Part shown: positions 1-64,000 of the stretch, in pieces
Position numbering within the stretch: the first letter of the stretch is position 1
Layout of the letters: each line of letters begins with the position of its first letter
From: Bispira polyomma
Taxonomy: Eukaryota
DNA: 64,000 nt
Direction of reading: 5' to 3'
Assembly: GCA_965649765.1 (NCBI GenBank)
Contig: OZ287751.1
Coordinates: 79,236,001 to 79,300,000, forward strand
Position numbers and translations under genes: made by a program
The notes under the pieces: generated by a model
What the model was told of the DNA's origin: nothing
Database searches by the model: none
Seen by the model: the letters and a program-made list of their open reading frames with translations, nothing else

Positions 1-1112
1 AAGGTTAAATCATTTCATAGGTGATATGTATAACAGATATATATGTCCTCTACAAGCATACAGACATTTGATCTACATACAGCTCTTCATTCAAGGTCAT
101 CCACGGAGTGCCAAAGTACCCCACATAGCAGACTTTAAAAGTGCCTATATCTCCCTTATTATTGGTCCTAGAGGTTTGGCATGTGAAGTCTACCTTTTGA
201 AAATCATGGGCTGGAAATCTTCTGATGTGGTCAGGTTTGACCTTGGGCCCCTCATTCAAGGTCAAACAAGCTATCCAAACTTAAAAGTGCTTATAACTCG
301 CTTATTATTGGTCCTACAGGTTTGCATTGTGAAACCAACTTATAGGTATTTATGGGCTAGGAATCTTCTGATATAGTCAGCTTTGACCTTGGGCCCCTCC
401 TTCAACGTCAAACGAGGATAACTAAACTTAAAAGTGCTTATAACTCGCTTATTATTGCTTCTAGAGATTTGCAATGTGAAACTAACTTATAGGTAATCAT
501 GGGCTGGGACTCTTCTGATGTGGTCAGATTTGACCTTGGGGCCCCTACTTCAAGGTCAGGTTAGGGTAGCTAAACTTATAAGTGCTTATAACTCGCTTAT
601 TATTGGTCCTACAGTTTTGGGATGTGAAACAAACCTATAGGAAATCATGGGCTGGGAGTCTTCTGATGTAGTCCGGTTTGACCTTGGGCCCCTCCTTGAA
701 GGTCAAATAAGGGTAGCCAAATTTAAAAGTGCTTATAACATGCTTATTTTTGGTCCTGGAGATTTGGAATGTCAAACCAATTTAAGGAAATCATAGACAT
801 AGAGGTTTGGGATGTGAAACCAACCTACAGAAAACAAGGGCGGCTAATCTTTTGGTCACATTTAACCTTGGATCCCTCGTGCAATGTCAAACGGGTAGGC
901 CAAACTTTAAAGTCACTATCACAGACTTATTATTGGTCCCACAGGTTTGCAATGTCAAACCCACTTGTGCCATTTAAGGCTTTAGCATAAATGTCCTCTA
1001 GGAAATCGTACGTTTCTAGCTTGGGTGCTAGCTAGAGTGCTTACTACTGAGGGTGCTTTGTCTTTCTGGCGGATACAAATATGCATCAGTTCTCAGGGCT
1101 CTAGGTCTAGTT
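1..1112. repeat. Tandem array of ~147-bp units (about 6 copies, truncated by window edge), probably the interior and 3' end of a non-autonomous Helitron/Helentron-type element
   Basis: AAAAGTGC-like marker recurs at ~137, 283, 430, 577, 725. Each unit has TTTGACCTTG-n11-CAAGGTCA(A). The array is followed by ...CTCTAGGTCTAG-TTTT near 1110. The element class is inferred. Confidence 0.75.
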
Positions 1113-4100
1113 TAATTTAAAAGTGACATTGATGCCTTTAACATAAATATGATGAGTGTGTGAAACTGAACACTTATACTTATATCTGATTTTATTCAAT
1201 TTCATCACAGGAATCCATGAACCATTTATGTGCATATTGTGTAACATTAATGTCATGTGAAAATTAAATTAATCCCTTACACATATTCACTGAAATTGGT
1301 TCAGTGGATATGTGTAAGAATTACCTAATACTATCAGGTAATACACATATTCCCAGGTAATTGTAGGGAATATACATATTTCCTGTCCAAAACAGGGAAT
1401 ATGTGTGTATTCACTAAATTTTAGGGAATATGCATATTAATAAAAAGTTGTTATATTATAATTAATATTCATTTTAAAACAATGAAATACCTTATATCAG
1501 CTTTATTTTATAACATTTTTTTCGATCGCAGATTCTGCCATTTTGTTAACAAAAGAACCAAAAATCTCATTTTGCACAGCTTCTAAAATATTAAACTACA
1601 GTCAGTTTGTCTGCTACATTTTCATTGATTTAAAATTGAGGAGTTGTCCTGTGACAACCAATCAACGGCTAGCTTTCTTCTAGCAAATTGCAAGCGTCAC
1701 CTAGTGACTGCGAGATTTGTTACCACATAAAACCAGCATGCCATAATAAAAGCAGTGTATAATTTATTCAAACCCCAGCAACCATAAAAGGGAAGTTTTC
1801 GTTTTTTGTATTGCACATTAGATGTATATATCAGACGGTATATATGGTGTGGTCTGCTTCCAATATACTTTTTAGGAATGTAAGCCATTATAATTTGATG
1901 GTTACATAGTGGCTAAATTGCTGATTTTTATCCCCCATTTAAAATTATAATGCCTTACTTTTTCAGTGACAGTAGGGGAGTGCCCCTACATTTGGAAATT
2001 CCTAGAATGGATACTGTGAAGTGACATTGGTATATTTTTCTAAATGTTATTTTGTTGAAGTACGAATTAATTTTAAAACCATGATTGATTTTTTAGTATT
2101 GGTAAAAATGTGAAATGAGCTGAAAATATAAGTATTGACCATATATTATTTTGCCGACAGAAACTTATTACTTTTAAAAAAATGTGGTTGGTAAAAGAAA
2201 TAATACTTGAATTTGTCGTCTGATGTCATAATAACTTCATCGTATTGAACAAGTACTCAGTGATGGACAATCTACATGTGGCCCCATGGGCCACTCTTAT
2301 CTTGTTAAGTGTTTGGTCATAGTTCTTTATTAAGCAGAATCAAATTATCATGAATTTTGTTAAAATGTACATAAAACCATGCATTATTTTTTTCATCATT
2401 ATTGCGTATTATTTGATCAATGTTGTATATTTTGTTTTAAGATGGTTTGATACACTATTAAACTAAAATTGTGTTATAAATATAACCTTGCACCGCTGAA
2501 ATACAAGTTTAGCTTACTATTTTTCAAGTTGTAAGTCTGGTTAAATCTGTTATTGTTAGCATGTTTGCTAATTGTCTTGTTACGATGCAATGGTTTCAAT
2601 CATATGGGTTTGACGAGTGAACATGTGACATGTTTTAACTGTTACAAACAGAACATAATTTATTTTCTGCAACTAATGTAATGAATTTCTGTATCAAACT
2701 GACTTTTTGAAATGCATTTATAAACATAACTCTTACCTTTTTACAATCATACATGTTATTTTGTAAGGATCTAAAAAAGACAATTTTGTTTATGACGTCT
2801 GGATGAAACAGCCGTCTAGATCTGCAAAAAGTCTAAATGTATTGAACACCAACTGCGTCTTTAAAAGACTTGTTCGCCAGAACTGCTGTTGAATTTCATA
2901 TGTGCCATATCTATAATGTATATGACCTCAGCTATTGAAGTGATGTAAAAGCCAACTAAACTAATTCATATGGACCAAAGTTTACTTGGAAATAAATTTA
3001 AATAGTAAATCTGCATACTCTGTACACTGTTGAACCAGCTTAATTATTATATAAGATTCCCTTCCAATTCATTAGATCATATTCGACGACCACTTTAAGG
3101 TAAAACAAGATGTATTGTGTCTTTCTTCGTTATAGCAGTTTGGAATGTACTACAATCATTTATATCCTAGCTGTTTGAAGTTTCTATGCAATGACTTCTT
3201 TTCATTTTGAATCTTGTGTTCAGTGTGGGGATATATTTGTAAATATATTATATTTTGTGTAACTGCCAATTAGATATGAAATATGTGTAAACCATTTTTT
3301 GTGTAGCCTTGTTTAGTGGTGCCTTATGTATGTGTCGCTTAGTTCATTGCTAAATACGCATCTTAAATATTCAGTGTCCTGACTTTAAAACTCAGGTAAT
3401 TCTTAATAAAGTCCCATTATTTTATAGGCAGCAGTTGCAGCAAATATTGAAGCTGTCATAGTAAAAAAGTAATACTAGAATATTTTACAAATAAAAAAAT
3501 ACTTTACTTTTGTGACTTGCACTATTGAATTTGTGTGTAAATATATTGTCATTCTTACATTCATTGTGAAAATATTTTAAATATGCAATAAACATTGCAG
3601 GTTTGCACAATTTGCATTTTTTGAAATATTTTTCTGAAACAATGATGATGCATATCGAATAATAACTGAACTTAAATATGTTTACGTAGATAATTGTTAC
3701 ATTATTGGGTGGTTTTTTTTTTTGTGTTAAAGATAACAAAGCTGTCTAAAGTAAGCGTTCAACTTTCATACACCCTGTCAAGCTTTTGAATCGATAAAAT
3801 TTTCTTTTAAACATCCGTATAAACCTAGCTGACTTCAAAATTGAATTCATATTATTTTAACCCAAAAAATATCTCTTGATAGAATGTTCTTTGAACTTCA
3901 GGATTATGGTCGCCATTGAATGTCTTTTGTCCGACACAGATTACCTTTAGTTTTGCCCTATATATACATTTGATCTGGAAAAAAGCATACTACTATTCAC
4001 TTGACCCGGCGTAGCCATATTTAATTTATGAGTATGAATACATAACTATAAATATGAAGGATGACATTAAACCCTAATGCTGTCTCTAAACCTGGAGAAC

Positions 4101-4949
4101 ATTAAACTCTAATGCTGAAATAGTTGTAAAAACCTACTTTCATAATGGGTGTGTGCGCAGTGAATTCTAGCCTTCACCCATAATTCTAAAAATGATTGAC
4201 TTTAGATGCATGACAAAACACATTTCAATTTCATGACTAATTTGTCCTGACTATAGCGTCTCACCAACTAGACTTGTCCATACCAACTTGGATAATATAG
4301 AGGAATTTGTCTTTGTACTGGGAAAAATTCTAATTTTATATATAACACTGACCTGTATGTACCAAATTACTAGATGGACCATATTAAAACGGAATTTAGT
4401 GGCTATGAAAGTAAACAAAAACTCGCCGGCGGTAAAGTATGCTATTTTGCGAATCTTCATTTGTACTCTGTATAACAACTATAATCACCCATAAAGTATA
4501 CTTTTGTAAGGTTTTCAACTATTTTAATATGTCCAAACAATTTAAAAATTTAATACTTTGCTATAAAACCCTAAAACACCTATATAGTGATTCTTGTGTT
4601 GTCACACAATTTCAAAATCTATGGTGGAATGGCCTATTTTTAAACAAATCTTAGAAGGCTTTCTATCGTGACACTTTAAGTGTATAGATTCAGCATATAT
4701 TGACACATGTACACTACCCTATTTTTAAAAAAAATATATATATTTTATTACACTGATATGTTTTTACCCAGCAGACATTAGCTATACCTATGCATATGTC
4801 GGTCCACACAAAACACAGAAAAAGTGAGTATGGTGCAGGATCTACCCGTTTTCTGGTAAAGATGATGTTTCCTGTACATATTAAATGGGGTTGAAATGCG
4901 ATATGGAGGATATTGTACCGCTATTTGAAGATAATGAGGATATTTTTCC

Positions 4950-5430
4950 TCTATAAGTCTGTCTTGGGTTAAAGTATATCGCGCTATGAGCGGATATTGT
5001 TACTATATACTACTATACACACACCTCCTATATTAAGCCTGTATAGGTCTGTCTTGAGTTGAAGTATATCGCGCTATGATCCGATAAAGTTACCCATATA
5101 CTACTACACACAACTCTCATATTATCCTGCATATGCTCACTGTAGGTCTGTCTAGAAATGAAGTTTATCGCGCTGTGATCGGATATAGTTTCCAATATAC
5201 TGCTGTACTCACACCTCCCATATTAACCCTGTATATGTCTATATAAGAATAAAGTATATCACTCTATGATCGGATAATGTTTACTGCATACTACTACACA
5301 CACAACTCCCATATTAACCCTATACAGGTCTGTGTAGAAATAAAGTTTATCCCGTTATGAGCTACTGGGCTGCTGGTTTCAGATTGGATAAAGTTAGTCC
5401 TATGCTACTGTACAGACAGGGTATTATCCC
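4950..5430. repeat. Degenerate minisatellite, ~90-100-bp unit, ~5 copies
   Basis: GTCTGT..AAGTATATCGCGCTATGA.CGGATA..TACTAC.CACAC.CTCC.ATATTA recurs at ~4957, 5048, 5147, 5238, 5328. Confidence 0.8.
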
Positions 5431-5653
5431 TGTATAATGTAGATGTGTGAATAATTTTATATTCTCACTAACTATATTAGCAAGTTTTATTTAGTCTTAC
5501 ATTACAATTAAATTACAGAATTTTTTTCTCATTTTTACTCTTTTTAAAAATAGTACCAAATTTAATGTTAATGTTAATAATCAAGCTTAACTTCGTTAAT
5601 GTACTTTAATTAGATACATACAATACTGCTGGAACTAATTTGCAATTTTCCTA

Positions 5654-5761
5654 GGCCCGTATTCCTGAAAGGACTTAGCCAGGTCTTAGGCTTAAATCTA
5701 GAACAAAAGTATATTGGTTTAAGCCTAAGACCTGGCTAAGTCCCTTCATGAACACGGCCCC
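5654..5761. mobile_element. Fold-back MITE (PIF/Harbinger-like ends)
   Basis: ~43-bp inverted arms GGCCCGTATTCCTGAAAGGACTTAGCCAGGTCTTAGGCTTAAA / TTTAAGCCTAAGACCTGGCTAAGTCCCTTCATGAACACGGCCCC around a ~20-nt spacer. Confidence 0.75.
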
Positions 5762-7060
5762 TGTAATTCAGAATTAAAAATTGGAGGTAGTGACGCTGAT
5801 TATTAAGCATGGGCTTTTTTCCTGTTAATTAAGAGATCACTTAAGACATACATATTACCCATATAAAATTGCAAGTTTTAATAATTGAATTAAATGTTAT
5901 AATCTGGACACTGTATTGTACAGGGATTCAGTTCAATCTGGTTCTATTGTAAATCCGCCTGTGTGTTAGTCTGAACAGGCTATAATTTAGCTTTATTATA
6001 TAACATTGGGGCAAGCGCCCGATTCACCCAAGTGCCCAAACCCCCATATTAAAGGGAATCCTTTGAAAGACAGTTCATATTTCTGTAAAGTTGCGTTTGT
6101 CTGTTTTTGAGACAAAAATTGTTTGCTTTTATGGAGATTAATTATAACTGTTCATAGGACCATTGAGGTAAAAGGTTATTTGTTACTCAGGTAAATTTAC
6201 CATTGCCTTTTGCTAATGAATATTGTTTCATGAAAAAATTGATGGATACTTCTTTAATCCTGGCCAGTTATCCGAGGGTATTTCAAGTCACTTCATATGT
6301 AGAGACACATTAATAATTTCAGTATTAGAACAATTTATCAGAATATTAGTTCATTCAAGTGTACTTTGTTAAAGATTTATATTTAAGCCCCCTTCCAAAA
6401 AAGCAATTTATTTTTGCTATTTCTAACTTAGGGGCAAACCCCCTTTTTAAAACTTGTTTGTTTTTTTGTTGTTTTTTTTGTTCCTCGAGTGTAAATTTGG
6501 TACTTAACTTTGTTAATGATTTGCATGTTACACCCTTACCAAAATAGCTATTTAATTTTGCATTTCTTATTTGGGGGCAAGTCCTCTAACCCCCTTTTGG
6601 GAAAACGATTTTTTTTGGTCTTGTTTGTTTTTAATATTATATATTGCTTGATTATTGCTTTTGTTTGTCTTCAGGATTATAGTCATTTCTCTGAGCATTC
6701 AATATTTTAGGGGGGGGGGGGGGGTGTTACATATTTTGAGGGTGTGGAGGGTTGGCTGTACTTGCTGTTTCATCTTTAAGACAAATACGATGAGGGACCT
6801 AGTAAATTTGGATAAACTTTATCCTTCTGATGGAATAAAAAGGATAAATGGATAATGATTATAAAAACTTTATCCTTCTGATGGAATAAAAAGGATAAAA
6901 GGATAATGACGATATTGTGAGATACTGCACCCTTCTGAAAAAAGTGTACCGGGACAAGCCCCGGCCGGACCAGCACAGGTTCCTCAATCACCCGGTGGCA
7001 CATGTGTGTGCTTGTCATATATTCCTCATCTTATGGTTTGGCGTGGACTTGGATAGACGT

Positions 7061-8102
7061 TTTGTTATACCCCACAGTCTATAAAGGCCAAGCAGGTATT
7101 GTTTTCACCCATGTCGTCCGGCTGGGCGGTTTGACCTTGTGACCTTGGACTTGAAAATCTTGTCCGGGGCTGTATCTCAGCAACCGCAAGGTGGAAGAAG
7201 TTCAAACTTGGCAGGGATGTTCTTTGGGGGTCTAGTTCTGCAACGTCATGGTCTGACCTCAGTTTGACTTTGCCCCTGTGATCTTGAACTTGAAAATCTT
7301 CTCCGGGCTGTATCTTGGCAACCGTGAGGGGGAACAAGTTCAAACTTGTCAGGGATGTTCCTTAGGGCAGATAGTTGTCCAATGTTATGGTCTGACCTCA
7401 GTTTCACCTTGACCATGGACTTGAAAATCTTGTCCGGGGCTGTATCTCGGCAACCGTAAGGTGGAAGAAGTTTAAACTTGGCAGGGATGTTCCTTAGGGG
7501 GTCTAGTTCTGCAACGTCATGGTCTGACCTCAATTTGACTTTGCCCCTGTGACCTTAAACTTGAAAATCTTCTCCAGGCTGTATCTCGGCAACCGTAAGG
7601 GGAAACAAGTTCAAACTTGGCAGGGATGTTCCTTAGGGGGTATAGTTATGCAACGTTATGGTTTGACCTCAGTTTGACCTTGGACTTGAAAATCTTGTCC
7701 GGGGCTGTATCTTGGCAACTGTAAGGTGGAAGAAATTTAAACTTGGCAGGGCTGTTCCATTGGGGGTCTAGTTGTGCAACGTTATGGTCTGACCTCAGTT
7801 TGATCTTGCCCTTGTGACCTTGGATTTAAAAATCTTGTCCGGGGCTGTATCTCGACAACCGTAAGGTGGAAGAAGTTTAAACTTGGCAGGGATGTTACCT
7901 GCGAGGTTTAGTTCTGCAATATCTCAGCTATTGTGAGGCTGGACAAACTTAAAAATCTATACCTTTACATAACTTACACTTTGTCTCTTCTACACAACAC
8001 ATTACCAGTTGTACATTTTCACCTCTTCCGTATCTGCTGGTCTCTCTGACCATTCACCCAAGCTGTGGGGTATGGGAATTTCTGATGCTATTTTTTAGTT
8101 TT
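7061..8102 (+). mobile_element. Non-autonomous Helentron-associated (HINE/DINE-1/pearl-like) element with internal tandem repeats
   Basis: Perfect 11-bp subterminal inverted repeats ATACCCCACAG (7067-7077) and CTGTGGGGTAT (8063-8073), T-rich ends, six 125-140-bp internal units with TGACCT motifs. Confidence 0.75.
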
Positions 8103-9065
8103 GCCAAATATTTCATACAATTTTATAGTTCTAAAGAACTTTGTTATATTTAAAAAAGTAACAAGCAGTTTAGTAATTATCAGTGTGGTTTTGCTGTTTT
8201 ATGATTAGTTTTTCCCCAGTGACAATAGACAAAGGTAAAGCTAAAACTGGCTCAGGCCAGAGGCAGGGTGTGTGTGGCCACAAGATGGCGGGACAAGCAC
8301 TTGGACTCAGATCCATGTTGCTTGGAACTTATGCTTAAGCTTTACACCATCGCAGACAAAACAGCTCGCTAAACCAGTGTACAAGATCAGGAACATTAAA
8401 AGTCGGAAACCGAAATGCTGTGGGGACAGCCTTTGCCGAGGGGCAGGTTATCACAAATAAGGACTTGGAAGCAATACTGGGGTCAGGAGTTGGTTCTGCT
8501 ACCAACTCACCTAGAATGGATATTTCAGTTAGCCACCCTCCAGGTTTTAAAGATATGGCTCCTATTACTCCTCCCATACAGAGGAAAACACGGGCTCCTC
8601 CAGGAGTTGACAAACCTCAAATTTATCACAGTGACTTTATGTTACAAAGGAATTTCCTAATTGCAGGGTGGTCAGAGAGGATGTCTGTCTTAGAACAGAG
8701 GTTCCTAAAAGCCAAGTTTGTCCAGTGAGCTCCTGCAGTAACTGCTCCGGTTAGCTTGGTGGCACGGAGCAAGAAGTTGAGGTGGAAAGTCTGTGCAGCA
8801 CATGGCAGACATTATTTTTACACTTACGGCCAGCCTAGTTTTGCCAGCCAGAGATGCATATATGCCCCTACTCAAGAGTAATATACGGCCAGATACTTTT
8901 ATTAAATTAAGGAACGGCACTTTTGACATCTACGGGTTAAAGATCTCACCATCAGAGCCACAGAGGAGGAAATCTGTTAGGCTGAGCTGCTCCAGCCCAG
9001 GCAAAGTCTGGGTTCTATGAGCAGAGTCACCGGTACAGCCCGTACCATACTCGTACTCAACCAAC

Positions 9066-11490
9066 AATCTAATCTAATCTAACTTTTATAGCGCTTAATC
9101 TCGCCTTCTTAGGGGATTCTAAGGCGCAGGCCAGTATCCTTATTCAATTTGCATTTCCGTTAGACAAGCATGGGTCAGCACCAGGGAGACGCTGGGTGAA
9201 TTTAGGGCTATGGTGGAAAAGCCTTGTCAAATAGGTAGGTTTTAAGTTTGTTTTTTCTAAAGGATGTGAGTGATGTTGCACAAAGAATTTCGGCAGGTAA
9301 TTTATTCCAAAGTGTTGGAGCATCATGGGCAAAGCTATTGTTAAACTGACTTTTAGATTTGTGTACTGCTGAGATAAATCTTGGAACGGTCATATAATTT
9401 TTTTTTGGTCTGCTCCTTCTGGTGTTATGACTGCATGTGTAAAGTGTGAGATATGGATTCCAGTATGCTGGAAGGCCATAATTTAAGAATTTGTAGACTA
9501 AGGTAGCTGTTTTAAACAAACATCTAAACTCAATGGGTAACCAGCGGAGATTTCTTAAAACAGGATTAACACAGGAGTACTTGGAATGGTTGGCCACTGG
9601 TCTGGCTAACTAGTTTTGGATGCATTGCAACTTACGGATGTCAGCCTTGGATAAACTTCTATAAAGAAAATTACAGTAGTCAAGACGACTTGTAACCAGG
9701 GCATTTGCAACTATAGCAGTACTGGCTGACATATAGCACCTAACCCTTCTTAGATCCCTCATTTGGATGAAGCAAGACTTGTAAACTTCATGAACTTGTT
9801 TGGAGAAGGAAAATGTAGAATCAAACCCCTCTCCCAGGTTCTTGACAGCATTTGCAGGGTACACCATGTTTCCTAAAATATTAACTAGGAAAAAATCCTT
9901 CAAACTATCAGCCTGTGCTCTTGATTTGAATAGTATAAACTCAGTCTTATCCGGGTTTAAATTAAGCTTGTTGGCAAACATCCATTTTTGAACATCACTG
10001 AGACAACCTTTTAGACTGTCACGAACAGTTGTGGCATTTTTTATGAGATATGAGCATACAGCTGTGTGTCATCAGCATAAAAGTGGTACTTGATATTGCT
10101 GTTTGCTGATGATATAGCTGAGCGGAGTAGTGTACAAAGAAATCAAGATTGGGCCCAGAACTGACCCTTGTGAAACACCAAACTCAAGCTTAAAAAACTC
10201 TGACAGAGTGGAGCCTATTTTGACAGACTGAAATCGATTTGAGAGATATGGAGTAAACCATTCGAGAACTGTACAATGAGAGCCGAACCAGGATGATAAG
10301 TATTTAAGCAAGGTAGCATGATCAATAGTATCAAAAGCTGCCGACAGGTCGATGTAGGTTGACCTTTTGAAAGAGATATATGTACTTCATTTTTGATGGA
10401 TAGAAGAGCTGTTTCAGTGGAATGGCCCTGTTTATAAGCAGACTGCAGGAGGTTACCCAAACCATTTTTGTTGATATGTTGTGTTATTTGTTTTGCAACA
10501 ATTCTTTCCACTAGCTTGGAGATGAAACTTAGGCCCGATACTGGCCTATAATTCTTAAGGTCATTTTTTGGTAACGATGGTTTATTTATAAGGGGATTTA
10601 CTACAGCCTGTTTAAATTTATCAGGTACAATACCCTCTGCAGTAGAGTGGTTGACAAGTCTGGTGATAGAGGGTATAAGTATATCGAACCATTCCTTCAC
10701 CAGGAAGGTTGGCAAGGGGTCTAACGTACAGGTTTTAGTGGGGGATTCCTTAATAGTTTTTAGGACTTCATCTTGTGAAACTTGGGTAAAGCCAGAGAAA
10801 TTCGGTAGAGGTCTGGTAAGGGGAATGCAACATATATTTGAGCCAGAGAACATGTTTCTGATATTCTTAATTTTTTCACTGAAGAAAACCCCAAATATTT
10901 CTGCCCGAGATTTTCCTGATGTGAATACTGGAAGGATAGACTCAGGTGTAATATGGAGGACTCTGTGCAATTCTTGCCAGAGCTTTCACCCATTTTGTGA
11001 ATTTTCTTCAATGACTGATTTGTAGTGATCTCTTTTTGTTTTATTTAACAATTTATTGCACCATGCAACCTGTTTTCTTAATCTAGATTTGTTTAGTGGA
11101 CTTTTCTGCTTTCTCCAGGCTCGTTCATATTGACGGTGCAGTGCTTTTGCCGTACAGTATGCTTCAGGAACCCATTTTGGTGCTGCTTTTTTAGTAATCT
11201 AGTTTTACCTGGGGCATGTTTGTCAAGTAATAATTTAAGGTCACTGATGTATTGATTATACAAGTCAGTAGCCTTTTTACAAGGGTCTGTGACAAAGGGA
11301 ATGGTAGACAGGTCATACTTTAGTTTGCACATGGCAATACGGTGATAACACCTGAAGCTGACAGTACGCTCGACTGATACGGCTTGAGGTATTATGCTAA
11401 CGTCACATGAAACAACTGCATGATTAGATATGAAATCCGAGCACCTTGTATTTCTTACTAACTCGAGATCTGTGGGAGCCAGAATGAGGT
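9066..11490 (-). mobile_element. 5'-truncated, frameshifted L2/Crack-like (CR1 group) LINE
   Basis: ORF fragments 11093-11332, 10215-10970 (NYRPVSGLSFISKLVE), 10072-10311 (GVSQGSVLGP), YADD near 10070, 9610-9981, 9208-9597 (..KTYLFDKAFPP); (ATTAG)n tail at 9068-9082. Confidence 0.92.
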
Positions 11491-11798
11491 GAACAACACA
11501 GTCTGCCCCTACCAGTCAGACTCAGGACACAACCTCTTCATGGGGTTTTTACCCTGCCACCCCTCATGAACGTGGTAACCCCAGCAATATTGTCCTTACA
11601 AAAGTGTATCCAAGCCTTAGCAGAGAAAATAACACTTTATTTCACAGGGGTCTTTCTGGTGCCTGTTTTGTAGACAATTTACAGGCTTTGAACTATGTAA
11701 ATATAGTAGAAAAGAAACTGTGTAAATACTGTGAAATATGTTTCCAATGTTTGCCGGCTTGTACAAAAACCAAATGTATACTCAAGTATTGTTGTTCA

Positions 11799-14068
11799 TC
11801 TAATCTAGTCGTACTTTTATAGCGCTTAATCTTTGTACAACAAATTCTAAGGCGCAACAAACCCAAAACGTTAATCGAAAATCAAAAATAGTGGGCGGAT
11901 GGAAGTCGTAACCAGAGAGACTACCGTAAATGGTTGCGACGGCTAAGGTGGAAAAGCCTGTTCAAAAAGATAGGCCTTCAGCTTACTCCTGAAAGAGGAG
12001 AAAGTTTGAGCCAGGCGAACATGATCAGGTAGGCTGTTCCAAATGAGGGGGCCATCATGAGCTAGGCAGTGATTGAACTGAACTTTGGATTTGTGGATGC
12101 GAGGGTCGAAAGTGGGAATGTTAAGGTATAATTTATCAGGGTTACTGCGCCTTGTCCTGACTGAGCATGTATATTTGGATAGATGGGGGCTAAAATAAGT
12201 GGGTAATCCAGAATTTAGAAATTTAAATATTATTGTTGCTGTTTTGAAAGCAACACAATATTTTATTGGGAGCCAGTGCAGTGACTTGAGTACAGGAGTA
12301 ATGTGGGAAAATTTAGAAGTTTTGGTCACAATACGTGCCAACGAGTGTTTGATATTCTGAAGGCGTCTGAGATCACTACGAGATAAGGAACAGAACAAAG
12401 AGTTGCAGTAATCAAGCCTGCTGTTGACCAAAGCATTGGCAACAGTGATTGCAGTGGATTTGGAAAGATAGCGTCGAATCCACCTGAAATCACGGAGGCC
12501 AACAAAACATGATCTACACACCGCTGCGACATGGTTAGAGAAGGAGAATTCAGAGTCGAACACCACACCCAGGTTTCGTACTTTGTCAGCTGGAGAAAAC
12601 CTGCTGCCAAGAATGTTAAGTGGAAAACAACAGGACAATTTTTCCCGTTGCGACTTGGAGCCAAACAAAATAAACTCAGTCTTCTCAGGGTTCAGCTTGA
12701 GATATAGCAAAGGCCTGAGACAGGACGGTAATTTTTCAAGTCAGCCTTTGGTAGAGAAGGTTTTTTTATTAAAGGAGTGACAATGGCCTTTTTAAAATCA
12801 TCTGGAAAGACACCATTTACCAACGAGAGGTTGATAAGTTTTGTGATTGAGGGCAATAAAATGTCAATACATTCCTTAACAAGGAATGTGGGCCACGGAT
12901 CTAGCAAGCAAGATTTTACGGGTGATGCCAGTATAATTTTCCTGACTTCATCAACAGTTACTGTGGAGAAACAGTTGAAGACGGTTGGTGGAGCTGTTGG
13001 TAAAGGGGCATTTGGGGCGGCTAATGTAAAACCGTCACGGATTCTGGTAATTTTATCAGTGAAAAAAGTACTAAAAATGTTTGCCAGTGATTTGCTATTG
13101 CAACTTTCGGGTAGTATAGTCTGTTTTTTACAGTGCAGGGTGCTATTTAGCTTTTGCCAAAGTTTCTTCGGGTCACCCTCGCTTTGTGAGATGATGTTGG
13201 CATAGTAGGCACGTTTTGAGTCATTTATAGTGTTGTTGCACCGGGTGATCCATTGGCGTAGTCTTGATCTATTTGTAGTAGTTTTGTTTCGGCGCCACGT
13301 TCGTTCGGCTTGTCTGCGCAGCATCTTCATTTCACGATAATTACTGGTGATCCACTCAGGTGCCGGCTTCTTCAATGTCTTTGATTTACATGGCGCATGG
13401 CGTTCTATAAGAGACTGCAGGTCAGCGCAGTACTGTGTGTATAGGTCAGTGGCATTATCAGCAGGAGACTTGACGAAGGCCGTATCTGCCAGCTCTCGTC
13501 TAAGGTCAGACATATTGATTTTTTGAAATTGCCGAAAAGTGATTTGTGTGACATCAAAAGATGGTGGGGAGGGAGCATCAATTTCACAGGATATTGAAAA
13601 ATGATCACTGATGCAACCAATGTTTTTTATGTTTCTGATACTATTGAAATCAGTCGGAGTTAGCAAGCAGTCTAGTGTATGCCCATGAATATGGGTAGGG
13701 AAGTTTATGTGTTGGATGAGATTGCAAGATTTCAGAACTGTGGAAAACCGATAACTAATTCCAGATGCGGTGTCTATGTGAATATTAAAATCCCCACAGA
13801 ATACAGTAGGAGAGGGTAACGAGCAAGTAAACCCAACAAAAGACATGAATTTTTCGAAAAATGTAGTGAGATTTGAGCCAGGAGGCCGATAAACTGTTGC
13901 AAAATTTAAACAGTGGTTTTTCCAGTGACCAGAGACAAGGATGAGTTCGAAAGATGTAAAACTTGGTGTAGCAACTAATTGACATTCATAGTTTTTCTTA
14001 ATAAAAAATCCTACCCCCCCACCCTGTTTACCTACACGAGGGTTATGGAATAGCTGAAAGTTCATCAT
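11799..14068 (-). mobile_element. L2/Crack-like LINE with partial APE endonuclease and internal deletion of the RT core
   Basis: ORF 12692-14068 (GGGVGFFI, VYRPP, CGDFNIH, THIHGHTLD, SDH..NYRPVSG) abuts ORF 11943-12710 (LKLNPEKTEF..KAYLFEQAFPP); no QGSVLGP/YADD in between; conserved 3' tail TTAAGCGCTATAAAAGT. Confidence 0.92.
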
Positions 14069-16925
14069 GTACCTTCTCTTAAAGAAGCCAGATTAAAAGT
14101 TGTGAAGCATGTTTTTTTTGTTCCTTACTCAAGCCTTGCTCCAATTGTCTCAAATGTCACAAATTTTGTCCCCCACCCCCCTGCAGGGGTCTCCTCCAGT
14201 TCTTTTTGGAACAATGGAGGTTACTGTAAGCCAGTCCTTGCACAGTTTTTTTTATACAAGCTGAATACTTACTTCCTTTTCAAAGGAAGCCCCCTCTTAC
14301 AAGTTCTCCTTAATTGAAACCCTTCAAGAAATACAGCCTTAAAGGACAGCATACAAACTTGATAGACAAACAAACAGTGGAGAAAGTCTCTACTCTAAGC
14401 TCCCTTGGTTTTTACAACCGCCTCTTCCTGGTCCCTAAACCAAATGGAAAGTAGCAGCCTCTTTTGGATCTCAGTTCATTAAACCTCTATCTCAAGGTCA
14501 AAAAGTTTAAAATGAAAACACTAGAATAAATCAGACTGTCCCTGCAAAAAAAATGAATGGGTAACCTCAATCGACTTTAGAATAGCATATTTTTACATCC
14601 CCATAAACAAAAGGAAAAAAATACATGAGATTCTATTTGAATGGGACACCATTCCAATTCAAGGCCCTACTGTTCGGCCTATCAACACCACCTCTGGAAT
14701 TTACCTTCCTGGTCAAGAAGGTAAAACTCATGGCACAACGATCAGGCATCCGGTTACACCAGTATAATAAGATGACTGGTTAATCAGAGCCCCATCCAAA
14801 AAAATCTGCTACCAACAGACTCAGAAACAAGTCTTATTAGTACAGAAACTAGGTTGGAGAGTGAACATGGATAAGTCGGAAATAATACCTAAACAAATCT
14901 TCGACTTTGTGGGTTATCATACGTCATCATACGACCTCCAATCTGGGCCGTGTTCACCCAACTCAAGAAAGAGGAAATTAGTAACTGACAAGATCAGGAT
15001 TCTGATTGCCAAAAGCCATTGCTCAGTTCGACGATTCATGTCACAGATAGGCCTACTCACGTCAACAGAGAAATTAATACCATCGTGCAGGCTTCACATG
15101 AGACCTCCCCAGTGGCACCTCAAGAACAATTGGCGTGTGCCAGAGTTCTTAGAAAAGAGAATCCCTCTTCCCTGAATACTCCACACCCACCTAAAATGGT
15201 GGTTAGACCCCATAAACTTTTTTCTCAGTCAACCTCTCCACCCTCTTTGATGTGCTCTGCAGATTTTTACATACGCCTCAAACGAATGTTTGGGGGCACC
15301 CATAGATGGGCACACAGTAAAAGGCAGATGGTCCGTACCAGAGAGGAAACTGAACATAAAGGTCCTACAACTAAAAGCGGTTCTTCTAGCCCTCAAAAAG
15401 TTCGAAAAAAAGGTGTCAAAACGAGACAGTGCTCATAGCCACAGACAACACCACAGTGGTGTCTTACATAAACAAAGAGGGGCATGAAATCAGCCTCCCT
15501 CTGTGCTTTCATGTGAAGACTCCTATCATGGTATAACCAGAGACAGATCACTCTCCAGGCAAGACACATCCCAGGTCACTTGAATGTGATAGCGAACAAA
15601 TTGTCCCGGTGCAACCAGATAATCCAGTTGGAATGGGCTCTATCCCCAGGGGTTTTCCGGAGGATAACCCTCAGGTGGCACTGCCCCAGTCTGTACATAT
15701 TTGCCACCAGGTTCAACAACAAACTTCCCCTGTTTGTCTCTCCGGTACCAGACTCGGCAGCCTGGGGAATAGATGCCCTAAGCCTTTCATGGGAGGATCT
15801 AGATTTCTAAGCCCATCCCTCCACAGCGTTGCTAGGAAAAGTGGTAGACAAAATTCTAAGCCACCGGTGCAGAGTCATTCTCATAGCACTGGGTTGGCCA
15901 GGGATGGTTTTGGGACCTGGTCTCCCTATCAACACAAATCCCCTTAAAGCTCCCCCTGTCACCGTCCCTCCTGAAACAACCATTAAACGGGACCCACCAC
16001 CGGGATCTCCCGGTTCTGAACCTACACACTTTCTTCCTAGAACATCTAGGATCAGGAAGCAGGGATTCTGTAAGAGAGTGGCAGGCAGCATTAAGGCTGC
16101 TGAAAGAGACTCAACTAGAGTCGTCTATGGAGCAAAGTGGTCCATTTTTGTTCGTTGGTGTGACCTACACAATGAGAACTTCTAGACTCCTATAAAACAA
16201 ATTGCTGATTTCCTAATGCACCTCTTTGAGGACCAGAAATTATAGCCTTTAACCATAGATGGTTAAGCCATTGCCGACAAAATAGGCAACTCGGTTGTCA
16301 ATATCTCCAACTCCTGGTGTAGGACTTTATATTGACATTTAAGCAAGAATTTAAGGTAAATTGTTCAATATATAATAATTGAATTCTCAAAAGTATTAAA
16401 AAATCATATACACTTACAACATACGATATTTCTGAAAGTAAATGTCCAGTAGTGGATCTATGGTCAAAGAAAAAGGCTTAATGTATGTATATTCCATTAT
16501 GAAAATCATATGTTAAATTTTGCCCTATAGTAATTGTAATCTAATTTATACTCAGCGCATATATCTACCTTCATCTAGTATTCATAGCACTGATTAACCT
16601 TTTCCTGACTGTGCCAGTTAACTGCCTTAGTTACAGTCATTCTTCTACCCAAAGAGAGAGGCTTGAGGACGACCATTTATCAATGTTCCCAAAGAACTTT
16701 AGTCTGTCACTTTATAATTGGTCAAAACTCTAATTTATAACAACTAGAATATTTAATTATGGGACAAACTAATTTTCGATTAAGTCTTTTAATTTTAAGG
16801 AAGGATAACTCTCATTTCAATGCAAAAATAATTATGAAGGTCAACAGTTTTTGGGGTTAGTTTTGTATCAGAAATGCACGTTATATCAAAGTTTGTTGAA
16901 AATCTTTTGTACGAAAAACAAAATA

Positions 16926-16950
16926 TCACGTGACTTTCCAACATGGCGGA
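16926..16950 (+). promoter_or_regulatory. CLEAR/E-box (TCACGTGAC) and YY1-like motif (AACATGGCGG) at the RELCH start codon
   Basis: TCACGTGAC at 16926-16934, 8 nt before the ATG; AACATGGCGG overlaps the ATG; a second GTCACATGAC at 17451-17460. Function is inferred. Confidence 0.45.
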
Positions 16951-17255
16951 TTCCCTGAACCCGTTTTTGGGGAATGACGATGATGTTGAAATAGAAACTA
17001 TTAAAAAGTCAGAGGAAGATAACAGCACTATTGGGGATAGCTCTGATCGCAATGCCTTAGTCGACCAAGAAAGTTTAAATTGGGATGCTGTCGCTTCCAA
17101 GTTACTAAAGGAGAAACTAATTTTGACAGCTTTGGAACTGCATTCCGAACTTGGCGAATCTGGGCGTGATCTTCCAAGATTACGGGATTTCTTTTCAAAC
17201 CCTGCAAATTTTGAGAGGACAAAGTTAGCTTCTGATATATCACCAAGTGGTCTGC
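16943..17255 (+). CDS. RELCH: RELCH exon 1
   Basis: MADSLNPF..SPSGL; donor C|GTAAGT, phase 1. Confidence 0.9.
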
Positions 17256-20200
17256 GTAAGTTATCTATTATTGCCTTTAACTTTAAGTATCCTCGCACCT
17301 CCAATTATCGATCACGTAAGCGGAATAATATATAAAATGTATTTTAACAAGTTAATATCTTTTTTTACCTCCTATTTTCTTAATTTTTGTTGGAGATTAT
17401 TGAAGTTTTGTTTTTATTTCGAAATGCCAAATGATCAACACTAAATTGCGGTCACATGACCTAGTATAAACCGGTTATTTTGTTGCTGATCGATAATAGA
17501 AAGTGATCGATAACAGGAAGTGTGACTATACGTCCTAAAGATGAACAAAAGTCTTCAGGAACATGCCTCGAATGAATTACGATACCCCTCCAATTATCGC
17601 TCAAACAATTATTTGTAAAACAAATCGTTAACTAGTGCTGTGTGTTGTAATTCGTGCAAAAATATGTAAATAAATAATTTTAGATTTTTTTTTTTGCAAC
17701 CGTTTAAGATTTGGGTCCCCGATTACCAGATGTTTCGACATTCGGTACATTTCGACCCTCTTTTATTTAGACGTGGTTACCGCGGCAATCGTCAGTTAGC
17801 TGTCTTATTGCTGTGGCACGAGCCCACATAAAACTGGAGATTTTTTAAAACAGAAAACAAAAAATGAAAAACTTAAAAACACTTGAAAAAAAAATTAAAA
17901 AAATTTTTTTAAAAGTTTTTAGAAAGCTCCAGTTTTATGTGGGTAACCACGTCTATCTTTTATTCAGATGATTCAACCATCATTTAGATTATTTTTCAAA
18001 TAGCTTTTACTTTTTTTTATTTACCTTTTTGACTCGTTTTTAGGAATTGTCAAAATCTAGGGACACAAGTTACTTAAAAAAATAAACCTAGCAAATAAAA
18101 CGCAGCAATGTCTTTTGGCATTTTCCCTGAACTGCTTATTTATATGATGGGGCAAGATATAAGGTAATGTATGTTGACGGTTCTTGCCGAGTCAAGGGTC
18201 AAAGTTTAATAACATCATTATCGCTCACATATACATGCTTCACTTCCGAGGTATACAGTCCGCAGATATAACAGTTAAATTATATATATATAGCTCTCTA
18301 CAAATTTGAAGAAAGCAACGTGTATATTATTATATTAGCATTAATAACTATTTTCTTTAATAAATATCCATTAAACTTAAGCGCTGGAAAATAGCAATTA
18401 TTGAAGCATATATATGAATATGATTATTACAAATTTTAGGTCGAACCTAAAAAAAAATCTGGTCGAAACGCCTGATAAAAAACAGGTCGAAATGTCGTGA
18501 AGGTCGAAAGATCTGGATATCGGGTCCCCGAACCCTAAGTTGTTAGTTTGAAGTCGGGTCTCCACATTGTAAACAAGCGGTTAGAAATCGGGTCTCTCAA
18601 GATTTTATTGAGTGAGAACAATGTGATACATATTAGTTAAGTTACATTTTTGCAAAGTAAAATGGCATCGAATTATTTAAACCCGTTAAAATAAAAGTTA
18701 TTTCATTAATAGTTGAAGGGATTCTAGTTGATATATATATCGGGCGAGGTTGTACGCCTTGAAAAAATTCCTGTTATCTAGTATTTTGGCTGGATGACAG
18801 GAACGACTAAATTCATAAAACTTTGTTTCGGGAAGTGATTTTTATCGATTTGGGTTTTTGTTGTATCAGTGTGACTAGCAAATATGAGAAGATATTAGGT
18901 AATATTTGATTAAATGTTCATCATTTTCTGAGATATGGTTAAAACTCACGAATTTACTAATGAAGCCAAGTATAACATATGTGGTATACAAGCACTTCGT
19001 CGACACAATTACTTGCAGACAGCAACTAGGTGACAATACTCTTTAAATCAAATATTACAAATTAATATAAGAAGACATGGTAAAATTATATACGTTATCT
19101 ATAATTATATGTAAATTATAATGTAATATATGTTGACGGCCCTTGCCGAGTCAAAGGTCACAATAAAAAACAAGGTTTGCAGATTTAACAATCTATCTAT
19201 CTATTAATTGATGAAAATTCATTAAAGGGTGATGACATTTATTAAAATAATAATTATATAATAGTTTCCGTGGTTTATTGTTTATAGTTATAGATATTAA
19301 TATAGGTATATATCATTAAATATGTCAGTGAGTCGATTTGTCGGTGACCTGCATGTAATTCATATATGTTTGCAGTTCTTGCTGAGTCAAAGACAGTTAA
19401 ATATCCTTTTATAGAAGTTTGTACTTCGCCTAATTTGCAAAGCATAAAATCGTTTTATTGTCGCTCACATACACCTGTTTTGCTTCACAGACTTTGAAAA
19501 ACAAGGCCCACATATTTGACTTAATATTTATCTATTAAAATGATTTTTACAAAAATAACAACAGGTATAATTAATAAAAAAATTCCGCTTCTTGAAGTCA
19601 ATTAATACATTCCCGGCACCCAACGTTTTCACTACATGCCAGGAATTTTTGCTATGGATTTCACCACTGTGTATATATTTATCAAGTCTGTGGCTGATAT
19701 ATAACTTTAGAAGCGAAATCTGTGTATGTGAGCGATAATGGAGTAGTTTTATGCAAATTTCACTGATCTACCATCATGAAGCACACTGACAATTAACTTT
19801 CGACTTCCATATGCATATTTAACTGTTTTTGACATAAAAGTAATCTTCCATGATGCCTCACAATAGAGTTTTTCCAGCATATATCCCATAATACTATGTA
19901 CTTCTTGTTTGTGTCAAATTACAACTTGTACTAGTTTGTAACACAAGACACAGTAGGTGAATTTCATTCTATTATAACTGTTGTGTAATGAAAATGACTA
20001 GTCATTTTGTTCTAAATATGGTATGAAAATATAATTTTGCTTGAGTAATAATTGATTGATATTTGGGAAATAAGATTATAATAGGGGTTTTACTGTAACA
20101 AATCATTGTTTTTGCCCAGTGCTGCAGTGCAGTAAGCTAAGTATGTTTTAATAACGTGTGCAAGTTATATACAATTATAGACTTTTTGTCTGATTTTCAG

Positions 20201-23200
20201 TGTAATTTACTACAACCATATATTGTAACAGGTACTTTAATGAACTTTGTTGTAATAATTACAGCCAGAACTAACAGTGTTCAGACCTTTGATTCATTGG
20301 ATTTTGCGAGATATTCAGATGATGGAGACAGGCAAGAAACAGAGAAAGTAGCAGGTACCTTTAAATTAATAACATAGCTACAAGGTTTTGCTAGAAAACA
20401 GTTAAACTATGGCTTCTCTTTAATTTCAGCATTGTTTTGTACATTCATAAAATTATTGATCCTTGCCGACTGTATTTAGGTATAAATTTCCTGTGGTAAA
20501 TCGCAAGCATTTCTATTAAAGTTGTCTTCATCACTTCCCAGTGTTATGTAAATGTGTGTAGGTTTAAAGTCTGATATCACCTTTATTGAGGTCTCAGCCG
20601 TCTTTACAGTTTACACCCCAGCCTGGGTTCTTGCACTTGTCAACCCCATGCGGCGCACAAAGACTAACACTCATTAGCAACCAGGTACCTATTTATACAT
20701 CTGGGTAGAGAGGGACTACTTTGTGTAAAGCATCTTGTTCAAGGGTACAATCTCCAGGCCTGCAGCGAGGACGATTCGAGGCTCTCAGATCCAAAGTATA
20801 ACACTCTAACCACTAGGCCACAGACACCACTGTTCTGTGTAAGTTTTACACCCTTTGCCCATTGGTTTCCTCTTAATGTACTACAGCTAAAACGTAACAC
20901 ATTTTAAGTGTTCAGCCAAACCATATAAATGATTCCAGTTTAAATTTTAATTCATCAAAGAAATGTTGAGAAAAATTGAGTGTAGACACAGAACTAAGAG
21001 TATGTTCTTGGAGTAAAGAATGAAAAGAATGAGTAGTCGTGTAACCTGGTCTAACTAGATATTCAGAGTAAAATAATTCTATGCTACTTTGCTTTCAGTT
21101 CTTGAATTTGAGTTGAGAAAAGCCCATGAGACAATAAAATCTCTCAGAGCTTCATTAACAAAATCTGCAGGTAAGTTTTAAATTTTGCTTCATACAATTT
21201 CTTTGCACAAGCAGAAATAAATTGGTAAAGTTATATTTAAAAATTAGCATGATTTCTCAGTTTTGTAACGTTGTTTAAGCTTGTGTCACATTGATTTGTT
21301 TTTATGTTGATTATTAGCTTCAACTTTATCAATTCTATAAAAAACCATGCTCAGATGTTGTAAGAACTGTAAGTATTATCCAGTTATCATTTTTAGCTCA
21401 AAACAAGTTTTAGTGTAAGATTTGTAGATTTTATAATGATAAGTTTTCAAAGCATTGTAACTATGACAGTTTGGTGTTTTGTTAAGTGATATGTGTTGTA
21501 GAACCAGAACTGCCTACTCCCAGTTCAGAACACGAAACTATAGAAGAGTCAACAACCTCAGACAACATCAAACCATATGAGAAGCGAGCCATTAGTTTTC
21601 TAGTCAATGAGTATCTACTTATATACGACTACAAACTGACTTCGGTCACATTTGCAGAAGAAAATGAAAATCAGGTGATTTGTACAAATATTATTTATTT
21701 TGTCTTCTTTTGAGAATGGCATATTAAATTTCTTATGTGAACTGTTGAATGATTTAACTTAGAAATCAACTAGATTTACCTAAAACAACACCAGCTGAAA
21801 GTTGTAGTGTAAAGAAAAGGTATAAACAGACTCTAAAGATTGTTATAAGTAGAAGTTTTCACAAAATATTTTCCAGCTACTGAATACTTAGAATTTATTT
21901 CTGGTGAATATTTAAACTTTTGCTAAATATTTATAGTAAATAGGCAGCATTGATAATAACAAATTCCAGTGCGATGACTTGATTATGTGACAGTTAATTC
22001 TTATTATAATTTCCACAATCGCATAGTATTTTAAATGACTGCAGGATTTTGAAGACTGGGATGATGTGGGTCTGAACATAGCTAAACCTCCAGACTTACT
22101 GCATCTCTACAGAGACTATGGACAGCATGTCATGCCTGATGGTAAACATTTTAAACATCACCTCATCTAATAACATGTGCCACTTAATTACAGCCTAAAC
22201 AAGTAAATAGAATGGCACAAAGTAATTGAAAGACTAGTTCTTGGTAAATTTTACATTTTGAAGATAAATTAGAAAAATGAATAGCAAGACACATGCTACA
22301 GTAGAACTGTCTTATATTCCAAACACAGTGGGTAATATTAGTACTTCAACACATGTTTGATAAAAAAAGTATTTGAAGATATATGTCTTTTATACATTGC
22401 ACTGATAAATTACGTATTTTCAGTGTTCCCTTTATATAGTGACTTAATTTACACATAGGGCTATAATTACAAGCACTTGCTTCAGTACCCAATAACTTCT
22501 CACCTTTGATAACATTGTGTTAGAACCCAACTCGGTAACCTTCATGTGGGATAGTTTGATAGGTACTTCCTATAGGACAGTGGTTTCCAGTATCAATTGT
22601 ACTGGTTTATTCCACCAGTAAATCTAGTCGTCACAATATTACCAAAAACTGCTGTAAAAACAATAATCAATAAAATATACACATAAATAGTAACCTCTAT
22701 ATAAAAAAAATTAAAAAGAAGAACAGAGCTGTACTTCAGTGCAATTAACCTTACAAACTTGACACTGATGTTTCAGAGAGTTGTGAGATGAAGGATGCTG
22801 AGTGTTATGTGGACCTCCAGGATGAAGACCTCACAAAGACAGTTGAGAATTTACACCGTGTTAATGAGGAACTGGTATGTGCAGTAAGGAAGTGCAGAAT
22901 TTTCCCACTTTGTATGGTTTTAGATAGACTATAAAAATGCCAACATGACATGTTAAAATTATTATCTTAAGTCTTGTAATATTCAAAATTAAATAATATT
23001 ACTGAAGGAAGTATATGCACTGTCAAAAACATTATCGTGGTAAAAAGTCTTGGCCATTCTCACTAGTGGTTCCAAGATTTTGCTGTACTTTTTTAACCAA
23101 TGATAATTAGCGACACCACTTATTATGTTAAATGAGGAGTTACTATGTGAAGAATTGGACAAAAGGACACATCATATAAACTGCTCCCCCATTTGATACT

Positions 23201-26200
23201 TATGCTTGTTCTTTGATTTAATATTAGAGTAATAATTATTGTGTACTTCATGGTTTTGAATGAATCTATTAATACTAGAAGGCTGCACATTATCCATTTG
23301 AGTAAAGTGATGTAAAGCATGTAATATGTATGTGAAAAATATTTAACTGAAAGATGTTTAACAATGGACTGTAATTTATATAAGGTATATATTGTCAAAT
23401 TCTCCCAAAAGTATATGGTGTACAGTATAACTATAGTGTATTCCTTTGTAAAGACAAACATTAAATAGTTATTGAATGAATTGCATTTCAGAGAGAAAGA
23501 ATAGGGGTTTTAGAAGATGAACTAGTTGCAATAACCAATGAAAACACATTCCTGACGACACAGATCAAACAGTATGAAAGGTACTGAGAATTAAGATTGT
23601 TAGAGCTTTGTAATGGTACAAAAGATGTGTTCCTGTATAATAGTATTTTATAAAAGGCATGATTCCATAAGTGCAGCGATAAATGTAGTGTAATGATAGC
23701 AAGTATTCAAATAGTATGGGTTCATAAAATTGAATATTTGGATAATGGAAGTTTGGATAATAGAGGTTTTACTGTATTTTCTGACCCATCCAGGGTGACA
23801 GCCAAGTCCAATGCTGAGTGGTCCTCCACTCCTATTGTGAGCCCAATTACAACTCCATCACAAACACCAGTTAAACCTGATAAACCAACCACAAAGTCAT
23901 CTACAGTTGTTATGTCAACACCTTCAAGACAATCAGAAGATGCTGCAGGTGACCAACTAGATGGCGTGAAACCACTGGAACAGGATTTAGGGGAACTGGA
24001 CTTGACAGCAGAGGAGATACAGGAAGTTCTAGATAAGAGGGACACAGCAAGTGGGGTTGTGATAAGGGATAGTACTACTACAAAGAGTAGTGAGGTCACA
24101 GGAAACCCTGAGGTAGGGACTGCTGCTGCATGTACGACAGGGGATTCCCTACAGGTGGAAATCGGAAGTGATGTCATAGATCAGAATGTGACTCTGGGGA
24201 TGTCCACTAGGGAGGATCCTATTGGTGGAGAAGTCTCTTCTTCAGGGATGCATGAATCATGGAGTCCAAGCACCAGGTGAGTGTAAAAAAATTGAAGACT
24301 AATGTGTCGGGTGTATCTGTGATCCTCGGTGGTCTAGTGGTTAGGGAGTGGGTCAGAAGGTCTTGGGTTTGACTCCCGGTACTGGCTGCTAGTTTTAGTT
24401 GGTGGGATAACATCCTTGGGCAAGACGCGTTTGCCTAGTGGCTTGGATGAACACCTAAAATGTTTAGTCCTCTTTCACTGAGTTCTATCTGCAGTGGCAG
24501 ATTAATGATCCTTAGGGACATTGATAAATTGTCATACTAAAGCCTAGGCGCCAGTAGTGGCTGTCCATGAGGAAGCGCATTTGATATGACCCTATGTTGT
24601 ATAAGTGCGCTATAACAAATATCATATGTTATGTTAAAGTCGAAGCACTAGGTGAGTGAAAAGACTGAACACTAATTGGTTGTATCTGTTCTGCAATCTG
24701 AAGTAAATCCAGATTAAGTAGAATGTTTTTACAGTAGAAAGCTAAAAGCTTTATGCTCTAAACTCTATGGGAAGGGCTTTGGTGATCTAGTTGCAATACA
24801 TTCGCCTCCCACCTCTGCCATTGTGGATTGGAATCTTGACCTTGGCGTCTATGTGGGAAAATTGGCAATATATTTGTTCGAAAGCAGGTGGTTTGCTTAA
24901 CAGATTGTCATGATTTCCTTTGGCTATTGATTAGGTTATTATTACTATTCCTGTCCACTATTACTTTAAATATAATAATATTCCATTGTAGGAACATGCC
25001 GGAATCTTTCCAGAAGGCATTACTGGATTTAACATTCCACACCGCAACCAGCAACCGGATTGTGTCAGAAGTGAGTCAGATCAACCAGCTCAGCAACCAC
25101 AACTATGTGATACTGATGTTAGGCAGGTGCTTGCCGCATATAGTACCCAATGTGATCTTAGCCAAGAGAGAGGTCAGTATAATACTGCTATAAGTTATAC
25201 AGTGTGCTAGTTCTGGGTCAGTATTCACAAAGATTCTTATATGCTTGAACTTTTTCGTTATTTATTATTTTATGTCCTAAGTTAAATTTGTTTTACCTAA
25301 TGCATTGCAATAACATATATGAATGTACCTTCAAAAGATTATGTGAATGTAGTGTCACCAGTTACAAGTTTAAACAAGTAATAAGATATGTTGACTTTTT
25401 AAAAAAGGCATATAGAATACATTAGATACATATATTAGAAACTGATGAAAGTAGCATATTTATAGAATGATAGTCAATATTCAACTTTAATTTATTTTGT
25501 CTGTTTTATGTATAGTCAATTTTCATTATTGATGTCTTTATTTTGTTCTAATTGATCATTCCCTCAAGTTTGATATTTGATAAATAACTTATATTATGTC
25601 TGTGGTGTAAACATAGGAATTGATTCCATTGATCGTCATAGCAGCCACATTACATCCAGATTCCAAACAGAGAGACCAGCTTCTGAACATACTGTTTAAC
25701 TTAATCAAGAGACCAGATGTGGACCAAAGGTACTGTCCACTAGTTAATTAATACACCTCAATAAATACTACAGAGATAGTCTCCACTGGGGCCACGGTGG
25801 CCTAGTGGTTAGCAAGCACTGCGCTTCACAATCACTGGTCTCTCACCTCTGGGCGGCCTGAGTTCGAATCCCGTCGATGCCTATGTGGGAAAGGTGATAG
25901 TTCCTTACTTGTGGACCGCTGGTTTCTCTGCAGAACCTTGACCGACTGTATGCAGTGTTTCCTTCAGCGTTTCCAAACTACCCGTCCCAATATAACCTAC
26001 TAAAAGGTACTAGAGTGGACGTTAAATATCCAAATTCAAATTCAAGTCTCCACTAGTCAATTAATACACCTAAATAAATACTACAGAGGTAGTGTCCACT
26101 AGTCAATTAATACACCTAAATAAGTACTACAGAGGTAGTCTCCACTAGTCAATTAATACACCTAAGTAAATACTACAGAGGTAGTCTCTACTAGTCAATT

Positions 26201-29200
26201 AATACACCTAAATAAGTACTACAGAGGTAGTGTGCAATAGTCAATTAATACACCTAAATAAGTACTACAGAGGTAGTCTCCACTAGTCAATTAATACACC
26301 TAAATAAGTACTACAGAGGTAGTCTCCACTAGTCAATTAATACACCTAAATAAATACTACAGAGGTAGTGTCCACTAGTCAATTAATACACCTAAATAAG
26401 TACTACAGAGGTAGTCTCCACTAGTCAATTAATACACCTAAGTAAATACTACAGAGGTAGTCTCCACTAGTCAATTAATACACCTAAATATATACTACAG
26501 AGGTTGTATCACTGCATAGTCAATAAATATTTATCTGTGGTGTGTCGTCCATGTTAAAACAAGCTATAATGTAAGTATAAAAATGTAAATGAATGCAGTC
26601 TTCCCCTTCTTCATTTGAATTATTCATCCAGTTTATTTATGCGCTGTGTTCATTAACCATTTTAGCAACTAATGTTTCAGACTTGGTCAGCCTTAAATTT
26701 TTATTTTCTCTAAATTAAAAAATTGTAGAATAATTCAAATGTTACTGCACTTCTAATTTATTGTGTCAGTGAAATATGGAAAGTAATTTCTAAGATTAGT
26801 TGAAGTTGATAATTTAAATGCACTATTATACATCAATCTTACATGTGGTTTTAGTCACCTGAAATAACTAAATAAGATGTAGTACACATGCTAGATAGAA
26901 ACACTATTGAAAAGAAATGTGTTTTTAGTAATGTAAACACACAGATGCATGGCCAATTAATCAAGCTGTATTTATGTAATTTAATTTTACCACATGAACC
27001 CACAATTGCAGCCTTGAAATGGTTCTTTAGTAAAGTTTTAACCATTTTTAAATGCACAAAAATTAAAAACTTCAATATTTAGTTGCAAAATGATTAAAAC
27101 AGCCATATAACGATTTTTTTATTGTGACATCACAGCTTAAGGTTCAACTTAAAGGTGTTCAACTTTATAGGACTTATTGTATATCTGCTTATCCACCTTG
27201 AACTATAGGAATAACCAATGACAAAGCTCGGTATACGGTAATTTTTACCATGATTAGTAACACGAAGGCGAAGCCAAAGTGTTTCTATGCTTAAAGAGTG
27301 GTAAAAAATTACCATATACCGAGCTTTGGAATTGGTTATTCCTATTCTAACGTGACAAATTAAATTATTAATCTGATTCAAGCTGCTTTTACTGCAAAAT
27401 TATGTTATTGAAGAAACTATAACTACTGGGGATCCAGTACACTTCAGGCGAACTTTGTCAATTTCCGTCTATGGGTATACGGTTATTTTCACCGAGGCTG
27501 TCGGCCAATCAGAATTGCCGACACTGCTGTGTCATGTTAGAATAGAGGTTATAATAAGCATCTGCTTTAATATTGCTAGCCTCTAACCTCCCAGGGACAG
27601 TGGGTTTGACTCCCACAGCTTCTTTCAAGTAGGAAAGTTTGCCAGGTACTTTGTATAGGTCATTGATATTCTAGTAAAAATCGTACTTGTTTCCTCCACA
27701 AATATATCTGGCCATCACTGTATGACCCAACTTATTGAAATTGATGTAACACCCCAAAAAAATAAATAAATACACATCCTTGCAAAAGAGTATTACAGAT
27801 ATTGTTACCAAATCTAATACATAGGATATAATGGATATAGCTTGCTTAGGGAATGATTTAGGCCTGCTTACACATCGTCTGAACGGATGGGGATGGGGTT
27901 TCATTCACACTTTACACATGATATTGTAGACATGTTTTACCATGGAACATGTCCTGTTTCTGATATCCTGTGTAGAAACATGTCCCGCTTTGGATGACTT
28001 ATGCCAAACTGCCACAATCTGTAGTCTTTTAAAATTGAGACTGATAATTAGAAATACTGTTTGAGCTTTTTCCCTGGTCATTGCAGTTTTAACTTAAATG
28101 GGATTTAGCTCTATATATATATAAGATCTTGGAAATTATACTCGTAAAAAATGTTTAAATTAAAAATTGGTAAAATTTTTACTTCCGCATTAACGTTGTG
28201 CATTTCTGTATATCTTTTTAGACACATGATTCTGACTGGCTGTGTGTCATTTGCCAGACACGTTGGCCCTCAGAGAGTCGAGAGTGACTTGTTACCCCAG
28301 TGTTGGGAACAAATCACCCACAAGTACGCTGAGCGTCGCCTATTAGTGGCTGAGGCATGCGGAGCCCTTGCCCCCTACCTCCCCTCAGAAATCAGGAGTT
28401 CACTGGTTTTGTCCATGTTACAACAGATGTTAGAGGAGGATAAAGTGGAGGAAGTGAGAGAAGCTGTAGTGAGGAGTCTGGGACTGGTGTATGGATTTAT
28501 AGACACAGTGGACAAGTATATACAGGTAAGTGGATAGGTATGTACAGGTGTGTACAGGTGTATACAGGTTTGGACAGGGGTGTATAGGTGTACACAGGTA
28601 TATACAGGTATGTACAGGTGTATACAGGTATGTACAGGTGCGTACAGGTGTATAGAGGTATATACAGGTATGTACGAGTATGTACAGGTGTACAGGTGTT
28701 TACATGTATGAACAGATGTGTACAGGTGTGTACAGGTATATACAGGTATATACAGGTACGTATAGGTGTGTACAGGTGTATACAGGTATATACAGGTATG
28801 TACAGGTATGGACAGATGTATACAGGTGTGGAGGAAGTCAGAGAGGCAGTAGTGGGGAGTCTGGGACTCGAGTATGGGTTTATAGACACTGTGGACAAGT
28901 ATATACAGGTGTGTACAGGTGTGTACAGGTATGTACAGGTATGTACAGGTGTGTACAGGTGTGGATGAAGTCAAACAGGCTGTAGTGAGGAGTCTGGGAC
29001 TCGAGTATGGGTTTGTAGACACTTGTGTGCTGTATTTCAGGGTGGTCAGCTGTTGATGAAGACTCTGATTGATTCCTCAGAGAAAGTGTCCACTGTAGCT
29101 TTAAATGTCTTCCTGCCGACCTTTGGGATGTGGACCATGGAGCTGGAGAAGTTAGAGAAAGATCTTATACCTTCCTTATTGGGAAAACTGAGAAATCTAG

Positions 29201-32200
29201 TCAATGTAAGTTAGATAAAGATCTTATACCTTCCTTATTGGGTAAACTGAGAAATCTAGTCAATGTAACTTACAGAAAGATCTTATACCTTCCATAATGG
29301 GAAAACGGAGAAATCTAGTCAATGTAAGTCACAGAAAGATCTTATACCTTCCTTACTGGGAAAACTGAGAAATCTAGTCAGTGTAAGTTAGAGAAAGATC
29401 TTATACCATCCTTTCTGGGACAACTGAAAAATCTAGTTAATATAAGTCACAGAAAGATCTTATACCCTACTTATTGGGAAAATTGAGAAATCTAGTCAAT
29501 GTAAGCTAGAGAAAGATCTTGTACCTTCCTTACTGGGAAAACTGAGAAATCTAGTCAATGTAAGTTACAGAAAGATATTTGCACCTTTTTTACTGGGAAA
29601 ACTGAGAAATCCAGTAAATGTAAATTACAGAAATATATTTGTACCTTCCTTACTGTGAAAACTGAGAAATCAAAGTCAATGTAAGTTACAGAAAGATCTT
29701 GCACCCTCCCTACTAGGAAAACTGAGAAATCTGGTCAATGTAAGTTAGAAAAAGATCTTATACCCTACTTGTTAGGAAAACTGAGAAATCTAGTCAATGC
29801 AAGTTAGAAAAAGATCTTATACCCTACTTGTTAGGAAAACTGAAAAATCTAGTCAATGTAAGTTAGAAAAAGATCTTATACCCTACTTGTTAGGAAATCT
29901 AGTCAATGCAAGTTAGAAAAAGATCTTATACCCTACTTGTTAGGAAAACTGAAAAATCTAGTCAATGTAAGTTAGAAAAAGATCTTATACCCTACTTGTT
30001 AGGAAAACTGAGAAATCTAGTCAATGTAAGTTAGAAAAAGATCTTGCACCTTCCTTATGGGGAAAACTGACAAATCTAGTAAATGTAAGTTACAGAAACA
30101 TATTTGTACCTTTCTTACTGGGAAACTGAGATATCTAATCAATGTAAGTCGGAGAAAGATTTTGTACCTTTCTTAGTAGGAAACTGAAAACTCTAGTCAA
30201 TGTAAGTTACAGAAAAATCTTATACCTTCCTTACTGTGAAAACTGAGAAATCTAGTACTTGCGTTAGATGTCTACAATACGACTTATTTTCCCTGTATTT
30301 CTGGTCAGCCAGTCAGCTTGACGAGTCACATTTGTGTATCTATGTGAGATGTCTACAATATCACTTATTTCCCTGTATTTCTGGTCATCCCGTCACAATT
30401 CAGCCAGTCAGCTGTTTAACGAGTCACGTTTGTGCATCTATGTGAGATGTTTACAATATGATTTATTTTACCTGTATTTCTAGTCATCCCCCCACAGTTC
30501 AGCCAGTCAGCTGTTTAACGAGTCACGTATCTATAGTTACGTAGAATGTCTACAGTATCACTAATTCACATGTCTTATTGTCCCTGTATTTCTAGTCCTC
30601 CCCTCACAGTTCAGCCAGTCAGCTGTTTGACGAGTCACGTTTCTGTACTTATGTGAGATGTCTACAGGAGCTGACTGCTGTGTTGTTTGCTATGGTTGTC
30701 AAAACTGGACCTTTTACAAAGAAACTGGATTTGACTACCAAAAATGTCTCGCATGTTCTAGGTATGTATCAAAAACTAGCGATTCTGGGTCTCAAAAGAG
30801 TGTATGTTTCATAGTTAATATGTATTATATTATCCTAATTTACATTGTCAAACCAATAATTTGGGTCTAATTCTTGAACCTAAAATACGTCGATTCCCCA
30901 CCTCCTTCTCCAACTTGCTGATCTCTCTCTGAGACTCGGTAGTGTATGTTTGTGTATATTGTCTCTGTATTTTCAGTCTCCAGTCGATTTCCCACCTTCT
31001 TCTTCAACTCACTGATCTCTCTCTGATACTGGGTAGTGGGGCTGCTATGGTCTAGTGGTTAGCAAACATTACGCTTCACAATCACTGGTCTCTCACCTCT
31101 GGGCGGCGTGAGTTCGAATCCTGTCGATGCCTATATGGGAAAGGTGGTAGTTCCTTACTGTGGGCCGCTGGTTTTTCAGTGCAGAAATTTGATTAACTGT
31201 ATGCAGTGTTTCCTCCAGCGTTTCCAACTACCCGTCCCAATATAACCTAAACAGATACTAGAGTGGACGTTAAATATCCCAATTCAACTGATACTCGGAA
31301 GTGTATGTTTCTATACATTTTCTCTCTATTTTCAGTCTCCAGTCGATTTCCCACCTCCTCGTCCCCACTTACTGATCTCTCTGTGATACTGGACAGTGGT
31401 CATCAGCTGGCCACTCTCACACAACTCTATGAAGACTACATTAGTGAAGAGTGGTACGAACCCTGGGAAGAGTACGCCTGGATAGCAGGGGAATTGTACG
31501 TAGTCACGGTTATTACTGTAATACAGTAGAACCTCTATTATCTGAATATTCTTTTTTTTTATGAACTGAATAGCAGGGGAATGGTACGTAGTCACAGTTA
31601 TTAGTGTAAATACAATAGAACCTCTATTATACCAACTTCTATTATGTGAATATTCGATTTAATGACCTTAATTTTGCTATTTATAATTTATAATCACCTT
31701 TTGTTTACACTAAAATACAGTTTTTTAACTTCCAGTTATCCCAATATGTTTGGATAATAAAGGTTCTACTGAACCTGTGTTGTAGAAATTTTACTTTACT
31801 CCTACACTTGTCTAAGTATGATCTGATCACATGTCACTGTTTACTTCAAGTGGTATAGTTTGCCAGGTACCTGCCGTAGGGCTGTGTTTTCCAATACAAA
31901 TAGTACTTGTATACTACACCAATAAATCTGGCCATCATAAATATGATGAAAGATGGTGAAAGTTATGTATAATAAATTTTCTGCCATATTGAGAAAACTA
32001 GTTTAAAATTTGAGGTAAGAATCATGACACCCTCCTGGTACCGGTAAATTAAAAACTATTCTGTGTCCAGATATAGTTACAGATATAGAATTTCACATCA
32101 TATAGATTTGAATTAGCTTTGTCATTAAAGTCCCTTACTGTTGGAACTATGATTGGATTTATGAATAACAGTAGGTATTGAATTGCAGTTTTAGTTGGGA

Positions 32201-35200
32201 TTATCCATATATTTACATATAAAGATGATTAAAAACGAGTTATAAAAGACGATTACTGAAAGTGTTAAATGTTACAACTGGCCACCAGTAATATATCTTT
32301 TGTTCTGTATCTATTATTGTCAGATGGTGGTTATGATTAAAATTAGTTAAATGTTAAAAATGACAGCACTGACATAAGGTTTATAGTTAATGAACAACAA
32401 ATCACTCATGAATAATCATGCCTATAGACTTTATAGCTGTATCATATCTGTTTTGTATTTTACAGCATTCCGGAGTTAATTAACTTCATGAATACAATAG
32501 ATGCTTCACGTCAGTCCATTGTTCAGAGTCTGTCCAAGTTCTTCTATAATCTGTGTAGAACCTTTGGGAGAACCTTTACAGTAACTAAGGTACTGTTACT
32601 ATGTTTAACCCTGTGAGAAGTTATAGAAGTCAGTATATTTACAAGTGGAATTATGACATTATTGTGTGAGTCTATGGGGTTGTAGCATTGTCAGCCAGTG
32701 TGGCTATTTTAACCAGTGTGGTTGTATCAGGCAGTGTAGTTGGATCAGCTAGTGTGGTTGTATCAGCCAGTGTGGTTGTATCGGGCAGTGTGGTTGTATC
32801 ACCCAGTGTGGTTGGATCGGGCAGTGTGGTTATATCGGCCAGTATGGCTATTTTAACCATTGTGGTTGTATCAGCCAGTGTTGTTGTATCGGCCAGTTGT
32901 CGCAGTTCATGTATCTGTTTGAGTGGTATTGGCTTGTGTTTAGTGTTGTCATTTGAGGCCATTTTGGTGAGATTGTAAAGTAGAAGTAAAATCAACCCTT
33001 TACAGTAAAAAAAAAAAATTGGAAAGCGGTCAGTCTTAAGACTCTTAAGTACAAATTGTACCGGTACTATTTACATGTATATTTATTTGAAATATGGTAC
33101 ATCAGTTAGATTGATGTCATTTAATTTTGTTTTTTATACTAATATTTGAGAGCATATAAGTAAATTGTCTTTCAGTCATACATGTACTCCTTGTTTTCAG
33201 GTCAGACCCAAATTCCAGGTTGTCCTCAGCATTCCAGAAGATCATATTGGTAAGTCATGTAGAAAAGTAATAAAATGAGGGTTGGCAGTTAACACTACAG
33301 TTAGTATGACACTCTTTTATAGCTGAATACATAGTATTGCACAAAACACTCTGAAGATAGGTGACCTGTTTGTATAGTGCAATGCTCATAGAACATGAGA
33401 GGTATTTTAGTATTTACAATAAGACACTGCAAATATCAGAAATTGACTTCATAAACTTCATTATTTTGATATTAGAAGTTTGGATAATAGAGGTTCTGCT
33501 GTAATGGTTAAATATATATTTTCGCAGGTACATGGGTAAAATTACGAAATTGTTATTAAGTACGCCGAATAAATAATTCAATACTTACTTTTTGTTTACA
33601 TATACATATAACAAAATATTTCTTCCTGAGTCAAAGGTTAAAGACAATTATATATCCCTATATGGAAGTTGATACTTTGCATTTATATATGCACATGGTC
33701 TATACTTTCTAAAGTTACTTACTAGATGGCGCTACCCTGAGAAAGTGAGAAAGCAAATAAATAAAAAAATGGCTACCCATATTTACACTTGAATATCTTT
33801 AGCATTTCTCAATGGATTTTGATGAAAAAAAGCGCAATAATCAAAATAAAATGAATTATCAGTAAAAAATACTTAATCTGAATTTGACTGAAAATTACGT
33901 CCCGAAACTAACTTCTATGAATTTGGTGTTTTCTGGTATGCATTTGCCGAAATTAAATGATTTTCCGACATGCAACTTTTTCGTTCCATGTCGGGAAATT
34001 TATCCATGCATACAACCTCGCCGATATATTTTATGTTCTTGTGTGATTACTACTAACTTTTTATTTTCATTTGTTAACAAAAATACGGCATACAATATGA
34101 AATCTGCAAACAATAAAACTGTTTTTAGTTGAAATAAATGAAAGAATATTGCCAATCCATCTGTAATAATAAAGTTGTACAAGTTGCAACTTACAGACAA
34201 TTTTAAAACTTGTGTAAGTTTTTTGTACAAATTCTATAGATTCCAAAGTGAGCAGTAACCAGTCTCCCTTGACTAAATCTACAGCGGCTGTGTTTGCATC
34301 AGGAATCCTGGCAGCATTTAGCCAGGTATGTGTGTCTCTATCTCTACAACTGGTATGGTTGTCGTGACTACTCGGCTAATCGGCTGCTATTGGAATAGTG
34401 AGCTACCAGCCCTAAATTAAACCACACAAATTATTGCTCAAAATATTTAAATAGCAAAATATATAAAACAATCATATTATTTCTTTCTAATATCACTTTT
34501 TCATTGGTAAAACAAAAACAAAATAGAAAACAACTGAAAATTTAGCCATTCTTTGCTTTGTGTACATCCTAATGTAAAACCGGGAATGAAACTTTTTAGC
34601 TAAAATGGCGGACTTCCTGTTTTGTCACATGTATTAGAAATGGCCCATAAAATGAAAAATTGTAACAACTAAATGTTAAAACATATATATTTGACCATTA
34701 TTTTAATTATTTCAAGTTATACTAGCTTTTCAGTGATATATATGTAGAAAAAACTATATTTTAAAATATTCGACGACTTTTCCGAGCTGATATGAATAAT
34801 TAATGGCGACTAGCTGGCCTGCTTGAAAGTTTTGCAGCCGTGACAAGTACTCGTGCACTGAAACTCAACAAGAATTTGAGTACTCACATAGTTTAGTTTA
34901 CACCACTGACAAGCATGTGGTAAACTATATGGCGGCTTCTGGAAATGGTTTGACTAAAAAACTCTAAATAATGTTAGTGATATCATAAAATATACAATAA
35001 ATCATTATTTTATAAAAACTCAAACAGATGTTGACATTATTTGGGCAGTTTTATGCAGATTTATCAGGTATTAAACATTATGTGATCAATAACCCGATAC
35101 ATTTTGACCAATAGAGTTTCAAAGATGTTTTTTGAATACTGGTAAAATGGGGTTTGCCCATTGCCGTAAGAGGATAGTGTATCATGAGTAATAATAATAA

Positions 35201-38200
35201 TAACTCGTACAATGAGCCTCGACTACTCAACGACCTTTTACAACAATATCATTGTCATTGTATGATTGTAGGAAGAAGATCACAAAGCTCTGAGCTGCTT
35301 CCTACAAGATCTGATGCACACCTTAGCTCTGAGTCAGGCCTCTCTCAATAGTATCAATGCTGCATTTGTACAGTTATGGTAAATACAGACTTGGTATTCT
35401 GGTTTATATTGGACAAAACTAAATTAGAATGTGATTGTTGCACCTAAGAAAATCTGGTGGTAAAAAGTTTACACACCTGATAGTCTGATTAGATCAGGTT
35501 ACAGTGGCGGAAAATTTGTTAAAAAATTTGTTGAAATCATATTTTTTTGAAGTATTAGTTGAATACAACAGGTATGTATTTTACAAAAAATGTTAAATTA
35601 TATGTGTATTTTACATAATAAGTGTTAGTTACATAAATTATGTGTGTAATTTCCAGAAATGATACTGACATACAGTGTATATTTGACATATGTGTACATT
35701 TTAGTCAGTCCAGTGACTACTATGAATTACTACTGTCCGTGTTGTGGGATGGAGTCGTCCACACTTCAGCATTAGTCAGAAAAACATCAGCTCTCGTGTT
35801 TGAAGTGAGTAGGTTACAGTTTTACCAGGGTCAGAATAAAACAAAAATTCTTAAAAAAAACCTGTGTGCTGCTTAAATTCAACTAATACAATTATATTTG
35901 TGTCAATCAGGAATATATCCCAGATATGCCATAAGGTACTCAAACATGCAGTAATTATCAGTCAGATTGGAAGACATTGCATATGTTTCTAGTACAGAAA
36001 GGGAAATGATGACGTATCAAGAGATTATAGTGAATTCAACATTTAACCATTTATTTCTTTAAAAGTTGAATCCTGTAAATTGAAAATCTCAGACAAACAG
36101 TAGAAATACTTCTTACAGATTCTCAGAGTACCAGTGGAAATACCTCTTGCAGATTTCAAGTTTTTCTAGTCATAACCCATAATGTCTGCAATGTTGGTGA
36201 CCTGTTCTCCCTTGAATAGACCAATCTTTTTTTATGAGCTCATTTTCCAGATGATTGGCATCAGAATTCACAAGTGTACAAAGGTTAACTGCCACCATGG
36301 TAAATTGCGTAGTAAAGCTTAATACAAGCATTGTCCTTTTTGACCTCTGCTAAAAAAGCAGCCTGTAAGTTGTAACTGTTTATTCCTATAATGTCTTCTA
36401 GTATATGGAATGTGTTGAGAGAGAGGATATAATTTGTCCTATTGTTATATATGTTACACCCAATCCATGAAATTCTCTGCTCATTTCACAAAATAGGCAA
36501 GTAAATGTACAAAATTTTAATACAAGAGAGTATTGTTATGTAAGAGTGCATTATGATTGTTCCAATTTAGTGATTACAGTCAAACCCTTTTTAGTACAAC
36601 TCTGATATGTGGAATTACCTGTTAAGTTAAACTTATTTTAAGGTCCCATTACTAAATTTCTAATTAAAGTCAACCCTGTTAAGTAGAATTCCTGTTAAGT
36701 AGAACCAATTTTATGGTGCTTTTAGATTCTACTTAACAGGGTTATACTGTATATCAAATAACTTGTTTCAGGGATGGCAATTCAATAATAGTTAGTAATG
36801 TTCATTATAGAGAAGGGTGCACTATTCAGAGGTGTTCAGTGTTTGAGGTTTAACTGTATGTGGAATGTTGCTTGATATCAAGTGAATGAGTTAGTACATG
36901 TACTACTAGTAGTACTAGTGACTTACTAGTCCCTGTAAATCTAAGTTACGTGATGTCACCCCTTCTGTGTTCTATACTACTATACAGCTGGTAGTGAGAG
37001 GCACCAGTGAGTTTGTATCTAGTCCCTATAAATCTAAGTTACATGATGTCACCCTTTCTGTCTTTGTTCTATACTACTATAGAGTGAGAGGCACCAATGA
37101 ATGACTAGTACCTGTAAATCCCTGTCCCTGTAAGTGTCACCCTCTCCCTGTAAATCTAAGTGTCATCCTCTCTGTGTAAATCTAAGTGTCATCCTCTCTG
37201 TGTTCTTTACTACTATACAGCTGGTAGTGAGAGGCACCAATGAGCACTTGGTGTCTAACCGAGTAATACCTGCCCTAGTGACACTTGCCAGCGATCCAGA
37301 AATCTCAGTGAGGACATCCACAATCCCCGCCCTGGGGACGATTATAGAGACGGTCACCGACAGAGTAGTAAGTAAAGTACAACCTCTTATCCAAACATAG
37401 TGGGAGACAGATTTTGTGTGGATAATAGAAGAGTCATAAAATAGAAAAAATCCTTCGTGTATAACACAGTAGGAAAATATAAATTTGGCAGAGTAAAAGA
37501 CTGTGCATTAAGTTGAAAAATATAATAGAGCACTGTAGAGGTTCTGTATAGTTTGGAGTATAACATCAATTTCAACACATTTTATGTCATATCACGACCG
37601 GCAGTTCACTGGTGGAGGAAATCAGAGCAGGGTAGTTGCTCAAGTATTCCGCCCTGTAAACTGCTGGGCTTCAGCAAATCTACTGCTAACTTCCCTAGAT
37701 CCATGCCAGGACCAAGTGGTAAGGATAAAACATCTGTGGCTGTGTTTTCCAGTAATCTCAGACTCAAGCTCTGCTCTAATAGGAGGGAGGACACGTAGAG
37801 TTTGACTGTATATTTAAATTCAGCATTGAAAGCTCTATTAAAATGAATTGTGACATGTATAGGTTATTTCCATATACAGGAGTTGTACCTAGCCTTTACG
37901 TGAAAGTTCAGTTTGAGGTTTTGTTGGGCAGTCTGTGGTTGTATGCTCAAAATTAATCCCGAACTCATACCTACTAGGCTGGGGGCGGGTTGATAAATCA
38001 GGTTGCAATTCGATATTAATTAGCCCAAGTCTCTTTCAATTTTACACCTTAAAAGCAGGGTTCATGTTTTATTTTGTACTTTGTATTAATGTGTTAAAAT
38101 GTATGTCGAAATACCAGATATTATATCTGGTATAATGTTGTGTGTAAAATGGCGTCAACTATCTTAGTTTATCTTAAGACAGATTAAAACATTGTTAACT

Positions 38201-41200
38201 TTGTTGTCAGTGTCAGTTCAAACAATGTTATTCCGAAGCTCAGACAGGATAAAACCTTTGCCCTTTTTACACCTACTGTATAAAGTAGATGATCATGTCT
38301 AGTGGTTGATTTATCATTATTTGAAGTAAATAAATGGAACAGTGTAGTGGCGTTTTGTTATGGTTTTTTATGTGTTCTATTAATAACACTGAGCTGATGG
38401 GGCTTTGTCTGGGTATCAGATTATTGGTGTCCAAATATTAGCATATGTAAGGCTGAAAGTAGGATTTAGTTATGCCGTACAAAAAGATATCCTCAAATTC
38501 AAACATTTTTTATATACAGAAGAAGAAGATTTTTGACATTCATTTATTCGTGAGATATCGCAAACAAGATACATAAAGTAAAAGTGAACTATTAAAGCGC
38601 AAATCAAAAGTTACAACGTTGGTGTCTATTCTTAATTTTGCAACATATGCAAAGAGGGGCGACATATGGAAAACAACAAACCCAATATTCCAACATTGAT
38701 CTATTTGGCCAAGTAAAAATTGGTTTAATATGAGGACATTTGTTGTATTTCCATCCTAATACTGTTAATATCAGACTACTGCCAGCAGTGCCAGGGTTGG
38801 GGTCAATGTAGTAGAAGTATTAGAAATGTAATAGATTCCTCAAAATTTAGTCTACTGCAACCAAGATGTTGAATTAATAAGGTTTATTACATTGTGTATA
38901 CCATAGATATTTGTAGTCACCACATATCTCCCTCTGTATGAAGTTCAGTCTTATGGTGGGAGTTTCTTGAGTCAGACGTTGTATATTAGAACATGGTTAC
39001 ATATTGCATGTCTTGTCATGGTTTGGTCACTTCTTATTATACAAAGCCATTGGATCTCATTAGAGAAGAACTGAAGAACCCCAGTCATTTTAGCTCTTGT
39101 CTTGTTGCTATATTTACCCCTACATCCAATCATGGCTATGGGGTTATTGTCACCCACTATTAGCCTATTACCTTTACCTAAATTACCCAAACAGGCAGGC
39201 AAGGCATTTTGTATAGTAGAGAACAGTACAACCTTTATTATCCAAGCTTCTGCTATCTGAATATTCAATTTTATGAAAATACTTTTGGGGCCTTGGTGGC
39301 CTAGTGGTTAGCAAGCATTGCGCTACACAATCACTGGTCTCTCACCTCTGGGATCTGCTGGCGTGGGTTTGAATCCTGTCGATGCCTATGTGAGAAAGGT
39401 GTTTGCCAACAAGCTTAAATTAAACCCAGATAAGACTGAGTTTATACTATTCGGATCAAGAGCACAGACTGATAGATTGAAGGATTTTTTCCCAGTCAAT
39501 ATTTTAGGAAACATGGTGTACCCTGCAAGTGCTGTCAAGAACTTGGGGGTGTGGTTTGATTCTACGTTTTCCTTCTCCAAACAAGTTCATGAAGTTTGCA
39601 AAATCTTGCTTCATCCAAATGAGGGATCTAAGAAGGGTTAGGCACTATTTGTTAGCCAGTACTGCTACTATAGTTGCAAATGCTCTGGTGTAAAGTCGTC
39701 TTGACTACTGTAATTCTCTTTATAGAAGTTTATCCAAGGCTGACATCTATAAGTTGCAATGCATCCAAAACTCGTTAGCCAGACTGGTGGCCAACCATTC
39801 TAAGTACTCCCGTGTTACTCCTGTTTTAAGAAATCTCCATTGGTTACCCATTCAGTTTAGATGTATGTTTAAAACAGCTACCTTAGTCTACAAATTCTTA
39901 AATTATGGCCTTCCAGCATACTGGTATCCATACCTCACACTTTCCACATGCAGTCATAATACCAGAAGGAGCAGACCGGAAAAAATTTATCTGACCGTTC
40001 CAACCTTTATCTCAGCAGTACACAAATCTAAACGTCAGTTTAACAATAGCTTTTCCCATGATGCCCCAACACTTTGGAATGAATTACCCACTGAAATTCG
40101 TTGTGCAACCTCACTCACATCCTTTAGAAAAAAACTTAAAACCTACCTATTGGACAAGGCTTTTCCACCATAGCCCTAAATTCACCCGGCGTCTCCATGG
40201 TGCTGACCCATGCTTGTCTAACGGAAATGCAATTTGAATAAGGATACTGTCCTGTGCCTTAGAATCCCCTAAGTAGGAGAGATTAAGCACTATAAAAGTT
40301 AGATTAGATTAGATTAGAAAGGTGGTAGATATTCTTATTAGTGGGTGGGTGGTTGTGTAATATCATGCCTTGACATTAGGTTAGCATTTAACCTTGTAGG
40401 TATGACCTTGACCTTATATAGTGATTTGAACTAGAACTCAGGAACCCTAGACTATCTGAGTAAATTTATCTTTGGTCCACATATTCTTAGTATTCTAAAA
40501 ATGTGATAATGTCAGGTCATTTTGACCTTGGACTTGTCGGCTCTGGCCTTTCATATGACCTTAAAATTATGTTCTAGACTTTGTCTCAAGAACATGTTGC
40601 GAGATGAGCCAAATACATTTAGAATAAGAAAGTTAACAAACTTTGTCATAGAAAAAACGTTTGTCATACAAAAACCTTTCATTATTGAATTGCTCTAACA
40701 GGACATGTCTACACACAAAGTGGGCCAGGTATATTTAGTAGACGCCAAAACATCTTTCATTCAATACTTCCATCAGTGTACTTGTCTAGTTCTGTAATAA
40801 AAAACAAAAACTGTTTTTTCTCTCATAACATTCCAGAAAGATCAAATTGTACATGTATGTCTTTTTCTGTTTGTTTGAAGGGAATTTGACAGATTTTCAT
40901 CTAAAAGCTAATAACTGGGACAACATCAGTCAAATCTGGTTTTCATTAGTTTTAGTTTTGTCATTTATGGTTGAGTAAGTTGTAAGTCAGCAAGTTAAGA
41001 TGATAAAGTAACATATAAGATTGATGTTTTGTGTTAGGGTGCCAATATAAACACTCGGGGGAAAGATTATTGAGATGGAAGATCCAATATTATCAATACT
41101 ATAAAAAAATATTTGAAGGACTTTGAGTAGACAGTTTACCCATACAGTTTCGACTTTTTTTCTGTATGTTCAAATATCGAAAGCATTGAAGAGGGTTCAA

Positions 41201-44200
41201 TTTTCTCAATTACTGGTACAACAGTACAGATAAATGTCTTAATAATTATTTTGTTTACATCCAGATAAACTGTGTTTCCGTATTATTTTTGAAGAAGAAG
41301 AACTTAAAAGTAAAATATAAATAAAAACTTCCCTGATTGGGACAGAATATATATATATATTCTAAAAATGACCAACTTATGGCCCCAACACACGATTACA
41401 GTGTTTTAAGATTTAGAATATCTATAAACTTTGATTTACTACAGACTTGATCAAGAATTTGAACTGAAGGCCCTTCCCAAAGTGATTACAAATTAGATGA
41501 ATTTATGGGGGTTGGATTATTGGTTTCCAGAAAAATGTGACGGTTGGTTATTGAACGAGTTCTTTGGGGACAAATTCACTTCCCCAATTAATTCTGTAGC
41601 AGGCAAAAAAGTTCCTTTGTATGTGAAAAATATGAAAAAGTAAATTTCACTGAGTGATTGACTTGATGTAAGAAACTCATACGAAAGATAAACGTTCCTT
41701 TGATATTAAGCATTAATAGAAACCCATTAAAAAGGATATGAATTATCAATAATGATTATTAATTGCATAAAAATCCTTTTTTGTTATTTTTAGTGAAGAT
41801 ATATCATTTAAAATTGCACATGTAAAAACCCTCCTCAGTAAATATCCTAAAGTTAGGCATATAAAATGGTAGTAAGATTCATTTCACTTTGGACATAAGT
41901 GCAGTAGTACCTCATATTATCTGGACTCCTTGGGAGAATGTTAATCTGTATGGATAACAGAATGTTCATATAAAAGAAGAGATATTTCGGTGTAAAACTT
42001 TATGAAAATTTAAACTTGCCGGTAATACTATGATGTTGAGTTTATATAAGATCAAATATTTGGATAGAAAAAGGTTGGACAATAGAGGTTCTACTGTAAG
42101 TCCTCTGCTAGTCATGGCAGTAGCATTGTCAATTAGTAGAGTCTGTTACAGCAAGAAATAAAAACAAATCCAACAATGTTGATATAATTTTGTATATAAT
42201 CATTGTATAAATGGTAAAGTTTTTCTGACTGTGCTTTCTGTTTCTACCATCTTCACACCAATGCTATAACAAATATGAAAGGCAAAGCCATCAGTTGAGT
42301 AAACACTACTACACAGACAGTCATTCTGCAAGCATTACTCCTCTTGAAGTCCCTTTTAAAAATGTGTGTTATCTCCCAGCAATCAGGCTTCCCATAGGAT
42401 TGTATGTGCCACCACAGCCTGTCTTTAGGGATGTGCCCACAAAATAGGTCGGGCCAGGCAGGCTGGCTTTATATAAAGCCTTAAGATAATATACAAATAT
42501 TAAGGTGTGCTTAAGTTCTGTTATTCTGAGAATAATAAAAAATAATTGATTTCTAAATTACTTAAAATACACATGTAAATATATCTTTTAAGTTTTCTTT
42601 GTTCCAGTGTTTGAAATTTTTTTTTTAAACAATTACATCCAAGGAAGTAGAGTTCATTATGAAATGAGTGCATGGCAAAAGTCATCTTGTTGGGTGTGAC
42701 TTGATGTGATATTGGATTTGTCTCATTCCCAGCTGTTGGCATCATCTATTAATAGACTGAGGGGAGCTGTATCAGATAGCAGGGAAACTAATTGGCAGAT
42801 ACAACTATTGGTCCGTTTCTTATTTACAGATACTTGAGACCTAATTATTTTAAGAATGCTGAGTAATGGTTTCCATATGCTGCATACTAACCTAATACAT
42901 TGTGTTATTTTGCGAATCTTAAAAACTGTCATATTTACAGTGCAACTTATTAAGTCAAACCTCACTAAAGCATTTTATTCAGCAGGATTTTCACTTACCT
43001 GGGGATATTTTAAAGGGAAAGGCCTTTTGTTGGACAAAACTTTGACAACATAAAGGGAAATTCACTTGACAAAGTTCTACTTAAAGAGGCTTCATAAAAA
43101 TATGAAGAGACAATGTGAGACTGTCATATAAATGTATGTTTATGTATTAGGAATTTAAGATAAACAAAAGCAGGAATCTCCAAGTAAAGAGAGATCATTT
43201 TAACCTGGACTTACTAGGTTATCATGTCCTATAAATAATGAAAATGGTAATGTTTAAACCCCTGTAGTGCCAAAAGTCCAGGCATTCTCTGTGGCACACC
43301 CCAATCATGATCCTAAAGAATAATCCTGTAGAAGGAATAGGTCTGCAATCAGATTCCTGAAGTAACCAGCAGGTGTATGTTTAGGCGGGAAAGCGAGTTG
43401 AATCAGTTGATACAGATAGGTTTTGAGTTTTGTTTGAGCCTGTAATCTTTGTTTTGATATGGATACTGACAGGCAGAATAAACATTCTATTCAGAAAGTA
43501 CTGCACTTTAAATGATCTTGAACCTGTAAAGGTATTGTAATTGTAATTAGACTTTTATTGCGCTTAATCTCCCCTTAATAAAGGGGACTCAAAGGCGCAC
43601 CAGCACAAAAGACAGTTATCCAATTTCCAAAATCAAGGGACAGAAAAAGGGTCAGCAACATAGAGCGTGCCGGGGGATGATTGAGACTATGGTGGATATG
43701 CTTTAGTGTACAAGTGGGCTTTAAGCTTCTTTCTAAAACAGGCTAGTGAGGGGGAAGCACGAATCACATCAGGAAGACCATTCCAAACAATGGGAGCATC
43801 AAAAGCAAAGCTGTGACCAAACTGTTTTACCGACCTTTGAGTAGATGGGTGGAACTTCGGAACAACAAGGAAATTACTACCACTCTGACTATGTCTGGTA
43901 TTGTAGGAACTACTGTAAGTGGAAAGATATGGAGCAAAGTACTTTGGAAACCCAGTGTGGAGAAATTTATAAACAAGTGTAGCTGTCTTAAACACTGAAC
44001 GCTGTCCAACAGGGAGCCAATGCAATTTCTTAAGAACAGGAGTTATACTAGTGTATCGACTGGTGTTTGACACAATTCTAGCTGCACTATTTTGAATGCA
44101 TTGTAATTTGCGTAAATTAAACTTTGAGAGACTCCTGAAAAGTGAATTGCAGTAATCCAGTCTACTACTGACAAAAGCATTGGCCACAAGTATAGAAGCA

Positions 44201-47200
44201 TCATAAGTGAGAAACCGTCTGACACGTCTAAAGTCACGGAGTTGCATAAAACAGCTTTTGCAGACACTCTGAATGTGTTTAGAGAAAGAAAAGTCAGAGT
44301 CAAATCATACACCCAGGTTCTTGACAGAATCAGCTGGACTGAAGGGGCTACCCAGGATGTCAACTGGAAACAATGCTTTCAACTTATCCCTCTGTTGTTT
44401 TGAGCCAAAGATTATGAACTCAGTCTTGTCGGGATTAAGTTTGAGTTTACCAGTTGACATCCACTCTTTCACATCATCAAGACACCTGTTCAACTGTTCA
44501 AAGGCAGTAGATGTGTTTTTATGGGATAGGTGCACATAAATTTGGGTATCATCTGCATAAAAATGAAACTTTATTCCTGTGTATTTGCCAATAACCAATC
44601 TGAGAGGAGCAGTGTATAATGAGAACAACAGAGGGCCCAAAACAGAACCTTGAGGGACACCAAACAAGAGTTTACAAAGATCGGACAGAGTAGAGCCAAT
44701 TTTTATCGACTGATAACGATCAGTTAAGTAGGAAGTGAACCATTTAAGAACAGAGCCCGTAACTCCAAACCAAGTCTGAAGACAACTGAGAAGCGTGGAA
44801 TGATCAATGGTGTCAAAGGCAGCAGAGAGGTCGAGCAATACCAGGGCAGTAGGTTCCCCTCTTGACAAAGATAAGTGAACTTCATTTTTTATAGACAGAA
44901 GAGCTGTCTCAGTCGAATGACCAGTTTTATATGCAGACTGGTATGGGTTGTCTAAGTCGTGGACAAAGATGTGATCTAACAGTTGCCTAGCAACCACGCA
45001 TTCAACCAGTTTTGATATGAAACTAAGACCAGATACAGGGCGATAATTTTTCAGGTTATCAACTGGAAGAGAAGCCTTCTTAATAAGAGGAGTAACCACA
45101 GCTGTTTTAAAACCATCAGGTACATGTCCCTCTGTAAGTGAGCAGTTTACAAATTTTGTAATGGATGGTAGTAATATATCACTACATTCTTTAATAAGAG
45201 ATGTTGGCCATGGATCCAACATGCAGGATTTAGTAGGCGAGTTACTTATTATTTTACTAACATCATCTTCAGAGACTCTGGCAAAGGCAGTAATTTCTGG
45301 GGGATCAGAAAGAGGATGAACATCAATTTTAGTTCCAGAGACAATAAAAGTATCCCTAATTCTCTTAATTTTGTCCGAAAAAAAGGAAGCAAACTTATCA
45401 GCTAGTGATTTATCAGAATCATGGGACGGGAGTGCCACATTGGTATCCATATTAAGGGTCTTGCGCAGTTCGTGCCACAGCTTCCTGGAGTTGTGACTGT
45501 TGTCAGAGATAAGTTTACTGTAATACACCGACTTATCCTCGTTAACAAGTACATTGCACTGAGCAATCTGGCGACGTAGTCGACTTCTATTTTAAGGGAT
45601 TCTTGGCCCTTCGCCAAGTTCTTTCATATTGCCGCCTGAGAGATTTAGCCCGTCGGTAAGAATCAGAGAGCCAATGCACAGATTCTTTCTTTGACATTCT
45701 GGATACAAGTGGTGCATGCTTATCTAGTACATCACCCAAATCATGTATGTATTGTTCATAAAGTTTGGCTACAGAATTGGCAGGTGACTTAATAAAGGAA
45801 GTACTCTCAAGATCAGTACGGAGGTCAGACATGTTAATACAGTGGTACCTCCTATAATGCACTGTATTAGGAATATGAGCCACCTGAGGGGGAGAGGCAA
45901 TTGAACATTTGACTAATGCATGATCCGATATGAAATCACAGACTTTGACATCCACAATAGTATCCTGATCACAAGGCGATAAAATAAGGTCCAGAATGTG
46001 ACCATGCAGATGGGTAGGTTGTCTAACTAACTGTTTTAAATCGCATGAATCAAGAAAGGTCATAAATTTATGACCGTCACCAACTGGTGCATCAACATGG
46101 ATGTTAAAGTCACCACAGATATGATATGAACTGTTAATGGAAGACAAGAAACCAACAAAAGACATAAATTCTTCTAAAAAATGACAGGAACATGATCCTG
46201 GGGGGCGATAGACGCAGGCAAGCAACAGTGAGCGGCCATGAAGCCCAATTGACACCACCATATTTTCAAAGGACTGATAGACAGGAGAATCTATTTTATG
46301 TGGTTTGTAGGAGGATCTAATGAAGAAACCAACACCACCACCAATCCGTGAGGGACGAGGCGTTTGAGGAAACACAAAATCTGGAGGAGTAACAGACCGT
46401 AGGAAGCTATCCGTATCAGATAGACGGACATGGGTCTCAGTAACACAAAGGAAGTCGAGGTCATGCGATGTCACAATATCTGCAAGGAGTGGACCCTTGT
46501 TCCTCACGGATCTAGCATTTAACACCCCGAGCATGACAGGACCAGGGTTAAGGGACACATCGCCGGCGAGTAAAAGTAACAAGACAAGACCTCTTCCATT
46601 AATGGTGGTAGGAAATTTATGACAAGAACATGTGTATGAAAATTTTTTGGCCACTTTAGCTAATGAGGTTGCTGATGTATGAGCAACACTCTGATGCAAC
46701 AACTCATACCTATGAGCCATAGCCACAGCAAACAGTGCTGAAAATAGGACAACCCGAAGCAAAAACATGCCTAGTGAGGTTGTAGAAAAAAAAAGAAGCC
46801 CTTAACCTGAACTCAACAGTGGGGAGCCTCAGAAAGCTTGTCCCTACAACTCACCGCACAATTCTTCGTCCCGTGGGCGACTCACGGGCACCCTAGCACC
46901 CCACACTATAGCCTGACCTTAAGCTAAGTACAACCACACCAACATGTAAATTACAATATAGAACAGCAAAATGAGATAAAAAGTAAATGTAAAGGGGGTA
47001 GAAAAATCATAAATTGTAATAAATAAATGTACAGAATTTGGAAAAAATTTTACAATATAGAACAGCAAAACGAGACTAAATTAACAACATAAAACAGCAA
47101 AATGAGACAAAATCAATGTAAAAGGGTAGAAATATCAAAAATAGTAATAAATAAATGTACCGATATCGGCAAAAACGACGACCTTATTACAAAATATTAT

Positions 47201-50200
47201 GGTACAGTAGAGGACGGCCCACTCCCGCCAAACGAAGTGGGCGATAATCGGGTACTATGGTTTCTTGCTAAAATTCACAATACAAAACAGCAAAATTATT
47301 CAAATGTAATGTAAAAATGGTAGAAAAACATAAATAGTAAGAAAAAAACGTGAAAATATATATGTGTGGAAAGGTATGCAAAGTATTACTATAATTGAGA
47401 ACAGCTAAAAGGCCTCCCCCCCCCCCCTTATTTTTCTTAAAGTTAAGTTTAAACTTGGGTCCATACCTATGTCTTTACCTGTATTAGTAATTAAGGGTGG
47501 AACTAGTAGTCGGTTAATCCCCGACGAAGCGGTTCGCCTTGTGGCCCGAGTCAGAAATGGGAAGCCAATTACTTGCTAAGTTTACTTCTGACACACATAC
47601 AACACATTAAGCTGTACATAAACATAAAGTTATATATAATTAGACCTCAAAACTTAATATTTTCCCAAATAACCATCCCTTTCTTTAATACTTACAATGT
47701 ATTTTTTTTTTTTGGTTGTCAGGAAGTAAATAAAAACGTTTCAAAATGTTCCAAATGCAAATTGATTATGTTTTGCTTTGTGGATGGGTTGGTGGATGGT
47801 TAACCTGTGCTGGTACTGATACAGGTAAGGACATGGGTACGGGTAAACATGGACAGGTATGGTTCCTCAAAAATATTCACATACTGTGGATACAGTGTAT
47901 TTGTTTTCAACTGTTTTCAATTTGCATTTCATATTGTAGAAACAGTGAGCAACTTAGCATTCACTTCTATTCAGATTTATCCTGCAATATCTACTTGCCT
48001 TAAGAAACTCAAGAGACAAATATGCCTAACCGATTTTGCGTCTATATCCAATGCCCATTTCCGTCATCCGAAAAAATTAAAATAGAACAAAAGAGAGAAG
48101 TAGAATGCATCTGGCTGAAAGTACTTCAGAATCGAGAGCCAAATTTACATAAACGGTCAAAGACTGATTTTTTTCCCTATGACGGATGAGAATATGAAGT
48201 AAAGTTCATTGATTTTGTGAGATTGGTGACCTTGTTATGCATTAAGCAGTATTGTATACTAGAAAAAATGACAAGTTTTTTGGATGTAGTATATCTGCAA
48301 ATTGGGGAATTGGATGACGGAGTAGGCGGCGGATGAGGATGCAAAATCGGCCAGGTATAATCGCCCCTTCAAAGTGCTTATTTATTCTTTTTGGACTGTT
48401 TTTGAGTAACTATCATTTCCCAAACTGAAAGCAGAGACTTGGGGATGACCATTTATCAACATCTTCAAGGTTTTCTAGCTTGACACTGGAAATTAGAGCC
48501 AGTGACAGATTATCACTGTTTTAAGCGGTCATTAGAGTCACTTAGTTTGTGCCTGTAACTCAGAATCCAAGCTTGAGATGGAACTCGAGTTGTTTGTTTT
48601 TAAGTGGCCACAGTCTCTGACAGATAAAGTAGGTTATTTTTCCTTTGTATTCCGATATAAAATCTACCGGTCGTGCTAAAACTTTTCTGACCGATATTGA
48701 AATATTTACTATATGGGCAGAAAACATTAGTGATAGGTTTATGTGTGCTACTATCACATTTAATATTAATATAGTGCCCATTACTAAGCTCTTTAAAATT
48801 TAAAAAAAGTATCCAAGAAGGCACTAAAAGAGGAATTAAGAATTCTATAACTGCATGTTGTATTTGGCTTGGACAGAAATGAAGCTTCAGTGTTAATTGC
48901 GATGGGGGTTTGAAATCTTCCCAAGACAATGATTTTATGTCTAGCAATTAGAAAAAGCTTCATAATTTGCTTTAATGTTTTAGCAGCTGGAAGGCATTTT
49001 ATCGTGTAAAATTTAATTGCAACAGGATATTAACAAAAACGGTACATTTTTATATACCTCTCTTATTCAGTAAATGTTAAACAGTTTGGAAGAGCAGAGG
49101 AAAGAGGTAAGTTTCTTATCGGAAAAAATGTAAATCCCTTTAGTTCCTTGCAAGCCCCCACAAGTGCCTGGGAATGAAAGGATGTCACCGACTTGTATAG
49201 TTACAAAAAAGGCTAAATAACTGTACTTGACAAATGTCTTATTCTAACACAAGACCATGATATTAATAAAATTATTGAATTTACAACATTTTGCTGGAAG
49301 GCAAGGACAACCACTGTTATTAACTATTCATTGCAACTTTAATTTAAATTTTAAAAAATTAATTTTTTTTTTGTCATTAAAAGGAATGAAATATACTTAA
49401 AAAGTACTCTCCCAAATTCATGTGTTTCTTTGATTTTGTACCGAGATACATCTTGCGCTGCCAACATATTTGGATAATAGAGGTTCTACTCTATGTAATT
49501 TTAAAAGCTGTATTTGTCAAAATATGAGAGAAATGCACACCTTATGAATATTTAAAAACATGTAGAATTTTTCTACATCTATTTGGTATCCATATGTATT
49601 TACATAGCTTCCCCATGGTCTCATTTAGAGTTTTATTGTGTTCGCATCTCTATGTCTCACTATGTGTATAGGATTCCAGACATATATGAATATTAATGTC
49701 TAAGTTGGTGTCTGCAATTTATTGCTCTTCACCAATTATTTCCTGTTTCAGTTCATACTAGAAGAGCACTCGGATATTTTGTGTTTTAGTTCATACTAGA
49801 ATGGCACTCAGTTATTTCCGGTTTTAGTTAATACAAGAAGGGCACGCAGTTTTTCCTGTTTTAGTTTATACCAGAAGGTCACTCAGTTCCTATTTCAGTT
49901 TTTACTAGGTCACTCAGTTTTTTCCTGTTTCAGTTCATACTAGAAGGGCACTCACTAGCAAGCTTAAGCCAAGTCTCCCATAGTCCCAAATAATTTCTAA
50001 ATTTACTCCAAAAATTTAATGGATTCTGCCTAAAATAGCCTAGGCTTCCTTTCAGCCGATCCCGACGTCGGTCGATTTATTTAAATCCGAGCCGACATCA
50101 GCTGAAGTAGCGCTTCCTTTTATCCAATATGTATTAAATATTTTAATATAAATTTTTCTTTCTTTATTTTCGTTTAAAAATAGAGCCGATTTTTTCACTC

Positions 50201-51723
50201 CCTGACTGATAAATTATGATAGGGAAACAGACATCTGATCTGAGAGAAATGTGTTGAATTAGGAAGCACTTCCTAATATTAAATATGGACCAATAAAATC
50301 GGCCAACGTCGGTCGAGAAAATTATGCTAAAAGAAAACCTAGGCTTAATCCATGTCACACTCCTTCTCTAAATTAACACGTTAAGTAGAGTTTAAAGCAG
50401 TGGATACAGAAGCAAACATAACCATATTAGCGAGGGTAAATAGAGCAGAGTGTCAAATAAGGCCTCGTGGACTATTTCAACCGCTTTAAGTCGAACCCCT
50501 GCAACATACAGACTTTAAGAAATAACTCAATAGGGTAGATTTAAAAATGGAAGGGCTTTGTTGGAATACCTATTTTCTTTCACATAGAAGAGGAATTGAC
50601 TTATTAACAGAGTTCAACATAAAGAGATGTGACTGTTATGTCTTATTAATTCCATTGCTTATGCTTACAGTACATGTAATAAAATATACTAGCTGTTACC
50701 CGTGTTGTAGGTAAGTTTTTGGAGGGGGGAGCGGGGAGGTAACGTTGTCAACACAATTATGACAGTGGATGTGATATGTATGTAAACTATAACTTGGGCT
50801 GTGACATATCACAGTAACACAATTCAAAGACAGTAATTTCTCTCCAAAAAAGGCCTTATAGTTGTCAATGTGAAGTCTAACAAAGGAAAAAATTAATCAT
50901 TTCTGGAGCTCAAGGTCTCCATTAAAACCAAAAATAGACGCCCACAACCCCTTTAACACACTTATATATGAATATAAATTTGAAATTCCCCACCTAGAAA
51001 ATGTTGTGTTTTTAGTAGAATTTTGGAAAATGTTTGCAAAAATTGAGATTTTTGTGACTGTTTTGCATAACTTACCTAAATTCTAGTTATTTTTCGCCAG
51101 TTTTTGTTGATTTGGCTAAATTTTAGATGTGGTGAATTTCAGATACAGTGGTCAACTTTACATTCCTTACTCTACCGATTCCATTGTTTAATCCTTTTGC
51201 CACCAATGGAAGGAAATTTCTCTATACTAAGATAATACTTTGACACACTTTGATGACATCACAAATGATGTTTTTGCAACAACTGATTACATCACATGAA
51301 AATTTTTTCTTCTCCGTATGTTATATGCAGTACAAATATACCAAAATAGATTTTATTCCTGCGTGCTGAGGAGGTATACAATAAAATTTTTAATACCGTC
51401 GACCGCTGGCCATCGGACATGCCACTAGAGAATCCACTTGTCCGTCTGCTGCTAGCCAATGGACAAGGTCGTCAAAAGGTTAAATTACATATTTAATGTA
51501 CATTCATACTACATTTGTACAAAGTAAATATTTCATATACATTCATACTAGATTTATATACATATATTGTACGTGGTTTTTCAGATCCTTGACAAGGTCT
51601 ATATGCAGCTGCAGTCGTTTGTGGATGATCCTACCTATAAAGACCAGCATGGTGTTCACCTGGAGTTAGTGAGAACCTTTGCCAGGGTGGGACCCAATGC
51701 AGAGCCCAAGTTTAGGGATGACT
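16943..51723 (+). CDS. RELCH: RELCH/KIAA1468 orthologue (RAB11-binding, LisH, coiled-coil and HEAT repeats); 21 coding exons in window, 3' end not found
   Basis: Spliced translation has motifs I recognise from RELCH: LTALELHSEL.ESGRDLPRLRDFFSNPANFER, SVQTFDSLDFARYSDDG, VLEFELRKA, EKRAISFLVNEYL, WDDVGLN, LGRCLPHIVPNV, LFNLIKRPD, LLPQCWEQITHKYAERRLLVAEACGALAPY, RVGPNAEPKFRD. All introns are GT-AG and phases match throughout. Confidence 0.95.
17721..18521. mobile_element. TIR DNA element with 8-bp TSD, containing a nested MITE (17768-17955) with 9-bp TSD
   Basis: Ends GATTACCAGATGTTTCGAC / GTCGAAAGATCTGGATATC; TSD GGGTCCCC at 17713-17720 and 18522-18529. Nested TIR TAGACGTGGTTACC / GGTAACCACGTCTA with TSD TCTTTTATT at 17759-17767 and 17956-17964. 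Confidence 0.8.
20265..20354 (+). CDS. RELCH: RELCH exon 2
   Basis: PRTNSVQTFDSLDFARYSDDGDRQETEKVA; AG/GT, phase 1-1. Confidence 0.92.
20590..20830 (-). mobile_element. tRNA-derived SINE (second family)
   Basis: Minus strand begins GTGGCCTAGTGGTTAGAG (A box), with central CCCTTGAACAAGATGCTT..CCCAGATGTATAAATAGGTACC. Confidence 0.65.
21099..21170 (+). CDS. RELCH: RELCH exon 3
   Basis: VLEFELRKAHETIKSLRASLTKSA; TTTCAG/GTAAGT, phase 1-1. Confidence 0.92.
21502..21674 (+). CDS. RELCH: RELCH exon 4 (LisH region)
   Basis: EPELPT..EKRAISFLVNEYLLIYDYKLTSVTFAEENENQ; phase 1-0. Confidence 0.92.
22045..22141 (+). CDS. RELCH: RELCH exon 5
   Basis: DFEDWDDVGLNIAKPPDLLHLYRDYGQHVMPD; phase 0-1. Confidence 0.92.
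22777..22874 (+). CDS. RELCH: RELCH exon 6
   Basis: ESCEMKDAECYVDLQDEDLTKTVENLHRVNEEL; TTTCAG/GTATGT, phase 1-0. Confidence 0.8.
23492..23580 (+). CDS. RELCH: RELCH exon 7 (coiled coil)
   Basis: RERIGVLEDELVAITNENTFLTTQIKQYE; phase 0-2. Confidence 0.8.
23794..24276 (+). CDS. RELCH: RELCH exon 8 (S/T/acidic low-complexity linker)
   Basis: 483-nt open frame inside ORF 23693-24280; CAG/GTGAGT, phase 2-2. Confidence 0.85.
24321..24625 (+). mobile_element. Degenerate tRNA-derived SINE
   Basis: CGGTGGTCTAGTGGTTAG (A box), GGGTTTGACTCCC (B box), CCTTGGGCAAGAC core; 3' end approximate. Confidence 0.6.
24992..25172 (+). CDS. RELCH: RELCH exon 9
   Basis: RNMPESFQKALL..MLGRCLPHIVPNVILAKRE; phase 2-0. 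Confidence 0.92.
25617..25729 (+). CDS. RELCH: RELCH exon 10
   Basis: ELIPLIVIAATLHPDSKQRDQLLNILFNLIKRPDVDQ; phase 0-2. Confidence 0.93.
25726..26510 (+). repeat. 46-bp minisatellite starting at the exon 10 donor, ~11 copies, interrupted by a SINE
   Basis: Unit AGAGGTAGT(G/C)TCCACTAGTCAATTAATACACCTAAATAA(A/G)TACTAC, period 46 from 26050 to 26464; the first unit is the real junction AAAG|GTACTGTCCACTAGT. Confidence 0.9.
25788..26044 (+). mobile_element. Full-length tRNA-derived SINE with 10-bp TSD
   Basis: GGGGCCACGGTGGCCTAGTGGTTAG (A box), GAGTTCGAATCCC (B box), (AAATTC)n tail; TSD AGTCTCCACT at 25778-25787 and 26045-26054. Confidence 0.9.
27205..27545. mobile_element. Double fold-back element (two adjoining inverted-repeat pairs)
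   Basis: ~46-bp inverted arms 27205-27250 / 27299-27345; second pair CTATTCTAACGTGACA (27342) / TGTCATGTTAGAATAG (ends 27545). Confidence 0.6.
28222..28525 (+). CDS. RELCH: RELCH exon 11 (HEAT repeats)
   Basis: RHMILTGCVSFARHVGPQRVESDLLPQCWEQITHK..DKYIQ; phase 2-0. Confidence 0.95.
28526..29023 (+). repeat. 10-bp donor-derived repeat plus two partial copies of the exon 11 3' end
   Basis: Units like GTATATACAG/GTGTGTACAG; exon-end copies at 28828-28908 and 28961-29023. Confidence 0.92.
29041..29205 (+). CDS. RELCH: RELCH exon 12
   Basis: GGQLLMKTLIDSSEKV..FLPTFGMWTMELEKLEKDLIPSLLGKLRNLVN; phase 0-0. Confidence 0.92.
29150..30256 (+). repeat. 59-bp minisatellite made of the exon 12 3' end plus donor site, ~19 copies
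   Basis: Unit TAGAGAAAGATCTTATACCTTCCTTATTGGGAAAACTGAGAAATCTAGTCAAT|GTAAGT, period 59, one 50-bp unit near 29890. Confidence 0.95.
30257..30595 (+). repeat. ~80-110-bp tandem copies of the exon 13 acceptor plus exon 5' end (3 copies)
   Basis: CCTGTATTTCT(A/G)G-TC..CAGCCAGTCAGCTGTTT.ACGAGTCACG..GTGAGATGTCTACA repeated before the true acceptor at 30594-30595. Confidence 0.9.
30596..30761 (+). CDS. RELCH: RELCH exon 13
   Basis: SSPHSSASQLFDESRFCTYVRCLQELTAVLFAMVVKTGPFTKK..HVL; phase 0-1. Confidence 0.88.
31038..31287 (+). mobile_element. Full-length tRNA-derived SINE, same family as 25788
   Basis: Closely similar to 25788-26044; flanked by CTGATACTGGGTAGTG / CTGATACTCGGAAGTG (probable TSD). 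Confidence 0.9.
31336..31495 (+). CDS. RELCH: RELCH exon 14
   Basis: VSSRFPTSSSPLTDLSVILDSGHQLATLTQLYEDYISEEWYEPWEEYAWIAGE; phase 1-2. Confidence 0.9.
32466..32589 (+). CDS. RELCH: RELCH exon 15
   Basis: FIPELINFMNTIDASRQSIVQSLSKFFYNLCRTFGRTFTVTK; phase 2-0. Confidence 0.92.
32676..32900. repeat. 18-bp minisatellite, ~12 copies
   Basis: Unit GCCAGTGTGGTTGTATC(A/G); produces spurious ORFs on both strands. Confidence 0.85.
33201..33249 (+). CDS. RELCH: RELCH exon 16
   Basis: VRPKFQVVLSIPEDHI; TTTTCAG/GTAAGT, phase 0-1. Confidence 0.88.
34240..34325 (+). CDS. RELCH: RELCH exon 17
   Basis: DSKVSSNQSPLTKSTAAVFASGILAAFSQ; phase 1-0. Confidence 0.88.
35272..35378 (+). CDS. RELCH: RELCH exon 18
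   Basis: EEDHKALSCFLQDLMHTLALSQASLNSINAAFVQL; phase 0-2. Confidence 0.9.
35705..35804 (+). CDS. RELCH: RELCH exon 19
   Basis: CQSSDYYELLLSVLWDGVVHTSALVRKTSALVFE; phase 2-0. Confidence 0.92.
36577..36749. mobile_element. Tc1/mariner-type MITE
   Basis: TA|CAGTCAAACCCT ... AGGGTTATACTG|TA; related copy at 51754-51935. Confidence 0.7.
36926..37220 (+). repeat. Tandem copies of the exon 20 acceptor region plus exon start
   Basis: CTGTAAATCTAAGT..GTCACCC..TGTTCTATACTACTATA(C)AG..GTGAGAGGCACCA at ~36926-37010 and ~37019-37100, plus shorter sub-repeats. Confidence 0.88.
37221..37367 (+). CDS. RELCH: RELCH exon 20
   Basis: LVVRGTNEHLVSNRVIPALVTLASDPEISVRTSTIPALGTIIETVTDRV; phase 0-0. Confidence 0.93.
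39287..39401 (+). mobile_element. 5' part of a tRNA-SINE (family of 25788) interrupted by a LINE
   Basis: GGGGCCTTGGTGGCCTAGTGGTTAGCAAGCATTGCGCT..GATGCCTATGTGAGAAAGGTG; resumes briefly after 40316. Confidence 0.85.
39402..40315 (+). mobile_element. 5'-truncated L2/Crack-like LINE, same family as 9066-11490, with 9-bp TSD
   Basis: FANKLKLNPDKTEF..KTYLLDKAFPP; (TTAGA)n tail; TSD AGAAAGGTG at 39393-39401 and 40316-40324. Confidence 0.92.
43534..47600 (-). mobile_element. Near full-length L2/Crack-like LINE: one APE-RT ORF with two lesions and a 2A-like leader
   Basis: ORFs 45587-46768 (LNARS, TETH, GGGVG, YRPP, GDFN, SDH), 44305-45528 (LDLSAAFDT, GVPQGSVLGP, YADD), 43687-44247 (..TKAYPP); (TTACAA)n tail; 5' boundary approximate. 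Confidence 0.92.
48021..48359. mobile_element. Degenerate MITE with ~48-bp TIRs
   Basis: TATGCCTAACCGATTTTGCG..TCCGTCATCC versus GGATGACGGA..GCAAAATCGGCCAGGTATA. Confidence 0.65.
49739..49953 (+). repeat. ~30-40-bp minisatellite, ~6 copies, acceptor-like unit
   Basis: Unit TTTCCTGTTT(C/T)AGTTCATACTAGAAGGGCACTCAG. Confidence 0.8.
50036..50346. mobile_element. MITE with ~20-bp TIRs
   Basis: AGCCTAGGCTTCCTTTCAGC / GCTAAAAGAAAACCTAGGCT, plus internal CCGACGTCGGTCGA inverted motifs. Confidence 0.65.
51585..51723 (+). CDS. RELCH: RELCH exon 21
   Basis: ILDKVYMQLQSFVDDPTYKDQHGVHLELVRTFARVGPNAEPKFRDD; TTTTCAG/GTGAGT, phase 0-1. Confidence 0.94.
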
Positions 51724-51973
51724 GTGAGTGTCTAAGACAAAAGATACCTAGAATACAGTAAAACCCTGTTAAGTCAAATCTTGAGCGACCATAAGAATTG
51801 GTTCTCTTTAAGAGGAATTCTACTTTACAGAGTAAATTTAAAACAGAAATATATAGAAATGCTGACCTTGAACAAATTTTTTCTCAACAGGTAATTATTC
51901 CACATATCAGAGTTCTACTTACAGGATTCCACTGTATATACATACATGGATACATTTTGTTTAAAGCGCCAAG

Positions 51974-52415
51974 CCTTTAAGGCTTATTTGTCACCTTACA
52001 TTTACATTTCAATTATACATTACTGGTGCATGTAATAGGTGTAATGCGCTATTGCGGGTATTGTTCTTCCATGTGTTGGGGGAATAAGCGTGTATGCGGG
52101 TGGCATCTGGGTATTACAAGAAATCTGTGTTTTGTGTTTAAGATGTCAAGTAAACTGAGTTGGGTAAAACTATCCACTGATAAAACCCAGCTTTTAAGGC
52201 TTATTTGTCACTTTACATTGACATTTTCTATCACACACTACTCAGGTGTATGTAATAGTTCTAATGCGCTGCTAAATGGGTATTGTCCTTCCAAGTGTCA
52301 GGGATAAGTAACTAGGTGGGTGGCAGCTGGGTAAACCTTATCCAGGTTATATATGACAACACCTGTGTATCACAAGATATATGTGTGTGATATTGTAGAT
52401 GTCAAGTAAAACTCA
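51974..52415. repeat. Diverged direct duplication of ~220-250 bp
   Basis: TTTAAGGCTTATTTGTCAC..AATGCGCT..GGGTATTGT.CTTCCA..GGGTGGCA.CTGGGTA..AGATGTCAAGTAAA at ~51976 and ~52193. Confidence 0.7.
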
Positions 52416-55400
52416 TTTTATTCCACTGTCCAATGTTTTCTTAGTTCCCTTTTTACTTTGCAGTTATATCCTCTAACTTACATAAATAATGATTACCGCA
52501 ACAAATAATTTTCATAACTATGAAACAATTAATCATGGTACATTTGTGTGCCTATCCACGTGATGGAGGTTGGGGTAGGTTTAAGATAAAAAGTTTAGAT
52601 AAAAGATGATCTAGTGTATATTGTTAGTTGCATTGTGGCCATTTCACCGTCGGGTAAGATGGATGAAGTGATGCTTGTTTTTATTGCATAAAATGTACTT
52701 ACACCATCCAAACAGATGCTGTAGTGGGTGTCAGCCAACTAGTGTCGGCCAACTGAATCATGGTCAATAGCTGACAAGTTCTTGGATCTGGCCATTGAAA
52801 ACTTATAAAGAATCTAAATTCTGCTAGGATTTGAATCGTGGCTCTTGCGGATCTTAAAGATTAATAGTTTCAGACACTAACATTTTATGGGGCTGTTCCA
52901 TCATCTCGAACTAGCTAAGGAAAACACCGGAAGCCTGAGTGTTTAATGCGCTGATATAAACTGATATTACAGCATCTATTGGATACGCTCCAAAATTTGG
53001 CGGACTCTTTCTTGGCCTATATAGCCCATCCCTGTGCTAAATTTTATGTAAATCGATTCACTAGCTTTTGTGTAATCTTGTTGTCAAACAAGATCAACCA
53101 ACGAATACAGGCCACAACATAACCCTCCTAAGTTGAGGTCATTCTATAGTTGACTGATGTATTACACCTTATAAATAAAAAATAACTTGATGGTGGCAGT
53201 TTCCCCCAGCATATTACTGTGTGTGTTTTAGTCTTTAGTGGCACCAGATGTGAACAGGTTTTATCACACAATTTAGTGTTTTACGTGTGCAGTCTCCACT
53301 AAATTATTTATAACTATACAGACATGAAGCAGTTGAAAATATCAGAGTCAAAATACACACTCAGTGAGTCTCAGTCTTAATACGGAATTCTGAGAATTTT
53401 TGCTTCCAAAACGGTCAAGCCAGTGAAATGAGTTTTTGAAACAAATCGTTTACCGAAATAAAACACCACTTGTTTGAAGTATTAGTATTCATAGAGAATA
53501 CATTTTTGTTATTTTGTAGATACATAGGGAATACCAAACTTAAAAGCCTGATGAAAAACCTAATTAAAATCTAATTTTACCCCTTAGTTAATAAAGACTG
53601 TTAGTAATTTCTATTATTCAAACATGCTAGAGGACCAAGATATTGTTGGGACAAGAGAAGGTTAATAAAATAGATGAGACGTTTTAGTATAAAACAATAG
53701 GAAAACATAAATTTTAGAGAGTGAAATTGAGTCCATAAAATAAAATATTTCAGTTATACTGTATATAAATTATGAAATACATTGTATACATTGTACAGCT
53801 TTATAGATACAGGCAATGTACATCAAAATACACCCATTTATTAGGAAAACTAATATATAACCCTTGAAGTCTTTATTTAGTCACGGATATTGTCCCTTTA
53901 CAGACATTGTAGTTTAACTCCTACTAGAAAGTCACCCAGAGACTTTAGGCACTGATTGATTTGATAGTTTAATTATTTATAACCCAAGATCACACAAGTG
54001 ATAAACATCGTTAGAAAGCCCTGTCTAAGAGCTTTATGTATGAAAAAGTAAATATCCAATACCATATGTATAAATGGCACTTATACCATAGACATGCCAC
54101 TATTTAGTTTTTAGCAAAGAATTCAACAATATGCAGTAAAAGTCATACAATTGCTGTTGGCCGTTGGCTGGTCGCCTAAAAAAATTGCCTGCATGGAAAC
54201 ACGCTCACTAATAGTGGCAGCACAGTTCTGTGCTGTGAGTCATTTATTGCAGCAGTTATAATCAACAACATCTAGAGAAGACATCAACTCAAATTGCTAT
54301 TTCGTAGGTTTAAAAAGAAGAAAAAAAACGTTTATATCCTAAATCAGTACATCTCATTGTGGTACTGATAGTAATGCCCCTGAGAACAGTAAAATGTAAA
54401 TAATTTACTTCATCTTCCAATCTGTGATTTGGGCTATGTGTTTAAGGCTAGTATTTACAAAAAGATTCTTAATTTTCTGAAATGTTTCTCTCAGGTCATT
54501 TTGATTGGCTGAAAATATTGTTTTATTACTGATCTGATTGACTGAGACTAAGAAAAATCTTGGAGTTTCATTGTAAGAATGTTTTTAAATATGGTCTCAG
54601 GTGAAGTTTGTGTAAGTGTTGTGGTAAAAGTGGATTAAGCTGCTGTAAAGGGGCCTCAATTAACAAATAAATGATGTCTTTTTGAGGATACATGGCAGAG
54701 CCTGGAAGTGGAGTAAAAGATTCTAAAATTTCTCACATAGGTTTTATTTGAAATTTGCCTTCCTGAAAAACATAGACATAATACATGCAAAAAAAATAAG
54801 ACAAAATTTAATCAAAGTGTAGTTCAATTCGTTCAAATAGGGTTGTAGTGATTGAATTTTTAGACAAAAGTTATATCTTTTCATAAAATGTATTGAGGAT
54901 GTTACGATTGAAGATTTCAGATATATAGCGATATTAAGCTTCCCTACTCACTCAGGTTACAATTTAGAGCAAAATGTAAAAAGGTAGAGAAATTTTGTAC
55001 GAACAAACTGGAGATAAATATGAGGCTGTTTTTATGGGAAAAGTGAAGATCACAAGGATATGCCCGATATCAGTGAATTTAAGTAGAAAAGCTAAATATT
55101 TATGACTCATCGTGCTTTCAAAAATAATAATTAACAGAATTAAGGTTTAAAGGAATTAAAGAAGAAATTCACACATTTTTAGGTATGAGCTTGGAGAATA
55201 AAAATTAATTCAAGATAAAATTTTATGTTTATAATAATTGTATGACTTCCATTGCCATTTGTAGAAATGCTTCTCTCCCATTTAAAGGATAACAATGCAG
55301 ATAGCTTCATCTAACTTAGTACAAATGATTACATTGGTAACAGCTACTATTGAAAAACAAGATGGCCGCCATAGTAATTATCATGAAAAATAGTTTTGAC

Positions 55401-55799
55401 CCATTGTGTAACTCTAACAGTCTTCATTACATTTGATACATTGGTTTTGTTACGTGATTAACTTGCTTAAAATTGATGCTGTGGGTGTTTTGACTTCATG
55501 CCGATTTAATCACAAGGCAATGGTCTGTCACATGAGAATACTAACCAAAATGTTACCAATCCTGAGTGAGTTTGAATTAAACATTTTTGGGTACATTAAA
55601 CATATCTCTGATTAGGGTTAATACCCTCAATATGTCCACGTATATGCATGCGTTGAAATGGCGAATTTTCTATTTTTACAAATCTATGTCTTTGCAAGCA
55701 CAATACCTTCCTTAAAAAGAGTCAGTCTGCGCTAAATGAAAAATCATTTGGCAAAAATGTGAAAAAGGAGGGACATAAAAGGGTGATGTGATCGGATTA

Positions 55800-56012
55800 A
55801 GGGTTGGGTTAAGTGGGGTTGGCTGATACAAGTAGGTGATGTGGCCGTGAATGAGGGAAGGGTTAAGTGGGGTAGGCTGATACAAGTAGGTCATGTGACT
55901 GTGAATAAGGGAAGGGTTAAGTGCGGTAGGCTGATACAAGTAGGTGATGTGACCGTGAATGAGGGAAGGATTAAGTGGCATATGCTGATACAAGTAGGTG
56001 ATGTGGCCGTAA
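55800..56012. repeat. 54-bp minisatellite, ~4 copies
   Basis: GCTGATACAAGTAGGT recurs at ~55822, 55877, 55931, 55985. Confidence 0.85.
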
Positions 56013-56042
56013 ATTGTCAAGTGGAGGTGGTCTAGATGCCAA

Positions 56043-57068
56043 GTTATTGTTCCTTGTTAATCAGCTGTAGGTAGGTCGTGTTCTTCTGAGTTCTCCACTT
56101 GACAATTGTTTGTGTCAAATGAAAGTTTAATATATGTTTTCTTCTTTTATTAACAACAAAATAACAATGTTCACAAAAATATATATAAAAGTACAAGTTC
56201 TTTCTTGATGGTGCCTCTGGTTAAATTCTCTATAAGCTGAGTTACATCACTCTTAGTAGTTCATATTGGTATCTTCTAAACAACTCTACTAAACTGGCTA
56301 AAAAGCCTCCTTATATACCTAACTGTACAATGCATGCCATGACTCATTGACATTCCATTCTCTGGAACCATTAACTTGTCAGTCTTAACCATTGCCTTAT
56401 ATAGTATTGGCAAGGGTCATGTGATTTGTCATGTGACTAGGAAGAAAGAATTGTTGATGGTCATGTGACTAGGAAGAAAGAATTGTTGATGGTCATGTGA
56501 CCGGTTATCTGATAATATTTAGATAACATTGCCTTATATGGGGTGTCATGTGACCTGCATAGGATTGTGGGTAATATAGTTTTTGATAGCTGAAGGGGTC
56601 ACATGATTACATATTTTGCCAAACCTAGGTGTAAATATGGGAAGAACCTTGGACTACATTCCTAAGGAATGATGCACAGGAAACAAGGTTTCTTAGTGCA
56701 CAGACTTGTACAAAACTACATACTTATACATAGATAAAATACATTATATGTTAGAACATAGTTGTCAAAAATATGATGATACCACATACTTACAAAAGAT
56801 TCATTAATAAACATGTTGCTTTAAACCTATATACTAACATAATACTTAGTTACTTGACAATGTGGTATTTACTTTTGAGCTATAAACTTTTAATGACATT
56901 TGCTTTGTTATTTATAAACATGATTAGTAATATTCATTTGCTTGACTTACTTTAAACTGTTTAATTACATTTACTTTTAATAACATTAACTGTATGTGTT
57001 AATTATATACAGTTTCTAATAAAGTAATTAGAACAAAGAAAATAGTAACAAGAGCCTGCTTAATAATA
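56043..57068 (-). repeat. Candidate 3' LTR of the Gypsy element
   Basis: On the minus strand: polypurine tract AAAGGGAGAGA just outside 57068, a cluster of TCATGTGA boxes (56416-56610), TATATAA at 56317-56311, AATAAA at ~56150. Terminal TG..CA is imperfect and the 5' LTR is outside the window, so this is unconfirmed. Confidence 0.5.
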
Positions 57069-59664
57069 TCTCTCCCTTTAACAGAAGTCATGTCCCATGA
57101 CTTGACACAAAATTCATGATATTACTGAAAAAAAGCAAAAAATCAGGACATTACTGTAAACGGCAAAAATTCATGACATTACTGTAAAAATGTATTTTTG
57201 TAATTGATAATTAAACAAGTCTTACTTAATACATCACTGTACACATATTGTGAATTACACAACAATCAAACAATATTACAAGTTACTACAATAACAACAA
57301 TTCATTTAAAACTGACTTTTAATTAATAGCACTGGAATATCTTGTGTTATAATAGCAGTGCTGAATATACCAAGGTAAAATCATGTCAAACATTTCAGAA
57401 ACACAAGGGCAAAGCAATTAAATTGAGATAAAACTTTTAACCACAAAATAGTGTTCTCATAGATATAGTATTACAGTGTTCACCTTCATATGTTGATGTT
57501 ATGAGATAAGTTAGGGAAGAAGAGTTAGGGAAGGGACTACATTAGCCTGGAATGACAAACTTTCATCTACAGGAAATGACTTGTAAGGATTATAGTTCCA
57601 CAATAAATATGTTATTATATTAAAGAATGATGTCAATTGCTCTTTTTTAAATGGCTTAAATTAAATACAAGTAGAAGTAACATGAATTATAAAGTTTTTC
57701 TGCAAATACAATAATTTTTTAAAAATTATAAAAAAAATTGATTTTGGTAAGTGTGAAAGGCTTACCTTTTTTGGAGATGTAGGACAGTTCCCTGGATTTG
57801 GTATGTGGCTGAAGCATGAAGATTAAGAGGATTTTTGAGGCGTATGAATATTTGGAAGATGGCAAGTGTGGATATAAAAACCTGGACCCACATGGTTTGG
57901 GGTCAGAACTATGGATTGCAAAACCAGTGAGTAAAATTATTTTTAACAATTTTGAAATTAATTAAGTAAACATTTATGTTTTTCAAATACTTTGCAAGAT
58001 TTGTTAATGTATAAGTATAAAATATTTGAAGAAATGTAATTGTAACATACTATGTTATTGTTTTTATGTGACAAAAGGTTTCTACTGGGTTATAATGATG
58101 TCTTTACTTTTAGGAGAGCTGAAAGGAGTCAAGAGACTGTGAAAGATAAAGTGGAGGTGTTCAGTCCTCAAGAACAAGTGATTTTAATGTAAGTGTCTCT
58201 AAATGAAATATTACACACTAACAGTAATTGAAATGTAATTTCTAGTGATACAGTTAATATACTAGTAAAATATTTTACACATTGAAGTTATAATGCAATG
58301 TAACACATCAGTTATCGTGAATACAAAAGATAACAATTATCAAAGTGACACAATATGATAAAAGAATTAATATAACATCAATTCTATGTAAATACACCCA
58401 TATGTAGCAATAAACATACCAAATGATAAATGTAATGATGTATACCAGTAGTAATAAATTGTTATCAGTTATGTCTTTAAACAACACATTAGTTCATGAA
58501 GGATATCCAAGTACCAGTTGTTATATATACATAATTTATTTTTTTAATTTTAGAACTCTGGGGATTTACCGGACCTGGGAGGTGGATGGTGGGCCAGGTC
58601 TGAAGAGTGAGACCTTATTACCTGGACTACACTCTGGACTTTTAGACACTTGAAATATACATTTACTAAGTTGTGTGATATAAAAGGAGTAAAATTTAAA
58701 AATGTCACAATGTGTTTTACTTGGAAATAATAATGGTAACTTTGGATATCACTACATTCACAACCTGGTAAGTGTGTAAAAACATGAACACAACAAGACT
58801 GACCATTTCTCTCTGAACCAATATACATGAGCTGGTAAAATCAAAACAAAATATGAAATATAAATGTAAATACATACAAGGTGATTTAAAGAACAATACT
58901 TGTCTGTGACAGTTGAGAGACAATACACTTGAAATTCATTGTAATACATCTGTACAGTGTTTTAATATATGCTATATACAAGAAATTTAAATGAAACTGA
59001 ACTATACATCAGTAAATTATATTTATACACTAGCTTTCAAACACACATGTATATTGTTTGCTGTACAATGCAGAATATTATGTGAACCAAATACACAGTG
59101 TATCACCTTTTACATCAATGAAAGAAATAGTACATGTGTTAATCTTTACAGGTAACTTGTCCATTTGAAAATTCTGTATAATGTGTGTACACAAATACTC
59201 ATCAACTTAGTACAAAAACAAGGTAATTTACAACTCACAATATTGTTAACTAAAAAGTTATCCTGAATTAAGATACTTGAAATTTAAACTTGTGCTATCA
59301 TCATGTAAACTGGAACTGCTAGCAGATAGAAATTCTATCAGGATTGTTTTTTTTTTTCAGATTATCTGAGTAGAATCTACCCCACTTTAAACAAAATTTG
59401 AAGTAATGGTGGAAAATAACTAGTGTTTTACATGCAGTATGATATTGCTGTATAATGTGATTGAGAAGAACCTGTGTGTAGTATGTTTTTGTCTGTGTGT
59501 GCTGTGTGTGTGGATAAGAAGTACATGTACATGTATGAGATCTGTGTGCTTGTTATAATGAGTTTTGTGAGAGTGCACATTCCTTCCAATGTCAAGGTTT
59601 GTTTACATCCTTACATTTTCCCCTTTTTCATTTTTTGACTGTTGAGCTTTCTGAAATCTGTGAA

Positions 59665-62600
59665 TCAAATCCTTATTAAATATGTTTTCCTCTTGTTAAA
59701 CTTGTCACTGTAACCTTGCCATTTAATCAGATAATGTGTTTTTCCCCTGATTATGTTCTTTCCAAGAATCTTTTCAATGTAATAAATGTCATCCCCTTCA
59801 GGAATAACTTGAGCATGTTCTGTCTGATCATTTGAGTGTGAATTGTGTGAGTTTTGACTACCAGAAGGGGTGTCAACTGTTGCAGTATTGGTGTTTGTGT
59901 CATCAGCTGCCACTGGCTGAGGTAAGTTGTCCGTCTGTCCGCCGTTCTCCATCTGTCGGTTATCTGCAATCTGTTGATTGTCAGAATTCTTCTCCTCAAG
60001 TGTTAACCTAGCATTATGGCACCGTTTAAGGCGATTACTGTGAACTAAGAATGGGTTTCCTTTTCTGTGATTAACTATCTTATAGTTCACTGGGATGCCC
60101 TTTCAAGTATTTCATAGGGCCCATGCCAAAAATGTAACAGCTTTTTAGTTGAGCCTTTTTTTGGTTTAGGTGTAAACACCCATACTTTGTCTCCAACCTT
60201 GAATGTAGGTTCAGCAGCTTCTTTATCATATCTCTCCTTTGAATTCAATTGACTATTCTGTAGTGATTCCTTAGCTTCACTCCTAGCTTGGGGATGTCCT
60301 GCATTAATCTGGATAGGAAATTACTTCCTCTGTCACTCAGTAATTGTTTCATTGCTCCAAACCTGAAAATCACTTTGTCAACTAAGATATTTGCCACTGT
60401 CACACTATCAGTTATGACCATTGGGAATGCCATTGCGTATCTGGTGAAGTAGTCTGTGAATACAATTATATACTTGTTGCCTTGTTTGCTCTTCACAAAT
60501 GGTCCACATATATCAACTCCAACCCTTTCAAAAACTTCAGATATAGCTGGCATGTTAATTAAAGGGGCCTTTTTCTTTTGTGTGGGTGTCTTTTTGGTAG
60601 CACAATCTGCACGTGTCAATCCATTCCTTGGTATATGCATACATTCCTGGCCAAAAGTATCTGGCTGCTAGTTTGGGATTTACCTTGTTGATACTTAAGT
60701 GACCTCCTGTAAGATCATCATGGAAAACTTCAAGAATTTGGTGTCTCATTGACCTTGGTATGTACACCTTCTCTTCAACTCTGGGTTTAGGGAGACCATA
60801 ACTTTGTATATAGTGTAGGATGCCGTTGTTTAGAATATACTTGTGGGATTCTGCTGCTATTTTCTTAGCTTCGATTGGTTCCTCTGGTAACAGTCCATGT
60901 GTGAGATACTCAATTATGTTTTGGCCCCATATATCAGATTCTTGTGCCTTTTTGAGTTCATCTAATTTGCCTGTTATGTTTTCTTCTGTGTTGCATTGCA
61001 TAACATATGAATCGTATGTTGTCCTGGAGAGTGTGTCAGCATTTTGATGAACCCTTCCTGGTCTGTATGTGATCTCAAGGTCATAGGCCTGTAACTTTAA
61101 TGCCCATCTTTGTAGTCTTGAGTTATTGTCCTGATTTTTCATGAGCCATTTTAGGCTTTGATGATCAGTTACTACTGTGAATCTCCTGCCTTCCAAATAG
61201 TGAGAAAATCTTTTTACTGCATCCACCAGTGCCAGACATTCTTTTTCTGTTGTAGAATATTTGACTTCATTGGGCTTAAGATCCCTGCCTGCATAGGCTA
61301 TGACTTTTTCAGACCGGTCACGTATCTTTTGTGCTAGCACTGCTCCTAGTGAAAATCCACTTGCATCTGTGTACAATGTAAATGGGTGGTCAAAACTTGG
61401 ATAACACAGGAGTGGAGGTTCTGTTAACTTCTGTTTGAGTTCTAAAAATGCTTTGTCACACTTCTCATTCCATATGAATGGTGTATCTTTCTTTAACAAA
61501 TTTGTTAATGGTTTTGCTATTTCACTGAAACCCTTGACAAATTTTCTGTAGTAATTCCCGAGTCCCAAAAAACATTGAACATCTCTGACCTTAGAGGGGA
61601 CTTTAAAATCTCTGACAGCTTTGATATTGTTGGGATCTGGTTTTATTCCATCCCTGGACACAATTTGGCCTAGAAATTTGACTGATGTCTGTGCAAAGTT
61701 GCACTTTGGGAGTTTCAGTTTCAAGTTGGCGGCAAGCAAGATTTCAAATACCTTCCTTAAATGGTTGATATGTTCTTCAAAGTTTTTGGAATGACAGATT
61801 ATATCATCAATATACAAAAGGCAAACTGATGGTACTAACCCTCTGAATAGACTTTCCATCAGTCTTTGGTAAGTGGATGGTGCATTAGTCAAACCAAATG
61901 GCATCACATTGAATTCCCACAGTCCCATGTGTGGTGTTGAAAATGCTGTCTTTTCTTTGGACTCCTCATTTAATTCTATTTGAAAATAGCCTGAAAACAT
62001 GTCTAAGGTGGTAAAAATACCTGGTCCACTGCCATTATTTTGTGAAAGGGCATCTAAAGTGTCATCTATTCTTGGAATTCTGTAACTGTCTTTTTTGGTC
62101 AGGAAATTTGTCGCTCGATAATCTACACATCGCCTGAATTGTTTGTAAACTTCTGATGGGTTCATGTTTTCTGTATTCTTAAAGTTGGATTTAACTGTGC
62201 CATCATCACTTCTTTTACCAACTAGTACTATTGGAGAGCTCCAGGGAGAGCAACTGGGCCTGATGATATTGTTCTTGGCCATGTCTTTTACATGTTCACT
62301 GATAATTTCCTTTTTGAAAGGTGAAACCCTGTATGGTTTTTGGTCTGACTGGGTGGTCTCCAGTGTCTATGTGGTGTTTAACCATTGAAGTCCTTTCGAG
62401 CTGGCTAACATCTTCAGCAAATATGCCAGAAAATTCATGTAACAAAGTTTTCAGCTTTTCCTTTTCTGTAGGGTTTAAATTTGTGTTGTCCAACTTAATG
62501 TTCAAATTTGTGCTATTAGACTTTTCTATACTGCAAATGTCTGCCTCATTCACACCTGTTATTTGCCCAATTTTGGTATTTTTGTGAATTTTGACTTCCC

Positions 62601-64000
62601 TATCCCCTGGATTGACTATAAGGAATGGTACTTTGGTACTTCTAACCTTCGCTTAAACCTCCCCTGCTAGCAGTTTCCACCTGTTTGGTAGATTTGGTTT
62701 CACAATTCCAGTTTTGTCTTCAATAATTTCAGGATTTGGGTGGTCACAATCAACTAGAATAACATTTTGGTCCTTGGCTCAATTGTAACTGTTTCACTAA
62801 CAACTAAACCTACATCAAAATTCACTGGATCTGTCATTTCCTTTGTAGCACATTGACCAAGTGGTACATCTTGACCCTTAACATGTAAAATGCCTGTGGC
62901 ACAGTCTAACTTTGCTTGGTGTTTTGTTAGGAAGTCAAAACCTAATATAGACGGATGGTTTGTGTTTGTGACATAAAATACATGCTGAAAACCTTTGTCA
63001 CCTAACTTAAAGTTCAACATAACCTTGCCATGGATCTGAATGTTTTGACCATTTACTGCTTTGCAACTAACCTATCAGTATCAGTGCTCAGATCCAACTT
63101 GTATTCTTTACATAACTCCCTATATGTAACCTCATTTAGGATAGAAATAGTTGCACCAGTATCACAAAGAAATCTGAAATCTTTACCAAATACCTTTGCA
63201 ATGACAATGTTACTATGCGAACTTAAAAATGATATAAAATGTACATTTTGACTCACACTCTTTGTTGGTTCTGTCTCCTGCTGTGTCTGTTGCTGTGGCT
63301 TTGGTTCCGGGTTCTGTTCTTTCTTTTGTATTGTCTTTTGTTCTATTGTCTGTTCAATGAGCTGCCCCATCTGGTTGGTTGAATGAGATGGGGCGTCCCT
63401 TAGTTTAAAGGAGACGGCTCTCCGCTTCTTCTTCCGCGAGACTGTTGTTGCTGATCTTTTTTCTCCCTACACCAGTGTTCATAGTGGCCCAACTTCTGGC
63501 AGAAAGTGCACACAACACCTTTCTTCTTCCGGTATGCTTCTGTATTGTGTCCTGGCTGCTGACAGAAACTGCAGAACGGCTGCTGATTGAATCTCTGTTG
63601 TGGCTGATGTTGGGGTTCCTGGGCTCTGTTTGGGGCTCTGCACTCTCTTGAAAAATGGCCTGGTTTTCCCACAGTTGTAGCACACTGGACGGCCATCAGT
63701 TGTTCTATTTGACCGGTTGGTGAATGATTTCACCAATTTAACCAGTTCTGCCATCTCAGATTTTGGCTGTGAGTAGTGTTGAGTAGAATTGACCATCTCC
63801 AGCCTCTTGAAGCACTGCTTCAGCTCACTAATTTCTTCCCTCGGACTGTTGTCACTGGACTGAGGGAATAAACTTTCCCCTAGAAGAGCAGCTTCTTCGG
63901 CCTCATCCAAAGTGTTGATGTTACACCCATAAACAAACTGTCTGAGATCTGGTCTTAAATTGTCAGTGAAAATCTGGATTCATTCATCTTCAGTTTGTTG
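59665..64000 (-). mobile_element. Chromodomain-containing Ty3/Gypsy gag-pol, frameshifted, antisense in RELCH intron 21
   Basis: Gag with three CCHC-type knuckles (63400-63700), protease FLCDTGATIS, RT (PFGLTNAP, YIDDII), RNase H (TDAS, TDHQSL), integrase (GGH..CRLC, GVDICGP, TDYFTRY, SDRGSNF; HGPY), chromodomain YYIEKIL..YLIKWQGY. Confidence 0.95.

Follow-up and report, generated by a model that had tools for sequence, protein, structure and literature searches.

Donor and acceptor mirage repeats fill an intron of RELCH in a genome where junction-spanning copies are frequent in sampled genes

Introduction

Tandem repeats that reiterate an exon-intron border have been described in amphioxus and in humans. 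In amphioxus, where they are called 'mirage' minisatellites, they occur in the globin genes BflGb6 and BflGb9, in Adh3, in troponin C and in PGBD5, and the available portions of the reports indicate that they leave splicing normal (PMC3087553, PMC3902484). The human examples are VNTRs that reiterate a donor. According to the accessible part of PMC1557585, only the most upstream donor of the 37 bp VNTR in F7 IVS7 is used, and VNTRs of this kind are also present in CBS (31 bp), 6-16, LMNB2 (100 bp) and PDGF (81 bp). By the same account, CBS and 6-16 use two further sites, and LMNB2 and PDGF use the first donor only.

Repeats at human exon borders within segmental duplications have been counted, and the part of that report available does not treat enrichment (PMC2812944). 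In the literature searched, from which subscription journals were largely missing and which held no supplements, we found no genome-wide count of junction-spanning repeats in any invertebrate, no intron with fused donor and acceptor arrays, and no precedent for the excess of repeats at junctions that is described below.

Here we analyze a stretch of 64,000 nucleotides of genomic DNA (C4:79236001-79300000), hereafter the window, which carries a RELCH gene. Intron 12 of this gene is a new and extreme example of the mirage class, as judged from every structural test that we ran.

Results and Discussion

Two arrays make up RELCH intron 12

Exon 11 matches RELCH/KIAA1468 homologues, the best being from a bivalve and an annelid at 81-82% identity, from which we infer a lophotrochozoan host. 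By combining tblastn matches with GT/AG positions, 21 exons (16943-51723) could be joined into a stop-free RELCH frame of 1085 aa, the last exons of the gene lying beyond the traced part. Exon 8 (23794-24276, 483 nt) is a low-complexity Ser/Thr-rich linker without a tblastn match to the two homologues displayed. The features in and around intron 12 are as follows.

28222..28525, plus strand: RELCH exon 11, 304 nt, open frame, tblastn identity of 81% to a bivalve homologue
29041..29205, plus strand: RELCH exon 12 (165 nt, 55 aa, phase 0/0), whose final ~50-58 nt form the template for the donor array
29147..30256, plus strand: donor mirage, 59-nt unit, 17 decoy donors and a last partial unit without a donor
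29206-30595, plus strand: RELCH intron 12, 1390 nt, phase 0, with bounds set by the 21-exon frame
29206..29211, plus strand: authentic intron 12 donor GTAAGT, 8.0 bits by a matrix from 245 introns of the same genome (median 9.2)
29212..29214, plus strand: in-frame TAG, read upon use of any downstream donor
30248..30277, plus strand: join of the arrays, passing from exon-12-derived sequence through a short shared motif to a 22-nt match to exon 13 nucleotides 50-71
30255..30667, plus strand: acceptor mirage, unit of ~40 nt of intron end and 72 nt of exon 13 start
30561..30565, plus strand: CTAAT, which we take to be branch-point-like, 35 nt 5' of the real acceptor and absent from all three decoy units
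30596-30761, plus strand: RELCH exon 13, 166 nt, authentic acceptor AG at 30594-30595

The structure of intron 12 is real and was correctly counted. The sequence-only reading had stated that the intron holds no unique sequence. Indeed, self-alignment leaves none of its 1390 bases outside the junction-linked repeats, although native intron persists inside the units (~6-9 nt in donor units, ~40 nt in acceptor units). Each array matches only its own locus in the genome, the search counts being lower bounds.

TRF assigns the donor array a period of 59 and 18.9 copies (29149-30256, score 1361). Each unit consists of ~50 nt of exon 12 followed by ~9 nt of intron. The 17 decoy donors span 29265 to 30202 and are spaced by 59 nt in 13 of 17 cases, with the remaining spacings being 60, 61, 50 and 58 nt. 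Their hexamers are GTAAGT (11), GCAAGT (2), and one each of ATAAGT, GTAACT, GTAAGC and GTAAAT, so that our recount is identical to the earlier one (11 GTAAGT, 2 GC, 1 AT and 3 other variants among 17). GT is kept in 14 decoys, and the full 9-mer of the real donor in 10. Identity of the copies to the real unit is 75-97%, with unit-specific changes that include a 9-nt deletion in one of them. Units 10, 11, 13 and 14 are 96-100% identical to one another, and other units mostly 73-94%. About 8 nt at the ends of the donor unit are common to the exon and the intron start, plausibly as microhomology.

The acceptor array has a period of 112 and 3.6 copies by TRF (30305-30666, score 395). Its three decoy exon starts, at 30305, 30385 and 30484, are spaced by 80 and 99 nt, and a further 112 nt leads to the real start at 30596. 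The AG has become GG at 30305 and 30385 and is intact only at 30484, where the decoy acceptor scores 7.3 bits against 7.2 for the real one; its use would reach a stop.

At the join, the last donor unit ends 4-5 nt short of its donor and is followed by a 19/22 match to exon 13 nucleotides 50-71, a score that was reached by none of 2000 random windows (draws inside 28500-31400 were set to zero). The sequence-only reading had likewise placed the end of the donor copies at ~30256, where they meet acceptor copies directly. The join is best explained as the scar of a deletion that ran from one of the inner donor copies to one of the inner acceptor copies.

Comparison with described repeats

Several features place intron 12 among the mirages. 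The tandem units span an exon-intron boundary and the terminal unit is the predicted working junction, many but not all splice dinucleotides are kept (GT in 14/17 decoys, AG in 1/3), the unit is locus-specific rather than a dispersed element, and inner units (10, 11, 13 and 14) show concerted evolution. Amphioxus mirages, as far as the available portions of the reports describe them, likewise have border-spanning units at donors or acceptors, many intact GT/AG and homogenised inner units, and their range of unit sizes (10-160 bp) includes those of RELCH. However, RELCH has donor and acceptor arrays fused in one intron with no interior left. Length polymorphism and normal splicing have been demonstrated in amphioxus; in RELCH, normal splicing is a prediction.

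In the human VNTRs, too, the first unit spans the exon end and 5-25 pseudo-donors follow, and the LMNB2 repeat covers most of its intron. Unlike RELCH, no acceptor array is reported for them in the accessible part of PMC1557585, and their splicing has been measured while that of RELCH is predicted. The VNTR in ABCA7 intron 18 resembles the RELCH array in its donor-containing units and in that retention of one unit yields a stop and an NMD target, as given in the available part of PMC5954066. Its unit differs in starting at GT, without exon sequence, and its length affects skipping of the exon that follows rather than the use of decoys.

Age and origin of the intron

The sequence-only reading had asked whether the position of intron 12 is conserved in other animals. 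A metagenome scan yielded 70 loci, mostly intron-less matches or matches ending short, and only L135, L136 and L119 were informative. L135 and L136, near-identical contigs from a distant animal, carry a 55-codon exon that aligns to exon 12 and is followed by a phase-0 GT donor at the same codon; by eye, no copy of the exon end is present in the first ~120 nt of that intron, where the contigs end. The likely donor of L119 is two codons further on. That a distant animal shares the codon and phase of this donor argues that intron 12 was not gained by duplication, and on this alignment the intron predates its arrays.

The sequence on both sides of the meeting point is exon-derived, so the interior of the old intron was probably lost by deletion. 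Two other double-mirage introns that we viewed retain 100-120 nt of native interior, which is the pattern that would be expected before such a deletion. We consider it likely, at a probability of about 0.72, that two separate border duplications have filled an old intron here, its middle likely lost, the sites nearest the exons likely used and the array probably near-neutral.

The sequence-only reading had allowed that the ancestral intron was either tiny or replaced. Replacement agrees with the exon-to-exon join and the ancient position. A tiny intron of ~50-60 nt whose arrays grew outward with no deletion could have held a donor, a branch point and an acceptor, since the native remnants total ~50 nt. 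However, plain duplication leaves native sequence at the outer array ends, as in the two other double arrays, while the join here is exon-derived on both sides. The shortest of the 245 sampled introns measures 128 nt (medians 566 and 978), although the caller could miss very short in-frame introns, and we judge a tiny ancestor improbable. That intron 12 is all repeat might also recall a Rogers-type gain, in which tandem duplication of exon sequence creates the intron itself, a mechanism proposed for mirages in the available part of PMC3087553. Such an origin is very unlikely here: the intron does not start with a copy of the exon 13 start or end with a copy of the exon 12 end, and a position common to a distant animal would call for parallel gain. 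An assembly artefact is hardly credible. Units differ from their template by 3-25% with unit-specific changes, and Logan contigs of three runs agree with the assembly at every base over most of the region, 30016-30428 with the join among the parts so matched, although these runs come from one study with at most two samples and may be the assembly's own source. Only the homogenised block at 29764-30015 is unbridged among the Logan contigs listed, and the exact copy number rests on the assembly there.

Another proposal of the sequence-only reading concerns function, namely that decoy donors take a copy-number-dependent share of splicing and send RELCH transcripts to NMD through the TAG at 29212, thereby tuning RELCH level. 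In a variant of this idea, following the example of ABCA7, array length would govern the skipping of exon 12 (55 aa, in frame) or of exon 13 (which would shift the frame). The predicted coding outcome stands, as the decoys at 29265 and 29324 on translation reach a stop at codon 58, the TAG at 29212-29214, and all others share this stop by position. The product would carry a premature stop upstream of later junctions, which by sequence makes it an AS-NMD candidate, and 10 of the 17 decoys behind this in-frame stop have the real 9-mer. Human precedents include the use of up to two proximal pseudo-donors in CBS and 6-16, as described in the accessible part of PMC1557585, and ~2% one-unit retention in ABCA7 with exon 19 skipping that depends on VNTR length. 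However, the same source reports that ABCA7 retention is unchanged with VNTR size (PMC5954066). Scanning data indicate no competition from distal copies, in which case copies past the second or third should have no effect. In addition, such arrays are common among the myosin and dynein genes of this genome, and Logan contigs from at most two samples of one study, which drop variants, show no length polymorphism or other array-length allele. Tuning by copy number also fares poorly against the presence of the structure at 16% of sampled junctions, where decoys are neither purged nor graded (see below), and against amphioxus and F7, which use the authentic site only. We therefore regard a regulatory role, by either route, as unlikely.

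Filling of an old intron from both borders could have proceeded in a few steps. The two arrays have different units, each templated on its own junction. Each array may have been started by slippage or microhomology-led repair, as the ~8 nt shared at the donor-unit ends would allow, and may have grown by unequal exchange, which the homogenised block and the 9-nt deletion in one unit suggest. A deletion between inner copies of the two arrays would then have removed the ancestral interior, leaving the join. By analogy with homologous systems, exon definition or 5'-to-3' scanning would pick the first donor and the last acceptor, the 3' choice perhaps being helped by AG loss in two decoys and loss of the branch-point-like motif in all three, and rare splicing slips would give stop-carrying RNA that NMD clears as noise. 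The RELCH locus stands at the extreme of a tendency that recurs among the genes sampled.

Decoy strength across sampled arrays

RELCH intron 12, in which ten decoys set at 59-nt steps are identical with the real donor, is a natural minigene for testing positional 5' splice-site choice in an invertebrate. Its first decoy is weak (4.0 bits), and weakened decoys make up 4 of the first 5 vs 3 of the last 12. This distribution could mean selection against proximal leakage, but the wider sample does not repeat it: no weakening of the nearest decoy is apparent across 22 donor and 11 acceptor arrays with at least three copies. The nearest decoy donor is at most 1 bit weaker than the real donor, or stronger, in 16 of the 22 arrays, and nearest decoys are no weaker than farther copies (p = 0.22). 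Many conserved genes tolerate identical donors 40-60 nt downstream, which is consistent with the first donor being chosen by position.

Purging of decoy splice dinucleotides can likewise be rejected. They are kept in 269/291 donor copies and 137/158 acceptor copies, and identity at these positions exceeds that of the flanks (0.945 v 0.896; 0.929 v 0.882). We read the difference as a neutral two-fold effect, in which only the copy changes at constrained positions, rather than as selection for decoys.

Weak splice sites do not appear to be targets, as scores are similar with and without arrays. The breakpoints that hug the donor in RELCH are not general, the median exon/intron parts of the unit being 25/24 nt at donors and 27.5/56.5 at acceptors, and unit length in the sampled arrays is not tied to the reading frame. 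A 1160-nt dynein intron (L170-L171; C10:17491001-17511000, minus strand) is a double mirage in which most decoy donors score ~5 bits above the predicted real donor, and offers a sharper test of positional choice than RELCH.

Junction copies are frequent in sampled genes of the same genome

RELCH was chosen for its arrays, with spanning copies at 7 of its 40 junctions, one of them weak. An unselected sample was drawn from 13 myosin and 18 dynein gene segments, leaving out two near-identical paralogues of one myosin. Introns were called by homology, using profiles from homologues together with splice matrices, and 93/101 myosin and 152/159 dynein calls were kept, or 245 in all, with one dynein segment giving none; the junctions are thus predicted ones from two gene families.

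Spanning copies are found at 78 of 490 sampled junctions (16%), comprising 30/186 in myosin genes (17 donors, 13 acceptors) and 48/304 in dynein genes (18 donors, 30 acceptors). At least one is present in 25 of 30 gene segments, and copies occur at both ends of 5/245 introns vs ~6 expected by independence. Junction-linked repeats account for 12% of sampled intron bases. Repeats cover at least 90% of six of the 245 introns, one of the six probably having a wrong donor call; a single intron is covered fully, by a donor array with only ~3 nt of exon.

The rate may vary by region or expression. Two dynein segments among L144-L185 (C6:20528001-20548000 and C5:30293001-30313000) have 0/32 and 0/18 junction copies, and others have up to 7/20. 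Three near-identical myosin genes (L010, L011 and L012, on C11, C8 and C13) carry one 53-nt donor array at differing lengths, which indicates that copy number changed after gene duplication.

This wider count matters more than the RELCH locus, in itself a clear-cut and extreme instance of a repeat type already known. If about one in six junctions carries decoys and duplications prefer exon ends, mirages would be a major way in which introns turn over in this lineage, and a general rate of this order would be a hazard for gene annotation.

Repeats are enriched at junctions

Enrichment was assessed in the 152 of 245 introns that are at least 550 nt long. A first repeat unit covers the junction in 58/304 cases vs 41/1176 random interior positions, an excess of ~5x, where 324 of 1500 interior draws had been dropped for facing the far edge of a junction array. 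At 90-250 nt into the intron, coverage by the first unit has dropped to 2-8/152 on each side. Most outer edges fall within the exon, 10-60 nt from its border, at ~5 per 10 nt vs 0.5-1 in the intron. Copies that are at least 93% identical show a larger contrast (26/304 at junctions vs 7/1176 in the interior), which is inflated because edge units of free arrays decay faster. The draws are non-independent, and Fisher p-values consequently overstate the case.

GC content was rejected as the cause. A second interior control (85/2723) is flat across GC, at 2.7-4.3% over five bins, yet junctions below 34% GC have copies in only 1/29 cases.

Exon ends look like duplication hot spots, or like places where copies survive longer. 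Where the template is preserved, decay runs at half the rate and the flank is protected from deletion; this could perhaps give a two- to three-fold excess. That the excess is larger among young copies would point to biased origin or to re-seeding by the working unit, subject to the inflation noted above. The strong enrichment is unexplained by a uniform, neutral duplication process and counts against a near-neutral account. As a tentative reading, possible rather than probable, exon ends in this animal could be hot spots of tandem duplication, by way of a process linked to splicing, to transcription or to the chromatin of exons. Successive duplications and deletions would then replace whole introns by sequence derived from exons, with RELCH introns 11 and 12 as the end state. 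An exon-end preference, if true, would provide a handle on whether splicing or exon chromatin shapes where DNA mutates.

Other repeats in the window

Further junction-derived repeats lie next to intron 12.

28526..29040, plus strand: intron 11, almost all donor-derived (97%), made of 10-nt units and longer copies of the exon 11 end
30932..31040, plus strand: copy of the exon 14 acceptor, in a region (30932-31395) where a high-copy SINE-like repeat separates the copy from the real site
31566..31600, plus strand: one copy of the exon 14 donor, lying 88 nt 3' of the authentic donor

In intron 11, an exon-11-derived copy runs into a 17-18 nt non-repeat acceptor remnant with no obvious branch-point motif. 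Introns 11 and 12 both lack an interior, so two neighbouring introns appear to have lost theirs.

Elsewhere in the gene, a 46-nt array of 10 copies (25730-26504) has its source in the opening ~50 nt of intron 10, counted from the donor; a SINE-like insertion (~25790-26044) lies between the array and its template. Single copies of the exon 8 donor (24262-24690, a weak match, also parted from its template by a SINE-like element) and of the exon 20 acceptor (36960-37245) are present as well. The short element at 31040-31290 is of very high copy number, with a contig depth >10^5 times that of unique flanks and similar copies near ~25790 and ~39290; by eye it looks like a tRNA-type SINE. Decayed retroelement-like stretches were seen by eye at 9100-14000, 14400-16200, 39400-40300, 43560-46900 and 59800-64000. 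They include LINE-like pieces, one of which is inside the 14-kb intron 20, and an LTR-type pol on the minus strand at the end of the window.
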